Assembly: GCA_907165135.1 (NCBI GenBank)
Contig: OU015566.1
Span: 6,510,001 to 6,574,000 of the forward strand
DNA from: Oikopleura dioica
Taxonomy: Eukaryota > Animalia > Chordata
Reading direction: 5' to 3'
Length of the DNA: 64,000 bases
Shown here: in pieces, positions 1-64,000 of the stretch
Layout of the letters: every line of letters starts with the position of its first letter
Position numbering within the stretch: the first letter of the stretch is position 1
Program-made: the position numbers and the translations under genes
Notes under the pieces: generated by a model
Seen by the model: only the letters and a program-made list of their open reading frames with translations
Told to the model about the DNA's origin: nothing
Databases searched by the model: none

Positions 1-15
1 CTTCTTAACCTGCGA

Positions 16-1050
16 ATGCAAGGAGAGATGCAGTTTAACGCATTAAAAGACATGGGAGAATCCATCAATGATCTCAGAAAATATTTTGCAAAGAAGAACA
101 CGATGAGTGACAATGAGGAACTCACTGGGGGAAGTGAGGGAAGTAACCTGCAAAGTCTAGAGGAACGAGCAGATGAGAGTAAGGAAGAGAGGAAAAGATT
201 TGTGAGGACGGAAGTCAAGAAATTTTTCGCGAATCCCGCAAAATTCAATATGATATCGTGGACTGACAACGAGGACATTACGTTTGACGAGCATTTAGCA
301 AGAAACCGGATTGCTATACGAAGCGCTAAAGAATCAGGACTTGCTGACAGCCAATTAATCAACCTATTTCTTCTCACGCTGAGACCAAGAGACCACTACC
401 TGGACGAGGTAGTTGGGGTTAGAGATCGAAAAGACTTCAAGACGTTCATCGAAGGCCTTGGACGATATTTCAATGGATCCTCAACAACGAGCATGAACAA
501 AGTTATCACCGCAAGAAGAAAACCGAATGAGAAACTTATCGAATTTTTCATACGGTTAAGATCAATGTATGGAATGACGGGAAGAGACCCAACAGAAGGG
601 GAGACACCAAACCTCTTTTACACTATCCTGCTGAACAATGCAACGAAAATTCAGAAGACCGAACTGATAAGAGACTTAGATGTTGAAAGAAGGAAAACAC
701 CAATAAAGCTAGACGACCTTAAAGACGCAGTTTTGAAGGCCCAAATGGTGGATGATCAAAGCTACGATGCAAACACTCAACATCTTGTGTATAACATCAA
801 CGATCAGCAAAAACAAAGAGGTTATGAACAACGAAACGAAATGCCAAGATCAAGCTCTAGAAAGCTTATTGACAAATCAAATGTTGTTTGTTACAACTGC
901 GACTCCAAAGGGCACATGTGGCGTGACTGCCAAAAGCCTTTAAAACAACGATTTGTCCGAATAAAAGAAAGAACAAAACAACAACAAGGATATCCGAGAG
1001 AGCCTAGAACCCCTCGAGGGACAGGCTATCGAGCGAACAAAAGCACCTAA
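16..1050 (+). CDS. gag: Gag with CCHC zinc knuckle
   Basis: CYNCDSKGHMWRDC (CX2CX4HX4C) near C-terminus; lies directly upstream of pol. Confidence 0.9.
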   Translation: MQGEMQFNALKDMGESINDLRKYFAKKNTMSDNEELTGGSEGSNLQSLEERADESKEERKRFVRTEVKKFFANPAKFNMISWTDNEDITFDEHLARNRIAIRSAKESGLADSQLINLFLLTLRPRDHYLDEVVGVRDRKDFKTFIEGLGRYFNGSSTTSMNKVITARRKPNEKLIEFFIRLRSMYGMTGRDPTEGETPNLFYTILLNNATKIQKTELIRDLDVERRKTPIKLDDLKDAVLKAQMVDDQSYDANTQHLVYNINDQQKQRGYEQRNEMPRSSSRKLIDKSNVVCYNCDSKGHMWRDCQKPLKQRFVRIKERTKQQQGYPREPRTPRGTGYRANKST

Positions 1051-1075
1051 GCCAGCTGCGAATCGGCTTAGAAAT

Positions 1076-4000
1076 ATGGAAACGAAAACGGAACCGGAAC
1101 CGACTAAGAAAAAACCTTATCAACCACTTATTGTGTACGCCAATGTCAAGGCGAAAGCCCGCAATGGCGTCAAACAAGACGTATTGACTTTACTCGATAC
1201 AGGCGCAACCTACAGTTGCGCAAGCCTTGATTTCGCCGAAAGTCTTGAAAAGAACGGCTCCAAAATCATTAAAGAACAAACTCGCAGAGCCCATCCAATA
1301 GCGGCTAAGGGAGGGACAATGGAAATCGCCTATGACATTATACTGGATGTCACAATCAAAAGCTATCCTGATATTGTCTTCCCTTCAGTTCGCGTCAGTA
1401 TTATACCTGGCCTTCGCGCGGAATTAATACTTGGATGTGACAGTCTCCAGAACCATACACTGCAGATAAATAGCAATTCTGCACTGATTGATGGTAGACC
1501 AGTGCAACTCGCGAGACAGAGGAACACAGTTACACTGAAAGTATTGGAGGCAAATGCTTCAAAGGGCTTCAATACCCTGAAACTTGCTGCCGAAGACCTT
1601 GCAGAAGAGAAGCAGCCCTCTAACCGAGTTTTACTCACCTTAGAATCCAGCTCATCGCCTGGTGTGCCGGACGTGTCTATGATCATGAAGTCAAGTGAGT
1701 TGAAAGCCGATTTCTTGATCACATACCCGGGCCCACCGACCACAGTACCGAAGATTTTCCTGGCCAGAATTGACTCGGTACCGGAAAACTCAGAAACCGA
1801 AACTCCTAGGGGATTGTCGGCTGATGATATCAATGATATTATATCAAAAACAGAGCTAAGCCCACAAGGCCAAGAGAAGCTGAAAGTCATTCTCGAGAAG
1901 CATTCCTGTTCATTCTCGAAGAAGAAGACCGACGTTGGAATATATAAAGGACCTAAAGTTAAACTGCAGTTACTTGACCCAAGACTCCCTGGAGCCTGGG
2001 TCCGACCGAAGAGAATACCCATCAGCCAGCAAGACTGGCTAAGAAAAGAACTTGACGCAATGCAGAAAGCTGGAATCATCGAAAAAGCTAAAGGAAGCCA
2101 ATACAACGCACCACTCCAACTAGTCAAAAAGACGACGGGTGAACATACCGTTTGTGTAGACATGCACTCGCTCAATCTCAGAATAGCTGGAAATGACTGT
2201 CTTCAGGACGAACCGAAAGAGACCTTGGAAAAGCTGGAAGGAGCATCGTTCTTCAGCAAAATTGAGATTCAGCAGCCTTTTCTCCACATGAGCTTATGTG
2301 AGGAAAGCAGACCACTAACAGCATTCAGTGCACTTGACCAACAGTATCAATTCAAACGTATTCCACCAGGATTGAAGATTGCTCCCAATGTCTACCAAAT
2401 GGCATTAAAGGAAACACTTGGAAACGTCATAAGTGATAGCTGTTTTGTTACTCTGAATGAGATCCTTGTGATCGAAAAATCGGAAGAAAAGCATCTTAGT
2501 GCCGTCGAGGAAACGATCGATCGACTTACAACTGCTGGATTCATTCTCGATCCGGAAAAATGCCTCTTCGCACGAAAGAGCATAAGCTTTCTTGGATACA
2601 GAATAACCCCTTCAGGATACTCTCCCGAGCATGACAACCTAGCTCCAATCAGAGATTATCCTGTTCCATCAAACAAGAGAGCTCTTCGTCGATTCATCGA
2701 GATGTGCTCATACTACAGCTCGCTTATTCCAAGACTTAACTTTAAATTGGCGCCTTTATACAAAATCAGTGGAACAAAATCAGTTTATGACTGGGAAGAT
2801 GAACATCAGAATGTGTTTGATGAGATAAAAGCAGCGATTCTACAACAGAATAAACTTGCCTTCCCATCACGTGATCCCGATTCGCAACTTATAGTAACAA
2901 GCGATGCGAGTCTCACGGGATACGGAGGAATGATAAGCCAGAAAATCGGCGACGAGACTGAACGCCCACTTGGATACTGTAGTGGATTTTTCAAAGACTC
3001 ACAACTGAAGTGGCCGATTCACGAGAAAGAAATGTATGCCTTCATCAAAACACTCGAAAATTTTCATCATCATTGCTACGGAAGATCATTTCTTTGGAGA
3101 ACAGACAGTCGATGTCTTGCATTCATCTGCTCGGAAAATAAAACCCGACAGACTAAACGACCATCAGCGAAGAAAGCGCGTTGGCTCCAAAAATTGAGCG
3201 AATACGATTTCGCGATCAAGCACATGGACGGAAAATCACGTGAAATGAGCGTTTGTGATAGCCTTAGCCGACTCGATCCACCTGAAGTTGTCAACCATAT
3301 CGATAATGCAACGGAAACCAAATTCAGAAGTCTTCAGAAGGCGATACCAACCTGGATCAAGCTCAAAGGAATCACAAAAGCCGAGCTACGAGAATGCCAA
3401 GACAAAGATGAATCTCTCCTGAAATTCAAACATGACTGGAAACCATTGAAAGGAAAATATAAGCTCAAACTTGCTGAAGACGGAATCTTCATCTTGGTAG
3501 GGAAAGTTGATCGGATACCAATACCAATGGAGTTACAGAAGAGAATCATCTCAGCTTACCATCTTCCACAACACGCGCGAGTAACGAATATGATCGAAGC
3601 AATGAGGAAATCTGGAATCTTGTTCCCTGGAATGTCAAGAAAGACAAAGGACTACATCAAACTATGCCCAGCTTGTATTACGATGGCAGCGTTGGAGAAA
3701 CCTAAGATTTCACCAGTAGCGGCTCCGAAAGAACAACATCCATACATGACCGTAACTATCGATCTTCTCGGACCCCTGCCATCGACTCCGACACGTAAGA
3801 AATACATATTGGCGGCAATATGCAATCTGACTCGCTGGATAGAGCTCAGGCCCATCGTGGATAAATCAGCACCTCATGTTGCTAAAGCAATAATGGATAT
3901 ATTTTTCCTAAGAGGGCCACCACGGGCAGTTTCTTGCGACAATGGAAAAGAATTCTCCAACAGCATCCTTAAAGAACTACTTACGTCCTTTGGAACCTGC

Positions 4001-4585
4001 ATCAACTATGGAACACCTTATCGGCCGCAAGGACAAGGCCTGATAGAACGAGCAAACCGTGAGATTGTCAAGCATCTCAAAGCGTTAAACATAGAAGAAA
4101 ACCGATGGGACACTTACATCCCATCAATCCAACTGTCAATGAACCTTAGCTACCACTCAGCCTTGGGCTCAAGCCCTTTTCAAGCCATTCATGGCTGGAC
4201 TCTAGCCGAGCCATTTCGTAATAATACTTACAATGGAAAAATCCCCGAAGATGTTCGACTATGGGTTAAAGAGTCGGGAGCTCGAATGTGTGCTGCACTT
4301 TCACAACTTGTTGCGAAGCAAGCAGTAGCATCGACGGAGATACCTGACGATACTGATTCTAATGGGATAGATATTGGAACAGAAGTTCTTTTAAAAACTA
4401 TGATTCCACCAGGAGTAAGTGGAAAACTCTTCACTCCGTGGAAAAGAGGATTTGTCGTACAAAAAAGATGCGACAAATATACGTACATTGTAACCCCGAT
4501 CGAAGCTCCTAGGAGGCGATTTCTTGTGCACCGCGATCGAATACGGATCCTGCACCGGAATCTTAAGAATTCGCCAAAGGTATGA
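1076..4585 (+). CDS. pol: Pol polyprotein (protease, degenerate RT, RNase H, integrase)
   Basis: PR LLDTGA; RT fold FSKIEIQQPF / IPPGLKIAP / VTLNEILV / FLGYRI; RNase H TSDAS, EKEMY, RTDS, CDSLSR; IN HLPQH..CPAC, TIDLLG, SCDNGKEF, IERANREI. Confidence 0.95.
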   Translation: METKTEPEPTKKKPYQPLIVYANVKAKARNGVKQDVLTLLDTGATYSCASLDFAESLEKNGSKIIKEQTRRAHPIAAKGGTMEIAYDIILDVTIKSYPDIVFPSVRVSIIPGLRAELILGCDSLQNHTLQINSNSALIDGRPVQLARQRNTVTLKVLEANASKGFNTLKLAAEDLAEEKQPSNRVLLTLESSSSPGVPDVSMIMKSSELKADFLITYPGPPTTVPKIFLARIDSVPENSETETPRGLSADDINDIISKTELSPQGQEKLKVILEKHSCSFSKKKTDVGIYKGPKVKLQLLDPRLPGAWVRPKRIPISQQDWLRKELDAMQKAGIIEKAKGSQYNAPLQLVKKTTGEHTVCVDMHSLNLRIAGNDCLQDEPKETLEKLEGASFFSKIEIQQPFLHMSLCEESRPLTAFSALDQQYQFKRIPPGLKIAPNVYQMALKETLGNVISDSCFVTLNEILVIEKSEEKHLSAVEETIDRLTTAGFILDPEKCLFARKSISFLGYRITPSGYSPEHDNLAPIRDYPVPSNKRALRRFIEMCSYYSSLIPRLNFKLAPLYKISGTKSVYDWEDEHQNVFDEIKAAILQQNKLAFPSRDPDSQLIVTSDASLTGYGGMISQKIGDETERPLGYCSGFFKDSQLKWPIHEKEMYAFIKTLENFHHHCYGRSFLWRTDSRCLAFICSENKTRQTKRPSAKKARWLQKLSEYDFAIKHMDGKSREMSVCDSLSRLDPPEVVNHIDNATETKFRSLQKAIPTWIKLKGITKAELRECQDKDESLLKFKHDWKPLKGKYKLKLAEDGIFILVGKVDRIPIPMELQKRIISAYHLPQHARVTNMIEAMRKSGILFPGMSRKTKDYIKLCPACITMAALEKPKISPVAAPKEQHPYMTVTIDLLGPLPSTPTRKKYILAAICNLTRWIELRPIVDKSAPHVAKAIMDIFFLRGPPRAVSCDNGKEFSNSILKELLTSFGTCINYGTPYRPQGQGLIERANREIVKHLKALNIEENRWDTYIPSIQLSMNLSYHSALGSSPFQAIHGWTLAEPFRNNTYNGKIPEDVRLWVKESGARMCAALSQLVAKQAVASTEIPDDTDSNGIDIGTEVLLKTMIPPGVSGKLFTPWKRGFVVQKRCDKYTYIVTPIEAPRRRFLVHRDRIRILHRNLKNSPKV

Positions 4586-5010
4586 TGACGCGTCAGAAAA
4601 GTGTATGTTGATGGCTAACGGATATACCTAGGAGCAGACGACACTTCAGGAGAAGAATAACGATAAAGAAGAAATCGTTAAACCGGATGAAAATTCGGTA
4701 GTTAATAGTCAGGCGCCATCAGTAGAAGCAGAAGAGGAAATATCAACATCAGCGGTGCCTAGAAGAAAGACTAGAGGACAGAAAGTGCCGTATGGTAAGT
4801 TTTTCTGAGACATGGAGCTAAGGATAGAAGATCGTCCTCCAAGAAACTTCATGTCAACAACTCACGCAGAAGAGACAGAAAACGTCGATTCGGGAAGAGA
4901 CTTCACTGCGAAATCAAAATTTGTTCACCTCGATAATTCTTTCTGCGAATAAGCCGAGTAAAAGACAAAACACTAACTCTGACTTATTAAGATAACTCGA
5001 GGTCTACGAA

Positions 5011-5478
5011 ATGAAACGAAAACCAAACAAAAACAAAATTTATCATCACCAAAATGATATGCAATTTGATAAGGAATGCACGAAAAATTCACGAATCAAC
5101 GACGAAGAAACAGAAGGAAAATCAAACAACTCGCCAAAGAAGAAAAAAATCAGCTACAACGAAAACGGTCAAGCGCGGTCGACAAACAGGGGAACCGAAT
5201 CACAGATTCAAACAAACCGACTCAGTATTTCATGTTTGATTTGCTTGGATACTGTAAGATCACCTAAAAGACTAAATTGCAACCACGCCTTCTGTGGTGA
5301 ATGCATCGACTACTGGTATTTGATTTCCAGTAAGACTTGCCCCCAGTGTAGGAAAAACATAAGCTGGAGCGAAATTAACGGACCAAAATGGAAAACAAAT
5401 TTGATTAACAAATTCAACGAAGAGAATATAAAAAAAAAACAAAAGTTGACGAAAAGGAAGAAGAACTTCGAAGATTGA
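5011..5478 (+). CDS. C3HC4 RING-finger protein inside the retroelement
   Basis: CLIC-x11-CNH-x2-CGEC-x11-CPQC with a Lys-rich C-terminus; lies between pol and the PPT. Confidence 0.8.
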   Translation: MKRKPNKNKIYHHQNDMQFDKECTKNSRINDEETEGKSNNSPKKKKISYNENGQARSTNRGTESQIQTNRLSISCLICLDTVRSPKRLNCNHAFCGECIDYWYLISSKTCPQCRKNISWSEINGPKWKTNLINKFNEENIKKKQKLTKRKKNFED

Positions 5479-5951
5479 AAAAGTTCTAACCGAAGGGAGG
5501 AGAGAAGAGAAAAGAAGTTGAATCTTCTTTTATTATTCTGGATCACCCGAGTTACAAAAATGTTTTCGATTCTTCTGACAACTCAAACTTTCGTTGATCA
5601 AAAAAGCCTGTTATTCATCATTTCAGAAGCCTTACATAAAAAACATTGTGATTGGATTTAGTCAAGAGTCAATAAGCGACATCTTTTCATCTCTAACAAG
5701 AACTAAATCGACATCTTTCCCGACTAAACATTCACTTTCTTCTTTCGATTGTGGACAAAAGTCAACGTTTTCAGTGTTTCACGGAAAGGATGATTGAATA
5801 AGTCGGAACTCTCGTCTTAAAATCGCGCAAAAATCTTGACCAAGTAATATTGCTGCTAAGAAAATTGACGGAACTTGAGCACAATATCCGCATCACCTGA
5901 TGATGAATCCAGAATCGATGAATCAACATTGGAGCCCAAGTGTTAATTAAT

Positions 5952-5965
5952 GAAGGAGGGAAGAG
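5952..5965 (+). promoter_or_regulatory. Polypurine tract (plus-strand primer)
   Basis: GAAGGAGGGAAGAG immediately 5' of the LTR start TG. Confidence 0.85.
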
Positions 5966-6439
5966 TGTTATAGTATGACTATAACGTATGACTGTTTTAC
6001 TACATAGTATTTCTGCTACTGATCACTGTACGCGCCCAACGCGCGGCGACCTTTCCCTTTTCCCTTTTTGTTATTAATTATTCACTGCACCACCAATAAT
6101 TTCGGCTGCTCCGCCGATATTCTCGCGCGGCGCTCCGATATTCTCGGAAGGGCCGAGAATATCCGCGGACGCTCTCCCGATATTCTTGGGCGCTGCTCTG
6201 ATATTCTCGGATAAGCCGAGAATATCCTCGTAGAAAAGTGACCACTATATAAGGACGACACCCTCCATCAAATCAGTAACGTTCTCAGGGGTCACTTTGA
6301 GCAAGACATACGGCTTTATGCCTAGAGATTACTGTACTGAGACTGTACTAGCGCTGGTCGCAGAATAAATCGGAAACGCTTATTAGCTTTTTATTACAAT
6401 TGTAGTGTGTCTTTATTTCACGCAAGCCATACTACAACA
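5966..6439 (+). repeat. 3' LTR of element 1 (474 bp)
   Basis: Starts TGTTATAGT, ends ACTACAACA (8/9 inverted match); TATATAA at 6246; AATAAA near 6364. Confidence 0.85.
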
Positions 6440-6958
6440 CCCTCAAATAAACGCAAGTCATCGCAATTGTTTACAGGCGTAAACGAAGCTGGCTACTTCG
6501 AATGACCTCTTTTCCCTAGACTCGAGGGCCTCGAAAATATTTAACTTTCGGACACAATTTACAGAATATTTCGGGCGTTCAAATACTTGTCGAAAGTATA
6601 CAGTGTCCATGCTGCATGCGCAGATTGAAGTTCTTATACTAGAATTAAATCTGTCGGGGTTGTAAATTAAAATGTAGCTTCTTTTGAAAGTGGTGACAAT
6701 TGTTTACTGGATATCCGTGAGAGTGCGCTGCTATTCAAATACAGTGCTCTGCTATTTAATCTTGATTATTGTCCCATCGTCTTTAGTAATTCGTTGAAAA
6801 CCTCTTGTGTGAAGTAGAACATTTTGTCTGACACAGGTTTTATTCACCAATCTTCATTCACGCAACCAACAATACAAAATCCAAATCTTTTTTATCAAAA
6901 AAGGGCGTCAAGAAAACTTGCCAAGATTTTGCTTCAAAAGAGAAACTACCGTTTCCTA

Positions 6959-7930
6959 ATGTCAGAGAGCGAAGACGAAGATGAGAATTATTTTGGAGCG
7001 ACTTGGGAGCACATGGGTAAGATTTTAAGACAGTTTTATTACAGAAAATTTTTCGGCTAGAATTTCTTTTGAACCCTTTTTTGTAATCTGCGGTCAAATT
7101 TCCCTGTTTCTTCCCATGTCTGAAATTGTAGATTCTGCTACTTTTCGGAACATTTTTTGACTGAAGAGATTTAGTCAATGAGGCATGCAGATTGCGGCAA
7201 TTTTTCCTGCTGTCGATTTATCGCCTCAGTGAATACACAAATACTTGATAATTACTTCCGGGCGACGGGTGAAAATATTTGCAGGGACCGTCCTTTTTCG
7301 CCCACTTTTCGTTTTTCCAAGCTGCATAAATTTGATAATCAAATTCTAGGGCTCTCGAAATCGAAGATGATCCAAGAGCGATCGCTTCCTCCCATCACGC
7401 AAAAAGGGCTGATTCTCTCCCGCTCGCCGAAAATCGAAGAAATTTATGAAAAATTACAACTGGCGGAAGAAAAGCTCAAAGAAGGAAAATCTTCCAGTCC
7501 AAATGCCGAGCGAATCAGGCATTTTCATCATGGGATTCTAGCGCTCAGAGGACTTGATTTTGGAGAAGGGTTGAATGAGGAAGATGTTGCTGTCACTAGA
7601 AATTGGAAGCTTTCGCAATTGACGGAGGAGATTTTGAGACGAGTGAAGCTGGTGAATGAGAATTTACGATTAGGAAAGCGGATTGTAATTTCATTCCAAG
7701 TTGATTATCTTCCTTGCTATCAGTTTGTCAAATGGACTAATGTTTGTTATTATCCGATAAATAAAGAGCTGGTAAAAACGTTAGTCCTGTCCAAAGTGAC
7801 ACCCTGGCGTCGCATCAGAGAGTTATGTACCCAAGTACTTGAGCGCAATCCGCATTCTGAATTGGCACAGGTGAGCCTCAGCGCTTCAAGTAGCCTTCCC
7901 AATTGTCCTAAAACTATCGAAAGACAGTGA
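6959..7930 (+). CDS. Probable spliced host gene, unknown product
   Basis: ATG exon (MSESEDEDENYFGATWEHM) ending at a GTAAG donor, followed by a 250-codon open frame; no recognised domain. Confidence 0.35.
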
Positions 7931-8199
7931 ATATGGGCGCAAATAGAACAGAAAAACCGCCGGGCACTTCTTTCAACAAACTTTCTGCTGACAAGAATGT
8001 CACGCACCCAAGGGGCAATTTTGAATTTCGTAGAGCTGTTTTCGATTAATATATAAACGAAAAATAATCACCATAAGAATTATAAATTTTATATCAGTAA
8101 AGTCTTTTTATTGAGGAAAAAATGAATTTATAAAAAATATTTTTGCATATCTAACATCATCAGTACGACTGCATAATAAGATAAAGAAATTTTTTTTAA

Positions 8200-8533
8200 G
8201 GAACCCCGTCAACAATTTTCCTCAAAAAAATCGAAAATTTCAAAACAGCCATATTTTGGCTTCTGAGTGTGCCTGGAAGTAAAATTTATCATAAAAACTT
8301 GTTAGGAGCACTTTTTGACCAATAAAATGTAAAATTTAAGCAAAATTGGGATTTTTTCGTCATTTTTCGTCAAAAAGTCCAAATTTCAAATACGATTTTG
8401 AGTGTGTTAGAGTCGAGATCGACCCCCAAAAATGAAGCCTCAAAATCGTTTTCTGACCCGTAGAATCCATTTCCGGGGTCAAAATTTTGAAATTCCGAAA
8501 ACAGATTTTTCGAAAATTGTTGACGAGGGGTCC
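8200..8533. mobile_element. MITE, ~334 bp, TTAA-flanked
   Basis: TIRs GGAACCCCGTCAACAATTTTC / GAAAATTGTTGACGAGGGGTCC with TTAA on both sides. Confidence 0.75.
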
Positions 8534-10899
8534 TTAAATTAGTTTATAATACATCAAAACAGCTCTACGAAATCAAATATTGCCCAAGGAGTGTGTGAGA
8601 TTCTTGTCAGCAGAAAATATCTTAGCGCTTTCTGGATCTTGCCAACTCCCGAATCCTCCCCGAACTTCCTCCAATTTCCTCGAGTCCACCAACAAAAACG
8701 CGTCGCGAAAAACCCCAAGGGAAGGAAGCGTCATCATCACTCCCCCACTCCACCAACTTGGCGACAACGAGGAACTCGCTTCGTAAGACGGCATTTCCTG
8801 GTCCGCGGCAGAGCGCGTCAAATGCTTCAAATTCTAACTCAAGTTTGCGAGGGAACTCAATGCGAGGAAAGAACAAGCGTCAGATTTTTATTTTACAGTT
8901 TTCTTACAAAAATTATCTTGATAAACGCATGTCAAGATAGCGCTCCCAAAGTCGTAAATTACATTTGCTCGTCGCGGACATTGTTTTCTTCGGCGATCTG
9001 AAATTGTACAGTTTTATACCTTTTCTATCTGTATCTTCGGTTCAAATAAAGTTCAACGAGACATATCTTTATCGATAGTTTTCTCAAGAGAACTGATGAA
9101 CTCACTGTTTTTTTCTTTGAAAAGTGCGATAAAAATGCAATATTTGATGGCAAACTCAATATCGTTTACTGTCTCAGATCGTTGTTTGAATAGCTGAGGG
9201 GATAAAAGTATTATATTCAAAAATTAATGGAGGATAAGGCCCCTTTGATGGATAAATGGAATTCGAAAGATGAAAGTCAGCAAGTATCAATATTTACATG
9301 CAAAATTAGCCTCAATACAGTTGTACTCGATCTGAATTATTGAATGCCGATGATGGATAAAAGGGATGAAAGCTATCTTCCGACAGCAATACTTTCGAGC
9401 AACGAAGAAAAAGCGAAACATGAACTTTTTGACTTTCTTGAGTTTTTTTTCTTTCACTGCTTCGGCTTTTTACGCCTCGCTCCCGGGCTGGGATGTGAAA
9501 AGGGATGGAGGAAGATTTTGGGCTCTCACTTGACTTTTAGTTTTCGAGATATTGAGTAAAAATAGAAAGAAGAGGCTAATTTCGTACGAAAAATTGAGAG
9601 CCCTGATAGCACAGTTGATCAGCAAGCCAAGCTTTACGAAAAGTACCCTGAGCTGATGCGATTCGTTCTTGGCGGAAATGGATTTTACTCGAAGAAATAA
9701 TTGGTTTTAACGTATTCTGCTCTTATTGAATAAAATCTTTCAGAGACCATAAAACTCGTTATTCTTAGAGAAAATATTGAATTTAATCTTCAGGTGTTTA
9801 TGATTTTCTGAGTATATTTTTAGTACGAGACTTCCTGAAGACAATCGATATAAGTATCACATATATAATTTTAATAAGTTCACGAGAAACATGACTTCCT
9901 TACCTTGACAGATAATTGATTAACATTCTGATGAGTCATCAGCGGCGTCGTTGGCTTCGTCGATCTAGTCGAGTTACCTGCAATACTTGCCTCTTTACTC
10001 CCCAACGTCTGCGCATCCGATCCCCTTTTTAGTTGCGACATAACTTGATCGAAGCACTAGAATGTTCAATTAATCAAATCCTGTCAAGCAACTCCCAAAA
10101 CATTCAATTTTCCTAACCTTTTTCGGAGTGGTAGACATGACATGTCGGGCCACTGAAGTCGGTCGCTGAATTCCCCGAGTTTCGAAATCCGGCTCGAGTA
10201 TATTGTCCAGCCGATTCATCAAATATGCCTAAAACGAAGAAATATAAGCAGTTTTTTTAACATTTCAGGCACGTTCGTAAAATAAATATAAAAGTGTGAT
10301 TCAATGGGCTTGTCTAACCGCGCCCTGACCGCGGTTGAGTTTGGCGGGAAGATTATCGAATCCGGCTCTGTAGAGCGTGTCTTTTCAAACTGAGGAAGTT
10401 TACCTGGTATTGATCTTCATCGCTCAGCGACGGCTGGCCCATTCGCGACTTTCCGGAGTTCTGTATTCATTCAAATATCCGATTAACTCGATTTTCTTGC
10501 ACTTCATTTTATTGATTTCAGAACTCAATCTGCGCTCGTTGTCGTTCCTCAATGACCCCCGGCGGAAGATTCGTAGAAGAAGGAAACGGACTCGGTTTGG
10601 ACGAGAGGAGCGGATGAACCAAAGCCTGAAAATAAACCGGTTCCATTTTCACGGAACAACTAGTGCCAAAACATTATGTGTTCGACCCGCTGGACGAGGT
10701 CGGCGTTTAGGACGTCCGGTCGCACTCTCGTTAGTTTTTCAACCGCGGAAGCCGATTTTCAAACCATGCGTCGGCCGGAGACCGTGGCACGCTTTGACTT
10801 CTCTAAAATCTTTTGCTTGCTTAGAGTGAGAGTTATCAAAACTGCTTTACAGGGCACTACTGGTCCTTTATCCACCTCGGTTCTTAACAAGAAGGCGCC

Positions 10900-12010
10900 C
10901 TTGAATGACTGATTACCTGCTGCTCGTTATCGCCTGTTTGATAAGTTTGCCGACGGCCAATAAGCTTTCGGACCATTGTCTCGTCTTGGAGTTCTTCTGA
11001 TTCGGGGTTCAACATCGAATTAGTTAAAATTGGCAGTTTTATGATTGTTTTTCAATCCCATTCCTAATCCGTCGAGGCGCATTTCCTCGAGGATGCCTTG
11101 AAAATCCAGCGCTCCTAGATTTACTCCGTGAGCGTAGAGATCACGGAGGCCTTGATGTATCTGTTCCCGGACGAGCTCATCCTCAAAAGCCGCTTAGTGG
11201 TGTTCTATTACTGTAACTAAGCAACTAACTAAGCATGAGATAATTCAGTCCTGTTTTCGCAAAAATTGAATTTTCAACTATTTGACACTTTTTTCTGGGT
11301 CAATAATCGGGTTTTTCAAGTTCAATTTTAATTTTGAAATCATACCTTTGCTTCCCAGCCGTAGGGATGAGCAAAGCGAATCGTAATGTTGAGCTGTCCT
11401 CTAAACTGCTTGTGCTTGAGCAGTTCTTTCTCCACCCTAGGTGAATGGATAAGCCAGTCCGTAGATATCTATCACTGTACCTGATAAGATTCAAGAGGCT
11501 CTGAGCTGTTGTCGAAAGTGGGCTTGAGGACATGATAATGTCCACGTTCAGCTAAATTATTTATCAACAGCCTGTAAAAACTACTGTCTGATATTGCGCT
11601 GGAATTCATTTAGGTCAAATACTAGAAAAAACAGCAAGAATGTCTGTTAGACATAAAAAGATAAAATCCTTATTTTGATTTTTGTCTATTAATCTACGTT
11701 TTCAACCTATTTTAACCCCAAAAATGACTGTAAAAAGCTGTCTGTAGCGAAAAAATATACCTCGATAGCTTCTACATGCGGAACACGTGACTCCCAATCT
11801 GAACGAGAAGGCTTGAAAAGTGATTATTGAAAAGTAGCTTACCTGATTTCATCAAGTCGTAGACGAACATCTGAGCCGCGGAGTCGTTCTTGCCACCAAT
11901 GCACCTGCTGCGAAAAAGAACGTGCTCACGGTCGGTGAACAGGTCCACATATGAGATTTCGGTTTTGACGACTGCCAGCGTCGCAGATTTATTGTCTTAG
12001 GGTTACAATT
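10900..12010 (-). CDS. Probable multi-exon host gene, unknown product (boundaries approximate)
   Basis: Several GT-AG-bounded open segments (e.g. AVVKTEISYVDLFTDREHVLFRSR; VEKELLKHKQFRGQLNITIRFAHPYGWEAK; AFEDELVREQIHQGLRDLYAHG). Confidence 0.4.
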
Positions 12011-13807
12011 AGTTTCAAGCTGAAAAACAGCTCAATGCAAAGACGTCTCTTAGTTCGACCTTGAACAAAAATACACTTCGAGAACATCAATTATCAACAT
12101 CGTATATTTTTCAATCGACGATCCCGAAATTACTGTTTGTTCATCCTACCTGGATCGAGGAAGAGCTTTGAGTAGACGTTCTCGCTCCAGCTCCTACAAT
12201 TTCCTCCGCTTAGTTCACCGGTCGTTGCTTCCAGCTCCCTAAAGTTCAAGTTGGCTACTGATCAAAATGCTCCTGCTCAATGGTTGTATTCCGGAAGGAG
12301 TTTTCAACCAAGAGCGTTGACAAGCGCGGGTTCGATTATGCGCTTCATTATGGAAACAATTCAGAGTCATGTCCGTTTCTAATAGCCACTGAAGCTGGGT
12401 GGCTTTCAAGGAACTTCAAATCTGACAGCTATTGCGAAAGAAAATATTTCGAACGGCGAAACACGTCAGGTTTCGATTCTTTTATTGCTCAACTCAATTT
12501 CCATGTCGACGCTCATTTGCCAGGAAAAATAATTTCATTTGAATAAATTGAACATTAGCCGCAATTCAAAAAATCGTGACTTGGATTCGAAAAAACGTGA
12601 ATAAATACTAGCAGTTGTTTTAGAAAAAAAATGGAAGGAAAGTGCTATCTTAGTACTCGTTAGTTGCGTCCCTTTGTTGACACCGGCCGACAAATCCGGA
12701 TACAGGAACCTTCTACCGGTAGAAATTCACGACCATACAACATCCCTTTTTTGACCGCAGCGTTTTGACCGTCCCTGATTCACCCTGCCCAGGATTGTTG
12801 CGAAATTACCAAAAAATAAAGCAAAAAACGATTATCTATTTTAGTTCCTTCTTTAGCAGAAGAATCAACTCAATGTTAATCAAGGAGAATTAATAAACTT
12901 AATCCTCTGTTAGCAAAAAGGATAAGACATTCTCGGTACGGTTTTAGCCCGCGTATCGGCTCTAGTGATAAGGAGGTTTCTTGAGTTTAGGAGAAAAATA
13001 GAGAACTTACTGTTGCTGCAAATCTTGAACTTGCTCTTGTGGTATGAACTCCTGTTGTTGTGTCTAAAATCTTCCTTGAAAATCAACACTTTTTCTCGTT
13101 TCTTACCGGGGTCAAATTTAATTTCTTTCTGAGCTTTTTGAACATCTTCTGATCTCTGTATCTCTCTCTTTCCTTAGTACAGGACTAGCTAATTTTTCAA
13201 AAAAGGCTCGAAAAAAAGAAGCGTGCTTTCTCAAACTTGCTTTGAGAGAGTAAATTATTGAGCAAGGAAGAGGACTGGTTTAAAATTCAAGCTGTTGAAA
13301 AATCAAGCTAATTGAAAATTCTAGCTTTCTTTCTAAAACCAAAACCAAGTGCGCTAAAAGTGATGAGATGATCCATTCAGGGATTAATTTATGCATTAGA
13401 TCAATATTAAAGAACCCCCGTTCGATTAAAATTGAAGTACTTCCGATCCAAGCTTGTTTACTGTAATGAATCGGGCTGAAAACTGCTTGAACTTTGATGC
13501 ACCACACCCTTCTAAAGAAAACTTCTACCGGGAAGGATTGAGGGCCCAACCAAGGGTCTTCTGGTAACCCGCAACAAATTTCTAACCAGACAACAACATC
13601 GTAAGTAATCCGCTTTACGGGCGAGCTTAGTCGAAACCATAAATCGCTGAAAATGCCTCTCAGACTTCAGGTAAAAAATCGGCTCTTTTCTGAAATGACA
13701 CGCCCTTGGTTCGGGTCGTTTTCTACTACTTTCGATCATTTACTCGAAAACGCTTTTATTTGACAAAAAAGTATATATATCTTAAAATAAAAACAGCAAA
13801 GTGATAA

Positions 13808-14598
13808 TTATTGAGTAGTGAGGATGAACATAAAATATCCATCAACAGGGTTGTCATTTTTCAGGTGAAAGAAGACGACTTCGCCAGCATCTCCAAGTTC
13901 GACGTTTTCAAAGTTGGTCATTGAGAAGTTGGGATCGGTCATATTCATTCCACCACATTTCTTATTGTCGTTAATCGCCAAATATTCGTGTCCACAGCTG
14001 GTCATGTCGGTAGTTAGGTCTTATATCGGGTTAAATTGTTTGTTTTGGGCCTCGCAATGCATCACATTTTAACCCTTTACTGTAATTTCAGTGCTATTTG
14101 CGTTGAAGAAGAAACTCGTCGACGCGACAAAGATCTTCTCGTCCTTCTTTGGGATAAGTTTGAGGTGGCAGTCGCTGACGGGGATATCAGAATCGCCCGA
14201 CATAACGACCTGCATTTCTTCTTGAGCGAGAATTTGTCCTTCTGCGTTGAAGAGGTTTGGCGACCTTGATTGAAGAATAATAGCTTTGATAGCAGTGGGA
14301 TAAAACTTATGCGATCACAAACATGTTGTCTTGGGCACCAGGAAATTTCTCGGCATCCCAATCTTCGTCTCCGACAAAAAAGTGAGCAGGCTTTTCAGCA
14401 CTTGACTTTGGTTGGCAAACATTAGTGTATGGCTTTAAATGTTCAAATTGTATTCTCATCAAATTATATTTTTGATAAGAAAGTAAGTTGGAACATTTCC
14501 TGCTTGAGTCTATGTCCATGGCCAGTTAAAAATTTCACGAGAAAAAAAATTCCGACAACAAGAATGCCGATTATGGCTCCGACGACTTTTTTATGCAT
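13808..14598 (-). CDS. Type II membrane/secreted protein with a CUB-like C-terminal segment
   Basis: N-terminal hydrophobic anchor MHKKVVGAIIGILVVGIFFLVKFL; last exon CGHEYLAINDNKKCG. Confidence 0.45.
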
Positions 14599-14764
14599 TT
14601 TCTCTTTTGTAAAAATCAACTAAAAGCATTCTTGCTCAACTTACTTATAAATATGCGTTCTAGAGACAGTTGACTAAAATCTGGTTTATTACCGCTAAAG
14701 GGTTAAATAATCAATTGTTGTGCAGTGACGAATGTATGAATTTGGAGAATTGTTCTTGCTAGAG

Positions 14765-16737
14765 TCAGTTTCTGTTCCATCCGAAGTCTTGGTTGATTTT
14801 CTTGAAGAATGCGTTGTTGTAGATGTAGAAGAACTGCTTGAGTTTCTTCCTCAAATTGGTCGAAATCGGCGGATGCTCCCGACCCTTGCTCTAAAATGAA
14901 AATTAACGTGAGTCTGTTCCTCACCGCGGCGAAACAACTTCTGCTAGATCCTTCCTCCCCCGATCGAGTCAAAAGTGGTGCTTAGCCGCAACGACAAAAA
15001 AAAATACGCAGCACAAAGTTACCTTATTCAAACATTTTGGACGGCCAGGGCCCTTTCCGTTATTCATGCAATAGAAACCGCGAGTTGAGTTGAAATAGAA
15101 CTCCGACTCGTCCACCAGATTTGGCAGCTCTAGGAAATCTTCCACTTTTTGAACACTAAAAAGCAATTTATAATTTATTTATTGAAAATATTTATTCGGT
15201 TAAAATTGAATAATCAATAATTGAAATTATTAAAAAATATTTGTTCAATTTATAAAAGAAGTCTGTTATGGTTTCTTTTTATACAGCTCGTTAATTTTAC
15301 CTCTTCCAAGGATATTCCACGAGTTCATTTGCATCAATCACCAAAATCCTTCCTCTGAAAAGCTAAAACTCTTATTTAACTTTTAGCTCTAAATTTAACC
15401 CTAACCCTGTGCCAGTTTCTATACCACTTGAGATAGATGCTGGTCCTCACAGCACTATGATGTCGGTTCACTCTTCCTCCTCGGTTCAAAATTCGATCTT
15501 CTAACGTTTCAGATGGCGGTGGCAGCCCCTTTTTGACTCGGTTCTCCAAGATTTGCGCCCAGCTTGACACTATTCGGTCGACGGGGTCGCGAACGACAAG
15601 AATGATCTTGTCTGGGCGCAAAAAATTGAGCTACTGTGGTCTCCCCGCCACGTTGCGATTTGTAATTTTGGTGAAAAAAAGTAAACGAGTAATCATTTTT
15701 CGCGCCCCCTTGATGGAGTTGTCGATGTAGCCCTTGTTCATCAGCTCTTTGAGTCGGTTTGGAGCATCAGCGCTATAATTATTAAGTCATCCGGAGACTC
15801 TAGCTTTTTGACAAAATTGGAGAGCTAGGCCAAATAAGAATGACCTAGAAAAATTTTTATTCTTTATGAGAAATTTAGTTTTTATGGTTTTTGAAAATTT
15901 ACCTTATAAAATAACCAGGAGTCTTTTCCATGGTCACCTGACTAGGCAGACTGAGAGGCATTTGTTGACGATACCAAGTCGTTCCTTTTTGGAAATTTTC
16001 CTTGTCGTTGAAGAAGTGAATTTCGCGCTCTAGGTGCCGAATAAAGAGTCATTTTACGGTGGGATTTAACGTCACCTGCGTGTACGATCTGAGGATGAAG
16101 ACCGCAAAACTGCAGCAAAGCTCTTGTTCCGCATTTGCGTACGCCAACAATTATTGCTGAAGATTAGATTTTTTGAACATGCAAGCTTCTTTTTAACCCC
16201 TTGCCGTAGCTCAACCAAAAAATTGGTGAAACAAAAATCTTGTTTATCACCTTTTGGGAAGCGCTTTTCGGAGATATCAGAGTACTCATTTACAGCGTAT
16301 TCTTCATATTCCTCGTCACCGTACTTTTCGGAGATTACGAAGCATTTATTTTAATATTTTGGTTTTGAATGGTATCAACGCCAAGGAGTTAGATAAAACC
16401 AAACTCATGACGAAAATTACTGATAAAAACTGCTCTTATCATTTTTCGCTACTCAAAACGCGGCTATTTGGGTACAAAATTGATGATTTCGTAATTTTTC
16501 CTCAGATTCATCGGCTTTTTCTCTGCCCTCAACTTCTCTTTCAAAAATTAGGAATGAAAAAAGCAAGGCAAGAAGCATTTGGAATAGAAAGCGAAAAAGA
16601 GCGAATTGAATGTTTTGGGCCGGTAGTGAAAGATGCGCCAAAGAATACAACTGTTGAACTTGAACGAGCCGCGAGTTTGCGCTTCCAACATCAAAGGGAA
16701 GGACAGAGTCAACAAGGGATGAGGAATGGACACACAC
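14765..16737 (-). CDS. HS3ST: Heparan sulfate glucosamine 3-O-sulfotransferase-like
   Basis: 5'-PSB motif GVRKCGTRALL; 3'-PB motif ILVVRDPVDRIVS; C-terminal QKVEDFLEL..FYFNSTRGFYC..KCL..KGRGHP typical of the family. Confidence 0.88.
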
Positions 16738-19700
16738 ATATAAAATAGCTTGTGGCTGGAATCATCAATTTTAATTTTTTGGTTAGCCCTAGGGTTAGGG
16801 TTAGGGTTGGGTTCAATCAGCAAGTACCAATGGGTGGCCGTCCAAACACTGTAAATTTCATATTAATAAATTCAATTTGGTGAGCAAACGAAAAAATATG
16901 TATATTATTAATGAAAAAACTTTCTTATGGTTTTTATGTCAAAAACTGTATCAAACAGAAAACGCTTAACATTGATGGCCACTTAATAAATCCCTTCCAG
17001 CTGAAAATAATAAAGGCCATTATCCCCATATTTTGACGACCCGTACTTCCGATAATAAATCCAATGTCGAGATATTTTTTCGCGCGCTCATTTAATCCCC
17101 TGATGTTCCTTCTTTGCCTTTTTAAAAGCTGTTAAATTGATACGAGTAATTCTTGGTGAATTCGAATTTTAAGACCGTTTAGTTTGTATTTAGAAAATAA
17201 GCAAAAGAAGATCTTAAATTGGTCACCTGAAGATGGGCGATTAAAGTTCCAGAGATCGGTCAGGTCCCTCTTTCCGGTGACACGTGCGCCGAAATTTCGG
17301 TGGTGTCAACACCAGTTGATCGATGGTGGAGGTGCCGCGGTCTGGCGCAAAACCAAACAGATGCACATTCGTTTGCCCAAGAAATATACTTTTCGTGATT
17401 TATAAATAGCCAATTATGGCAAAACATCTTATTTTCGGTGTTCAATCTTATTTTCATCAAATTTTAATGAAGTGACACCCTTATTTTCACTTCAAAATAA
17501 TGGTTCTTTGTCCGACTGAAAATAAGGGTGTCACTAAAGAAAATTTGAAAGTTTGGGTTTCTTGAGAGTCAGGATTAAGGAGGTAGAAACAGCTTTCTCG
17601 ATTTTGGACTGCTGCTACATAAAAGAAAGTATAAGATTTATTTATGTTCACGGAATTTCCTCATAAATGTTCCTAGAAAAAGGGTTGAGCTTAACAAAAA
17701 TGTGAATGAAATTTGTTTAACTATCAGGGGACTCGAGATATTCTTGTTTGAAAATTGGCGAAAATCGAGAATTTCGGAGAGATGAGCTGCTTCTGAGCCC
17801 GCTTACTCAAAAAATTGATGACTAAAACCAATTTTGAGGGAGATGTTCCTAGATCTAAGATGTATCTATCTAAATATGAAGAGAAAAATTGAAAATGTAA
17901 GATTCTCTTGTCTGTAGCGCTGGTCAAAAATCGTCTTTTTTCGAAAAAAGCTGTTTCTACCCCCTTAATGATCCCTTTCTTTTGGTTATTAAAATTTTCC
18001 AGGAAAGTTAAGGGTATCATCGGCTTTTGCTTTGATTTGTTGGCAGCTCTGTCTGTCGGATTAAGACACCCAAGATCATCGTTAAGAATTTCGTCGGCGG
18101 GATCTAAAATAAAAAATGAGCCTAATCCGATTGGCAATAATTCTTTCACGCGCTCAACTGCCCACTCGATTTTGGTGTAAACTTCTCACCAGCTGGTCAA
18201 AGCCGCCGCTACTCAAGGCGAAGGTGAATTTCAAGATCTGTGATTATAAAAATTATAATTTATGTGTAGGGAAATGCGAGCATGTGAGAAAAAGGAAAGT
18301 TGCGTTGAGACATTCTGCGGTTTTTCGATGGCTAGAATTAAGGAGATATTAGAAGAATGATACACAGTTACGAGTTGATATGATACCTCAATAATTTATT
18401 GATAAATTACTGAGCCCTCAATTCTTAAATCAACTCTCTTTTGGTCATTTTCAGAAGTTTTAGGGACAATCTTATAACAGGTATTCAATACTTGCGATAA
18501 ATGATATTTCGTTTAGTAAATACCTTCCATAAAATTGCCTTTTATACTTCTGAAAATGACAAAAAAAGAGTTGATTTTCGAATTGAAGGCTCAGTATTAC
18601 TGAGTCAGTAATTTGTCAATAAACTGATTTGAAATGACAAATGATCAAATCAGTAGTCTTTAAATTTTTAAGAGTAAAGTACTTACCTCTTTATCTTTAT
18701 TTGTAATAACATCTTTCTTTCTACCGGGTGGGGACAAATGAATCAGGAGGAAATTTAACTAGACTCATCAAAGAGTCCTAGGAGAAAAATACCAATTCTC
18801 ACGGGTTTTTAAATTATTATGGTTTCTGCATTTTTTCAATTTTTGGCAAAATCCAGAGCTTTTTTTCTTCTGCACTTGCCAAATTATACAGCTGTTTCAG
18901 CGTTCAAAGGCGCTAATTTCAAAACGGAAACGTCCTCCCATTTGATCCACTTCCGCTGCAATCACTTAATATTGTAGATTTTATTTTCATGCATTAGTGA
19001 GCATTGTGAGATGCTGGATCGTAAAATTAACGAGGAATAATGTGTATAATTTGGATAAGCGAGCCAATTTGGTCTTCAAATTGTCTCAACTGCTTCAGAT
19101 TTTTACTTTCAACCCGATCCAATGTAAATATGCGCCACAAGGGGGGAGCACACGCCCAAGGCGATCGAGGAAATTTCCGATTTTAGCAGCAATTCTTTTT
19201 AATTAATTGTTTATGAGAGCCATAAATTATGGCCCATAACTTGTTTTTCATTTTTCCTTTTATATAGTTTTTTGATCAAATGCTCTTGAGAAAGAAGACC
19301 AAGTTTTAAATTTTCGTTTTGTCATAGGAGAAGAGCAGACGAATTTGGCCTTGTATCAAATCGTCATCATATTTGTCATTTAAGTCTCCCTCGTTTCGCT
19401 GCACTTGAGTATCAATTTTTGTATTTTCAACCATCAAGTATCTACGCCTCTTTGAGAAGGTCAAAATTCTGGCAAATTCATCATTCAAGTTTATGAAGCA
19501 CCAGAAATCGACTCATTAGTTCCACTCGAACTTCCGCTGATGATGTATTTTCAAGGTTTGAGGGTCGATTTGGCGGAAACATTAGTTTTGGCGAGTGTCC
19601 ACTCTTCTCCGCCCGTTTTTTGCCGACTTAGATAAGCAGGTCAAAAATTACAATCCCTAAATACAATTACCAAAGGCGGTACTTGGCGGTATTTTGCCAA

Positions 19701-21468
19701 GGAATGCAGCCGCCCGGAAATGGAACTTCCATAGGGATGAAGAAATCGGGAAAGGAGATGACCGTGAAATTGTTACGGAAAGTGATAAGTAAAAAATGGG
19801 CTTTTCGCTGATAAGAATGGCAAAAATTAAGTTTTATACTGTAACAAAAGCTCAATACTTTACTACAGGAAGTGTTCTGTGAGACAGTAACTGTCAGAAA
19901 TGACTGTGGAAAGAAAATCTGACATCTTGGATACATAAACCTGGCGGTAACGCGGAGCTTCCGCCCCAAGCTGAGGCAAATAAAACGTATATTTACGCTG
20001 TATTGGAAGATGAAAGACTTAAATTCTAGCGCTGCTTCACGCACTTTTCCGACCGCTCAAGAATGTCTCAAGTTGTAGTTGAATCAAACTGTGTTGGAAA
20101 CATCTTTTATCAAAGGGAGATGAATTTTCCTCTTTTGCTTTTTTAATTGAAAGAACTTGAACCTTCGGCGACCACAGAAATTAAGGGACACGGACGAGTG
20201 ACGCCACGCGGACGGGGCTGCGCCTGATCAAACAGGACTTTTACCCGGCTTTGACACAATGAATCGTTGTTTTAGAATGAAAACTAATGAGCTTAAACTG
20301 CTTCAGAATATTCAACTTAGTCACGTGACCTCGCAATTTCTCGCTCAAAAAAGGGATTTAATTACAAGCAGAAGGCTGTTTTCTGCACTTTTCTGTCGAG
20401 CAACTCCTCCTTTTTGGAGGATTATGAGGTCAAGTACAGGGTGAATTGGTTTGTAAGTCCGCTGAGACGAGAGTGACTGCCCTTTTGGTCTTTTTAGCGG
20501 TGAATGGGGTCCCATTCTGGATCAAAGAGGGTACGCGGCCGAGTGCTCACGTGCCAAAGTACAGAAGAAATCACTCAACTCACTAAAAGCAAACTGAGTA
20601 TAAATTTCAGCATTTATGTCGCCGGAACCTCCACACCTGTTACAACATGTTTTTCTTTTGCTTTATTGCTGCTTCAATTCAATTTATCACTGGATTTCCA
20701 AAAATCAACAAGTCGGAAATTCAATCGAATGTCATAATCATAATCAATCGACAATGTTGTTTATTTATCAAAAAATAGCTTTAGAAAAAAAAATATGACT
20801 TGGCGTAATTTGAGAAGATAGAAGCAAGTCTTAGACATGATGTCTAACAGCCCAAGACAGCTGGATATTTGTCTGATACCGAGCGAAAAAAAAGCAATAA
20901 TGCCGGGTGTTTTTCTGGAGAATTCTTCATTTTGGTAAGGGCATTTTTGGTTTTAGCAAACCTCATGTCCTCGCTAAGCTAAGCCTCCTCCAGTTTTCAG
21001 TTTCCAGCTGGTGAAGAGCTGGAGCGCGTCGACCTTGAGATGCTCGGCTTTCTTGATCTGTGCGCTTGTTTGGCGCTGCGCGTGTGATTTCGAGCGCCGC
21101 GGCGAAATCCGTGAATCTCGGCTGCGGCCAAACTCGAATACTGCTTTTTCGATTTTCACCGATTTCCGTCGAGCTGTATCTCGAGCACCACCAACGAGCA
21201 CCAACTCGCGATTCAAGTGCAAACGAGTTAATTCAAGGTCCCTCGACAAAGCTAAAAAAATGATCAAATGAGGAAAATAAAATTGAAACTGAACAAAAAT
21301 TGAGAAAATGAAAAGTGAAAGAAGAAAATTGAAAGAGATTTTGAAATGAAGATTCCCTTTTATCTTTTGGGAACGAGTTTTGCTGGGACGCTGCCGAATT
21401 CTTGCCAAGGTACGAAAATATCAAAATCGATAAAAAAAATCATGCTTTCGCTAATTTTAGGGGGCGCA

Positions 21469-21710
21469 CTGACTATGGAATGTCAGGAATGTCAGGATTT
21501 TTCAATTTAGGGGTATAAGATGTGGGAAATTTTTCCACCAAAAAAATTTTTTTCGAGCAGTGAGAGTTGGGCCCCACCAACCCAATGAGTTTTCTACCAG
21601 AAAATGCATGCGTAAGGGCGTTTAGGCCCTAATGCATGCCCAATATCGTCAAATCTTTTTTCCCGATTTTGGCCAAATCCTGACATTCCTGACATTCCTG
21701 ACATAGTCAG
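21469..21710. mobile_element. MITE, ~242 bp
   Basis: TIRs CTGACTATG..(GAATGTCAG)2GATTT / AAATC(CTGACATTC)2..CATAGTCAG. Confidence 0.7.
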
Positions 21711-24494
21711 TATCCTCCAATTTTAGGGTTAAGGTTAGGGTCAGGGTTTGAGGGAGATTTTAGAAAATAAGACGAAAAATTGACCAAAAGGGTGAAAAAT
21801 GCAGTTATATAAATTCTAGCCGGGGTCTGGATTCGCTTGGCTTTCGCTTTTGAGGAAAATTTTCGCTTCGCTTCGCTTTCGCTTTTCATTTTTAGCCAAA
21901 ATCCAGACCCCTTTTCTAGCTTTAAAATTTCTCAACCCTTATCCCTTACCTTAACCCTAAACAAGACCCTAACCAGACCCTCATACCCTGAACCCCAAAA
22001 AATTGGTCAATTTGATTGAAACGGGTTAAATCTAGTTTTTCCGAAAGATAGTCGGATGATGCAATTGAAAATGATAAATAATTTTGTTGGCAATCTGGCC
22101 GGTATAAAATCACTAATTACCCTGTCCAAGATCGTAACTAACCTCCTCGCAAAATTATGATCCCAATGCATTACGGGCTGCAATTAGGCGCATCCTTCTG
22201 TGCCAAACTTCAACGCCAAGTGTGCAATTTATGGCTTTCCCTTGAGCCACTTCCGAAAACGCGCATTCCACAGCGCACAAAATGGCACGCTTGATAAAAC
22301 ACTCGAAATCGACATTTTTTCTTCGAAAAAGCGGAAACGAACTTTTAGACTCTTTCACAAGACTACAACCATAATCACTGTTTTTTCTTATAAGCCATGA
22401 TAAATTCCAACGTCTGATTGGCCAGTCAGTCAAATACAGGCATTTTATTGGCTAAAATCTTTCAGAATTTGTCTCTTGTCACATATTTTCAACCTGATTC
22501 GAAATCGAGTTATCTAAGCGACACCCTTATTTCGGGGGGGTCTTAGAAGGGCTTATCTAACTCTATAGATGATAATAAGGGTATCACTATGTTATTTTTT
22601 CGAAAAAATCTGCCGAAAAAAGAGTCTCGGAGAAAACGCTTTCCAATAAAAATAACCCCATTCATTATGATAAACTTAACCGTGAACATGAATCGAGCGT
22701 CCTTTAATCCAACCACAATGATCACTTTTTGATTAAATAGTCGAAAATCAACTTGGCCGGAAATCGACCTTGACTCATTACAATCATTACAAGTCAACAT
22801 TGACTTCTAACCCGGCCGCGTAATGACGATCGTAATGAGTCGCGAGCATCAGCCGAAAATGGGTTAAAGCGCTCTTCCGACCAAAGCGCTCCAAGTGCGC
22901 GAACAATTGAAAATAAAATACGATGATATGACATCGTCGGAGAAATCAAGCGGATTAGCCGCGTCGCGGCCATTTTCAAAATCAAGTGGCCTCTAATTCG
23001 CTCCTTATTGTCCGAGAACGGGAAGGGTGGAGATGACCTTGGCGGCGTAATTAATTATCGTATAGCAGGAGGGAGCTGTTAGTAGTGTAGAGTAGAATGT
23101 TAGTCAAGTTTAATTTCGAAGGATAATCGCTCTTTTCAGCCCTTTTTCGTCCATTTTTTGGTCTATTTTGCGTCAAAAAATCTCAAAAAATAACATATTT
23201 TTCAATTTTCTTTTCCCTAGTAAAAATTCCAAATAACCAAAAATTGCTTCCGTCTACCTCTTTTTTCTTATGTCTGAGGCGCCCCGGCTAGCGACCGCAA
23301 TTGAAATTTTTGACAGGCTGGCTCTGAGGAATTATGCCAAGGAAATTCTTGTTGAACAAGGAAAAAATCTTTAAAATTCAGAATAAGGAAACGCAGGAAA
23401 TGGCATAATCAGCATGTCTTAGGGTTAGAAATCAGGGCTTTGATTTTGAAATGGATTATTTTAAGGGTGTCACTTTCGTAAATCGTGATTTTCTTAGCGA
23501 TACTAGAAGACTTTTCAGAGCAGTCTGGTTTTCTGAAAAGACCCTTAAAGAATAAACAAAAGCAAGAATTTAAAATTCGCAAAGAAACTCGGTAAGAGTT
23601 ATGTCTCGAGAATTCTAAAAAGATCAGCCATATTTGACAAGATTACCACGCGGGGGTTAAATTTGAGCTAAATGTTGTTTACACGGCTTCTTCCGCATAT
23701 GACAACGGGTACAATGGCAGTGGACAACGAATTCGACAAATAAGTGGATCAAGACTCTAATAGAAACATCTTTTGTTTTGACAAGCCAAATTTTAATGAA
23801 ATCCTAATGATTTTTTTCATCTTTTATTAGAAAAAGTTTCAGCAAAAAAATGAGGAACAGTATTTTTGAAATTTTGTTTTTTATGTAAAATTATGATTGA
23901 TGAGCCAAAACGAGTGGATTTCATAAAAAAAGGATTCGGCAATGAGCCACGAAGACTGAGTAAAAAATTCTGTCGGAACGAATCAGAAAAGGGGCCAAAA
24001 GCATGTTCATGATTCCTTGGACCGCTAAATGAGGGCGGAGCATGTTTCTGAATTCAACTACCTGGCAGCCTAGCCCTTCCAAAAAATATATGTATCTGGT
24101 TTGAACAGCGATGCCCAAGATTGTCAATTTTGATAATCAAATCGACAATTGTGGGACTAACTCAATTTATGGACGTGTATTTTTGGATAACCAATGATAT
24201 TGCTGTATTTGGCCTACCAGCCAATGAAATCCCTGATCCAGAAAATCACTTTCATCAATTGGTTTAACCCTAATTTTGGGCCCATAAAAACGTACAGCAA
24301 GTACATTTAATTTTCACTAAACTCAGCTTAGCTGTATTAATTCCAGTCTGAGTGACAGTAACCCTTCAGATTATAAGATTTAGCCAACAGTCCGACAACT
24401 TTTCTAAGGGTCGATAAGACCAAGGATATCATAAGCGATTTATAAGACTGTCCGTCAGACAATTATCGAGAAAGATAAAGATTGTCGTTTTTAG

Positions 24495-27400
24495 GTGGAA
24501 AGCAACTGAACCTGCTCGCCGAATTAATCTCCGCTACGCCCGTTGCTGAGCGGAAAGGGATCACCTTAGTGCGGGACTACTCGCCTGAATTCAAGAAGGA
24601 AGTGAACGGATATCGCTTCGACGAGGAAGCCCGACTCCTTTCCCTCCGCGCTGCAGAGGCGCTCGGAAACTGCTCCAAATTTCCATCAGAAAGCTCCTTG
24701 CTCCTCACAATCAAGCCCGGAAGAATCGACACCAAGGGACAGTTCTTGATCACTCTTCTAGAGCGGCAAGCGAGGCCGCACCGACCGCTTTTTGGACTCA
24801 GACTGCATTACGATACGATTTATTTGGATCTGCCGAATGTGAGTCATCGGAACTCGCCGAGGGTTCATGTCCCGAATTTGCATGATGGATGGTGGCACTC
24901 GATTTTTGTCACTTTTGCTGAAGGACAGGTAAGAAGAAGATGAAAAAGACGAAACCATAAATGTAGATTTTTATTTCTCAATTTGATTTTTTACAATAAT
25001 TTCTATGTTGAATCATTATTAAAAATTCTCTTCATTTGATAGTGCTCTATCTCAGATAGGCTATCTGACAATAAATTACATAATATTTTTTTTTCTAATA
25101 ATTGTAGCTTTCAAATTATGATCAAATTCTGACGTCGCCTAATTCCGTCTTGAAAAGCGCTCTTCCGGAAGAGTGCCATAAATCTGTCCGATTAATTGTC
25201 AGCCAGCTGCTTTTTTTGACACTCAAACCACAAAACACTGTTTTACAGTTTCGATGTTCATAAGGTAGAAACAACGCTGCTTTAGATTCAAGTTTCTGTG
25301 GACTGCGAAGTGATGACGGTCCACAATCCAAATGATCAAGCCGTGAAGAAGTTGACGAGCGAAGTCGACCTGACAAAAGCCGACTTTTATCTCGGCTCCC
25401 GACGAGTGCCCAAACAACGCTTCAAGGTTTGTTGAATCACTGTTTTACTCAACTTGGGAAGGGGCTTTTGGGGATAGTCAAATATATGAATGGCAAGAAT
25501 GAGAATAATCGAAATTATAAGAAATAAAAAAAAAGTTTATTTGTGATAATTTTTAGTGAATTATGGTCTTTTTTTTAAGCTTCGTCTAAGCTAATAACGT
25601 TTAGGGTTTGTTCCGACAAGTTCGTTTTGGCGTTGGCTTCGACATTTCCCGATTATGCGAGTCGGACTCGTTTGTGGCCGCTTTGGCCGAGCGACGACGG
25701 CCGGCCCAGATCAAAGCAGGTGAGTCGCAACAGAAAGGACACCAACACCACCATGACAGAAAGAGTATTTTTACACACGTTTCCGATTTAGAAAATTACT
25801 TTAGAAATTACACCTTCTTGCGGGGCTTCTTGCGGCTTTTTAGCGCTTTCAAGGCGATTTTAACCCTTCAACGCGCATGGGCCCGGAAAGGCCCTAATCA
25901 GAATGCAGTGACGCGCTTTTTTTAAGGTGGGCCAAGTTATTTCTCCCACTTTTTCATTTGGACACCCGGATAACTATATATATTTAGAATCAGTGAAAAA
26001 AATCTCGTTACTTGACCTTTTTTGTTTCCCAAAAATCACTTCCGGCCGGGATTCTAGAGCCGGAAATTGCCGAAATTTATGTCAATAGCATATATTTTAC
26101 ATATCAAATTGAAGCTTAGAACATCTGTATTCATATAAAAAAGGAATTTAACCAAGCCGCGGTCATACCAGCCGGTAAAGATGAATAAAAAAACGTTAAA
26201 TTATGCCTCTTTTCATAGTTTTACCGGTCGGTTTGACCGAGATTGGCACTGTTTTTTCTAGTGAATTGATGATGAAACGACTCAGAATCTTCTGAGCATC
26301 AATTTGATAGGTCACACTTTACCGTTACTCTTTAATTTATTCAACTTCCGGCTCTAGAATCGCAACTGGAAGTGAATTTTTAGAAACAAAAAAGGTCACG
26401 GTTCTAGATTTTTTCCGCTGATTCCAAATATGTATTATGTTCCAGGGTTTAACATCAAGAAGTTGGGGAAATAACTTGGCCCACCTTAAAAAAAGCGCGT
26501 CAGTTCTATGTTTTCAAAAATCAATAGGTCTTTAATTTCGGTACTAGACTGAACCTTTTAAAATTAACTAACCATAAATCATTTAAAATAAAAATACTAA
26601 TTTGTTCCTTAAAAATTCATAGTTATGGTTTTCGTAAAAAAATTTTTAGACTTTTCGCTCGTCAAATTCGAAACCAACTCCCCTGGCGACAACTTCTGCG
26701 ACGCCAGAGCTCGAGGACATCTTCTTTACGGTGGCGAAAACGACTTGATGCTCTGCGATGGTCATTCCTGGAAGGGGTTGATGGGAGCAAGTCGACCGAG
26801 GCTGAATTTTATAGAGAAGATAGGGAGTTTTGAACCGAGGGAGCCGATTCTTCACAGCTGTCATTTTACTATTCCTGGGGAAGGATATTTTATGGGTAAG
26901 TCGAAAGGAAATTAATTGAAGTATTTGTTTTATAGACTATACATGCCATTCATTATCAATCATTAATGATGATTACGACAATGCGTTTTGATGTTATTCC
27001 TCAATTAATTAAGAAATATGATTATCAAATTTCATTGAAAAAAATCACTTTTATGCTTTTTTCTAAGAATGTTCTAGAGTTCGAATACAGATTAAAATCT
27101 AAGCTCTACTAACAAAGCGAAGCAAGGTTAGATGACCCTCAAGAAGTGGCGTATAAAATCTGTCAATTTAGAAAGAATCGAAAATTCAAAATGCGTCAAG
27201 AGCGCCGAATCTGATTTTATCACAGATACTTTCAACTATCCCCAGTTCTTATCTCTAGAAAAAGACAAGGAACCAGCTTGGTACCTACAGATAAAAATGA
27301 AAAAAAACTTGAACTCAGCTGAATTGACTGAAGAAACATGCAGTGAAAACATGATAAACTTGAAATTTGGAAATCTAAAGAAAAATTTCTAGTGACGACT

Positions 27401-30400
27401 TCAGCGAAAAAAGTCTCTCTGTGGCGCTGGGCGCCAGATTCGTCGATCTTCAAAGAAGACAAAACTTCCGAACTCCGGGGGGACGGCGCTTCAAGCTCAA
27501 CATTCTTCGCATTTGAAAATGCTTTCTATCTCATTATCGTTACGGTGTAAATTCTGCTATAAAATGGCTTGGTCGAGGGACACGTGATAAGCGTATTTGT
27601 AAAGCAACGGAGAGTTACGTAGATTTTTACTGGCATTTTGTTTTGCGCACATTCTTTTGGTTAACGAAAGTATTCTTGTTCATATGCACTCAGAAAAATG
27701 AGCAAAAGAACTTTTAGGGCTAGGGTTAGGGTAAGGATTAGGGTCAGGGTTAGGGTTCATGGAAATATTGACTTTTCGGAAAAATCATCTATAGATGGCG
27801 CTTCTCTCGATTTTGCCGCTTTCTGATAGATTAATGAAGTTATTGTTTAGATGATTTTTTTCAATAGGCTAGGGTTAGGGTTAGGGTTCATGAAAACATT
27901 GACTTTTCGGTAGAGTCATCAATTGATGGCGCTTTTCCTGTTGTTGCCGCTTTCTGATTGGTTAATGAAGTTATTATTTTGATTATTTTATCAATCGGTT
28001 AGGGTTAGGCTTCACGAGAATATTGACTTTTCGGAAAAATCATCTATAGATGGCGCTTTTCTTGATTTTGCCGTTTTCTGATTGGTTGATGAAGTTGTTC
28101 TTTTTGATGATTCCATCAATGGGTTAGGGTTAGGGTTCATGAAAACTCGAAAAACTTGTCCGTAGATGGCGCTTTTTCTCACTTTGCCGCTTTCTGATTG
28201 GCTGATGAAGTTGTTCGTTTTGGATGATTTTATCGATGGGCTTTAAAGTTTGCCTTTTTTCTAAAAAGGGTAGCGTGGAGTTACCAATCTAAAGTCCAGA
28301 ATTAACCCCGCTAAAAGGAGATATAAACGCGTTATCCTTACTGATAAGCGGCAAAATATTAAAGGGCTCCTAAAGGAGGGCTTATCGGCGTAAATATGTG
28401 TCCAACTTTGGTCTATCACTGTTTCCACGTAAATCTGATCTGAGATAATAATTGAAAAAGGCATAATTAATCGGAAAAACGCGATCGTCATAGATCCATC
28501 GTTAAAAACTCGTGTAAACGCATTACCGTAAACGTTCGGGAAAAAGAAGTGGCTGACAAATTCGGTTATATCAAAACGCGCGTCGATCGTAATTCGATCG
28601 AACCTCGTAATTCCATAATTTATAAACTGGTGATAATTTTACACCGGAAAACAGTCAACGCTGGGCAGAAGAAGTCGAGCCTGACGCATTCGATGCTCTA
28701 CAGATGGAACAACAAAAAACGACATTTTCGACCAGTTCAAGGTTCGATTATTATTATACACTATTCAGAAGAATGCTTGTTGGAAAGTCTTAGTGGAACT
28801 TAATTGCAGATAGTCTAGCTATATTTACGCTTTCGACTGGACCTGAAATAATCAGGCTTTCTTTTAAAATATCGCTCATATTATCTTTTGAAAATAGATC
28901 TAGAATTTCATAGTCCCAGTAAAAATAAAACTCATCAAAATTTTCCTAGGATTTACAAGTCATGGTGCAGCATCAGCAGAATATTTCTCTTATTTGAATC
29001 AACACTACCTCATCATTGCCAATTACGAAGACCCAAAAAGTAAGTCTCACCCTTAATCACAAATTTAACCCCCTTCCCCCTTGTCTGTACAAAACTGGCC
29101 AGTCTTTTCTTAACGGGTTAATTTTTAGGAAATGCTCATTCTCGCTACGTTTCCTCGCAACTCTTCTGGTACGATTTCGGCATCGAGCAGTTCGGAACGG
29201 GTGGCACGGGAAATTCTGTCTAGAAGGCGTTTCTAGACGCTGAATCTATCGAATTAATCTTGGAGCCTTGTCTGGAACGTGTGCGGGCCCAAATTGGTGC
29301 AACGACATTTGTTTTGGTTGAGCTGATCGTCCACCAAGCTAATAAACTTGGTCACGAAATTTTCAAGAGCTCATCCACAAAAGTTAGAACGTCACGTGTT
29401 TTACTTTCGCTTAGAAAAAATATTCTGTCGTAAAACTGAAAGGCTTAAAAAAGCTGATGTCTTTTAGAAAGACTTTTTTCGTGAAATTAAAATTGACAGT
29501 GTCAATTGCGCTCAAATGAACTAACGGTAGCCCCGGAAAGGGAGAATAATTTTTAACCTTGTGACAGATTGTCACGCGTTAATATGATCATATCACGCCG
29601 GAACGCGATTTCCAACTTGCAACTAAACCACGTGCCACCCTTTTTAACAGTCACCAAGGACCACATCGATGTCAGAGGTAAGAAAGTTCACTCACTAGAT
29701 GTCGCTTTTTCGATTGATTTAAGCAATCTGATTGGCTAAAGAGATAATTTTCACAATTTTTAAAAAGATGGCGCTGTTTTTTATCTTCTGTATTCTGATT
29801 GGTTGAAACAAACATCACCATCCATTGTGTCAAAAATTACTTTCCTTGTTTTCAAAAGTATCAATTTTAGGAGTCCTAAAATGGAGCACCTTTATCGTCC
29901 AAAAATCACTCTACCTCGTCGGCGCCCGGCACAAAGAAACATCTATCGACGAGTTCGGGAAGATGCGCTACACAACAACCTCTCCCATGTTCAAATTCGA
30001 CCCTAGAACTGCCAAGTTCGAGCTGCTGGAAAACATCTCAATCCCCTCCCACGGCGCTACAGACATTCTTTTCGCAAGGTACAGTAAGATGATTCTGCAA
30101 ATTTGATTTAGGACGCATGAAAGTTGAAAAGTTTTAATTTTATTTGTATCGTCTGAAATTTCAGACAAAATTTGTTTTCAAAACATGTTTCTTTGTCTTC
30201 GCGTTAATAAGTTTATACGTTCAGAATACGCGGACGAAACCTGCTTCTCGTCGGGAATTTCGGTGGCGATCTGACCCCGACAAGAGTTGGAGAAGATGTC
30301 AAAAACGTGAAGAATCAAGTTCAGTCGGAAATTTATGAATTTCACGAGCACAATGAGTCGTTATCCCTGCTCCAAACTATCGAAACTAATGGGTAAGAAA

Positions 30401-31454
30401 TTCTTATTCAGAAAATAATTTCTGGCCATAGATGGCGCTTTTCCTTAATTTGGAGTTCTCCGATTGGTCAATAACTGATTTTCCTTAGTTCTTCAATTTC
30501 CAGGGCAGATTTTAGCCAGATAATTCTAGAAATTCTAGAGAGTAATTTTTCGACTCGAAAATGAACATTTTAGAAGCAAGAAGCTGTAACGTTGATGAGC
30601 GTCGCCGAGAACGTTAATCCCCTCCTTTTAAAACTTTCTAAATTAGCCTCAAAGTTTACGTGAATCATAATTACCCAAGCACGTTCATAATTAGGATCTA
30701 ACTATTTCGCTAGCTTGCGAAATTGGCAAAACTTCCAAATCGGCGGCGATTACTTCATTCTCGCTGGCAACTCGCTGCGCCCAGGTTAAGTCGCAAATTG
30801 GCAAAACAGAGTTTTTAAGTCGTTTTTAGAAACATTTCATCAGGATAATCCAACTTCGATTTTGTATAAATGGTCCGGAGAGGAGCTATTTAAACTTTCG
30901 CATAATATTCCGACGCGGCAGGGCGAAGTCTCAGGTAAAACTTTGGGCCTAAGTCTTAGGCGAGATATTTTTTTATAGAAATTTTTATTAGAAATTTTTA
31001 ATAAAAAATTAATTTTTATTAATATTTTTTTATAAAAAATAATCGATAAAAATAGATTTTTTAAAAATAATGTTTTATAAAAAATAATAAATAAAAAAAT
31101 AAATTTTTTTTACCCTGAATTTTTTTTGTTATTTTTTCTATAAAAAAATTTATTCAAAAAAATAATTTTTATTTTTGATAAAAAATTGCTCGTTTTTTTG
31201 TTTTTTTTTCCTGAAAAAGTTAAGTGATCAATTTTCATCTAAACATTGAATAAAAATAGCCGAAAAGTACCAGAGCACGTCAGCGGGTTAATTGCCAAGT
31301 TCACTTTAAACTTGTTCGTTGTTTAGATTGGAAATACGTGGAGATCGAAGGAAAGCGGCTCTTGGTTGGCGCCAACTCGCGGCACTCGCAGGACAGCGGC
31401 TTCTATTCATTCCGAGCAGTTTCGTTGTTTCAAGTTTGTTTGAAACTCCAGTAA
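24495..31454 (+). CDS. TSPEAR: TSPEAR-like protein (LamG/TSPN domain plus EAR/EPTP repeats), multi-exon; 5' end not located
   Basis: LamG exons (..LHDGWWHSIFVTF; IQVSVDCE..FYLGSRR; GLFRQV..RLC), linker LCDGHSW..RLNFIE, then several EAR-like repeats (SHGAASAEYFSYLNQHYLIIANY; SHGATDILF; RNWQNFQIGGDYFILAGNS; DWKYVEIEGKRLLVGANS). Confidence 0.8.
25909..26502. mobile_element. Foldback/palindromic element in a TSPEAR intron
   Basis: ~35-bp perfect outer inverted repeat (TGACGCGCTTTTTTTAAGGTGGGCCAAGTTATTT) with imperfect inverted arms extending ~150-200 bp inward. Confidence 0.75.
27715..28230. repeat. Tandem ~130-bp units, most headed by TTAGGG repeats (about 4 copies)
   Basis: Recurrent (TTAGGG)n-TTCATG..ATTGACTTTTCGG..AGATGGCGCT..GCCGCTTTCTGA..ATGAAGTT. 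Confidence 0.75.
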
Positions 31455-32300
31455 ACTAAAACAAAGTAGAGCACTTAATTCCAAGCCACTTGCGCGCGAC
31501 CGCAAGTAGAGTTCACTTTTTTACAGGCCAAATAGCGTTCTTTAGAGACCATAAACTTATTTCATCGAGTTTTTTTTTTGTGTTTTCTAGAGCTATTCAA
31601 AAGCTCTAGAATGGCCCTACTTCTAGCAAAAAAAAAGGATTCAGACTTCTTCTTAGTTAAGGCTATTTTTTGCTAGATTAAGGGCGATTCTAGAAAATGC
31701 TCTAGAAATCAATAGACTCTTAAGAGGCCGAAAACAGTTTGAGAAATCACTAGTATTTTATCTAGAAGCCGCTAAAAGAGCTCAATCTACGAGCTTATCA
31801 CCGACTAGACCGACTAGAAATAAAATAATCTAAACAAGCATCAACCTGAATACCTCCTGAATTTCAACCCTCATTCAAAATTTCTGTAGCTTCAACTGTA
31901 ACTGTAACTTGAAAGATTCTTTTCGATTCCGAATGATTCTATTTTCGGATTCTACTATAAAAACTGCTCATTTTCCGAAGAGCTGTAAATTTTAATAAAC
32001 TCTGTAAAGAAGAAAAATTATTCTAGGAAAATTATGCGATAGGAAGAGTTCACGATTGATGGATAGATTGTGACTCGTAACTACCGGTAGGGGAGTATCC
32101 GACAGCGCGGACAAATACTGATAACACCCGCCATAATATTAACAACGTGGACTCAAACGCTAAATAATCATAACCTTGGTCATCCGGACAGTTGACAGTT
32201 AAAGGTCAAGTAAACGAAGAACATACTCAAAGAACTATTGGTCGGATTTTGGACAGAGTCTATAGAGACTATAGACTATAGACTATAGTATACTATGTAG

Positions 32301-32427
32301 TACTATGGTAGGCGCTCCAGAGCACGAGAGCGCGTCCTCAAAAAGGGACGTCTCTCGGGCCCAGAGCGCAGTCAGCCCGCACTCTCCCCGACAGTCAGAC
32401 AGCCCACTAGATTCCGAGCCAGTTGTA
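32301..32427 (+). repeat. 5' LTR (127 bp)
   Basis: Base-for-base identical to 44245-44371. Confidence 0.92.
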
Positions 32428-32428
32428 C

Positions 32429-32435
32429 TGGTGAC
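32429..32435 (+). promoter_or_regulatory. Primer-binding site, short tRNA-Trp-like match
   Basis: TGGTGAC next to the LTR matches the first 7 nt of the classical tRNA-Trp PBS (TGGTGACCCC); only 7 nt match. Confidence 0.55.
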
Positions 32436-32595
32436 GAATTGGAGAAAGACCCGCCCTCAGAGATAGCCTACTTGACCGCCAGCCAGCCAGCCAGCTAGAG
32501 ATTTGGACAGCTCCCTGACCGCCGTCCTGTCAAACCACAGTTGTGCCAGCTAGAAAGTTTGGATTATCTCAAGGAAAGGATCGGATGAGTAGCTC

Positions 32596-34250
32596 ATGAA
32601 TTCTAGTCTTAAGCCGTTTTATGTTAAAATAAGCGATAGGCTACGTAAGCAACACCTCCAGTTACTTGCAAAATCCGTCAACCCCGACTGCACCGCCGAT
32701 GACAAGGTAAAACTCCTCGACGAGCTCAAGAAATTCAAATCGGTTGAAACCTTCGTTGTCGAACAAGATTGTGTAACTCACCTGGAATATTTCCTTCTCT
32801 TTACGCAGTTTTCGGAAACACGAATCGGAATCGACTACTACGGTTTTCTTGATCACGTTCGCCTTAACGTTGAAAGTCGCGGAACGACGACCCTCAAATT
32901 TGAGAATCTGAAAGCCGAAAGCGTCGACAAAGACGAAGAAAGCTTCATCAGCAAGTACACCAAACTCACTCTCGAAAGTTTTCCGAGCTCTGTAAGCCTG
33001 ACAACGATTCATTCCTTATTTGCTGCGATAAAAACGGAATAGTTGTCAAGACTCGCGAAGCACTCGACGGAGAAATTCCTGATCCACGCGAACGATCAAA
33101 AGCTAGAATGTCTGGAGAAACCGAAAGCAAGGTTGAGTATGTCAGCAGAACGAAAATTGAACTCCCGAAATTCGAGAAAAGCGGACTGTCTGTGTCCAGA
33201 TGGATTAACAACTGTCTCTTTCTTCTCGATATTGAAGGAATCTATGACGACAAACGTAGAATTCGAGCGATTCTCCAAGCTGTGCCAGAATCGAAACTTG
33301 GAACGATTACATCTTTGATCCCGTATGACTATCTTCTCAATGACGTTGTCGAAATCATAGAATCAGAACTCGAAATCTCCAAGGAACGTGCGCGAAAACT
33401 TTTGAAAGCCTGTCAGTATGACGAAAAGCTTGATAAGACGCTTGTTGGTTTTGCGAACAGAATCCTTGATCTCGCAAGCATCATCTACAAAGGCAGACAT
33501 CGAGACATCATCAAAGCCTTTGCCAACAGCGAGTTCCTCGAAAAGCTCCCTAGTCCGATCAAATACTGTGAGTACTGGAACCTGAATGAAGATCCGGAAG
33601 GCCGTGATATCCTTCAAAACGCGAAGATTGCCGACCGAATCCTCATCAAAATGAGAAATAAACAGGAAAGCAACTGTAACGTCACCTTCGCTGACGAAAA
33701 AGCCGATGCCGAACCTGCTGTATCGCTTGAGGATAAGGTCAATGAAATTGCAAAGTCTTTGAACGCACTGCAAACGAATGACCGCCGTGGAAGACAGCCA
33801 TACCGTGGACCTCACCAGCGAAACCGATCTTACAGCAATGGTCGACACAGAGGTTATGGACGAAGCAACTCCAGAGATCACCGATCTTCTTCTCGCGGAC
33901 GACATTTCAGACGCCAGAACTACGGAGATCGCCTAAGCTTTTCCAGGGACCGTGGTTACAAGGACAGACACCGTGGTCGAAGCCGGGACAACAGTTTTCA
34001 CCGTCGAAGCCAGGACCGCAGTTACGATCGTCGAAGCCGAGACCGCGGATATCAACGCCGGAGTCAGGATCGTCAGTACCAACGACGAAGCCAAGAACGT
34101 AGTTTCCAAGATCCTAGCCAGGAAAGACGACAGTTGTCCAGAGGAAGAAGCGACACCCCGCATGGTGAACGACGACAAAGGCCGTTCAATGGAAAGTGCT
34201 TTGGTTGTGGCCGATATGGTCACATGAAATTCGAATGTTATTCCTCGTAA
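32596..34250 (+). CDS. gag: Gag, split by a single -1 frameshift near 32975
   Basis: The 33108 ORF frame is open upstream through the end of the 32596 ORF; adding one A to GAAAG at ~32975 fuses them (..TLEKFSELCKPDNDS..); C-terminal CFGCGRYGHMKFEC knuckle. Confidence 0.8.
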
Positions 34251-34526
34251 ATGCCTACTCTCATCCTTTAAAAAGCTCGCTCAGCGTTCCCATCGTCCTA
34301 TTCACGTCAATATCTACGCATATGCCTGCTATCAGCTTCTCATGACGCTTGGTCTGAATTCGATAAGAATCAATTATCCCAGAAAAATCGATTGATATTG
34401 CATCATCAGTGACGCACGTAATCGTTGGTATCAGTTCCCAAAAGCCGAGAAAGCAACTCATCATCTACGACAGCAATCGCTACTATCACTTTCTCAGAGA
34501 CAGAGAGAAACTCATCCATTGACGCA

Positions 34527-37500
34527 ATGTCAACCAATCTCCCTTTTATCACAGCAACGATACGTCAATACAAAGCTTCCCAAGATTACAACGAATGGGA
34601 ATTGAAATTCTTGGTTGATACCGGCGCAAACATCTCAATCATCAACTCTGAAGAACTCACTAAGTCGAAGGAAAAGTTTTTAACCCAAGACATCGAGGAA
34701 GTTGTTGCCAAGCATGCGTCGAACGAAGTCGCTGCTCGCTTCAACAAGAAACTTTTCTGCAATCTTTGCATCAAGAATCAAGAAGTCGAAATCACAAACG
34801 TCGAATTTTATATCGCTGATCAACTTCAATTCTCTGGAATTATCGGCACCGACGTCTTACAAAACTTTCAACTCGACCTTCGAGCCAAGGAGCCATTATT
34901 TCTCAACAACTATGCCATTATTGATACTCATGATGAAGATGAAATTTCAATTATTGATTATCAAGCGTCAAGCTATGATAACCTCTCACGCGGACTTATT
35001 TGCAACAAGGATACTTATGTTTATCCAACAAAGGAAAAATGGATCGATGCGAAAACTTTCCCCGTTCAAGGCGAGTCACTTCGCCTTATCACCAATGGAC
35101 ACCTAATCGAAGAGGGACTGGATGTTCAGAATACATTCTTTGGTCCTAACTTCATCCAAGCAAAAATTATCAACAACACAGATCGCACTCTTCTTATCAC
35201 AAAAGGAACCCTTTTGTCGTTTGAAGAAACTTCGGAACTTCAGAATCATTTCTCGCTGAACACACTCATTGCCCGTCAAGAACTCGATGAAAGTGAACGA
35301 GAAGAACTCGATAAGGAATTTGAAGCATGGAAACTTGAACGAGAAAAACTCACTCAAGAAATTCCAATGACGAAAGAAATCGAGAAAATCACGAATGCAG
35401 TTGATCGACAACATCGCAAACCACTCAACAGAGTCCTTACCGAGAACGATTTTCACTATTGTCGACATTCAAATGATGTTGGCTTTACAAAACACTACAT
35501 TGCCGACATTGAACTTTTGAGCGACAAGCCTGTTTTTATGAGACCTTATCCCATAGAAACAGCAATGATTCCCAAGTTCGAAACGAAAGTAAAAGGAATG
35601 ATCAAAGGTGATATATTGACCGACAACATTGTCTCTGAATACAATAGCCCTTGCCTCTTCGTTGCAAAATCTAATGGCCGTCACCGCTTAGTTCAAAACT
35701 ACAGCGCTGCAAAACGTGGTGAGAAAAGCCTCAACCAACAAATCAGATTGCCGAGATTCCCAAATGCGAACATCCGAAGACTTCTTCAACGAATCTCAGA
35801 CAAACTTGCGCTTTTCTCAGAAAAATTTCCACGATCAAAGGTCGTTTTCTCAACGATTGATTTATCCAACGCGTTCCACAATCTGCTCTTACGCAAAGAA
35901 GCCCGCCGATACACATCATTCATCTTCAATGACAATCAATACTCATTCAAAAGGCTCCCTCAAGGACTCGCATCAAGTCCTATGATTTTTGCTGCATTTA
36001 TCTACAGAGTATTTAAAAATACCTCAACCCAGAATTTCGAAATTTTATCATATCAAGACGATGTGATTATTGTTGCTCCAGAAGAACACGTTATTGCGGC
36101 ACTGGATGTTCTTTTTCAACGAGTGCGCATGCACAATCTGATTCTCAACATTGCGAAATGTAAATTCTTCAAATCATCAATCGAATTTCTTGGATACGTT
36201 ATTACTCCGAATGGATTCTCTCCAAGCGAAAAGAAAATTCAAGCTCTATTAACACGGAAAGCACCCAAAACTTTCAAAGCTCTTCAAGCCTACGCTGGCT
36301 CATTCAATTACTATCAACGTAATTTTCCGAATCTTTCAATTCTTCTTGCTCCAATCACAGACGCGATCAGTAAAGGCGAGAAACGATACAAGCTGACCCC
36401 GGAGATCACGAATGCGATTGAGAAAATTCAGGAGACAATCAAAGAAGGAGGTTTCATCAGTCATTTGAATTACAGTAACGATAACGATAATTTCATTTAT
36501 ATTGCGACAGATGCGAGTTTAACCGCATGTGCTGGCGTAATCGGAAATGTGAGAAAGACTGGATCAACGTTCACGGATTTCTCGAACTGTGGATTTACGA
36601 GCAAAAATTCGTCCAACAAGAAATGCTGCTTTCGTCACGCTCTCGCGAACTCATCGCAATTGCGCATACTCTATCATACTTCACCGACTTGATCCCGAAG
36701 ACTGAACCGCTATTCATTTTCACCGATCACAAAAGTCTTGAATCAACGAAACACGCACCATCATTGAAAACGTCAGGCGCGACACGAACACGTGCCGCTT
36801 ACGCCATTTTGCTCGATTTTCCGAACAGCCGACTGATCCATCTACATAACACTCACCCACTGATTCACGTAGTTGATAGTCTTTCACGATCCGATTACGA
36901 GGAGGGAACCGAAACCATTTTTCAACCCTCGTTGTGTACAAAAACGAAGCAAGATGACTTCAAGGTAAATGTCACACAGACAGCACGGATTGGTCGACCG
37001 AAAGTCTCGAAAGAGACAATACAAAGATATCAGAAGGAGGACCCTGCTTTGTCGGGATTAATTCTTGCTGCCGAGAGAACAAATGGCCACGTTCTTGATA
37101 AAGGCAGTCGATATCGCCTGAAAGAGGACCTGCTGGTCCAGATAACAAAAGCTGGAAAAGAGCTCGTGGTGATACCGAAATCGCTGGGTCGGGACATCGT
37201 CCGACACCTACACGTCGTTTCGGCTCACAGTGGAAGAAATGAAATGTTATCAGTATTAGATAGAGAGGACATTCTTATCAAGGGACGAGAGAGACTCGTC
37301 CGGGAAACAACACGCGAATGTTTGCTCTGTCATTTGACATCAAATCGATACAGATCCAGCGAAATGAAGATGGTGATGAAACCGAACCTTAGTGGACCGT
37401 ACCGGAAAGTATTTATTGATCTCGTTACGTTCCAAATTGAAACGCAAAATCGCGAACACGCTGTCAATTGTCTCACGATGGTTGACGATTTCTCATGCCG

Positions 37501-38413
37501 CCTAACTTATCGCTTTGTTCGAAATAAAACTGCTGCTGTCATATCAAAACGCCTACTTGAACTCACCTGCGAAGTCGGTGGACTTGGCCAGATGGAAGTC
37601 TTTAGCGACAATGGACTTGAATTCGTCGCCTCCAAGACTCAAGATCTTCTTGAATACCTTCAAATGCACGCCGGACAGATCTCACCAACAAACGCTAGAG
37701 CCAATAAAGTCGAGCGCTGCCACAAATCTATTCGCGATAATCTACGAGCCATCGCCCTTACGGAATCAAACGTTCAACACAAATTCGATCTCGCGGTTTC
37801 GACATATAACCATCAGGTGAAGTCAAGCCTAGACATGATGACTCCCATGGAAGTTTTTGGTATCAAACCTCCAAGATACTTTTCTGCTTATCTCCAACAC
37901 CGCCAAAACGAATCGAAATGCGATTCAATTCGAGAATTCACTCAAAATATCAATATTCTCTTCAAAAATCTAGCTTCATTCAAGCTCAACAGATATCTCT
38001 TCAAATCGGAAGACTCGACACCGCTACTTTCGGAAGGCGATATTGTTGTCTTGAAAGAAAACAGCCTCAGAAAACATGATCCTGGTCTTTCTGGACCATA
38101 TGTGATCACGAACACGCGTTCAAACAACTGCCACGATATCGAAAATCTCTTCACCAGCCAAAAGCTGATGCGAAATGGCCGTTTTCTGAGAAAGGTTCAT
38201 CTAAGCGAGGAAGATAAGAAAAATCTGACGTCAAAGAATTTGTTCATCAGAAAATCCGGACATATTCTCTTCGACGATAACGAAATAGATCTTGCGAAAA
38301 GTTCACTTGAGCAAGAACCCGAATTTCTTCTTCAACCCCAGGAAAGTAAAACTAAACCAAAACCCAAATCCGATTCCAAAGTAGAAAGCTCTTACAATCT
38401 GCGCAAAAGATGA
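34527..38413 (+). CDS. pol: Pol (PR-RT-RNase H-IN), -1 frameshift at ~36605
   Basis: FLVDTGAN; TIDLSNAF, PQGL, YQDDVII; ATDAS..RELIA..FTDHKS..VDSLSR; H-H-C-C zinc finger, FIDLV, FSDNGLEF, VERCHK; one missing A in AGCAAAAATTC joins the two ORFs. Confidence 0.92.
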
Positions 38414-40100
38414 TCATTTTCTTCATCTTTCAACTAGCTCTAGCCAAACGATTTTTATGATCGACTCCGGAAAGGCAGCATTCCTTATCAAGTCCAAAAT
38501 CGATAAAAACCTGCAACTGTCTTTGGACATCCCCGCCTTCAACTGGACCAATATCGATAATCCCTGCTTCAACAATCACTCAACTAAAGCTTATGCTCGC
38601 AACGGCACGCACCAGCTCTTCAATGAAATCGAAAATTGGATCAACGGGACATCGTCCGACACCTACACGTCGTTTCGGCTCACAGTGGAAGAAATGAAAT
38701 GTTATCAGTATTAGATAGAGAGGACATTCTTATCAAGGGACGAGAGAGACTCGTCCGGGAAACAACACGCGAATGTTTGCTCTGTCATTTGACATCAAAT
38801 CGATACAGATCCAGCGAAATGAAGATGGTGATGAAACCGAACCTTAGTGGACCGTACCGGAAAGTATTTATTGATCTCGTTACGTTCCAAATTGAAACGC
38901 AAAATCGCGAACACGCTGTCAATTGTCTCACGATGGTTGACGATTTCTCATGCCGCCTAACTTATCGCTTTGTTCGAAATAAAACTGCTGCTGTCATATC
39001 AAAACGCCTACTTGAACTCACCTGCGAAGTCGGTGGACTTGGCCAGATGGAAGTCTTTAGCGACAATGGACTTGAATTCGTCGCCTCCAAGACTCAAGAT
39101 CTTCTTGAATACCTTCAAATGCACGCCGGACAGATCTCACCAACAAACGCTAGAGCCAATAAAGTCGAGCGCTGCCACAAATCTATTCGCGATAATCTAC
39201 GAGCCATCGCCCTTACGGAATCAAACGTTCAACACAAATTCGATCTCGCGGTTTCGACATATAACCATCAGGTGAAGTCAAGCCTAGACATGATGACTCC
39301 CATGGAAGTTTTTGGTATCAAACCTCCAAGATACTTTTCTGCTTATCTCCAACACCGCCAAAACGAATCGAAATGCGATTCAATTCGAGAATTCACTCAA
39401 AATATCAATATTCTCTTCAAAAATCTAGCTTCATTCAAGCTCAACAGATATCTCTTCAAATCGGAAGACTCGACACCGCTACTTTCGGAAGGCGATATTG
39501 TTGTCTTGAAAGAAAACAGCCTCAGAAAACATGATCCTGGTCTTTCTGGACCATATGTGATCACGAACACGCGTTCAAACAACTGCCACGATATCGAAAA
39601 TCTCTTCACCAGCCAAAAGCTGATGCGAAATGGCCGTTTTCTGAGAAAGGTTCATCTAAGCGAGGAAGATAAGAAAAATCTGACGTCAAAGAATTTGTTC
39701 ATCAGAAAATCCGGACATATTCTCTTCGACGATAACGAAATAGATCTTGCGAAAAGTTCACTTGAGCAAGAACCCGAATTTCTTCTTCAACCCCAGGAAA
39801 GTAAAACTAAACCAAAACCCAAATCCGATTCCAAAGTAGAAAGCTCTTACAATCTGCGCAAAAGATGATCATTTTCTTCATCTTTCAACTAGCTCTAGCC
39901 AAACGATTTTTTATGATCGACTCCGGAAAGGCAGCATTCCTTATCAAGTCCAAAATCGATAAAAACCTGCAACTGTCTTTGGACATCCCCGCCTTCAACT
40001 GGACCAATATCGATAATCCCTGCTTCAACAATCACTCAACTAAAGCTTATGCTCGCAACGGCACGCACCAGCTCTTCAATGAAATCGAAAATTGGATCAA
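37190..40100 (+). repeat. Tandem duplication, 1455/1456-bp unit (integrase plus env 5' end)
   Basis: 37190-38644 repeated at 38645-40100; the only difference noticed is T5 vs T6 at 38452/39907; CG microhomology at the junction. Confidence 0.95.
38646..39868 (+). CDS. Second, stand-alone integrase copy created by the duplication (no ATG at the junction)
   Basis: Identical to the pol C-terminal ~407 aa including HHCC and DDE; the ORF track start at 38636 is TTG. Confidence 0.6.
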
Positions 40101-41571
40101 CGAAAATTTCAAAGAACAAGAATCCCATCGTCATCGCCGATTTATCGGTGACCCATTCCGTATCAACTTCTCATGGCCGTCACGCAAATCTCAAACTAAG
40201 GCCGCACTTGAAACTCTCAACAAGAAATCAACAACAAACGCGAAAGAAACTGTCGACCTGGTCAACATTGTCAACAAGGACTTGCTGGAGATTCAATCAG
40301 AAGTTATCAACGACGAAACGAACTTTGAAAATTTTGTTGCTCAACTTTGCGATTTTGACGCAAAAATCTCTGCCTTGGTTATGAAACTTATCAACTCACT
40401 TCTGTTCGATGAATTTAAATCAACAATCACTGGAATTTCCCACGTCGTCATCAAATCTGACTTGCAAAATCTTCTCTCAAGCCTTTGCTCGTTCGATTAC
40501 GATGAACTTTACACAAATTGCGCAAATATCATCAGTTCCTACCCGCTCCGCATAAAGAACATAAACTCTGAAATCTACGAAGACAAGATGATACTACAAA
40601 TCAACGCCACAGCTAAAATTCCGTCATTTGAAAAACTAGGAAATGCCACTCACATTCTGGAAGGACCGAAACCAATCAGCAATCAAGAAGACACCTTCAT
40701 CTACGAAAAACTCATCCTTCCGCACACAATTGCGATTTCAAGCTCAACTTCAACTTCACTCGATCTCTGCGAGGACATTCACGACGCTTATATCTGCTCG
40801 TATGGACAAGTCAACAATTTCAAACTCAACAAATGTGCTACTGATTTGGCAAACAACAATTCAACAAAGAACTGCGAAACAACTCTCATCAAAAGCGACA
40901 AGGATTGCCTATTCTCTCAGTTTCAACGTTACATCATGATAAGTCATTTTAATCAAATAGGTATTTCTTATTTTGACCGACGACACAAAAAACATTTCAC
41001 CAACTTTACACATTCTGATGGAAACTTCGTGTACCAGCTGACTAATAAACCAACGACACTTCACTGCACAAACGACATCTTCTACGCTCATTATGAAGAG
41101 ACGCTAAATCACGTTCAACTTCACACAACAAACACACTTGACCATTTTGACCTCATCAGTCAAGATGATTACCGCAATTCTCAAAATTTTCTCCAACACA
41201 AACGCGCAAATATCTCGACAGCGGAATACAATGACATCGCGAACAAACTCACGGAGAATGAAACCTTTGGAAACAAAATTATCTCACACTACAAAACAAA
41301 CTGGATATCGACTTTAATGACGACCCTTCACACAATTGCTTCGATCATCATACTCCTGATAATTTTCAGAATCACAATCGCCTTTGCTCCACTACTTCGA
41401 CAATTTTTAAATTTCATCTCATCAACAATAGCCTACGGATTGTCACGCCTTCTTCCCAAACTTCTCTTTCTTCGCAAAGCTCAAACCGACGATAAAATCA
41501 ACATGGACGATGCTTCAAGCCCGCCAACTCCTGAGAACCTCAAGGATCTCCCATTCTCGACTAACGCTTGA
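39865..41571 (+). CDS. env: Envelope-like glycoprotein (class I fusion type)
   Basis: Signal peptide MIIFFIFQLALA, furin site RHRR|FIG, heptad region, Cys-rich ectodomain, N-glycosylation sequons, C-terminal TM (IASIIILLIIFRITIAF). Confidence 0.9.
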   Translation: MIIFFIFQLALAKRFFMIDSGKAAFLIKSKIDKNLQLSLDIPAFNWTNIDNPCFNNHSTKAYARNGTHQLFNEIENWINENFKEQESHRHRRFIGDPFRINFSWPSRKSQTKAALETLNKKSTTNAKETVDLVNIVNKDLLEIQSEVINDETNFENFVAQLCDFDAKISALVMKLINSLLFDEFKSTITGISHVVIKSDLQNLLSSLCSFDYDELYTNCANIISSYPLRIKNINSEIYEDKMILQINATAKIPSFEKLGNATHILEGPKPISNQEDTFIYEKLILPHTIAISSSTSTSLDLCEDIHDAYICSYGQVNNFKLNKCATDLANNNSTKNCETTLIKSDKDCLFSQFQRYIMISHFNQIGISYFDRRHKKHFTNFTHSDGNFVYQLTNKPTTLHCTNDIFYAHYEETLNHVQLHTTNTLDHFDLISQDDYRNSQNFLQHKRANISTAEYNDIANKLTENETFGNKIISHYKTNWISTLMTTLHTIASIIILLIIFRITIAFAPLLRQFLNFISSTIAYGLSRLLPKLLFLRKAQTDDKINMDDASSPPTPENLKDLPFSTNA

Positions 41572-42451
41572 GTCGACTTTGCTCTCATCAACAATTCAAA
41601 ATCCAAAAACAAAACAAAAAAAATTCTCAAAATTCCACAAAAAATTCAAAAGAAAAATATTCAAAAGAAAGAAAAGACAAAAAAATACTCAAAAGAAATG
41701 AAAATCAAAAAAATATTTACTAACTCCCTTTCTGTACCATAATGAACAATTCGCACTTTCTTTACTGTTCACTTCCAAACAAACTCTTTACTGCACTAAC
41801 ACGAGTTCACGATTCATTTATTCCATCAAACCCGATAAACACTGAAACAGTTAGGACAAGTCTCAAGCTCCGCTGGGAAGGTGGAGAAGCATTCGTTGCA
41901 CAAAGCCACAGCGAGACTCGACACGTTCAACCGGACTTGCTGTGCCGACTCCTGGACTCGATCTGATTCACATACAAACCGACCGTCTATTTACAAGATA
42001 AGATAATTTCGACACACTTATTACCTGATCGTAGTCTCACCCGTATTGTCTCATGTGAACCTCTCTCTCGCATCCTCCTCATGATATCTCCCAACTTATC
42101 GAGCAAGATTCTCAAATTCTCGAACATTCTCTGAACTAAAAGCAAAAGTTAGACGTTATTTGTAAGCACTTGGGCCGATAACTCACTTATGCTACATTAA
42201 ATAATAACATAATGAATATGAAAATTTTTAAAATGAAAATACTTCATCTATGCAAAATTTAGAATCCCTCCGAATTTCTTATATCCTATAAAATGTATAA
42301 ACAAAATTTCGATGATTACCTAGACAAGCCCCGTCAGTAGGACTTGATTATGATTAAAAATGATTTTATTTGAAATAAAAATTCAAAAATTAAAAATGAC
42401 TCTTGATTTAAAAAATCAACGATAGGTATCAGAAATCAGGATATATATAAT

Positions 42452-43666
42452 TTATTTACAGGTGCGTAGAGAACATTCACTAGAAATCAGAGTTCGAGCA
42501 TTTGCATCATGCTCATCAAATAAGCGCGTACCAAAGTCAGTTAGGGCCTCATGTCGCATCTCAGTAAATTTCAGATTAGTAAGTTCAGTGAAGCCAGCGG
42601 GAAGGGATTCGTTATTAGTATACATATTCACATAATATTCGAATGTAAAATAATCTATGAGCTTGCAGCATTTAGGAAAACCCATATACCCTTCCATTAG
42701 ATAATCATCGACAAATTGACCTCTAGTCTTACAGCTAAGGTCGAGGCCGGAGTCTTTGAGAATCCTAAGAACCTCCCCACGGTCAAGCAAGAGAAGTGGT
42801 AACTGATACTGAAAATGTTTGATTTTTTCGTAAAAGATAGGGTCATCAAAAAGTACATTCGCATAGGACCTAATAAAAAGTTTTAATTCGCCCTCCGTAT
42901 TTCGAAAAAGTTCTATCAGAACAGGTCTCCCAGACATAACATATTCGCCTTCGTTTGTTAATAAAACTCTCGGAATTTTGCCGGGCGCCACCGCTTTAGA
43001 GAAATTTTCATGAATAATTCAATTCAAATTTATAGTATAAAACGTTCAAAATTTTCAGAAAAATAAAGCTTAATAATACATTCTTATTTATTTAGATATA
43101 AATTATACTACTGTTTCAATATTAATTCCTTCCTAAAACTTCATATTCTTGTCGGTCGGGATCCGCTCGTTCTTGATATCGATTTTCGAGGGACTTGCCT
43201 TGAGCAGTTCGAACCAGCTACAATTAAAAATAGAATCTATAGTTTTAGTATGATCAGAAACTCTAGACAATATGTGTCTTGTGCGTTCGCACCAAGAGCT
43301 CTTCTCATGATCATCCGTCCGGCAGGCAGGATGCTTGGCAATCAGGCCGTTTTTAGTATTTAATTATGTTAGTTTTTTTTGTTAATACCGTTCTTTGTTT
43401 AAATTCCTCGATTTCCATTCGTCTTTAAAAATAATTATTTATTCATTTTACAGGCATTTTTACATAGGGACGATGTCGTGACTTTCTCCCAAGGGCCCCG
43501 CTTCACTCGCGACGAGAGTTGATACAGTGCTAGAATTAAATTTAGAAAATAGGCTTCAATCATTAACAAAATTGAATTTAGAAATAACTGACCATATATT
43601 TATAAATAAGATAATAATTTTTTACCTTTCCGCATAGTTTATTTTGATCCTCTTACGAAGATTCAT
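42452..43666 (-). CDS. Putative spliced antisense accessory gene inside the retroelement, unknown product (~280 aa)
   Basis: Coding exons 43666-43626, 43529-43464, 43422-43389, 43333-43262, 43217-~43133, 42993-42452; four phase-compatible GT-AG introns of 96, 41, 55 and 44 nt; last junction uncertain; polyA signal at ~42365. Confidence 0.6.
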
Positions 43667-44231
43667 TTTGTTATCCCTCTAAAATAAATTCTCTTTAAGT
43701 AAATACATTAATCTCTAATAAATTATAATTACAGAATAAAAAATTTATTCCAAAACAGTTTAAAAACGCTCTCTCTCTTTCTCTCTCTCTCTCTCTCTTT
43801 CCGCGCGTATTCCTTATCAGCCGGCGCGGCGTTCTGCAGACCCCCAACTCTCCTTTTCCCACGACCCCCCAGATCTCTCCTTTTCACGCGCGCGCGGCGC
43901 CTTATCAGTTCCACCTCCAAAACTCTCCTTTCGGCGCGCGCATTCGTCTCCGCCGTCCTTTTCTCCTTTTTCGCTCCTTATCAGTATATTTTCCATTTTC
44001 AATCTTTCATCTTTCCATTTCTCCTTTTTTCCAATTTTCCGATCGTTCAAATTTTAAAGTACTGAAATTTCGACACGAAACACTAGTAGCACCTAAGTAC
44101 ACTGTTCCAAAATTTATTATTCCTTGAAAATCTTTATTCTTATTATTATATACAGAAGAAAGAAGAAACTGTTCATTTATTTTATTTTACTCTCACTCTT
44201 CCTTGATTTCAACTGCAAATAAAATTTTCTG

Positions 44232-44242
44232 AACAAGGGGGG
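44232..44242 (+). promoter_or_regulatory. Polypurine tract
   Basis: AACAAGGGGGG followed by AG and the 3' LTR. Confidence 0.8.
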
Positions 44243-44244
44243 AG

Positions 44245-44371
44245 TACTATGGTAGGCGCTCCAGAGCACGAGAGCGCGTCCTCAAAAAGGGACGTCTCTC
44301 GGGCCCAGAGCGCAGTCAGCCCGCACTCTCCCCGACAGTCAGACAGCCCACTAGATTCCGAGCCAGTTGTA
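44245..44371 (+). repeat. 3' LTR (127 bp)
   Basis: Identical to the 5' LTR. Confidence 0.92.
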
Positions 44372-45454
44372 TAGACTGTCCGGGATAGTTCTAGTGTCAA
44401 CCCTTAAATCCAGAAGTTCTATTAAATTTTCGTTGTTTTAAAAATGGATATACGACAACATGCACTTCAACATCACAAACAGGTAAATTTAGAGATTCAT
44501 TTTCATACGATTATGATTTTTGTAAAGAAAATTATTCTTGAATCTTTATGGCTTTTGGGGGATCTATGGTTAACTTTTCCCATCAAAAACAAAACTTATT
44601 TGTAAATAGGTCGGAAAAAATCCTCGATTTGAACTTTGTTCTCAAAACATCGTTTTTCTTCCTTTCAAGTTCGAGTTGATCTCCGTCCTCCTCTCGTGGC
44701 TTAGCGATGGTTTTAGCGAAATTGCAGAGGAAGGATTGTTCTTGCCGTATGCACGTTTTGAGAGTTTACTGGGCTTACTGCGTACTCTTGAATAAATCCC
44801 CTGGCTTGATTTCCTGTGCCATGTCTTCTTCTACTTGACCTGAACGTGATTCTCTCACATCGAGGATAAATTGAAGCTCGGATACTTTCGATTATTTTTT
44901 TTTTCTGATATGTACGAATATCTACTAAATCTGATTCAAGGACTATTTCTAGGCTTACCGCGGCTGAAACCTTTTTTCCAGGTTCTTTTGCAGAGACTTA
45001 CCAAACTTACAGTATATATGCACAATGACACGCCTTTCAAAACTGCACTAGCCGATTTTTCGAAACGGCTCATTTTTGTGCCTTTTTTGGGCGATTTTTG
45101 ATGAGAAAAAATGCATATAGATGAGTCATTCCAACATTTAAGGGTGTTCCCACATACCAATTCTTATCATATTTGGATATGTTGTAGAGGAGGGCTTGCT
45201 GATTCTTTTGACCGCTGGACGAATTCTGCAGACCTCGATTTCGGTACTTTCTAGAGCTTCAAAGTCGACAAAGTCTGCCAGATATGAAATTTCAAAATTT
45301 TCAACTTTTGATCTACGCATGCTACAATGACGATTTATAGCTCATCTTGGAGCTCATGATCCACTGAATTTTGTGAGGCGTTTTTTTCTGAACCAGCTGG
45401 TCATTCTGGCGGTTCGTCGCGGTTCAAGGATTTAGAAGGGCCGAGATCCCGCAA

Positions 45455-46285
45455 TATGTATATCAAAATGCATATTTTTTGACAATGAGTCGTTCCAACA
45501 GATTTTCGAAACAAACCACTTGCCTAACCGCCCGGTTCACAGCGGTTCAACGTGGTTCAAAGTGGTTCAAGGTCTGAATGTTCACCAAATATTGAAATAT
45601 GAATATAAAAATGCTTGTCTAGTCAAAAGGAGTCTTTTGAACAGATTTTTAAACTGAACCACATAGCGAACCGCCCGGTTCGCAGCGGTTCAAAGTGGTT
45701 CAAAGTGGTTCAAGGTCTGAATGTTATATATGATATGTATATCAAAATGCTTGTCTAGTCAAAAGGAGTCTTTTGAACAGATTTTCGAACCGAACCACTT
45801 GGCTAACCACCCGGTTCACAGCGGTTCAAAGCGGTTCAAGAACTGAATGTTCACAAAATAATGACATATGTATATCAAAACGCTTGTCTAATGATAAGGA
45901 GTCTTTTGAACAGATTTTCGAACCGAACCACTTGGCTAAACGCCCGGTTCACAGCGGTTCAAAGCGGTTCAAGCTCTGAATATCCACAAAATATTCGAAT
46001 ATATATATCAAAATGCTTGTCTAGTCAAAAGAAATATGCTGAAATATGTACATCAAAATGCTTCTCTACTCGTAAGAAATCATTTAAACAGGTTTTCGAA
46101 CCAAAACGCTTGGTTGACCGCCCGGTTCACAGCGGTTCAGGGCGGTTCAAGCTCAAAATACTCACAAATTGCTGAATAAAATATATCAAAATGCTTCTCT
46201 ACTCATAAGAAATCATTTGAACAGGCTTTCGAACCAAACCGCTTGATTGACCGCCTTGTTCACAGCGGTAAAGGGCGGCTCTGAA
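45455..46285. repeat. Degenerate tandem repeat, ~135-bp period, 6-7 copies
   Basis: Recurrent TATCAAAATGCTT..TTTGAACAGATTTTCGAACC..CCGGTTCACAGCGGTTCAA. Confidence 0.8.
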
Positions 46286-46311
46286 TACTATTCATACCTA
46301 TACTATGAATA

Positions 46312-47213
46312 CCGAAGGGGAGGCCAGGCCCGTTTGTACAATTCAGTCTGAGACGGGGCCAAGCCGACCCGAAGGGGAGGCCAAGCCCGTTTGTACAAAT
46401 CATTCTGAGACGGGGCCAAGCCGACCCGAAGGGGAGGCCAGGCCCGTTTGAACAATTTAGTCCTAGAAGGGGCCAATCCGACCCGAAGGGGAGGCCAGGC
46501 CCGTTTGTACAATTCATTCTGAGACGGGGCCAAGCCGACCCGAAGGAAAGGCCAGGCCCATTGTACAATTTAGTCTGAGACGGGGCCAAGCCGACCCGAA
46601 GGGGAGGCCAGGCCCGTTTATACAATTTAGTCTGAGACGGGGCCAAGCCGACCCGAAGTAGAGGCCAGGCCCGTTTATACAATTAAGTCTTAGACGGGGC
46701 CAAGCCGACCCGAAGGGGAGGCCAGGGCCGTTGGTACAATTATGTCTGAGACGAGGCCAAGCCGACCCGAAGGGGAGGCCAGGCCCGTTTGTACAATTCA
46801 GTCTGAGACGGGGCCAAGCCGACCCGAAGGGGAGGCCAGGCCCAATTGTACAATTTAGTCTGAGACGGGGCCAAGCCGACCCGAAGGGGAGGCCAGGCCC
46901 GTTTGTACAATTCACTCTGAGACGGGGCCAAGCCGACCCGAAGGAAAGGCCAGGCCCGTTTGTACAATTCAGTCTGAGACGGGGCCAAGCCGACCCGAAG
47001 GGGAGGCCAGGCCCGTTTGTACAATTTAGTCTTAGACGGGGCCAAGCCGACCCGAAGGGGAGGCCAGGCCCGTTGGTACAATTATGTCTGAGACGGGGCC
47101 AAGCCGACCCGAAGGGGAGGCCAGGCCCGTTTGTACAATTTAGTCTTAGACGGGGCCAAGCCGACCCGAAGGGGAGGCCAGGCCCGTTGGTACAATTATG
47201 TCTGAGACGGGGG
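46312..47213. repeat. 57-bp GC-rich minisatellite, ~16 copies
   Basis: Unit CCGAAGGGGAGGCCAGGCCCGTTTGTACAATTCAGTCTGAGACGGGGCCAAGCCGAC. Confidence 0.95.
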
Positions 47214-49152
47214 GAATAGTCTATTTCATTCACGATTATTTCTTTTTAAAAAATAAAAATGGAAGATACTTAAGAAAGTGTTATGGTATTCTTTATGATA
47301 TTCGGTGTGAAGGACCTTCTATCTGAGATAGTATGATTTTAGTGAGGTCACAAACAGCCTGTTTTCTGAGAAAAAGATAGCGGTTCTTGAATTGTCCATG
47401 AAGATCTGTCTTCCACGGTGACTTCCTTCCCGATTCCAGATCACCTTTGCAAGATCACCTGCGCCCCCGAAGAGCTGGGCGCCCGAGAGTCCAAGCGCGA
47501 TCTCCCGCCGAGCGCGCTCGCCCGCTGCTATCATCATCAAGGGCTCCTCCTATTTGCCCTATCACTTTTCTCTGAAGAACACAGACAGATTTATTGTCCG
47601 GCATTGTCCGACATTCAAATAAAAGACCTTACTGTATATTTATATTTTTTGAAGAAAATCGAGAGAAACGACGTAAAAGAACCTAAAATCAAAAAATTTG
47701 ATTTAAGAAGAATTAAAGAAAGAAGTTTATAAAGGTAACCAAGAGAGAAAAATGCTCAAGAATCGAGGAAACGTCGCTAGAAACGCTGAAAAGTTATAAT
47801 ATCGTTGATGTTTCCGGCAAAAACAGAGCAACGAGAGGCTAAAATTTGATTACAGTTCAAATCTTTTAGAAGAAAATTAATGTTGTTGGCAAGCCAGATT
47901 TAGAATTTCCAAGCTTTTCCTTGTTTTTGCCGGATAAGCTAAATCAAGTTAATGAATCCACGGAGCGGTGTTGCTGAGCCCCGTCGGACCGGGAATTGTT
48001 TGACAAGTCAATGTCAGAATTATGGGGAGCGCGATTTTGATTCATTAGAGAGAGGCTTAAAATTTACTCGATTTTTGAGGATTTGAGGGAAATAAACTTA
48101 GCTGAACCCCATATTCATAACAGAGTGAACACCCTTATTTTTTTAAATCAAGAGAAAGAGAAGGCCTTTTTCTTTGGAAATTTCTTTTTTTTTTTAATTA
48201 TTGAAATAATTTTAATAAGATTTCAAATTTGAAAAACCAACTCGCTCAACTTGAAATAAAGGTGCTCATAAACCTGACCTCAACCCTAAGCCGCAGTTGA
48301 GTGCGATTGCGCCATATGTTACCAGCTTCTTCGTTTCTTTTCTTTTCTTTTTCTGGGGCAGATAGTAACCGGAGCGACCTGCAGCCTGATTCGCTTTCTA
48401 ATACTCGGATCATCCGCCTCAGCCCTCATCCGCAGCGGACAGCATTGCGAGACATAAAACTTGAAACAATACGCCCTCTTAGAAGCTTGAGCTTTTTTTG
48501 AGTCTATTGCTGACCAATTAAGGAAAAGAGTACCTTCTTTCTTTGACCTTAAAATTGGTTCATAAATCGATTTTGGATTGATTGGGTAAGGGCTAGGATA
48601 AGGGTTAGGGTTTTCCACTCAGTTATCAAGAAACACGATGGTCGGCTTAAGAATTATCGTTTCTCGACTCTGTTAGATAAGAACGAACATCATAAAAAGG
48701 TTCATTTTGCCAAGTGACGAGCAGAATTATTGCATAATCTCGTTCTCTTCAGATGCGGCGCCACTCCTAGTCAATTTTTTCCGACTTGAGATAAGCCACA
48801 TGTAGTTGAAGAATATTTTTATTGCAAAAAGGGTTGAACGGGATCGATTTTTTTTTCTAAAATGAATCTTATTCTTTAGAAATATTTTTCAATTTTTTCA
48901 ATTTTTTAGGATTTTTTTGGTCCAAATTGTTCAGTTTTGTCTGCCCCGCCTAGGTCGATGGCATCTGCACTAATTCTAGAGCTTGGAATTGATAAGATTC
49001 CAGTACTAACGTTTATATTTAGAAAGCTTGTGTAAAAAATTCCGCTGTCGCTCGCCGGAATGCTGTATTAAACTGAGCGATCAATAAAGCTTGTAAAGCT
49101 ACTTTGCTCGGACAGGCAAGAAGACTAAGACAGCCGGAGAGCTCTAAAAGAG

Positions 49153-51780
49153 ATGATTCTGTGGAGGCACTTAGTTGCCACGCTTTCTTATAAAGCCTTG
49201 GTTCTCGCTGATGATGCTTGCTCGAAGGAAAATATGCCCGGAATTGTGAACTCTGAAGGCAAAACAAGCGGAAGCTGGAGCTGTCAGTTAAAATCTGGAG
49301 AATCCTTCGATCTGGAAAATGCTAAGGATGTCCCAAATAAGGCAAAATGCTTTGCGACTTGTGGAAAACACGAGCCAAGTGGAGATAATTATTATATAAT
49401 GCGACCTGGAGTTTCAAGAGCCATCAGATGCCGTAAGTAGATAATATCTAAGCATAATAACTTATTATTAATAAGTTTGTATAAAATAGAGCTCATTATT
49501 TATTTTCAAATTTATATTCTATTGAGCGTTAGTATTTTTTTCATATTTCTCGAAATTAAAGCGATTAATGAGAGTGGTAATCTTGTAAGAGATAATTAAA
49601 ATAATTTTATTTAGAGGATCTCAATATTATATCGGATAAAGTACTCATTTTTACTTTCATTGATTATTGCTTGACCATCAAGCATACTCATCCCGGTTCT
49701 TATTCTTGTTTCTTTTCCATCTTTTTGGATGAAGTCAGTCGTTAAATTGATTGGAACACCAGTGCCTTAATAACATTAAGAGTTGGAATATTTGAGTATT
49801 TCACCGTTTTTGCTTAGCCTGAAATAATAACTATTTTCATGATTATCAAAATTATGCTGCCAACCAGACTCTTCGACTTCCCAAGAGTTATTCCAATACA
49901 TCTTCGCGAAGGTTTTTTTTTCAAAAATTACTTTCTAGGTAGAAAAAACGGGCTGGTGTATGGAATCGATAAAAACTTCTTTCCTTAAAATTGACTTTTT
50001 TCGCGCCGAGAAGAAGAAGATTAAGAGCATTACGGATATCTTTTTCTTCCATTTCATCTCTTCGTCCGCCATGACTTAGTTTTTTATCGTTTCCAAAGAA
50101 GTGTCCAGCACCTCCAAGCGGTCCAAGATCAGCTGACAGTCTTTCAAGCTCTTTTTCTTTTTCTGACAATTGAGACTTTTCCAGGCGCGATTTTTCATCG
50201 GCAAGTTTTTCATTTTCAATTTTCAATGCATTGATTTCCATTTCAAGTTTTTGATTCTTTGCTTTTTCGTCGTCGATTTTCTTCTCTAATCGTATTTGAA
50301 AATTGATGAGCCGGTGTTTCTTGGTTCTGCATATTGATGTTTGATTTTTTAGAAAAAAATTCTCAATCTCACGAATATTGATTCTTCAAAAATTATAAAT
50401 AAAAGGAAGTTAAGGATAGATATTAACCTTGATTCGAGTTTCGAATTTTCATCTTTCTCCTCGATCAAATTTTCTTTCAATAAGGTCACTTGAGATGCAA
50501 TGTCATTTTTTTCTGTTTGAAGAGTCGCGACGAGATTTGTAAGGGTCTTGACACTTTCAAGCAAAGAAGATTCTCCTTCAGATAAATTTATATCATCTTT
50601 AGGGGTCACGGTGCTCGATCTTTTCTCCAACGTTATATTCTTCTGTCTTCGATGAAGTTCAAGAGAAATTATTTAAAGAACGAATACAAGTTTATTATTT
50701 TAAGTGATATATGAACTCTTTCCATCATCAAAAACATCAATTGTTTCAAGTTGATAAGTGATATTTTTGTCGAATTCATTCTTGGAGCTAGGGCAGTCTT
50801 TGAGATGAGAAGTCAATTCACTTTTGCATGTCATAAGGCAATTTTGGTCCAAACAAGTTTTAATGCACTCGCGAAAGGTAGTTTGCGCTGTTTTCTTGCA
50901 TTTGTTAGCTTCTCTTTGAATCCGAGTCATATATTCGTCACCGCAAAAAGCATCGCAGGAGAAATTGACTGTACAAACCTTTGTGAGCATCATAAACAGA
51001 AGACCTTGAAGCTTAGCCCGTTAAAGTACGCCAGACGTTCGATAAACGGTTAAAATGTGATATCAGCTCCCAAAGTACGAATACTTTTTGAAAACTAAGG
51101 GTATTCATTTTTTGCGGGCTAAGCTTAAATGACGGTCAATGATTCATTGCCATAATTCTTTATAATTTTGCTTATTCCTTTTGTGCATCCATAAAAGATA
51201 AAAAGACAAATATGAATAATATCGTTATCTATTTCTGTGATAAGTTACAGAAGTAGTCACATTTTGTTAGACTTCTGTATCGCTGACAAGCAGTTAATTA
51301 CTGCAAGAATTATCAAGTTGTCTTCCCCATGTGATCGTGTTCAAAGTTCACTTCAGAATTAAACTTCAGGCGCACTCTCTTACGTTTATACTTTATTATG
51401 GTTCAACTGACAAAATTTTTAAGTGTTTCTGTTTCTGCATTATATTGATTTTTTTAGGCGACGGAAACTGGGAGCTAAAAGAATCACACACTCGGGAGAA
51501 GATCGCCCTTCGAGATGTCGTCTGCGAACGTGAGTTTTTTTCTCTTTTCTCATACCCGTTTAGCGCACCGCCACGGAAGTTCAGCTTTCCGGACTCATCA
51601 TCTCCGGAACCCTCATTTTTAAGCATAGTTATTTTTGAATTTAGGCGGATGCGACAAGAGCTTACTACCGCAATTCGACAATGGAGCTTGGAACTGTCCC
51701 CTCGAATTTGAAGGCACGAATATTGTTGCCAATAATTTGGACTGCTTTGCAAAATGCAATCGTGGTTTTACAGAAGTTGG
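49153..51780 (+). CDS. Secreted Cys-rich protein with sushi/CCP-like modules (partial, approximate)
   Basis: Exons ACSK..GSWSC..KCFATC and GCDK..NGAWNC..DCFAKC share a C-x(8-15)-W-x-C..C-F-A-x-C pattern. Confidence 0.45.
49921..50993 (-). CDS. Coiled-coil plus Cys-rich protein exons, opposite strand to the gene above
   Basis: ORFs 50700-50993 (C-x3-C spaced), 50349-50630 and 49921-50241 (heptad-rich EK/LE). Confidence 0.45.
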
Positions 51781-52915
51781 AGCTAAAAGGAACGTTGGAT
51801 TAAAATTGACATTTTTTCTTTTGGCAAAAATTTGGCTCTAGCGCCAAATTATGTTAAAAAATAAGAATTCTAAAAATTTTGTGAAAGAAAAAGTTGTCGA
51901 TCGTCCAAAACTACGTATCTCTAGTTGTTCTTGACAGACAAGGTCGATTAAAAAGGGATCACTGGAAATCTTCCGGCCAAGTTGATTTCACGCCATTTTC
52001 TAATCAGTAAAAAAGTCGTAATTGGCGCCCACCACGTTCACCAAAGGGTAACTAATTGTTGTGCAACCGGCGCTAGAATCTAAACGCGCCGCGAAAATCC
52101 GTTGAATTTGGTTATTCGGATCGACTAGAATTTGAGATTGAAGCAGATTTTTCAATCCGCGAAATAGAACTCTTTTCAACTACAAGGATTATCGAAAGAC
52201 TTGCAAGTGCAACGATCAGAATGGAAGGTGCCATTGGAGGATGAATATGGAAGAACACGAGGACAAAAGTGACATTGTTCCAAGTAAGAAAGAAAGGATA
52301 AGTCGTTGTTATCTGCTCTGGCCACATATTCTTGAGGCCGCTTATAAATTTTAGACGATAGAGTTATTTCTTGTTAGTTTTTGTCTTTTCGTAACTCAAG
52401 GTCTATCTTAGGACATTCTTTTTAAAATAAAGTTTCAAAAATTTCCATGATTTCGCCATCATAAACCTCTGGGTTAGGGTTAGGACTACTGTGGGTAAGG
52501 GTAAGGGTTGGCTTGGGTTGACCAAAGACTTAACCATTACCCGCATTTCAACCAATTAACGCCGAAACGCATGGCGACCAATTAATTGGTACAACGCCCT
52601 TTAATGCCATTTCGACACATTTGGAAATTTGCATATTTACTCATATTTATGTTATGATATGGGTATAATATGAGAATAAAATTGAAGCTTAGCGTCTGAG
52701 AATTATTTATTCATATCATTAATACAGTGAGCTAATCAGTTTCATTGTTAAAAAGGGGTGAAATGGGCATACCAATAAATTGGTACGACCTGCGTTCGAC
52801 GTTGAAAAAATTTTATGCGTTCCGGCGTTAATTGGCTGGTCCAAAAAATACCTAGCGCGTAGGGGTTAGGGTTAGGGCTTATGATAAGCCGCTTATCTTT
52901 CTTTATCAAACAAAG

Positions 52916-54783
52916 ATGAGGGCTTTCCGATAAAAAAATTCTTTAGTGTGCGAGTTCTCAAAAACCAACCGAATCATCAATGGTCAAGACGCGATCGCTA
53001 ACTCGAAGAAATACATGGTCTCAGTTCAAACCCGCGCAAAGACACGGCTTTACAAATTCAAGATTTTTCGCGGGCTCGCAAACTTGAATCTATCCATTTT
53101 CGAATTTCCGCGGAAAATTTAATCCAAGATCTTACAATTCTAATTTTAGATCTTCAAATTTTTTATCAAAGAAAAAATTTTTCTCTTGTAAATTCCAAAG
53201 TTGTAAAATCGTGCGCTAGAACCGTGCTCCTACTCATCATTGTGGCGGTGTTCTGATCCATCCGAAATGGGTTCTCACCGCGGCGCATTGCAAGAAAAAG
53301 TGAGTCGCACATTCTTCAACCTCAACTTTTTGAACACTTTTGCTTCAGAAATCTTTTCGCAGTTCTTGGAGAGCACAATTTGAGACAGGACTCGAAGCGG
53401 GAAAGAGCCTGCAAAGTTGTGGCTACGGTTCCGCATCCAATGTACCATGGAATCTCGCATGATATTATGATGATGAAGATCAAATGCAACGTAAGTTGGA
53501 ATTTTCTCCAAAGAATTTTGAAATTCAGGCACTAAAAACGATACCCATAGATAAAAAGGGCCTGGAAAATAACTGTAATTCGAATTCATAAATGAAGTTA
53601 TCAGTACCCACTAATCCCTCTACGCTTAAAATTATCAACCCGCTCCGAAAAATAATAGAATCCATTTCCGGGGTCAAAATTTTGGAATTTCGAAAATAGA
53701 TTTTTCGAAAATTGTTGACGGGGGGGGGGTCCTTATTAAGGACTCCTTAAGGAGAAACATGTCGATCTTCTTTTCAAAAAAGAAAGTGTTCTCAACTTTT
53801 TTTCGGTGGAAAAAACGGACACGTGAGTGGTTATGAAAATGACATTCGATTCGATCCGCTTTCGCCCATTCTTTTTCACTTTTTCTGACCGACAAAGTTC
53901 CATCCCGTCTTTTGCAACCCCTCAATTTGCAAGATTTGGCAGCATTATCACCAAATCGCCCATCACCGTTGTTCTTATAATTTCTTGATTTCGGTGAAGT
54001 GACGTTTTAAAAAGTGAAAATGAAGGAACCCAAAAGTGACAGAAATTTATCATAAAAGGGCGAAAATAGGTGGATTTTGAAATTGAATTTAATTTATGAT
54101 AAAAACGCGTCAGGAAGCTGTCATCTTAAAAGCGAGATGGACACGTTAGTTTTTTCTCGATTCTTTTTTTTTGACTATTTCGGGAATCCAATTTTCAAGT
54201 GATTATGTAATAAGTGTCCATCTGATGAGTCCGATTTTAAGGGGGTAGGGATCGCTAAGCTGATTTTCCAAATGGCTTTTCTTTGAATTAACACTGCGAT
54301 ACCCTTATTCTACTTCATTCTATTTTTTCAGAACAAAGGAATGGGAAATTTCATCGAGCCCGCCGTCCTCCCCTCTTTCATGCACGATTTGGCGCCAGGA
54401 AGCAAGTGCGAAGTCTGCGGCTGGGGCAACACCAACGCCACACCAGGTGAGTATACCGAAGCTCAATCTCTTCAGTGCGTCGACTTGCCGATCATCGACA
54501 CGGATCGATGCAACGCGCCGAATTCATACGCCGGAGCGATTCACGAGGACATCATGTGCGTTGGCTACATGACTGGCGGTCAGGACTCTTGCCAGGTAGG
54601 GAAGTCCTCAAAACCACTTCCATAGCAAAATTTAAGGGCGATTCTGGAGGACCAGCTATCTGCGACGGCCGAGTCCACGGACTGGTCATGGGAGGAAATC
54701 AATGCGCACAAGCAAATTTCCCCGGCGTTTATACTCGACTTTCTCACTACATTCCTTGGATCAGGAGTATTCTTGAAGGTTAG
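52916..54783 (+). CDS. Trypsin-like serine protease (S1A), multi-exon; start approximate
   Basis: R|IINGQ activation site, [17 protein letters not shown] (His), HDIMMMK (Asp), DSCQ|GDSGGP (Ser; S1-pocket Asp), PGVYTR. Confidence 0.93.
53654..53735. mobile_element. Right end of the same MITE family as 8200-8533
   Basis: AGAATCCATTTCCGGGGTCAAAATTTT..TTTTCGAAAATTGTTGACG..GGTCCTTA matches 8463-8536. Confidence 0.7.
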
Positions 54784-56067
54784 ACACGATTAGTTGGATG
54801 TGGGCGAGCAATAATAGGATCAGTACTTAAAATTCAAATACAGTAAGAAACAAAGTAGCTTGAGTCTTTTTGAGTTGATTCAATGAATCAAGCCATCTAG
54901 CTCGCTCATTTCATACAGTAGTAGAACAATACAGTGTATTGAACATATCAAATTAACTCTTATCTAGCTACTTACATGCTTAAAGTACAGTTTGTTTGTA
55001 ATAAAAAACAACTGATCGTTGATTAAAAAGATCATTGAACCCGCTAACCAAAAAAAAAACTAGAAGTTTTTGAATGACAAAAATTTCTTTCAGAACCCGC
55101 CCATAAACAATCCGGCCGAAAGGGTGGACGAAGCCGAAGGTTTTTCTAAAAGATTCTTGATTTCAACCGGTTAGAAAAACAAAATCATCAGCCAATTTTG
55201 AATTGGAAAACTTTTGGAATCCCAAAGTTCAAAAACCGAAAAAGCTCAGTTTTCGGGTAGAACCAATTTTTGGAACAGATTTTTTGGAAAGGGTTTTGAT
55301 TGGCCGGTAGGCCAAATACAGCAATCTTATTTGTCATCCAAAAATCCATTTCCAAAAATTGGTATAGTCCCAGTTTTCTGTTTATCATAAACCTGAACTT
55401 TTTTGTTTGTAAAAGAGTGATAATTGTGATTGAGCATCCGGGCCTCAGCTGCTTCTCCGCTCAACTACAGTTATCTTTTCGAGTTATCGCGAGTTTTGGA
55501 AATGCCAAAACGTGGTGTTTAGTTTTTCCTTTTTAACTTTCCCTGAATTGATCTTCCTTGATTCCCGTGTTTAGGCTACCGAAAAAGGTAAAAAAATCGA
55601 ACCTCGGATGAACACACAAAGAAACCAACTTTGCCCAAATCAACACAAACACGAAAACAGCCCCACCCAATTTGCCACAAGCCAAAAAGCGATCCTTTAA
55701 CTTATTTATATAACTCGAGATTACTTCATTTATTTCTCAAATTTTCGCCACGTGTTCAAACTAAGCAATCTTGAAAAAAGGTTGAAAAATGAACATTCAG
55801 TAGAATTTCGAGTCCGAAAAATGAATAATGAATAAATAAATAACTGTAAATACAATAAAAAAAATCAAAAATCTCCACTGTAAAAACACGAAGCCCAAAA
55901 ACCCCCGAAAATAATTCAAAACGATAAAGAAGACAAAATATAAAAAGAGATTTGTATAAACTGTGCACTGTTTTATTGTATGAAATCACACAATCAAAAT
56001 TTGGCCTTTATGGCCAAGAAATAAAGCTGCTTGTAAACTTTTAGTCAATTTGAAAACAAAAAAAATT

Positions 56068-57390
56068 TCAAGCAAACATTCGGATGATTTTTTTCTCGTG
56101 GATCTCGAATCCGCAATGGCAGTAGAACTTCTTTCTTCCGACTTAAAATAGTGTTGGCCAGAATATTCAATTATAAATATTTACTATTTCGTTGACGAGC
56201 AAATTCCATTTTCATGCAAGTCCAGCAACAACAATGGCCACAGGCATGCGAGTATTTTGCGCGTTTTCCATCATCGTAGTATCTGAATTGTAATTTTTTT
56301 TTGATGAATGTGAGCATGAATCTTACTCGTAGCAGATTTGACACATCATGAAAGCCTCAAGTCGTTCTCTTTGGAGGGTCTTCTTGTCGACCGACTTTGC
56401 TCTAGTGTTTTTTTCTACCTCAGGTTCCGGACATTCTTCCTCTTCCAAGTGGGTTCCGTCAAGATCTTCAGCTAAAGAGGCCATTTCATTGGAAGGTTCC
56501 TCGTTGCTTGGGCGGTCTTCATTGTCTTCTGTCACCAAGTCTGCTACATCGCCGTTGTCAAGTTCGAGCTAAAAGATTCTCAAAAAGTTTTTTTGAAAAA
56601 GATTACTGTTCTTCAGTATCTCGAGATGAGGAACACTCGGCTTGGCTGCTTGATAATTTATCCTGAACATCGTGTTGTTGAGTTGATGGTCTTTTATTTA
56701 ATTTCTTGTTCTGCTTCTTCTTTTTTCCTTTCTTTTGGTTGGTACCACGAGCTGATTTTTTCTCTCGGGACTTTTTATCTTCTTCTTCAACCCAATCAGG
56801 GATTTCATATGTGCCAGAAATTGTCTCAAGAGGAGGTTCGAAAACTAACTTCCTATTCTTGATGAACATTCGTCTCTTCCCATCCGCTTGTTTCGCTTTT
56901 TTGCTGTCCCAAATCCAGCCTAGTCGATCAGGAGCCCCCTCCAATGCATTTTTTTCGGTGACAGAGGTTTCGAATAGAAGCAACTGTAAGGAGTGAGACT
57001 GTATTCTTCTTGAAGAGTTACGAAACGGTGCTATTAAATATATTACTAATATAATATAAGAGGTTAACATTATTCTTCATCTTACCCTAACCCTAACCCT
57101 AATCATGAAAACTTACCAGAATTGTCATCTACCATGCGGAGCATCAGCAGCTCATTAGAACCGTTATCAGTAAGCAAAAGAATTTTCGAATCAACGCCTC
57201 TTCTCTCAATTTTACTATCGATGAAATCCGACAGGCACCCTCGTTGAATTTTAGCATAGCTTCCTGGAATGCTCAAAGTGTTTCCATGAAAAGCCTCGAC
57301 AGAGGTCAATTTGATTGTATATCGTCTGGTACTTATTGTTATGTCACTCTCTTTGATACATTTTCTTATCTCTTCGAGATTGGACGTCAT
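56068..57390 (-). CDS. Protein with C-terminal RING-variant finger
   Basis: CQICYE | YDDGKRAKYSHACGHCCCWTC..| FYCHCG; acidic/basic low-complexity middle; one internal junction needs a non-GT donor. Confidence 0.6.
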
Positions 57391-57443
57391 TTATTGAAAA
57401 TAACTCTTTTTCATTCAAAATGTCTCAGGACGATTCAAATTAT

Positions 57444-58190
57444 TCACGCGAACATTCGGATGATCTTTTTCTCGTGGATCTCAAACCCGCAATGGCAGTA
57501 GAACTTCTTTCTTCTCACTAAAAATTGTTGGCAAGAGTGTTGTAAATTAAAATTATTAACTTTCTCTTTGACGAGCAAACTCCATCTTCATGCATGTCAA
57601 GCAGCAACAATGGCCACAGGCGTGTGAGTATTTTGCATGTTTTTCATCATCGTAGTATCTGAATTATTGTTACTTGATTTGATTAATGTTAGCATAAATC
57701 TTACTCGAAACAGATTTGACACATCGTGAAAATCTCAAGTCATTCTTTCCGGAAGGTGTCATTATCCACCGAATTCGCTTTAGTTGATGAGCAAGAGCTC
57801 CTTTCCACTTCACGTTCCATACATTCTTCTTTTTTCAAGTCAGTTTCTTCCAAATCTTCAACTGATGATGCGACGTCAGTGGAAGCCTCCTTATTGTTCG
57901 ACTGGTCTTTATTTCCTACTGTCTACTCCTAACCCTAACCCTAACCATGATAACTTACCAGAATTATCGTCTTTCATGCGAAGATAAAGCAGCTCATTAG
58001 AACCGTTGTCATCAGTAAAAAGAAAAATTTTCGAGTCTTCGCCTTTTCTTTCGATTAGTCTCGTTTTTACTAAAAATCATCTTGTTAGCAGTTTATTTTG
58101 CTCAAAAATAACTTGTCCCGGGCGGTAGAAAAGCTTTTTAATAATGGAAATCGTGGGCAAATCCCATAGAATTCACTTTAAGAACTAGAG
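57444..58190 (-). pseudogene. Tandem paralog of the RING gene, disabled
   Basis: Same exon layout; in-frame TGA at 57740-57742 where the paralog has CGA; 1-nt frameshift near 58017; lacks the K-rich middle exon. Confidence 0.7.
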
Positions 58191-58315
58191 TTATTCACGA
58201 CAAATGAAAATTATTTTTTTATATCCGTTTATGAGCTTCGATGCTTTTCCGAAGAGCTACTGAGATAAATACCAAGAAGCAGAGAGATCAAAAACAATAA
58301 CGGGTCGAAGACAGC

Positions 58316-60866
58316 ATGATCGAAATTGAAAACTCCCATGGCTCGTTTGCCCCGACGAGAAAAGGTTCTAGGGCGAGATGGTTCATTTGCGGGGAGGACT
58401 ATTTCGTTGCGGTCAAGGAGGCGATAGATTCGGCCAAGGAAGAGATCTTCATCGCTGGCTGGTGGTTCATGCCCCAAATAGAACTGATACGGACTGAGCA
58501 GCGAGTCACGTTGGAGAAATCCCTGAAAGAAGCGGTCCGAAGAGGCGTCAAGATTTTTATCCTCGTCTTCAACAGTAACTTGGAGTACATCCTCAGATTC
58601 ACTAGATTCTACACAGCAGTCAAAAGAAAGAACAAGATCTACCGCGAAAACTTGATAGAACACATCCGCGCGCAGGGTTCGGTAATTTGAGCTCAAGCTA
58701 AAACTCATTTTGGCTAGACGCTCAAATTTCCTCAAATTGAGAACTCAAAGTGACTTGAGAAATCATTTTGAGAAGATTTGAGAGTTTTGAAAGTTTTGAG
58801 TTTTTGGGAGATTTGAGAGTTTTGAGTTTTCAAAACTCAAATTAAGCGAGCGCTTCCTTGATTGGCTCATGGATCGCCAGAATTGATTTCTCACCCGAGC
58901 TCTCATCTCTGAGTTCTCAAAACTCAAATTAAAAAATGTGAGTCTCAAGCTTTGTTTCCTTGAGTTTTAGCGTGAGCTCAAATTACCGAACCCTGTCCGC
59001 GCGGAAAAGACTAAAGCTGGCACGATTGATCAGAGTTCAAAATCAATGTGGATTTTTGCGGAAGCGGAAGGAGCGAACATTAGTCCATAGATTTTCCCTT
59101 CTAATTTTTTCTTCCGCTAATGGGAATGGGAAATTTTGAGCTCTGCTAAAGATGGTGATATTTATTTTCTGGCCCATCCAGATTTGCGGCTAGCGACAAA
59201 AGGAGGCTTTTTAGGCTTGCAATGGATGAATCATGAAAAAATTCTAGTTGTTGATCAAAGTATGGCGCTGCTGGGAGGCATTGACCTTTGCATAGGAAGA
59301 TATGGGGAGCACGGCAAATACTCGCTTTTTGACAGCTCAGAGGAGAAATTCAAGGGAGCTGATTATTTCAATTCATTTGAGAATCCCGACTGGGAAAAGC
59401 CTCGAAAAGATTTGAAAAGGTAAGTTTTTTTAATAAATTTAATTGCATTTGATAAGGATTCCGTATCACGACAATGCTTGCCAAATATTCGGCGAAAGTG
59501 CTCGCGATCTCGCCGCGCATTTTATCCAGCGCTGGAATTTTTCGAACGAGAAAATCAACAGTTTCTGCTGTTTTCGTTTGAATAATACTCCGGCGCTTCA
59601 ATTAAAATGCATCGAAGCAGACTACAATATCGAGGAAAGATACGGTGGTCATTTCGATCTTGCTACGAACGTGGAAAGTATTCAAGGTCAGACAAATGCG
59701 ATTAATTGCTTCATGTTGAAGGTCATTTTAGTTCTCCGATCTGCTGGAGAATCTTCAACTGGTCTGAAAGAAAAAGAATGCTCCATCTACAATGCTTACT
59801 GTGAAGTTATCAAACATTCAAAACGATTCATTTACATTGAAACGCAATGGTTTATTTCTGACGCTTCTTTATCTCAAAACTCGAGCAACAGAATACAGAA
59901 TAAGATCGCGGCTTCGATTGCTTCAAGAATAATAACCGCCTTCGAGAAGGACGAAGATTTCAAAGTTTACATTGTGTTGCCAGAAGTAGCTGATTTCTAT
60001 GGTAAATTCGAAGACCGAAACACCCCAGAACAGGAGCTTTTCTTTCATCTCCAGGTTTATTTATCAGGCTTACATGAATATCATCTTTTTCTAGCGCCAC
60101 AGCCTGACAGAAGGAGTTCACTCAATCAAGCATCAGTTAGATCTGTACAACTCAAAGATGAGTTCAGAAAATCCTGAAAAACAAATCGTTTTCGACAATT
60201 ACATCACTATCGCCGCATTTCACAAATGGGAAAAACATAACAATGAGCTTTTTCACTCGCAAATTTATGTTCATTCAAAACTGATGATCGTTGATGACGA
60301 GAGGTGTATAATTGGAAGCGCAAATATTCAGGACAGATGTTTTCTCGGGGACAGAGATACTGAAACTTCTGTACTTATCAATGGTTGGAGCAAGTTAAGC
60401 TCAACAAAAACGCGTTTTCAGGAAAGGAGTTCTGCAAATCCTTCCGTCTCAAAATCTGGTCCGTGGCTCTCGGGTCCTTGAACGGCCTGGATCTTTGCCC
60501 GAGCAAAGACGAGTTTTTCTTCGATCATTGGAACAAAGTTGCCAACGCCAACTCTTCCGCTCTTTGGGAAGCCTTCCGCAACTTGCCACACGATTCCATC
60601 AAGGTTTAAGAGACGCTCATCTTCAAACCCATCATTTTACTCGTTTCTAGGAGTACCTTAACGATAAAGACCCTTCCTGGCAAAAGTGGAAAGAAGAATA
60701 CGAACACAAACAAAAACTTCCAACAGAGCAAAAACTCGAAGCCCTCAAAGACTACCAAGGATTTCTCGTCAAATACCAAATTAACTTTGCTTCGAACAAC
60801 AAAGAAATCAAAACTTCTTCAACAAGTACAGATCTCATTCACAAATTCACTGAAATGTTCCTCTAA
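58316..60866 (+). CDS. PLD: Phospholipase D (PLD1/2-type catalytic core, no PX/PH)
   Basis: [24 protein letters not shown]; HKD1 [20 protein letters not shown]; PYHD; FIYIETQWF; HKD2 [20 protein letters not shown]. Confidence 0.92.
58673..58995. mobile_element. hAT-type MITE (323 bp) inserted in PLD coding sequence
   Basis: 23-bp perfect TIR CAGGGTTCGGTAATTTGAGCTCA; 8-bp TSD TCCGCGCG at 58665-58672 and 58996-59003. Confidence 0.92.
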
Positions 60867-61096
60867 TTAGTAATATACAGTATTTCCATCTAGAATTATT
60901 TCCCACGACAGTTTCGTTTGAATGTTTAATTACTGTTGACTTTGTTAATGGCTTGCTTCATTGTTGTCGAAATTACTCAGCTCACGCTGAAAATAATGAA
61001 AGCTCTCTCTCTTTGGCGAGGCATTTTACGATTCATGCCAGCAAGAGTAAATACGCTTCCTTTGGCGTCAAAAAAGAGAGAAATTAAAACGAATAA

Positions 61097-61516
61097 ATGA
61101 AATCCGGGGAGGTGCTTTCTGCGATTCTTTTGATAAGTGGTTTTGGCTTGTGCATTACAGGTAGATAATTACAGGGAAATAATCAGAGGTGACAAGTGCT
61201 GTTTTCAGCCGCCTCCTTGCTTAGCTGTATCGACTCAAAGTGCAAAGATTGCTGGTGTAAAAACACAACAGAAGTTCAAGGGGTTATTCTGTTGATTGTA
61301 GGAACCGCGCTTCTAGGTACTACCCTCGCCAATATTTCTATTCAAACCCTTTTTCAAAGGAGTCTACGGAGCAGCAGCTGCAAACGAAGATAAAGTCACT
61401 CATTTTCTCCGCTCAACCATTTTAAGACCAAAGAAATCGAAGCAAAGAATAGAAGAACAGCAAGAGCAAGATGGAATGATTCAAGAAGAAACTGGTTCGC
61501 GAGAGACTTCTTTTAA
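61097..61516 (+). CDS. Small membrane protein, unknown
   Basis: Hydrophobic N-terminal exon, Cys-rich loop, second hydrophobic segment (GVILLIVGTALLGTTLA). Confidence 0.4.
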
Positions 61517-61575
61517 TTTATTTTTCTTTTGTGAATATTTAATAAATTTAACGGCGAATGGAACTTTGAAAAGAC

Positions 61576-62466
61576 TCAGTAGGGGTGAAAAACTCGTTGG
61601 TAATTCGATGAATGTGTTGGCTTCGGTAGACGTCGTACTTTTCTGATCGAAGCACCAATCGCACGTGGCTGAAATACTCTTATTTCACGGACTAAAGAGA
61701 TTTTATACCGTATCAAAAGAAAAGCAAAGCTCGCCGAGCAAAAAGAAAGCACAACTTTCAAAATGAAAACGTATCGATCACGCATTTCTTCCTTGTTTTC
61801 AATAGGCATCTCCGGTAAAGGCCCATAAATTGTCTCCGCGGCGGATTCTTTCTCGGTAATCATTTGAATGGTTGCTTCTGCATTGGCGACAGAGGGAGTG
61901 GTGGTTTCTTTTGGTTCAATTTTATCCCGAAGATGAACAGAAACTTCTTCTATCGTCCAGTTTTCAAAGTAGCTTTTTACCAAAATAATCGTAAATTTGA
62001 CATGTGCTAGTCTTTCTTTGCTTCTCTAAATAAATTGTTTATTATTATAATAAATGAAAGAAACAAGGAAGAAACTTACCCAGATAGCCTGAAGGGACTT
62101 TTTGTAAGATTTATTCTTGTGCATGATCAAAGAACATGAATAAACAGTCCCATTTTTCGACTCAAATGTTCCAGCGGGCTGTCCTTAAAATTATGCTAAC
62201 AAAACAATTTTAGGCGATTGTTCACCATCGTAGCTTGCTTGAAGCATAAAACCACGAAAGTCGAATTTTGACAGAATCTTTAGCTCAAAGACATCTTCCT
62301 CTTCACTCGGGACTTGCTTCACATGTAGAATATCAGTTTCATGAACCATTTGGCTCTCGTTATGATGCTCTGGGAACTTTGACAAATTGCAGGGGTCGAA
62401 GTTGTACAATTCATAATTCGAATAGCTTGCTCCGATATCGAGAAAAGTTTGCAAAAGAAAAAGCAT
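61576..62466 (-). CDS. Reeler-domain type I membrane protein
   Basis: FRGFMLQAS and PAGTF..CS..QAIW motifs of Reeler domains; C-terminal TM VFILKVVLSFCSASFAFLLI. Confidence 0.65.
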
Positions 62467-62619
62467 CACTATAAATTTTGATATTCCCGAAAAATAAGAA
62501 TCTTTAGTGCTCCGCTTCGCTTTCTTGCTGATAAATGCAAATAATTCGCATCCGTCTTTTTCCAAAAATGATTGATTTTATCTTATATAATGGCTTCAAT
62601 CAGGGTTCAAAATCACCTA

Positions 62620-62846
62620 GTTTTTAGGTGAGGTGAGGTGAGGTGATAAGTACAAAAAAGGTGCACCTTTAGGTGCACCTAAAAAAGTCCCAAATCTCAA
62701 AAATTTTAGGTGAGGTGGGTGAGGTGATAGATTGGAAAAAGGTGCACCTTTCAGGTGCACCTAAAAAAGACAATTTTTGAAAAGTTTTAGGTGAGGTGGG
62801 TGAGGTGATATTCCGAAAAAGGGTGCACGGTGCACCTTTTAGGTGG
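62620..62846. repeat. ~80-bp tandem repeat x3 with (GGTGA)n and GGTGCACC palindromes
   Basis: TTTTAGGTGAGGTG..AAAAAGGTGCACCTTT..GGTGCACCTAAAAAAG repeated. Confidence 0.75.
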
Positions 62847-63588
62847 TTGATCCTTCTACCATGATCTGGGGCCTGCTTATGGTGATCTGATTGTGTCTAT
62901 GGTATGGTATCTGATTCTCTCTAGAATAAAATTTCTGTGTAAGCATAAAAATAAAAATTGCGAAGAAAGAGAAAATGTGGCTGAAGTACTCGCTTCTTTT
63001 TGCCTGTGCACTTGCTGGAACCTGCAGCACCTTTAATCGTGTTCGATGTGGTCAAGGGCAAAGCCAAGGTAAAAATATATCGCACTGACCGTTTAAAAAA
63101 ATGAAAAGAATGGGGAGAATCTGACTGTCTTCAAGCTGGCTGCTGCTGGAACAATGATGTCACCGGTAAGTTCCCGGATAAGATTGATAAAAGCTGAATA
63201 TTTCTTAGAAATCGCCTATCGATGCACGAAAAACGACGAAGATGCTCGAAGAAGCCTCGAAGCGCGAACGACCAATACAAATTATACCGACATTTTGGCT
63301 GAAGTGATCGCCTATCACGACTCCAGAGCTGTCTGGGCTGTTCCTTTCTACACCTCAATTGTAATTCTTCCAGCTTCTTACAGTGGCATAAGAATAATTT
63401 TAGCCTTTCGTCATCATCGCTGCGTTCAATTGGATCAAGAATATTTACCAAGATTGAAACACTATCAAAGCAAAGTATCTATCATTATTTTTTATAATAA
63501 ACACTTTCTATTATTTGAAATACAACAAGAGATGCGCTGGATGATATTTTTAATATGAAGAAGTAGAAAAAACAGGAGGAAAAATATC

Positions 63589-63987
63589 TTACAACCAGTT
63601 GAATCGTTCGAATTGCGGATAGCAGTTCTCTTGATCTCGGCCTCTCTTGGTCGCCTCTTCTCGCGCATCAATGTGGTTCAGCCAGTCTTTCATGTAGTCG
63701 TCCAAATACGCGATGAACTTAATTCTGTCTTCGTTGTTTTCGGGGTTCCATGATTTGTGGAAAACATTGTGGTTCTCCTCTGGATCGAATTCGATATTGT
63801 ACAGTTCCTCTGATCCAGGAATGTATTTCATGTTTTCTTTTCGAATGGCGGCATTTTTCAGATCTGATTCGACTCCGGGAGTGTAAGCATGTGTCAGAAT
63901 CGGTTTCTTTTTCACTTCGTAGCTGGCTTCGCCTGTTTCTAGGTATGATAAGAGGCTTCTGCTGTCTGGTGCTTCGTTGCAGCCCAA
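63589..63987 (-). CDS. Terminal exon of a gene extending beyond the window, unknown product
   Basis: 132-codon open frame with natural composition ending in a stop. Confidence 0.45.
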   Translation of the reverse strand: MGCNEAPDSRSLLSYLETGEASYEVKKKPILTHAYTPGVESDLKNAAIRKENMKYIPGSEELYNIEFDPEENHNVFHKSWNPENNEDRIKFIAYLDDYMKDWLNHIDAREEATKRGRDQENCYPQFERFNWL

Positions 63988-64000
63988 GTCGTAGTCGATT

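Follow-up and report, generated by a model that had tools for sequence, protein, structure and literature searches.

Several groups of LTR retrotransposons, among them LARD, TRIM, ETn (mobilised by MusD) and BARE2 (mobilised by BARE1), are mobilised in trans by an autonomous relative that shares their PBS, PPT and LTR ends. To our knowledge, the trans-mobilised LTR elements described so far lack coding capacity wholesale or lack gag. RTL1/PEG11 is a domesticated gypsy-derived gene with a degenerate RT, present as a single-copy host gene without LTRs. Telesnitsky and Goff are said to have shown in 1993 that polymerase-defective and RNase H-defective RTs complement each other in mixed retroviral particles; we know of no case in which two element families pair polymerase and RNase H in nature. 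The RT of Ty3 is an asymmetric homodimer whose polymerase activity is exclusive to subunit A and whose RNase H activity is exclusive to subunit B, and in phenotypic mixing one RT molecule gives polymerase and another RNase H (PMC5371799). Within the Ty3 catalytic triad, D151E leaves 2% of activity and D213N no polymerase activity, neither being rescued by Mn, whereas D214E and D214N are still active in vitro and there is partial tolerance of D213E. All of the triad mutants abolish transposition in vivo; RNase H, including its precision, is unaffected (PMC5371799). The Tor elements of Oikopleura dioica are Ty3/gypsy-like and low-copy, with recent LTR insertions and, besides gag and pol, a further gene downstream of pol; the groups Tor1-4 are defined by Pol phylogeny and often have an env gene (PMC4402516).

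The window analysed here is a 64,000-nucleotide stretch of the O. dioica genome (GCA_907165135.1, contig OU015566.1, positions 6,510,001 to 6,574,000). It carries the 3' 6.4 kb of a 9.8-kb element, copy A, whose full length of 9,782 bp runs from 3,342 nt upstream of the window through position 6439 in the order 5' LTR, ORF1, gag, pol, RING ORF and 3' LTR. The 5' LTR lies 3342-2869 nt upstream of the window start, with the PBS TGGTGTCAGAAGT beside it. The whole gag (~490 aa) begins ~420 nt upstream of the window and has a CCHC zinc knuckle close to its end. The window contains the following features:

1-1050, forward strand: 3' two-thirds of gag (Pfam zf-CCHC, E=6e-5)
1076-4585, forward strand: pol ORF, 1169 aa, in the order PR-RT-RNase H-IN (Pfam)
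1190-1210, forward strand: protease active site LLDTGAT, with DTG intact
1961-2851, forward strand: RT domain (fingers, palm, thumb), predicted fold kept, catalytic residues lost
2147-2149, forward strand: T358 in place of the dNTP-binding Arg (HTVCVD versus YRICVD/FRLCVD; Arg in all relatives)
2264-2266, forward strand: E397 (GAG) in motif A, opposite Ty3 D151
2450-2461, forward strand: T-L-N-E in motif C (residues 459-462), opposite Ty3 Y-L-D213-D214
2852-3280, forward strand: RNase H domain, with the four acidic residues D/E/D/D present
2894-2911, 3020-3034, 3095-3112 and 3251-3271, forward strand: RNase H D/E/D/D segments, intact
3281-4582, forward strand: integrase, with HHCC zinc finger and DDE core intact
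3560-3574 and 3665-3676, forward strand: integrase HHCC, intact
3755-3775, 3932-3955 and 4040-4063, forward strand: integrase DDE, intact
5011-5478, forward strand: RING-finger ORF, 155 aa, at the usual env site, where there is no env
5952-5965, forward strand: PPT GAAGGAGGGAAGAG, adjoining the 3' LTR
5966-6439, forward strand: 3' LTR, 474 bp, TGTTAT...ACAACA, 100% identical to the 5' LTR
6440-6443, no strand: 4-bp target-site duplication (TSD) CCCT, which also precedes the 5' LTR

Pol is read in the +1 frame relative to gag, and its stop-to-stop frame opens at 966, overlapping the gag end. Pfam matches across pol comprise aspartyl protease, RVT_1, both RT-linked RNase H families, Integrase_H2C2 and rve, with the RVT_1 match covering profile positions 55-205 only. 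Judged by its domain order (PR-RT-RNase H-IN), gag CCHC knuckle, TG...CA LTRs, PBS, PPT and short TSDs, the element is a Ty3/gypsy (Metaviridae-type) LTR retrotransposon in all respects except the RT catalytic triad, where E397 and T-L-N-E stand in place of the motif A Asp and Y-x-D-D. An earlier note, made from the window alone, had described the protease DTG, the RNase H acidic residues and the integrase HHCC and DDE residues as intact in one frame, with a PPT and an LTR; our annotation agrees throughout. A tRNA search found none in the window, and a pattern search for a matching acceptor stem returned non-tRNA matches only.

The RT changes extend well beyond a single residue. Motif A reads FFSKIEIQQPF (2249-2281) and motif C FVTLNEILV (2444-2470), with HTVCVD at 2144-2161 and IPPGLK at 2360-2377, and the conserved P-L-P motif is replaced by LQDEP in the pol of copy A. 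The glutamate and TLNE reported by the earlier note lie exactly where it placed them, and HTVCVD is present as it described; the altered PFG that it also cited is indeed PPG here but carries little weight, since the Gly is kept and the middle of the motif varies in relatives (PMG, LYG, FG). The best solved homologue of the RT domain is Ty3 RT (4OL8, E=2.5e-41), and alignment to it pairs E397, N461 and E462 with D151, D213 and D214, and T358 with the Arg of FRLCVD. All 28 other in-genome Ty3/gypsy RT-RNase H segments retain the motif A Asp and both motif C Asp residues, and the 28 are canonical at all four R-D-D-D positions. Among 246 database RT segments from 192 proteins, 234 read R-D-D-D, 11 have one change, one has two and none has four. 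Chance falls far short of explaining the changes seen here. Across columns conserved at 90% or more in the 28-element set, copy A and a second full copy, B, deviate at seven fingers-palm positions (R, R, P, P, D, D, D) and at no catalytic RNase H position. The RT domain is nevertheless predicted still to adopt an RT fold (AF2 pLDDT 85.5; the best structural matches being subunit A of Ty3 RT, TM 0.84, and CaMV RT, TM 0.76).

Taken with the published Ty3 mutants and the canonical residues of relatives, this mapping indicates that the RT domain, with all its catalytic residues replaced, cannot polymerise. Judged from sequence and Ty3 mutagenesis, the element does not encode every activity for its own replication, as an autonomous element would. 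The alternative is that an E...N-E site synthesises DNA, perhaps with another metal, and that the element is autonomous after all. The conservative chemistry of the changes (D to E, D to N, D to E) and the fact that the element transposes speak for such a site, as do the in vitro activity of Ty3 D214E and D214N and the partial tolerance of D213E (PMC5371799). The two other Ty3 mutants, D151E and D213N, point the opposite way: they retain 2% and no activity, with no Mn rescue and lethality in vivo (PMC5371799). Here, the losses also take in the dNTP-binding Arg and the PLP motif. An active site in use should keep its domain constrained, yet the reverse is seen: the RT is relaxed and its branch is 7-fold longer. 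We consider an active polymerase very improbable.

The predicted loss of polymerase has not brought the family to a halt. Copy B, a full copy on another chromosome (contig C2), spans 9.48 kb between the duplicated target GGAC, has LTRs 99.6% identical and encodes an intact pol of 1171 aa with the same E and TLNE; the LTR pair of copy A is identical at 474/474 positions. Both 3.5-kb pol frames are fully open despite 114 substitutions between them, and their indels are in-frame only. Two further copies are incomplete: copy C (contig C1), a 4.4-kb derivative with LTRs 99.4% identical that has lost gag and nearly all of pol, and copy D (contig C3), a more diverged 5' fragment. The family also occurs on contigs from three other DNA samples in two studies. 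One of these contigs, from an independent sample, provides a third haplotype across 1532-2619, with 17 listed differences, 10 shared with B and 7 unique, none of them in the catalytic codons; in sample X2 we found a 1786-to-4493 deletion joint. The E and TLNE changes are shared by the only two full-length copies and by the one partial haplotype. The RING ORF is conserved in copy C, in the sister element S described below and in an environmental relative (L048), and is deleted in copy B.

These copies allowed us to dismiss three trivial accounts. Segmental duplication of A and B is excluded by their distinct TSDs (CCCT and GGAC) and exact LTR ends. The earlier note had allowed that this might be a lone decayed copy, which is excluded by the second full locus and by contigs of independent runs sharing the substitutions, including the third haplotype. 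It had also argued that the changes are independent substitutions and no homopolymer artefact, and we concur: they are multi-base, non-homopolymer changes shared by two loci and independent runs, leaving a negligible chance of homopolymer or assembly error. LTR divergence is 3.6-8.5% between copies versus 0-0.6% within copies, suggesting that the insertions are young and derive from old, separate lineages. The identical or nearly identical LTR pairs and distinct TSDs indicate that the family went on inserting complete, integrase-made copies after the RT change. Word-based, exhaustive HMMER and metagenome searches for public relatives returned nothing above 61% identity, and the nearest public matches, the environmental sequences P0001 and P0002, carry canonical RTs. 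One oligo-dT RNA run, in which the presence of the organism was not established, contained 0 family reads.

We next compared A and B domain by domain, using the Nei-Gojobori method, and found that constraint is unevenly distributed. Across the whole of pol, dN/dS is 0.15, with values of 0.21 in the protease, 0.38 in the RT fingers-palm, 0.92 in the thumb, 0.098 in RNase H and 0.084 in integrase; it is not defined in the linker, which has 0 nonsynonymous changes. In gag it is 0.32, at a dS of 0.32, and ORF1 is near-neutral (0.55-0.85). The whole RT has 17 nonsynonymous versus 9 synonymous changes (dN/dS ~0.5) and stands apart from the remainder of pol (Fisher p = 8e-4), although its dN/dS is not significantly different from that of the protease plus linker inside the same young block. 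The expectation that dN/dS falls below 1 is borne out in the protease, RNase H and integrase, where it lies far below (RNase H plus integrase versus neutrality, p ~1e-22), but not significantly in the RT (p = 0.08).

Rates on the lineage leading to A and B tell the same story. In per-domain maximum-likelihood trees built from natural sequences (A, B, S, P0001 and P0002, with P0003 as outgroup), the A/B stem in the fingers-palm is 0.64 substitutions per site versus 0.03-0.09 in S, P0001 and P0002, ~7 times longer, and it matches the relatives in the protease, linker, RNase H and integrase. A Tajima test with a natural outgroup (L022) counted 23 versus 9 unique changes in the fingers-palm and 4 versus 4 in RNase H. 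Together, these comparisons indicate that the protease, RNase H and integrase are under purifying selection and that the RT is relaxed. The earlier note's proposal of a pseudo-RT maintained by selection is not supported by this analysis, in which the domain evolves as relaxed, not conserved.

The earlier note had also suggested a restrictor of related elements, that is, a host-serving or domesticated gene whose pseudo-RT polyprotein is kept since it poisons the particles of its relatives. A polymerase-dead subunit that co-assembles could be dominant negative, and the conservation of the protease, RNase H and integrase would suit such a role. Relaxation of the RT itself would not, and neither would the LTRs, PBS, PPT and TSDs that the copies retain. 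Where a single fixed, LTR-less locus would be expected, we found LTR- and TSD-flanked copies with young LTR pairs at non-syntenic sites on several chromosomes. We give host service very little credence.

Recombination has made mosaics of A and B, whose nucleotide divergence ranges from 0.3% (window 1459-2058) to 21% (the gag start). Along the element, dS drops from 0.32 in gag to 0.02-0.05 in the linker and RT and is again higher, at 0.16, across RNase H and integrase, making the dead-RT block, by divergence, the youngest segment that A and B share. A recombinational sweep may account for its low divergence, as may chance or a collapse of the read data by the assembler. Because this block is the least diverged, part of the constraint on RNase H and integrase could predate the acquisition of the dead block by both backbones. 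The mosaic thus lends itself to a reading in which the family is a passive passenger: its own pol proteins go unused, its RNA is packaged, copied and integrated wholly by helper particles, as for LARD, TRIM and ETn, and both the low dN/dS and the open frames are a legacy of RT-competent ancestors brought in by recombination. The deletion derivatives (copy C and the joint in X2) and the almost neutral ORF1 fit this picture. Arguing against it, wholesale disuse would relax every domain, whereas acceleration is limited to the RT, and two 3.5-kb frames have stayed wholly open through more than a hundred substitutions. The RT also carries ~14 excess substitutions over ~350 nonsynonymous sites, which, as a rough estimate, would place the loss at about the time of the RNase H/integrase split. 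On balance, we think a mere passenger unlikely.

A family with a dead RT that makes new complete insertions would need its cDNA to be made by the RT of another element. The earlier note foresaw a helper with a YxDD motif and shared cis signals, and the genome holds one: the sister element S, the nearest in-genome relative at ~60% identity in pol, is polymerase-competent by sequence (YRICVD, FFSCVDIRQAFFHM, PMGLK and AYLDDVLV) and has the same PBS, PPT and LTR termini as the dead-RT family. S is 37.4 kb long with 307-bp LTRs and is present in two copies (contigs C1 and C4) that are 99.8% alike. The four LTRs of these copies show 100% identity to one another, similarity between the copies ends exactly at the LTR ends, and S looks currently active; gag and pol are intact in the first copy, and integrase is frameshifted in the second. 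The two families have in common the PPT AAGGAGGG-T/A-A-A/G-AG, the LTR ends TGTTAT...AACA and 44 of the 51 bases of a TATA/start core, and a pattern search found AACA-TT-GGTGTCAGAAGT (LTR end plus PBS) exactly at both S 5' LTR ends. The same PBS string is used by other families too, so PBS sharing alone is not specific and the PPT and termini are the more specific links to S. On these shared cis signals, S is probably the likeliest polymerase donor. With only ~37% identity between their gags, A and S may not be able to co-assemble. A complex prediction for the A and S RT-RNase H proteins, with no controls run, scored 0.01 and weighs neither for nor against such a pairing; the Ty3 RT dimerises only on substrate.

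The reading we favour, with moderate confidence, is that of a polymerase-dead, trans-dependent LTR lineage that still uses its own protease, RNase H and integrase and whose helper is probably S. The RT of another element, most likely S, would copy the family's RNA into cDNA. Purifying selection on the protease, RNase H and integrase suggests that the element continues to use these three of its own. The RT would be kept as a relaxed, in-frame folded module that connects the protease with the RNase H and integrase domains; its remaining functions may include template binding or a role as the non-polymerising subunit. Since the RT evolves as a relaxed rather than a conserved domain, its retention as a folded spacer fits equally well as a selected pseudo-RT. 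A more elaborate version, which we regard as quite unlikely, splits the labour: the dead-RT family would contribute Gag, protease, integrase and an RNase H subunit, obligately borrow the polymerising subunit of S in mixed particles, and spread its dead-RT block by recombination as a cheater module. The core of what the earlier note proposed, a non-autonomous lineage lacking polymerase and nothing else, stands in that the family is dead in its RT, mobile, accompanied by a candidate helper and constrained in its other domains; the specifics of heterodimer and restrictor are unsupported.

The favoured reading would make this a natural case in which polymerase catalysis alone has been lost with protease, RNase H and integrase still under selection. 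Such a system tests how strongly retroelement proteins act in cis, and whether, in nature, a Ty3-type dimer can have its polymerase role filled by one genome and its RNase H role by another. It also bears on annotation, where an element with an open 3.5-kb pol that matches RVT_1, RNase H and rve in Pfam would ordinarily be taken for an autonomous one.

A full-text literature search recovered no report of such a polymerase-dead element, and the Tor paper makes no mention of RING, YXDD, non-autonomous or defective (PMC4402516). The dead-RT element resembles Tor in its low copy number, recent insertion, gag, pol and an extra post-pol gene, and differs in that its clade has a RING-finger ORF in place of env; in RT-RNase H, identity between the clade and the abundant in-genome families reaches only 25-30%. 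Ty3 (Saccharomyces cerevisiae, 4OL8) is a like element, with the same domain order and the same RNase H type, but its D151E and D213N forms are laboratory mutants unable to transpose, whereas here the same substitutions are natural and new insertions have been made. Like RTL1/PEG11, the element encodes a gypsy-type polyprotein with no working RT; unlike that gene, it is mobile, multi-site and LTR-flanked. Retroviral and Ty3 complementation was achieved in the laboratory within a single virus, whereas the dead-RT family and S would pair two element families in nature. Among trans-mobilised elements, the deletion derivatives of the copy C type directly match the LARD/TRIM/ETn/BARE2 class, and copy C alone fits the non-coding character of LARD and TRIM, since the gag and pol frames of A and B are intact. 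The dead-RT element itself stands apart from that class in keeping a complete gag and pol, with only polymerase catalysis lost.

Copy A of the dead-RT family encodes a RING-finger ORF beyond pol and a long ORF ahead of gag:

Window 5011-5478, forward strand: RING-finger ORF, 3' of pol, in the usual position of env.
Window -2031 to -583 (segment L008, 5968-7416): 483-codon ORF between the 5' LTR and gag.

Homologous RING stretches also follow pol in the sister element S and the shortened copy C, as well as in an environmental relative (L048:6091-6228), which makes the RING ORF a feature of the clade. It is deleted in copy B, and comparison of copies A and C gave a dN/dS of 0.37. The 483-codon ORF is open in copies A, B and C and interrupted by stops in the more diverged copy D. 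Constraint on it is weak (dN/dS 0.55-0.85), and it had no match in Pfam.

Aligning the family's two full copies, A (window 1-6000) and B (C2:11194773-11204249), in 300-nt steps revealed that they are mosaics whose divergence ranges from 0.3% to 21%, implying recombination among several lineages of the dead-RT family that existed together. Contigs from other samples (sequencing runs X2 and X3) carry junctions joining window position 1786 to 4493 and 4969 to 5271, which indicate internally deleted variants of the family. The former junction points to a variant devoid of RT, RNase H and integrase, and the latter to one without the RING region, as in copy B. Beyond the known copies, the string spanning the LTR end and PBS, AACATTGGTGTCAGAAGT, has further exact matches in the genome assembly (G000) at C1:550407, C3:2113365, C3:2274788 and C3:2441225; these sites may represent relatives or solo LTRs.

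Sister element S and its surroundings comprise the following:

G000 C1:15279698-15317059 and C4:3697268-3734646 (parts in segments L011, L012 and L014-L017): copies of S.
L015:7911-8876, forward strand: connexin-domain ORF of 322 aa (Pfam PF00029, E=2.6e-18).
L016:2840-3218, reverse strand: ~380-nt repeat adjoining the 3' end of S2.

The repeat beside S2 occurs in more than 35 copies with 87-98% identity, on all large contigs, and is probably a short non-autonomous element. The connexin ORF, whose domain match is clear, is flanked by the LTRs of the 37-kb S1; it may have been captured from the host, or S1 may be a composite element that surrounds a host gene. Apart from gag and pol, S contains additional gag-like fragments and several ORFs lacking a Pfam match. 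Its two copies, on different chromosomes, are 99.8% alike, and all four 307-bp LTRs are identical. At 37.4 kb, S would be among the largest known LTR retroelements.

What the first reader, a model, noticed from the sequence alone, without database searches (positions are those of the whole stretch)
42360..43690. Intron-containing antisense gene embedded in an LTR retroelement
Seen: the 2.6 kb between env and the PPT contains GC-richer segments separated by AT-rich GT-AG introns of 96, 41, 55 and 44 nt on the minus strand. Their phases (2, 2, 0, 0) chain into one frame: MNLRKRIKINYAESTVSTLVASEAGPLGESHDIVPIRMEIEEFKQRTHPACRTDDHEKSSWCERTRHILSRLVRTAQGKSLENRYQERADPDRQEYEVL. This leads toward the 179-codon ORF (42993-42452), which begins at a TAAAG acceptor and has no upstream ATG. 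An acceptor (TTTTAG) 12 nt before the ATG follows an AT-rich tract, like a trans-splice site, and a polyA signal follows the stop. The last junction needs a GA donor (a class known in Oikopleura) or another route. Inference: introns survive retrotransposition because they are antisense to the genomic RNA. The element would thus carry a self-contained, host-style spliced accessory gene of unknown function, conceptually like HTLV-1 HBZ.
Basis: partly seen in the sequence, partly recalled or inferred. Interest (0 to 1): 0.86.

Follow-up and report, generated by a model that had tools for sequence, protein, structure and literature searches.

The report
Backwards spliced gene inside tunicate retroelement
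A virus-like jumping gene of a planktonic tunicate carries, backwards behind its envelope gene, a protein-coding gene of a tunicate-only family that is predicted to be spliced from six exons and is likely an accessory regulator of the element, though no RNA for it was found.

Summary
Inside a 12.1-kb gag-pol-env LTR element (identical 129-nt LTRs; Oikopleura Tor type), the minus strand between env and the polypurine tract parses into six exons and one open 279-codon frame. The introns are four GT-AG (96, 41, 55, 44 nt) and one GA-AG (139 nt) whose AG|GAA donor matches the published Oikopleura class. A dynamic-programming parse recovers this model, and 1-9 of 1000 local shuffles score as well; the weights were set after seeing the data, and a composition-only version gave 10-19 of 300. 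The last exon is protein-coding: it has two diverged relatives (26-28% identity), one an O. dioica gene model. No family or fold was found.

Not shown: expression or splicing (8 runs laid, uninformative), trans-splicing, and presence in other copies. A second near-identical env exists, but its surroundings could not be read. The one relative whose DNA I could read has no small introns in its N-terminal part, so intron conservation has no support. Antisense extra genes are known in plant, fungal and HTLV elements; a multi-intron one behind env in a chordate element was not found in my searches. Verdict: likely real, a new variant of a known kind.

The parts
32299..32427 (+). 5' LTR (129 nt), followed by a TGG-starting primer binding site
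   Evidence: 100% identical to the 3' LTR; no clean 4-5 nt target-site duplication, at best 3 nt
32593..34250 (+). gag, read as two overlapping ORFs (32593-33042, 32904-34250) in this copy
   Evidence: weak CCHC zinc knuckle hit, E 0.14
34422..38413 (+). pol (protease, RT, RNase H, integrase), split into two frames in the RNase H region in this copy
   Evidence: Pfam RVT_1 1e-24, rve 3e-9, aspartyl protease 5e-6; ORFs
37190..40102 (+). tandem duplication of about 1.46 kb (integrase plus env start); real duplication or assembly artefact
   Evidence: 1457 of 1457 aligned bases identical, one gap
39865..41571 (+). env: hydrophobic N-terminus, furin site directly followed by F-X-G, 10 Cys, 10 N-glycosylation sequons, C-terminal transmembrane stretch
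   Evidence: a second env gene model P0002 is 546 of 552 identical
42365..42370 (-). candidate polyadenylation signal of the antisense gene
   Evidence: AATAAA about 80 nt after the stop; function not tested
42452..42993 (-). exon 6: conserved domain, 179 codons plus stop
   Evidence: relatives P0004 (E 4e-5 among 1.84 billion proteins, 26-28% over the whole exon) and P0006
42994..43132 (-). predicted intron 5, 139 nt, non-canonical GA-AG with AG|GAA donor, phase 1
   Evidence: donor context as published for O. dioica
43133..43217 (-). predicted exon 5 (85 nt)
   Evidence: weak ungapped likeness to P0006 upstream of the junction, p 0.04 for a stretch chosen after inspection
43262..43333 (-). 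predicted exon 4 (72 nt); intron 4 is 43261-43218 (44 nt, GT-AG)
43389..43422 (-). predicted exon 3 (34 nt, least certain); intron 3 is 43388-43334 (55 nt, GT-AG)
   Evidence: included, skipped
43464..43529 (-). predicted exon 2 (66 nt); intron 2 is 43463-43423 (41 nt, GT-AG)
43626..43666 (-). predicted exon 1 (41 nt, ATG, basic N-terminus with NLRKR); intron 1 is 43625-43530 (96 nt, GT-AG)
43679..43760 (-). AT-rich tract ending in a TTTTAG acceptor followed by A, 12 nt before the ATG: candidate trans- or cis-splice acceptor
   Evidence: trans-splice acceptors are usually followed by A; not tested
43765..43990 (-). GC-rich candidate promoter or enhancer: three CTGATAAG (GATA-type) sites, three AAAGGAGAG units, CpG-rich, GA repeat
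   Evidence: 3 of the 7 CTGATAAG and 3 of the 3 AAAGGAGAG in the window lie here; function inferred
44231..44242 (+). polypurine tract
44243..44371 (+). 3' LTR

Best explanation
An env-bearing Tor-type LTR retroelement carries, on its opposite strand between env and the polypurine tract, a protein-coding gene that is predicted to be spliced from six exons and is likely a resident accessory gene making a nuclear regulator of the element. Shown: position inside the LTRs, orientation, open spliced frame, and relatives of the last exon. Inferred: the gene is transcribed from its own GC-rich upstream region (or from the 3' LTR), is spliced by the host's permissive spliceosome including one GA donor, and ends at its own poly(A) signal, so its RNA need not overlap env. 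Its introns persist because on the genomic RNA strand they read CT..AC/TC and are copied unspliced; for the same reason it can gain introns as host genes do. Most speculative (about 0.3): the soluble 279-residue product, with a basic N-terminus, acts in trans on chromatin to tune or protect the element's transcription, as proposed for maize Grande gene23 and shown for HBZ.
For: Exon-intron parse and shuffles. The GA donor matches the published AG|GAA class, and Tor3a env splicing itself uses GA donors. Three of five intron lengths lie near the host's 47-nt peak. Two diverged relatives of exon 6; P0004 aligns to nearly its whole length and ends at about the same place. No close host donor gene turned up in three protein searches. 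No terminal inverted repeats bound the cassette. The family is young and has a second env copy. The relative L001 is interrupted by a 207-nt TA-flanked inverted-repeat insertion, and P0006 stops short of the domain's end; this suggests turnover more than a conserved host gene. No transmembrane stretch. NLRKR at residue 2 also ends the element's integrase and resembles the foamy-virus Gag nucleosome-binding peptide.
Against: Only one copy of the cassette was seen, and whether the relatives sit in Tor elements is unknown. The relative's N-terminal part is unrelated in sequence and has no small introns, so exons 1-5 have almost no homology support. Splice weights were set after seeing the data; without them, 3-6% of shuffles score as well. 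A host-derived splice model could not be built (43 candidates against 50 in shuffles). A shared 5-mer with the element's proteins arises in 2036 of 5000 shuffles, so NLRKR is a lead only. This copy has frame breaks in gag and pol and a 1.46-kb duplication, so assembly error cannot be excluded. The genomic-RNA strand of the cassette keeps 8 AATAAA (6.6 expected), so no purge of premature poly(A) signals is seen.
Confidence: 0.5

Rival explanations
1. Captured host gene riding as a passenger: one lineage of the element took up a genomic segment (promoter, introns, poly(A) site) of a fast-evolving Oikopleura-specific gene in reverse orientation. It is spliced like a host gene but does nothing for the element.
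For: Host-like promoter, introns and poly(A) signal. P0006 is annotated as an O. dioica gene model. No purge of sense-strand AATAAA. Only one copy seen.
Against: No near-identical donor among 1.84 billion representatives or in the word-index searches, although an unannotated donor would be missed. The frame is intact over six exons.
Confidence: 0.27
2. Only the last exon is a gene: an unspliced or singly spliced antisense ORF. The upstream GC/AT mosaic is promoter and UTR sequence that happens to parse into a frame.
For: The relative has no small introns. The composition-only parse is only marginally above shuffles. Exon 6 has an internal ATG.
Against: Similarity to P0006 begins about 17 residues upstream of that ATG, close to the acceptor. 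All five phases chain. The donor fits AG|GAA. There is a codon-position-1 GC excess in exons 1-5.
Confidence: 0.13
3. The cassette entered after integration (nested insertion) or is an assembly chimera, and never passed through reverse transcription.
For: The copy has frame breaks and a perfect duplication that may be assembly errors, and there is no clean target-site duplication.
Against: The LTRs are identical, so little time has passed (only 129 nt of resolution). No terminal repeats bound the cassette. It sits exactly between env and the PPT.
Confidence: 0.1

Closest known systems
Tor3b/Tor4b env-bearing LTR elements of Oikopleura dioica (Henriet et al. 2015, PMC4402516; results part and passages read, supplement not readable)
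   Same: gag-pol-env order, furin site plus F-X-G, cysteines and C-terminal TM in Env, near-identical LTRs, internal promoters and GA donors known in the family
   Different: No fourth or antisense gene appears in the passages for 'antisense', 'intron', 'additional', 'extra', 'ORF' or 'accessory'.
Antisense additional ORFs between pol and 3' LTR: maize Grande gene23, RIRE2, Retand TRP28 (PMC7264820 main text read; PMC11963269 passages)
   Same: Opposite-strand gene in the 3' internal region, own promoter, nuclear product proposed as a regulator, no clear homologues outside
   Different: Plant elements without env. Described as ORFs; 'intron' has 0 occurrences in PMC11963269, and PMC7264820 calls for a search for spliced antisense transcripts. 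Different protein.
brtn of Boty-like gypsy elements of Botrytis cinerea (Zhao et al. 2011; title and one passage seen via PMC8365987, paper not held)
   Same: Additional antisense gene in a Ty3/gypsy element
   Different: Fungal, no env. Whether brtn has introns I could not read; unchecked scan notes on other fungal elements with spliced antisense genes name it as their closest known case. No sequence comparison made.
HTLV-1 HBZ (PMC10186651, passages)
   Same: Antisense, spliced, in an env-bearing genome; nuclear regulator is the proposed analogy
   Different: HBZ is driven from the 3' LTR, has spliced and unspliced forms and a bZIP domain. Here there are five host-type introns, no overlap with gag, pol or env, and no bZIP hit.
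CERV of C. elegans Cer1 (PMC10309623, abstract)
   Same: Spliced accessory gene of an animal LTR retrotransposon with a novel nuclear protein
   Different: CERV comes from a spliced Cer1 mRNA and exports genomic RNA; no similarity was tested or seen.

Membership tests
Tor env-class LTR element (Tor3b-like) | LTRs, PBS, PPT and gag-PR-RT-RH-IN order of Ty3/gypsy type | tested here: met
Tor env-class LTR element (Tor3b-like) | Env with furin site, F-X-G, cysteine set and C-terminal TM | tested here: met
   against the description; the N-[L/V]-G motif was not found as such
Tor env-class LTR element (Tor3b-like) | no space between pol and env (a space marks Tor4b) | tested here: met
   integrase stop overlaps the env ATG
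Tor env-class LTR element (Tor3b-like) | Pol phylogeny inside a named Tor group | not testable with these tools
   no reference Tor Pol sequences were obtained
Tor env-class LTR element (Tor3b-like) | 4-5 nt target-site duplication | tested here: inconclusive
   at best 3 nt; the left flank is a short tandem repeat
antisense additional ORF of LTR elements (aORF-3R) | coding, antisense, between pol/env and the 3' LTR | tested here: met
antisense additional ORF of LTR elements (aORF-3R) | present and conserved in most copies of the family | not testable with these tools
   no own genome held; scans of viral, metagenome and genome contigs gave 1 locus of 1119 nt without element context
antisense additional ORF of LTR elements (aORF-3R) | transcribed antisense from its own promoter | tested here: inconclusive
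   8 runs laid, none shown to hold the element
HBZ/APH antisense proteins | bZIP domain or sequence similarity | tested here: not met
   no such Pfam hit for exon 6, P0004 or P0006; exons 1-5 were not scanned
Bro-N/KilA-N-like viral DNA-binding domain | fold match | tested here: inconclusive
   best Foldseek row Bro14, E 0.04, probability 0.14, from a model of pLDDT 39

The most novel reading that the evidence does not exclude
A lineage of envelope-bearing endogenous retrovirus-like elements of a chordate keeps a fourth gene on the opposite strand that behaves as a host gene in every respect: own promoter, spliced-leader addition, five introns gained in place including a non-canonical one. It encodes a new tunicate-restricted protein family with a swappable N-terminus that regulates the element from chromatin. 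The cassette would then be an intron-gain shelter inside a reverse-transcribed genome.
Probability: 0.25. Interest if true: 0.8.

Novelty: new variant of a known kind. Interest (0 to 1): 0.55.

Why it matters
Tor elements are described as gag-pol-env only. A spliced fourth gene would make them complex, retrovirus-like elements and offer a candidate for their unexplained tissue-specific embryonic expression. Antisense extra genes of LTR elements remain without a known function, and Oikopleura embryos allow reporter injection and knock-down, so the question becomes testable. Comparing intron-rich and intron-poor members of one family would also show whether introns, including GA-AG ones, are gained inside a retroelement.

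Tried and rejected
RNA: no RNA holder listed. Four raw-read runs gave 13, 9, 2 and 0 reads, all partial and mostly on an A-rich tract. Four contig runs gave only 18-46 nt pieces and no joints. None was shown to hold the element or its flank, so this is no evidence on expression.

No own genome is held. Locus scans: 6 of 6 viral, 1 of 2 metagenome and 1 of 1 genome scans were blank (44; 93).

Hit P0003 (bacterial pilin repeat, E 9e-7) was rejected as six summed weak repeats. Pfam, PHROGs, PDB sequence and ESM Atlas searches gave no usable family; phrog_3496 (E 0.002) hits both relatives but not the window's exon. AlphaFold models had pLDDT 34 and 39. Foldseek viral and PDB found no E below 0.001, and the VIA-align best Z was 4.3.

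De novo host intron detection was not above shuffles. Likeness between the upstream regions of the window gene and L001 was not significant (402 of 1000 shuffles). Nothing of note from Rfam or tRNA scans; the bacterial promoter scan is not applicable. A GT donor 7 nt upstream of the GA donor is in the wrong phase for the nearest acceptor and needs an extra 25-nt AT-rich exon, which scores lower. A nested DNA transposon was not supported.

Literature: searches listed no paper on an antisense gene in Tor elements. The Henriet 2015 supplement could not be read and may list element structures. Subscription papers (Volff 2004, Zhao 2011) were not read.

Full report
The element. Two identical 129-nt repeats at 32299-32427 and 44243-44371 bound a 12,073-nt element. 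It has a TGG-starting primer site after the first repeat and a polypurine tract before the second. Between them lie gag, pol (protease, RT, RNase H, integrase) and env. Env has a furin site followed directly by F-X-G, ten cysteines and a C-terminal transmembrane stretch, and its start overlaps the integrase stop. This fits the description of Tor3b elements of Oikopleura dioica (PMC4402516); no phylogeny was run. This copy has frame breaks in gag and in RNase H and a 1.46-kb tandem duplication, which may be real or assembly errors.

The observation. Six minus-strand exons give one open frame of 279 codons with phases 2, 2, 0, 0, 1. Introns are 17-27% GC and exons 34-56% GC. The last donor is AG|GAA, the context reported as conserved for GA-AG introns in O. 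dioica and Eurytemora (PMC7072748 passages), and Tor3a elements use GA donors for env. Three of five introns (41, 44, 55 nt) lie near the host's 47-nt peak (PMC3531137 passages).

Is it more than chance? The long frame alone is unlikely: 8 of 2000 local shuffles. A parser scoring only base composition found the same ATG and introns 1, 4 and 5, but merged introns 2 and 3; 19, 14 and 10 of 300 shuffles that keep local composition did as well. Adding textbook splice weights and a short-intron bonus made the six-exon model the top parse, matched by 9, 3 and 1 of 1000 shuffles. I set these weights after seeing the data, so those figures are optimistic. An attempt to learn splice signals from host sequence in the window failed. 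GC peaks at codon position 1 in exons 1-5, as it does in exon 6 and pol but not in env (p 0.02). I put the chance that most of these introns are real at about 0.75, and the exact model at about 0.55.

Relatives. A word-index search with exon 6 found nothing. The full HMMER search returned 2 proteins: P0004 (175 aa, unnamed, E 4e-5, 26-28% over nearly the whole exon) and P0003, a bacterial repeat protein that I reject. A profile of exon 6 and P0004 then found P0006, an O. dioica gene model of 301 aa that is 73% identical to P0004 over 104 residues. Similarity to P0006 starts a few residues after the predicted acceptor and upstream of the first internal ATG, so the frame needs an upstream exon or a non-ATG start.

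One metagenome locus, L001 (1119 nt), matches P0006 residue for residue. It has 179 residues in one uninterrupted stretch, then a 207-nt insertion with terminal inverted repeats and TA on both sides, then the start of the domain. So this relative has a different, acidic N-terminal part without small introns, and it looks decayed. That gives no support for intron conservation. It fits either intron gain or exon capture in the window's lineage, or a wrong N-terminal model. Whether P0004 and P0006 lie in Tor elements could not be read. No close host donor was found, although an unannotated one would be missed.

Expression. No RNA holder was listed, and eight runs laid on the region gave no real cover of the gene, env or the flank. 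Tor insertions are reported in under 5% of individuals, so this blank says nothing about expression.

Function. No family or fold was found. The predicted protein has no transmembrane stretch and starts with a basic segment containing NLRKR. The same five residues end the element's integrase and resemble the foamy-virus Gag nucleosome-binding peptide (PMC12125541 passages). A shared 5-mer somewhere arises in 2036 of 5000 shuffles, so this is a lead only. P0006 has SILK and KKVRF strings, which I recall as PP1-docking motifs; the window's protein lacks them. Upstream of the gene lie three GATA-type sites in a CpG-rich block. My best reading is a nuclear regulator of the element acting in trans, by analogy with Grande gene23 and HBZ; that step is about 0.3.

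Mechanism of retention. Introns on the strand opposite to the genomic RNA are not seen by the spliceosome on that RNA and are copied by reverse transcription (established knowledge). A contrast lies in the same window: another LTR element carries a sense-strand RING-finger ORF with no sign of introns between pol and its purine tract.

Novelty. Antisense extra genes in the 3' region are known from plants, Botrytis and HTLV. Unchecked notes of this scan report spliced ones in other genomes. These lowered my novelty rating but are not support. In seven literature searches and the passages of the Tor paper, I found no such gene in Tor elements; that paper's supplement was unreadable. Verdict: likely a real spliced antisense gene of a new tunicate-restricted protein family inside a Tor element; residency in the family and function are unproven.

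Noticed in passing
window 1-6440: A second Ty3/gypsy element (gag 1-1050, pol 965-4585, no env) carries a sense-strand 160-codon ORF at 4996-5478 with a C3HC4 RING finger (Pfam E 4e-9) between pol and its purine tract: a possible ubiquitin-ligase cargo gene.
   Followed up: partly
window 37190-40102: Near-perfect 1.46-kb tandem duplication of integrase plus env start inside the element; template switch or assembly artefact.
   Followed up: partly
L001 786-992: 207-nt TA-flanked insertion with terminal and internal inverted repeats (MITE-like), absent from the allele behind P0006.
   Followed up: partly
P0006 residues about 118-138: SILK and KKVRF strings, recalled as PP1-docking motifs, plus an N-terminal predicted coiled-coil-like stretch.
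   Followed up: no
window 45464-47316: Tandem arrays just downstream of the element: 15 copies at 57-nt spacing, and a longer imperfect repeat.
   Followed up: no
window 41572-42360: About 800 nt between the env stop and the antisense poly(A) signal: an A-rich tract, then a GC-richer block with only short ORFs; unexplained.
   Followed up: partly
window 27739-28222 and 56067-58024: Dispersed repeats of 76-120 nt next to telomere-like TTAGGG/CCTAAC runs.
   Followed up: no
window 25909-26502, 7975-8623, 58667-59001: Inverted-repeat pairs that look like MITEs.
   Followed up: no
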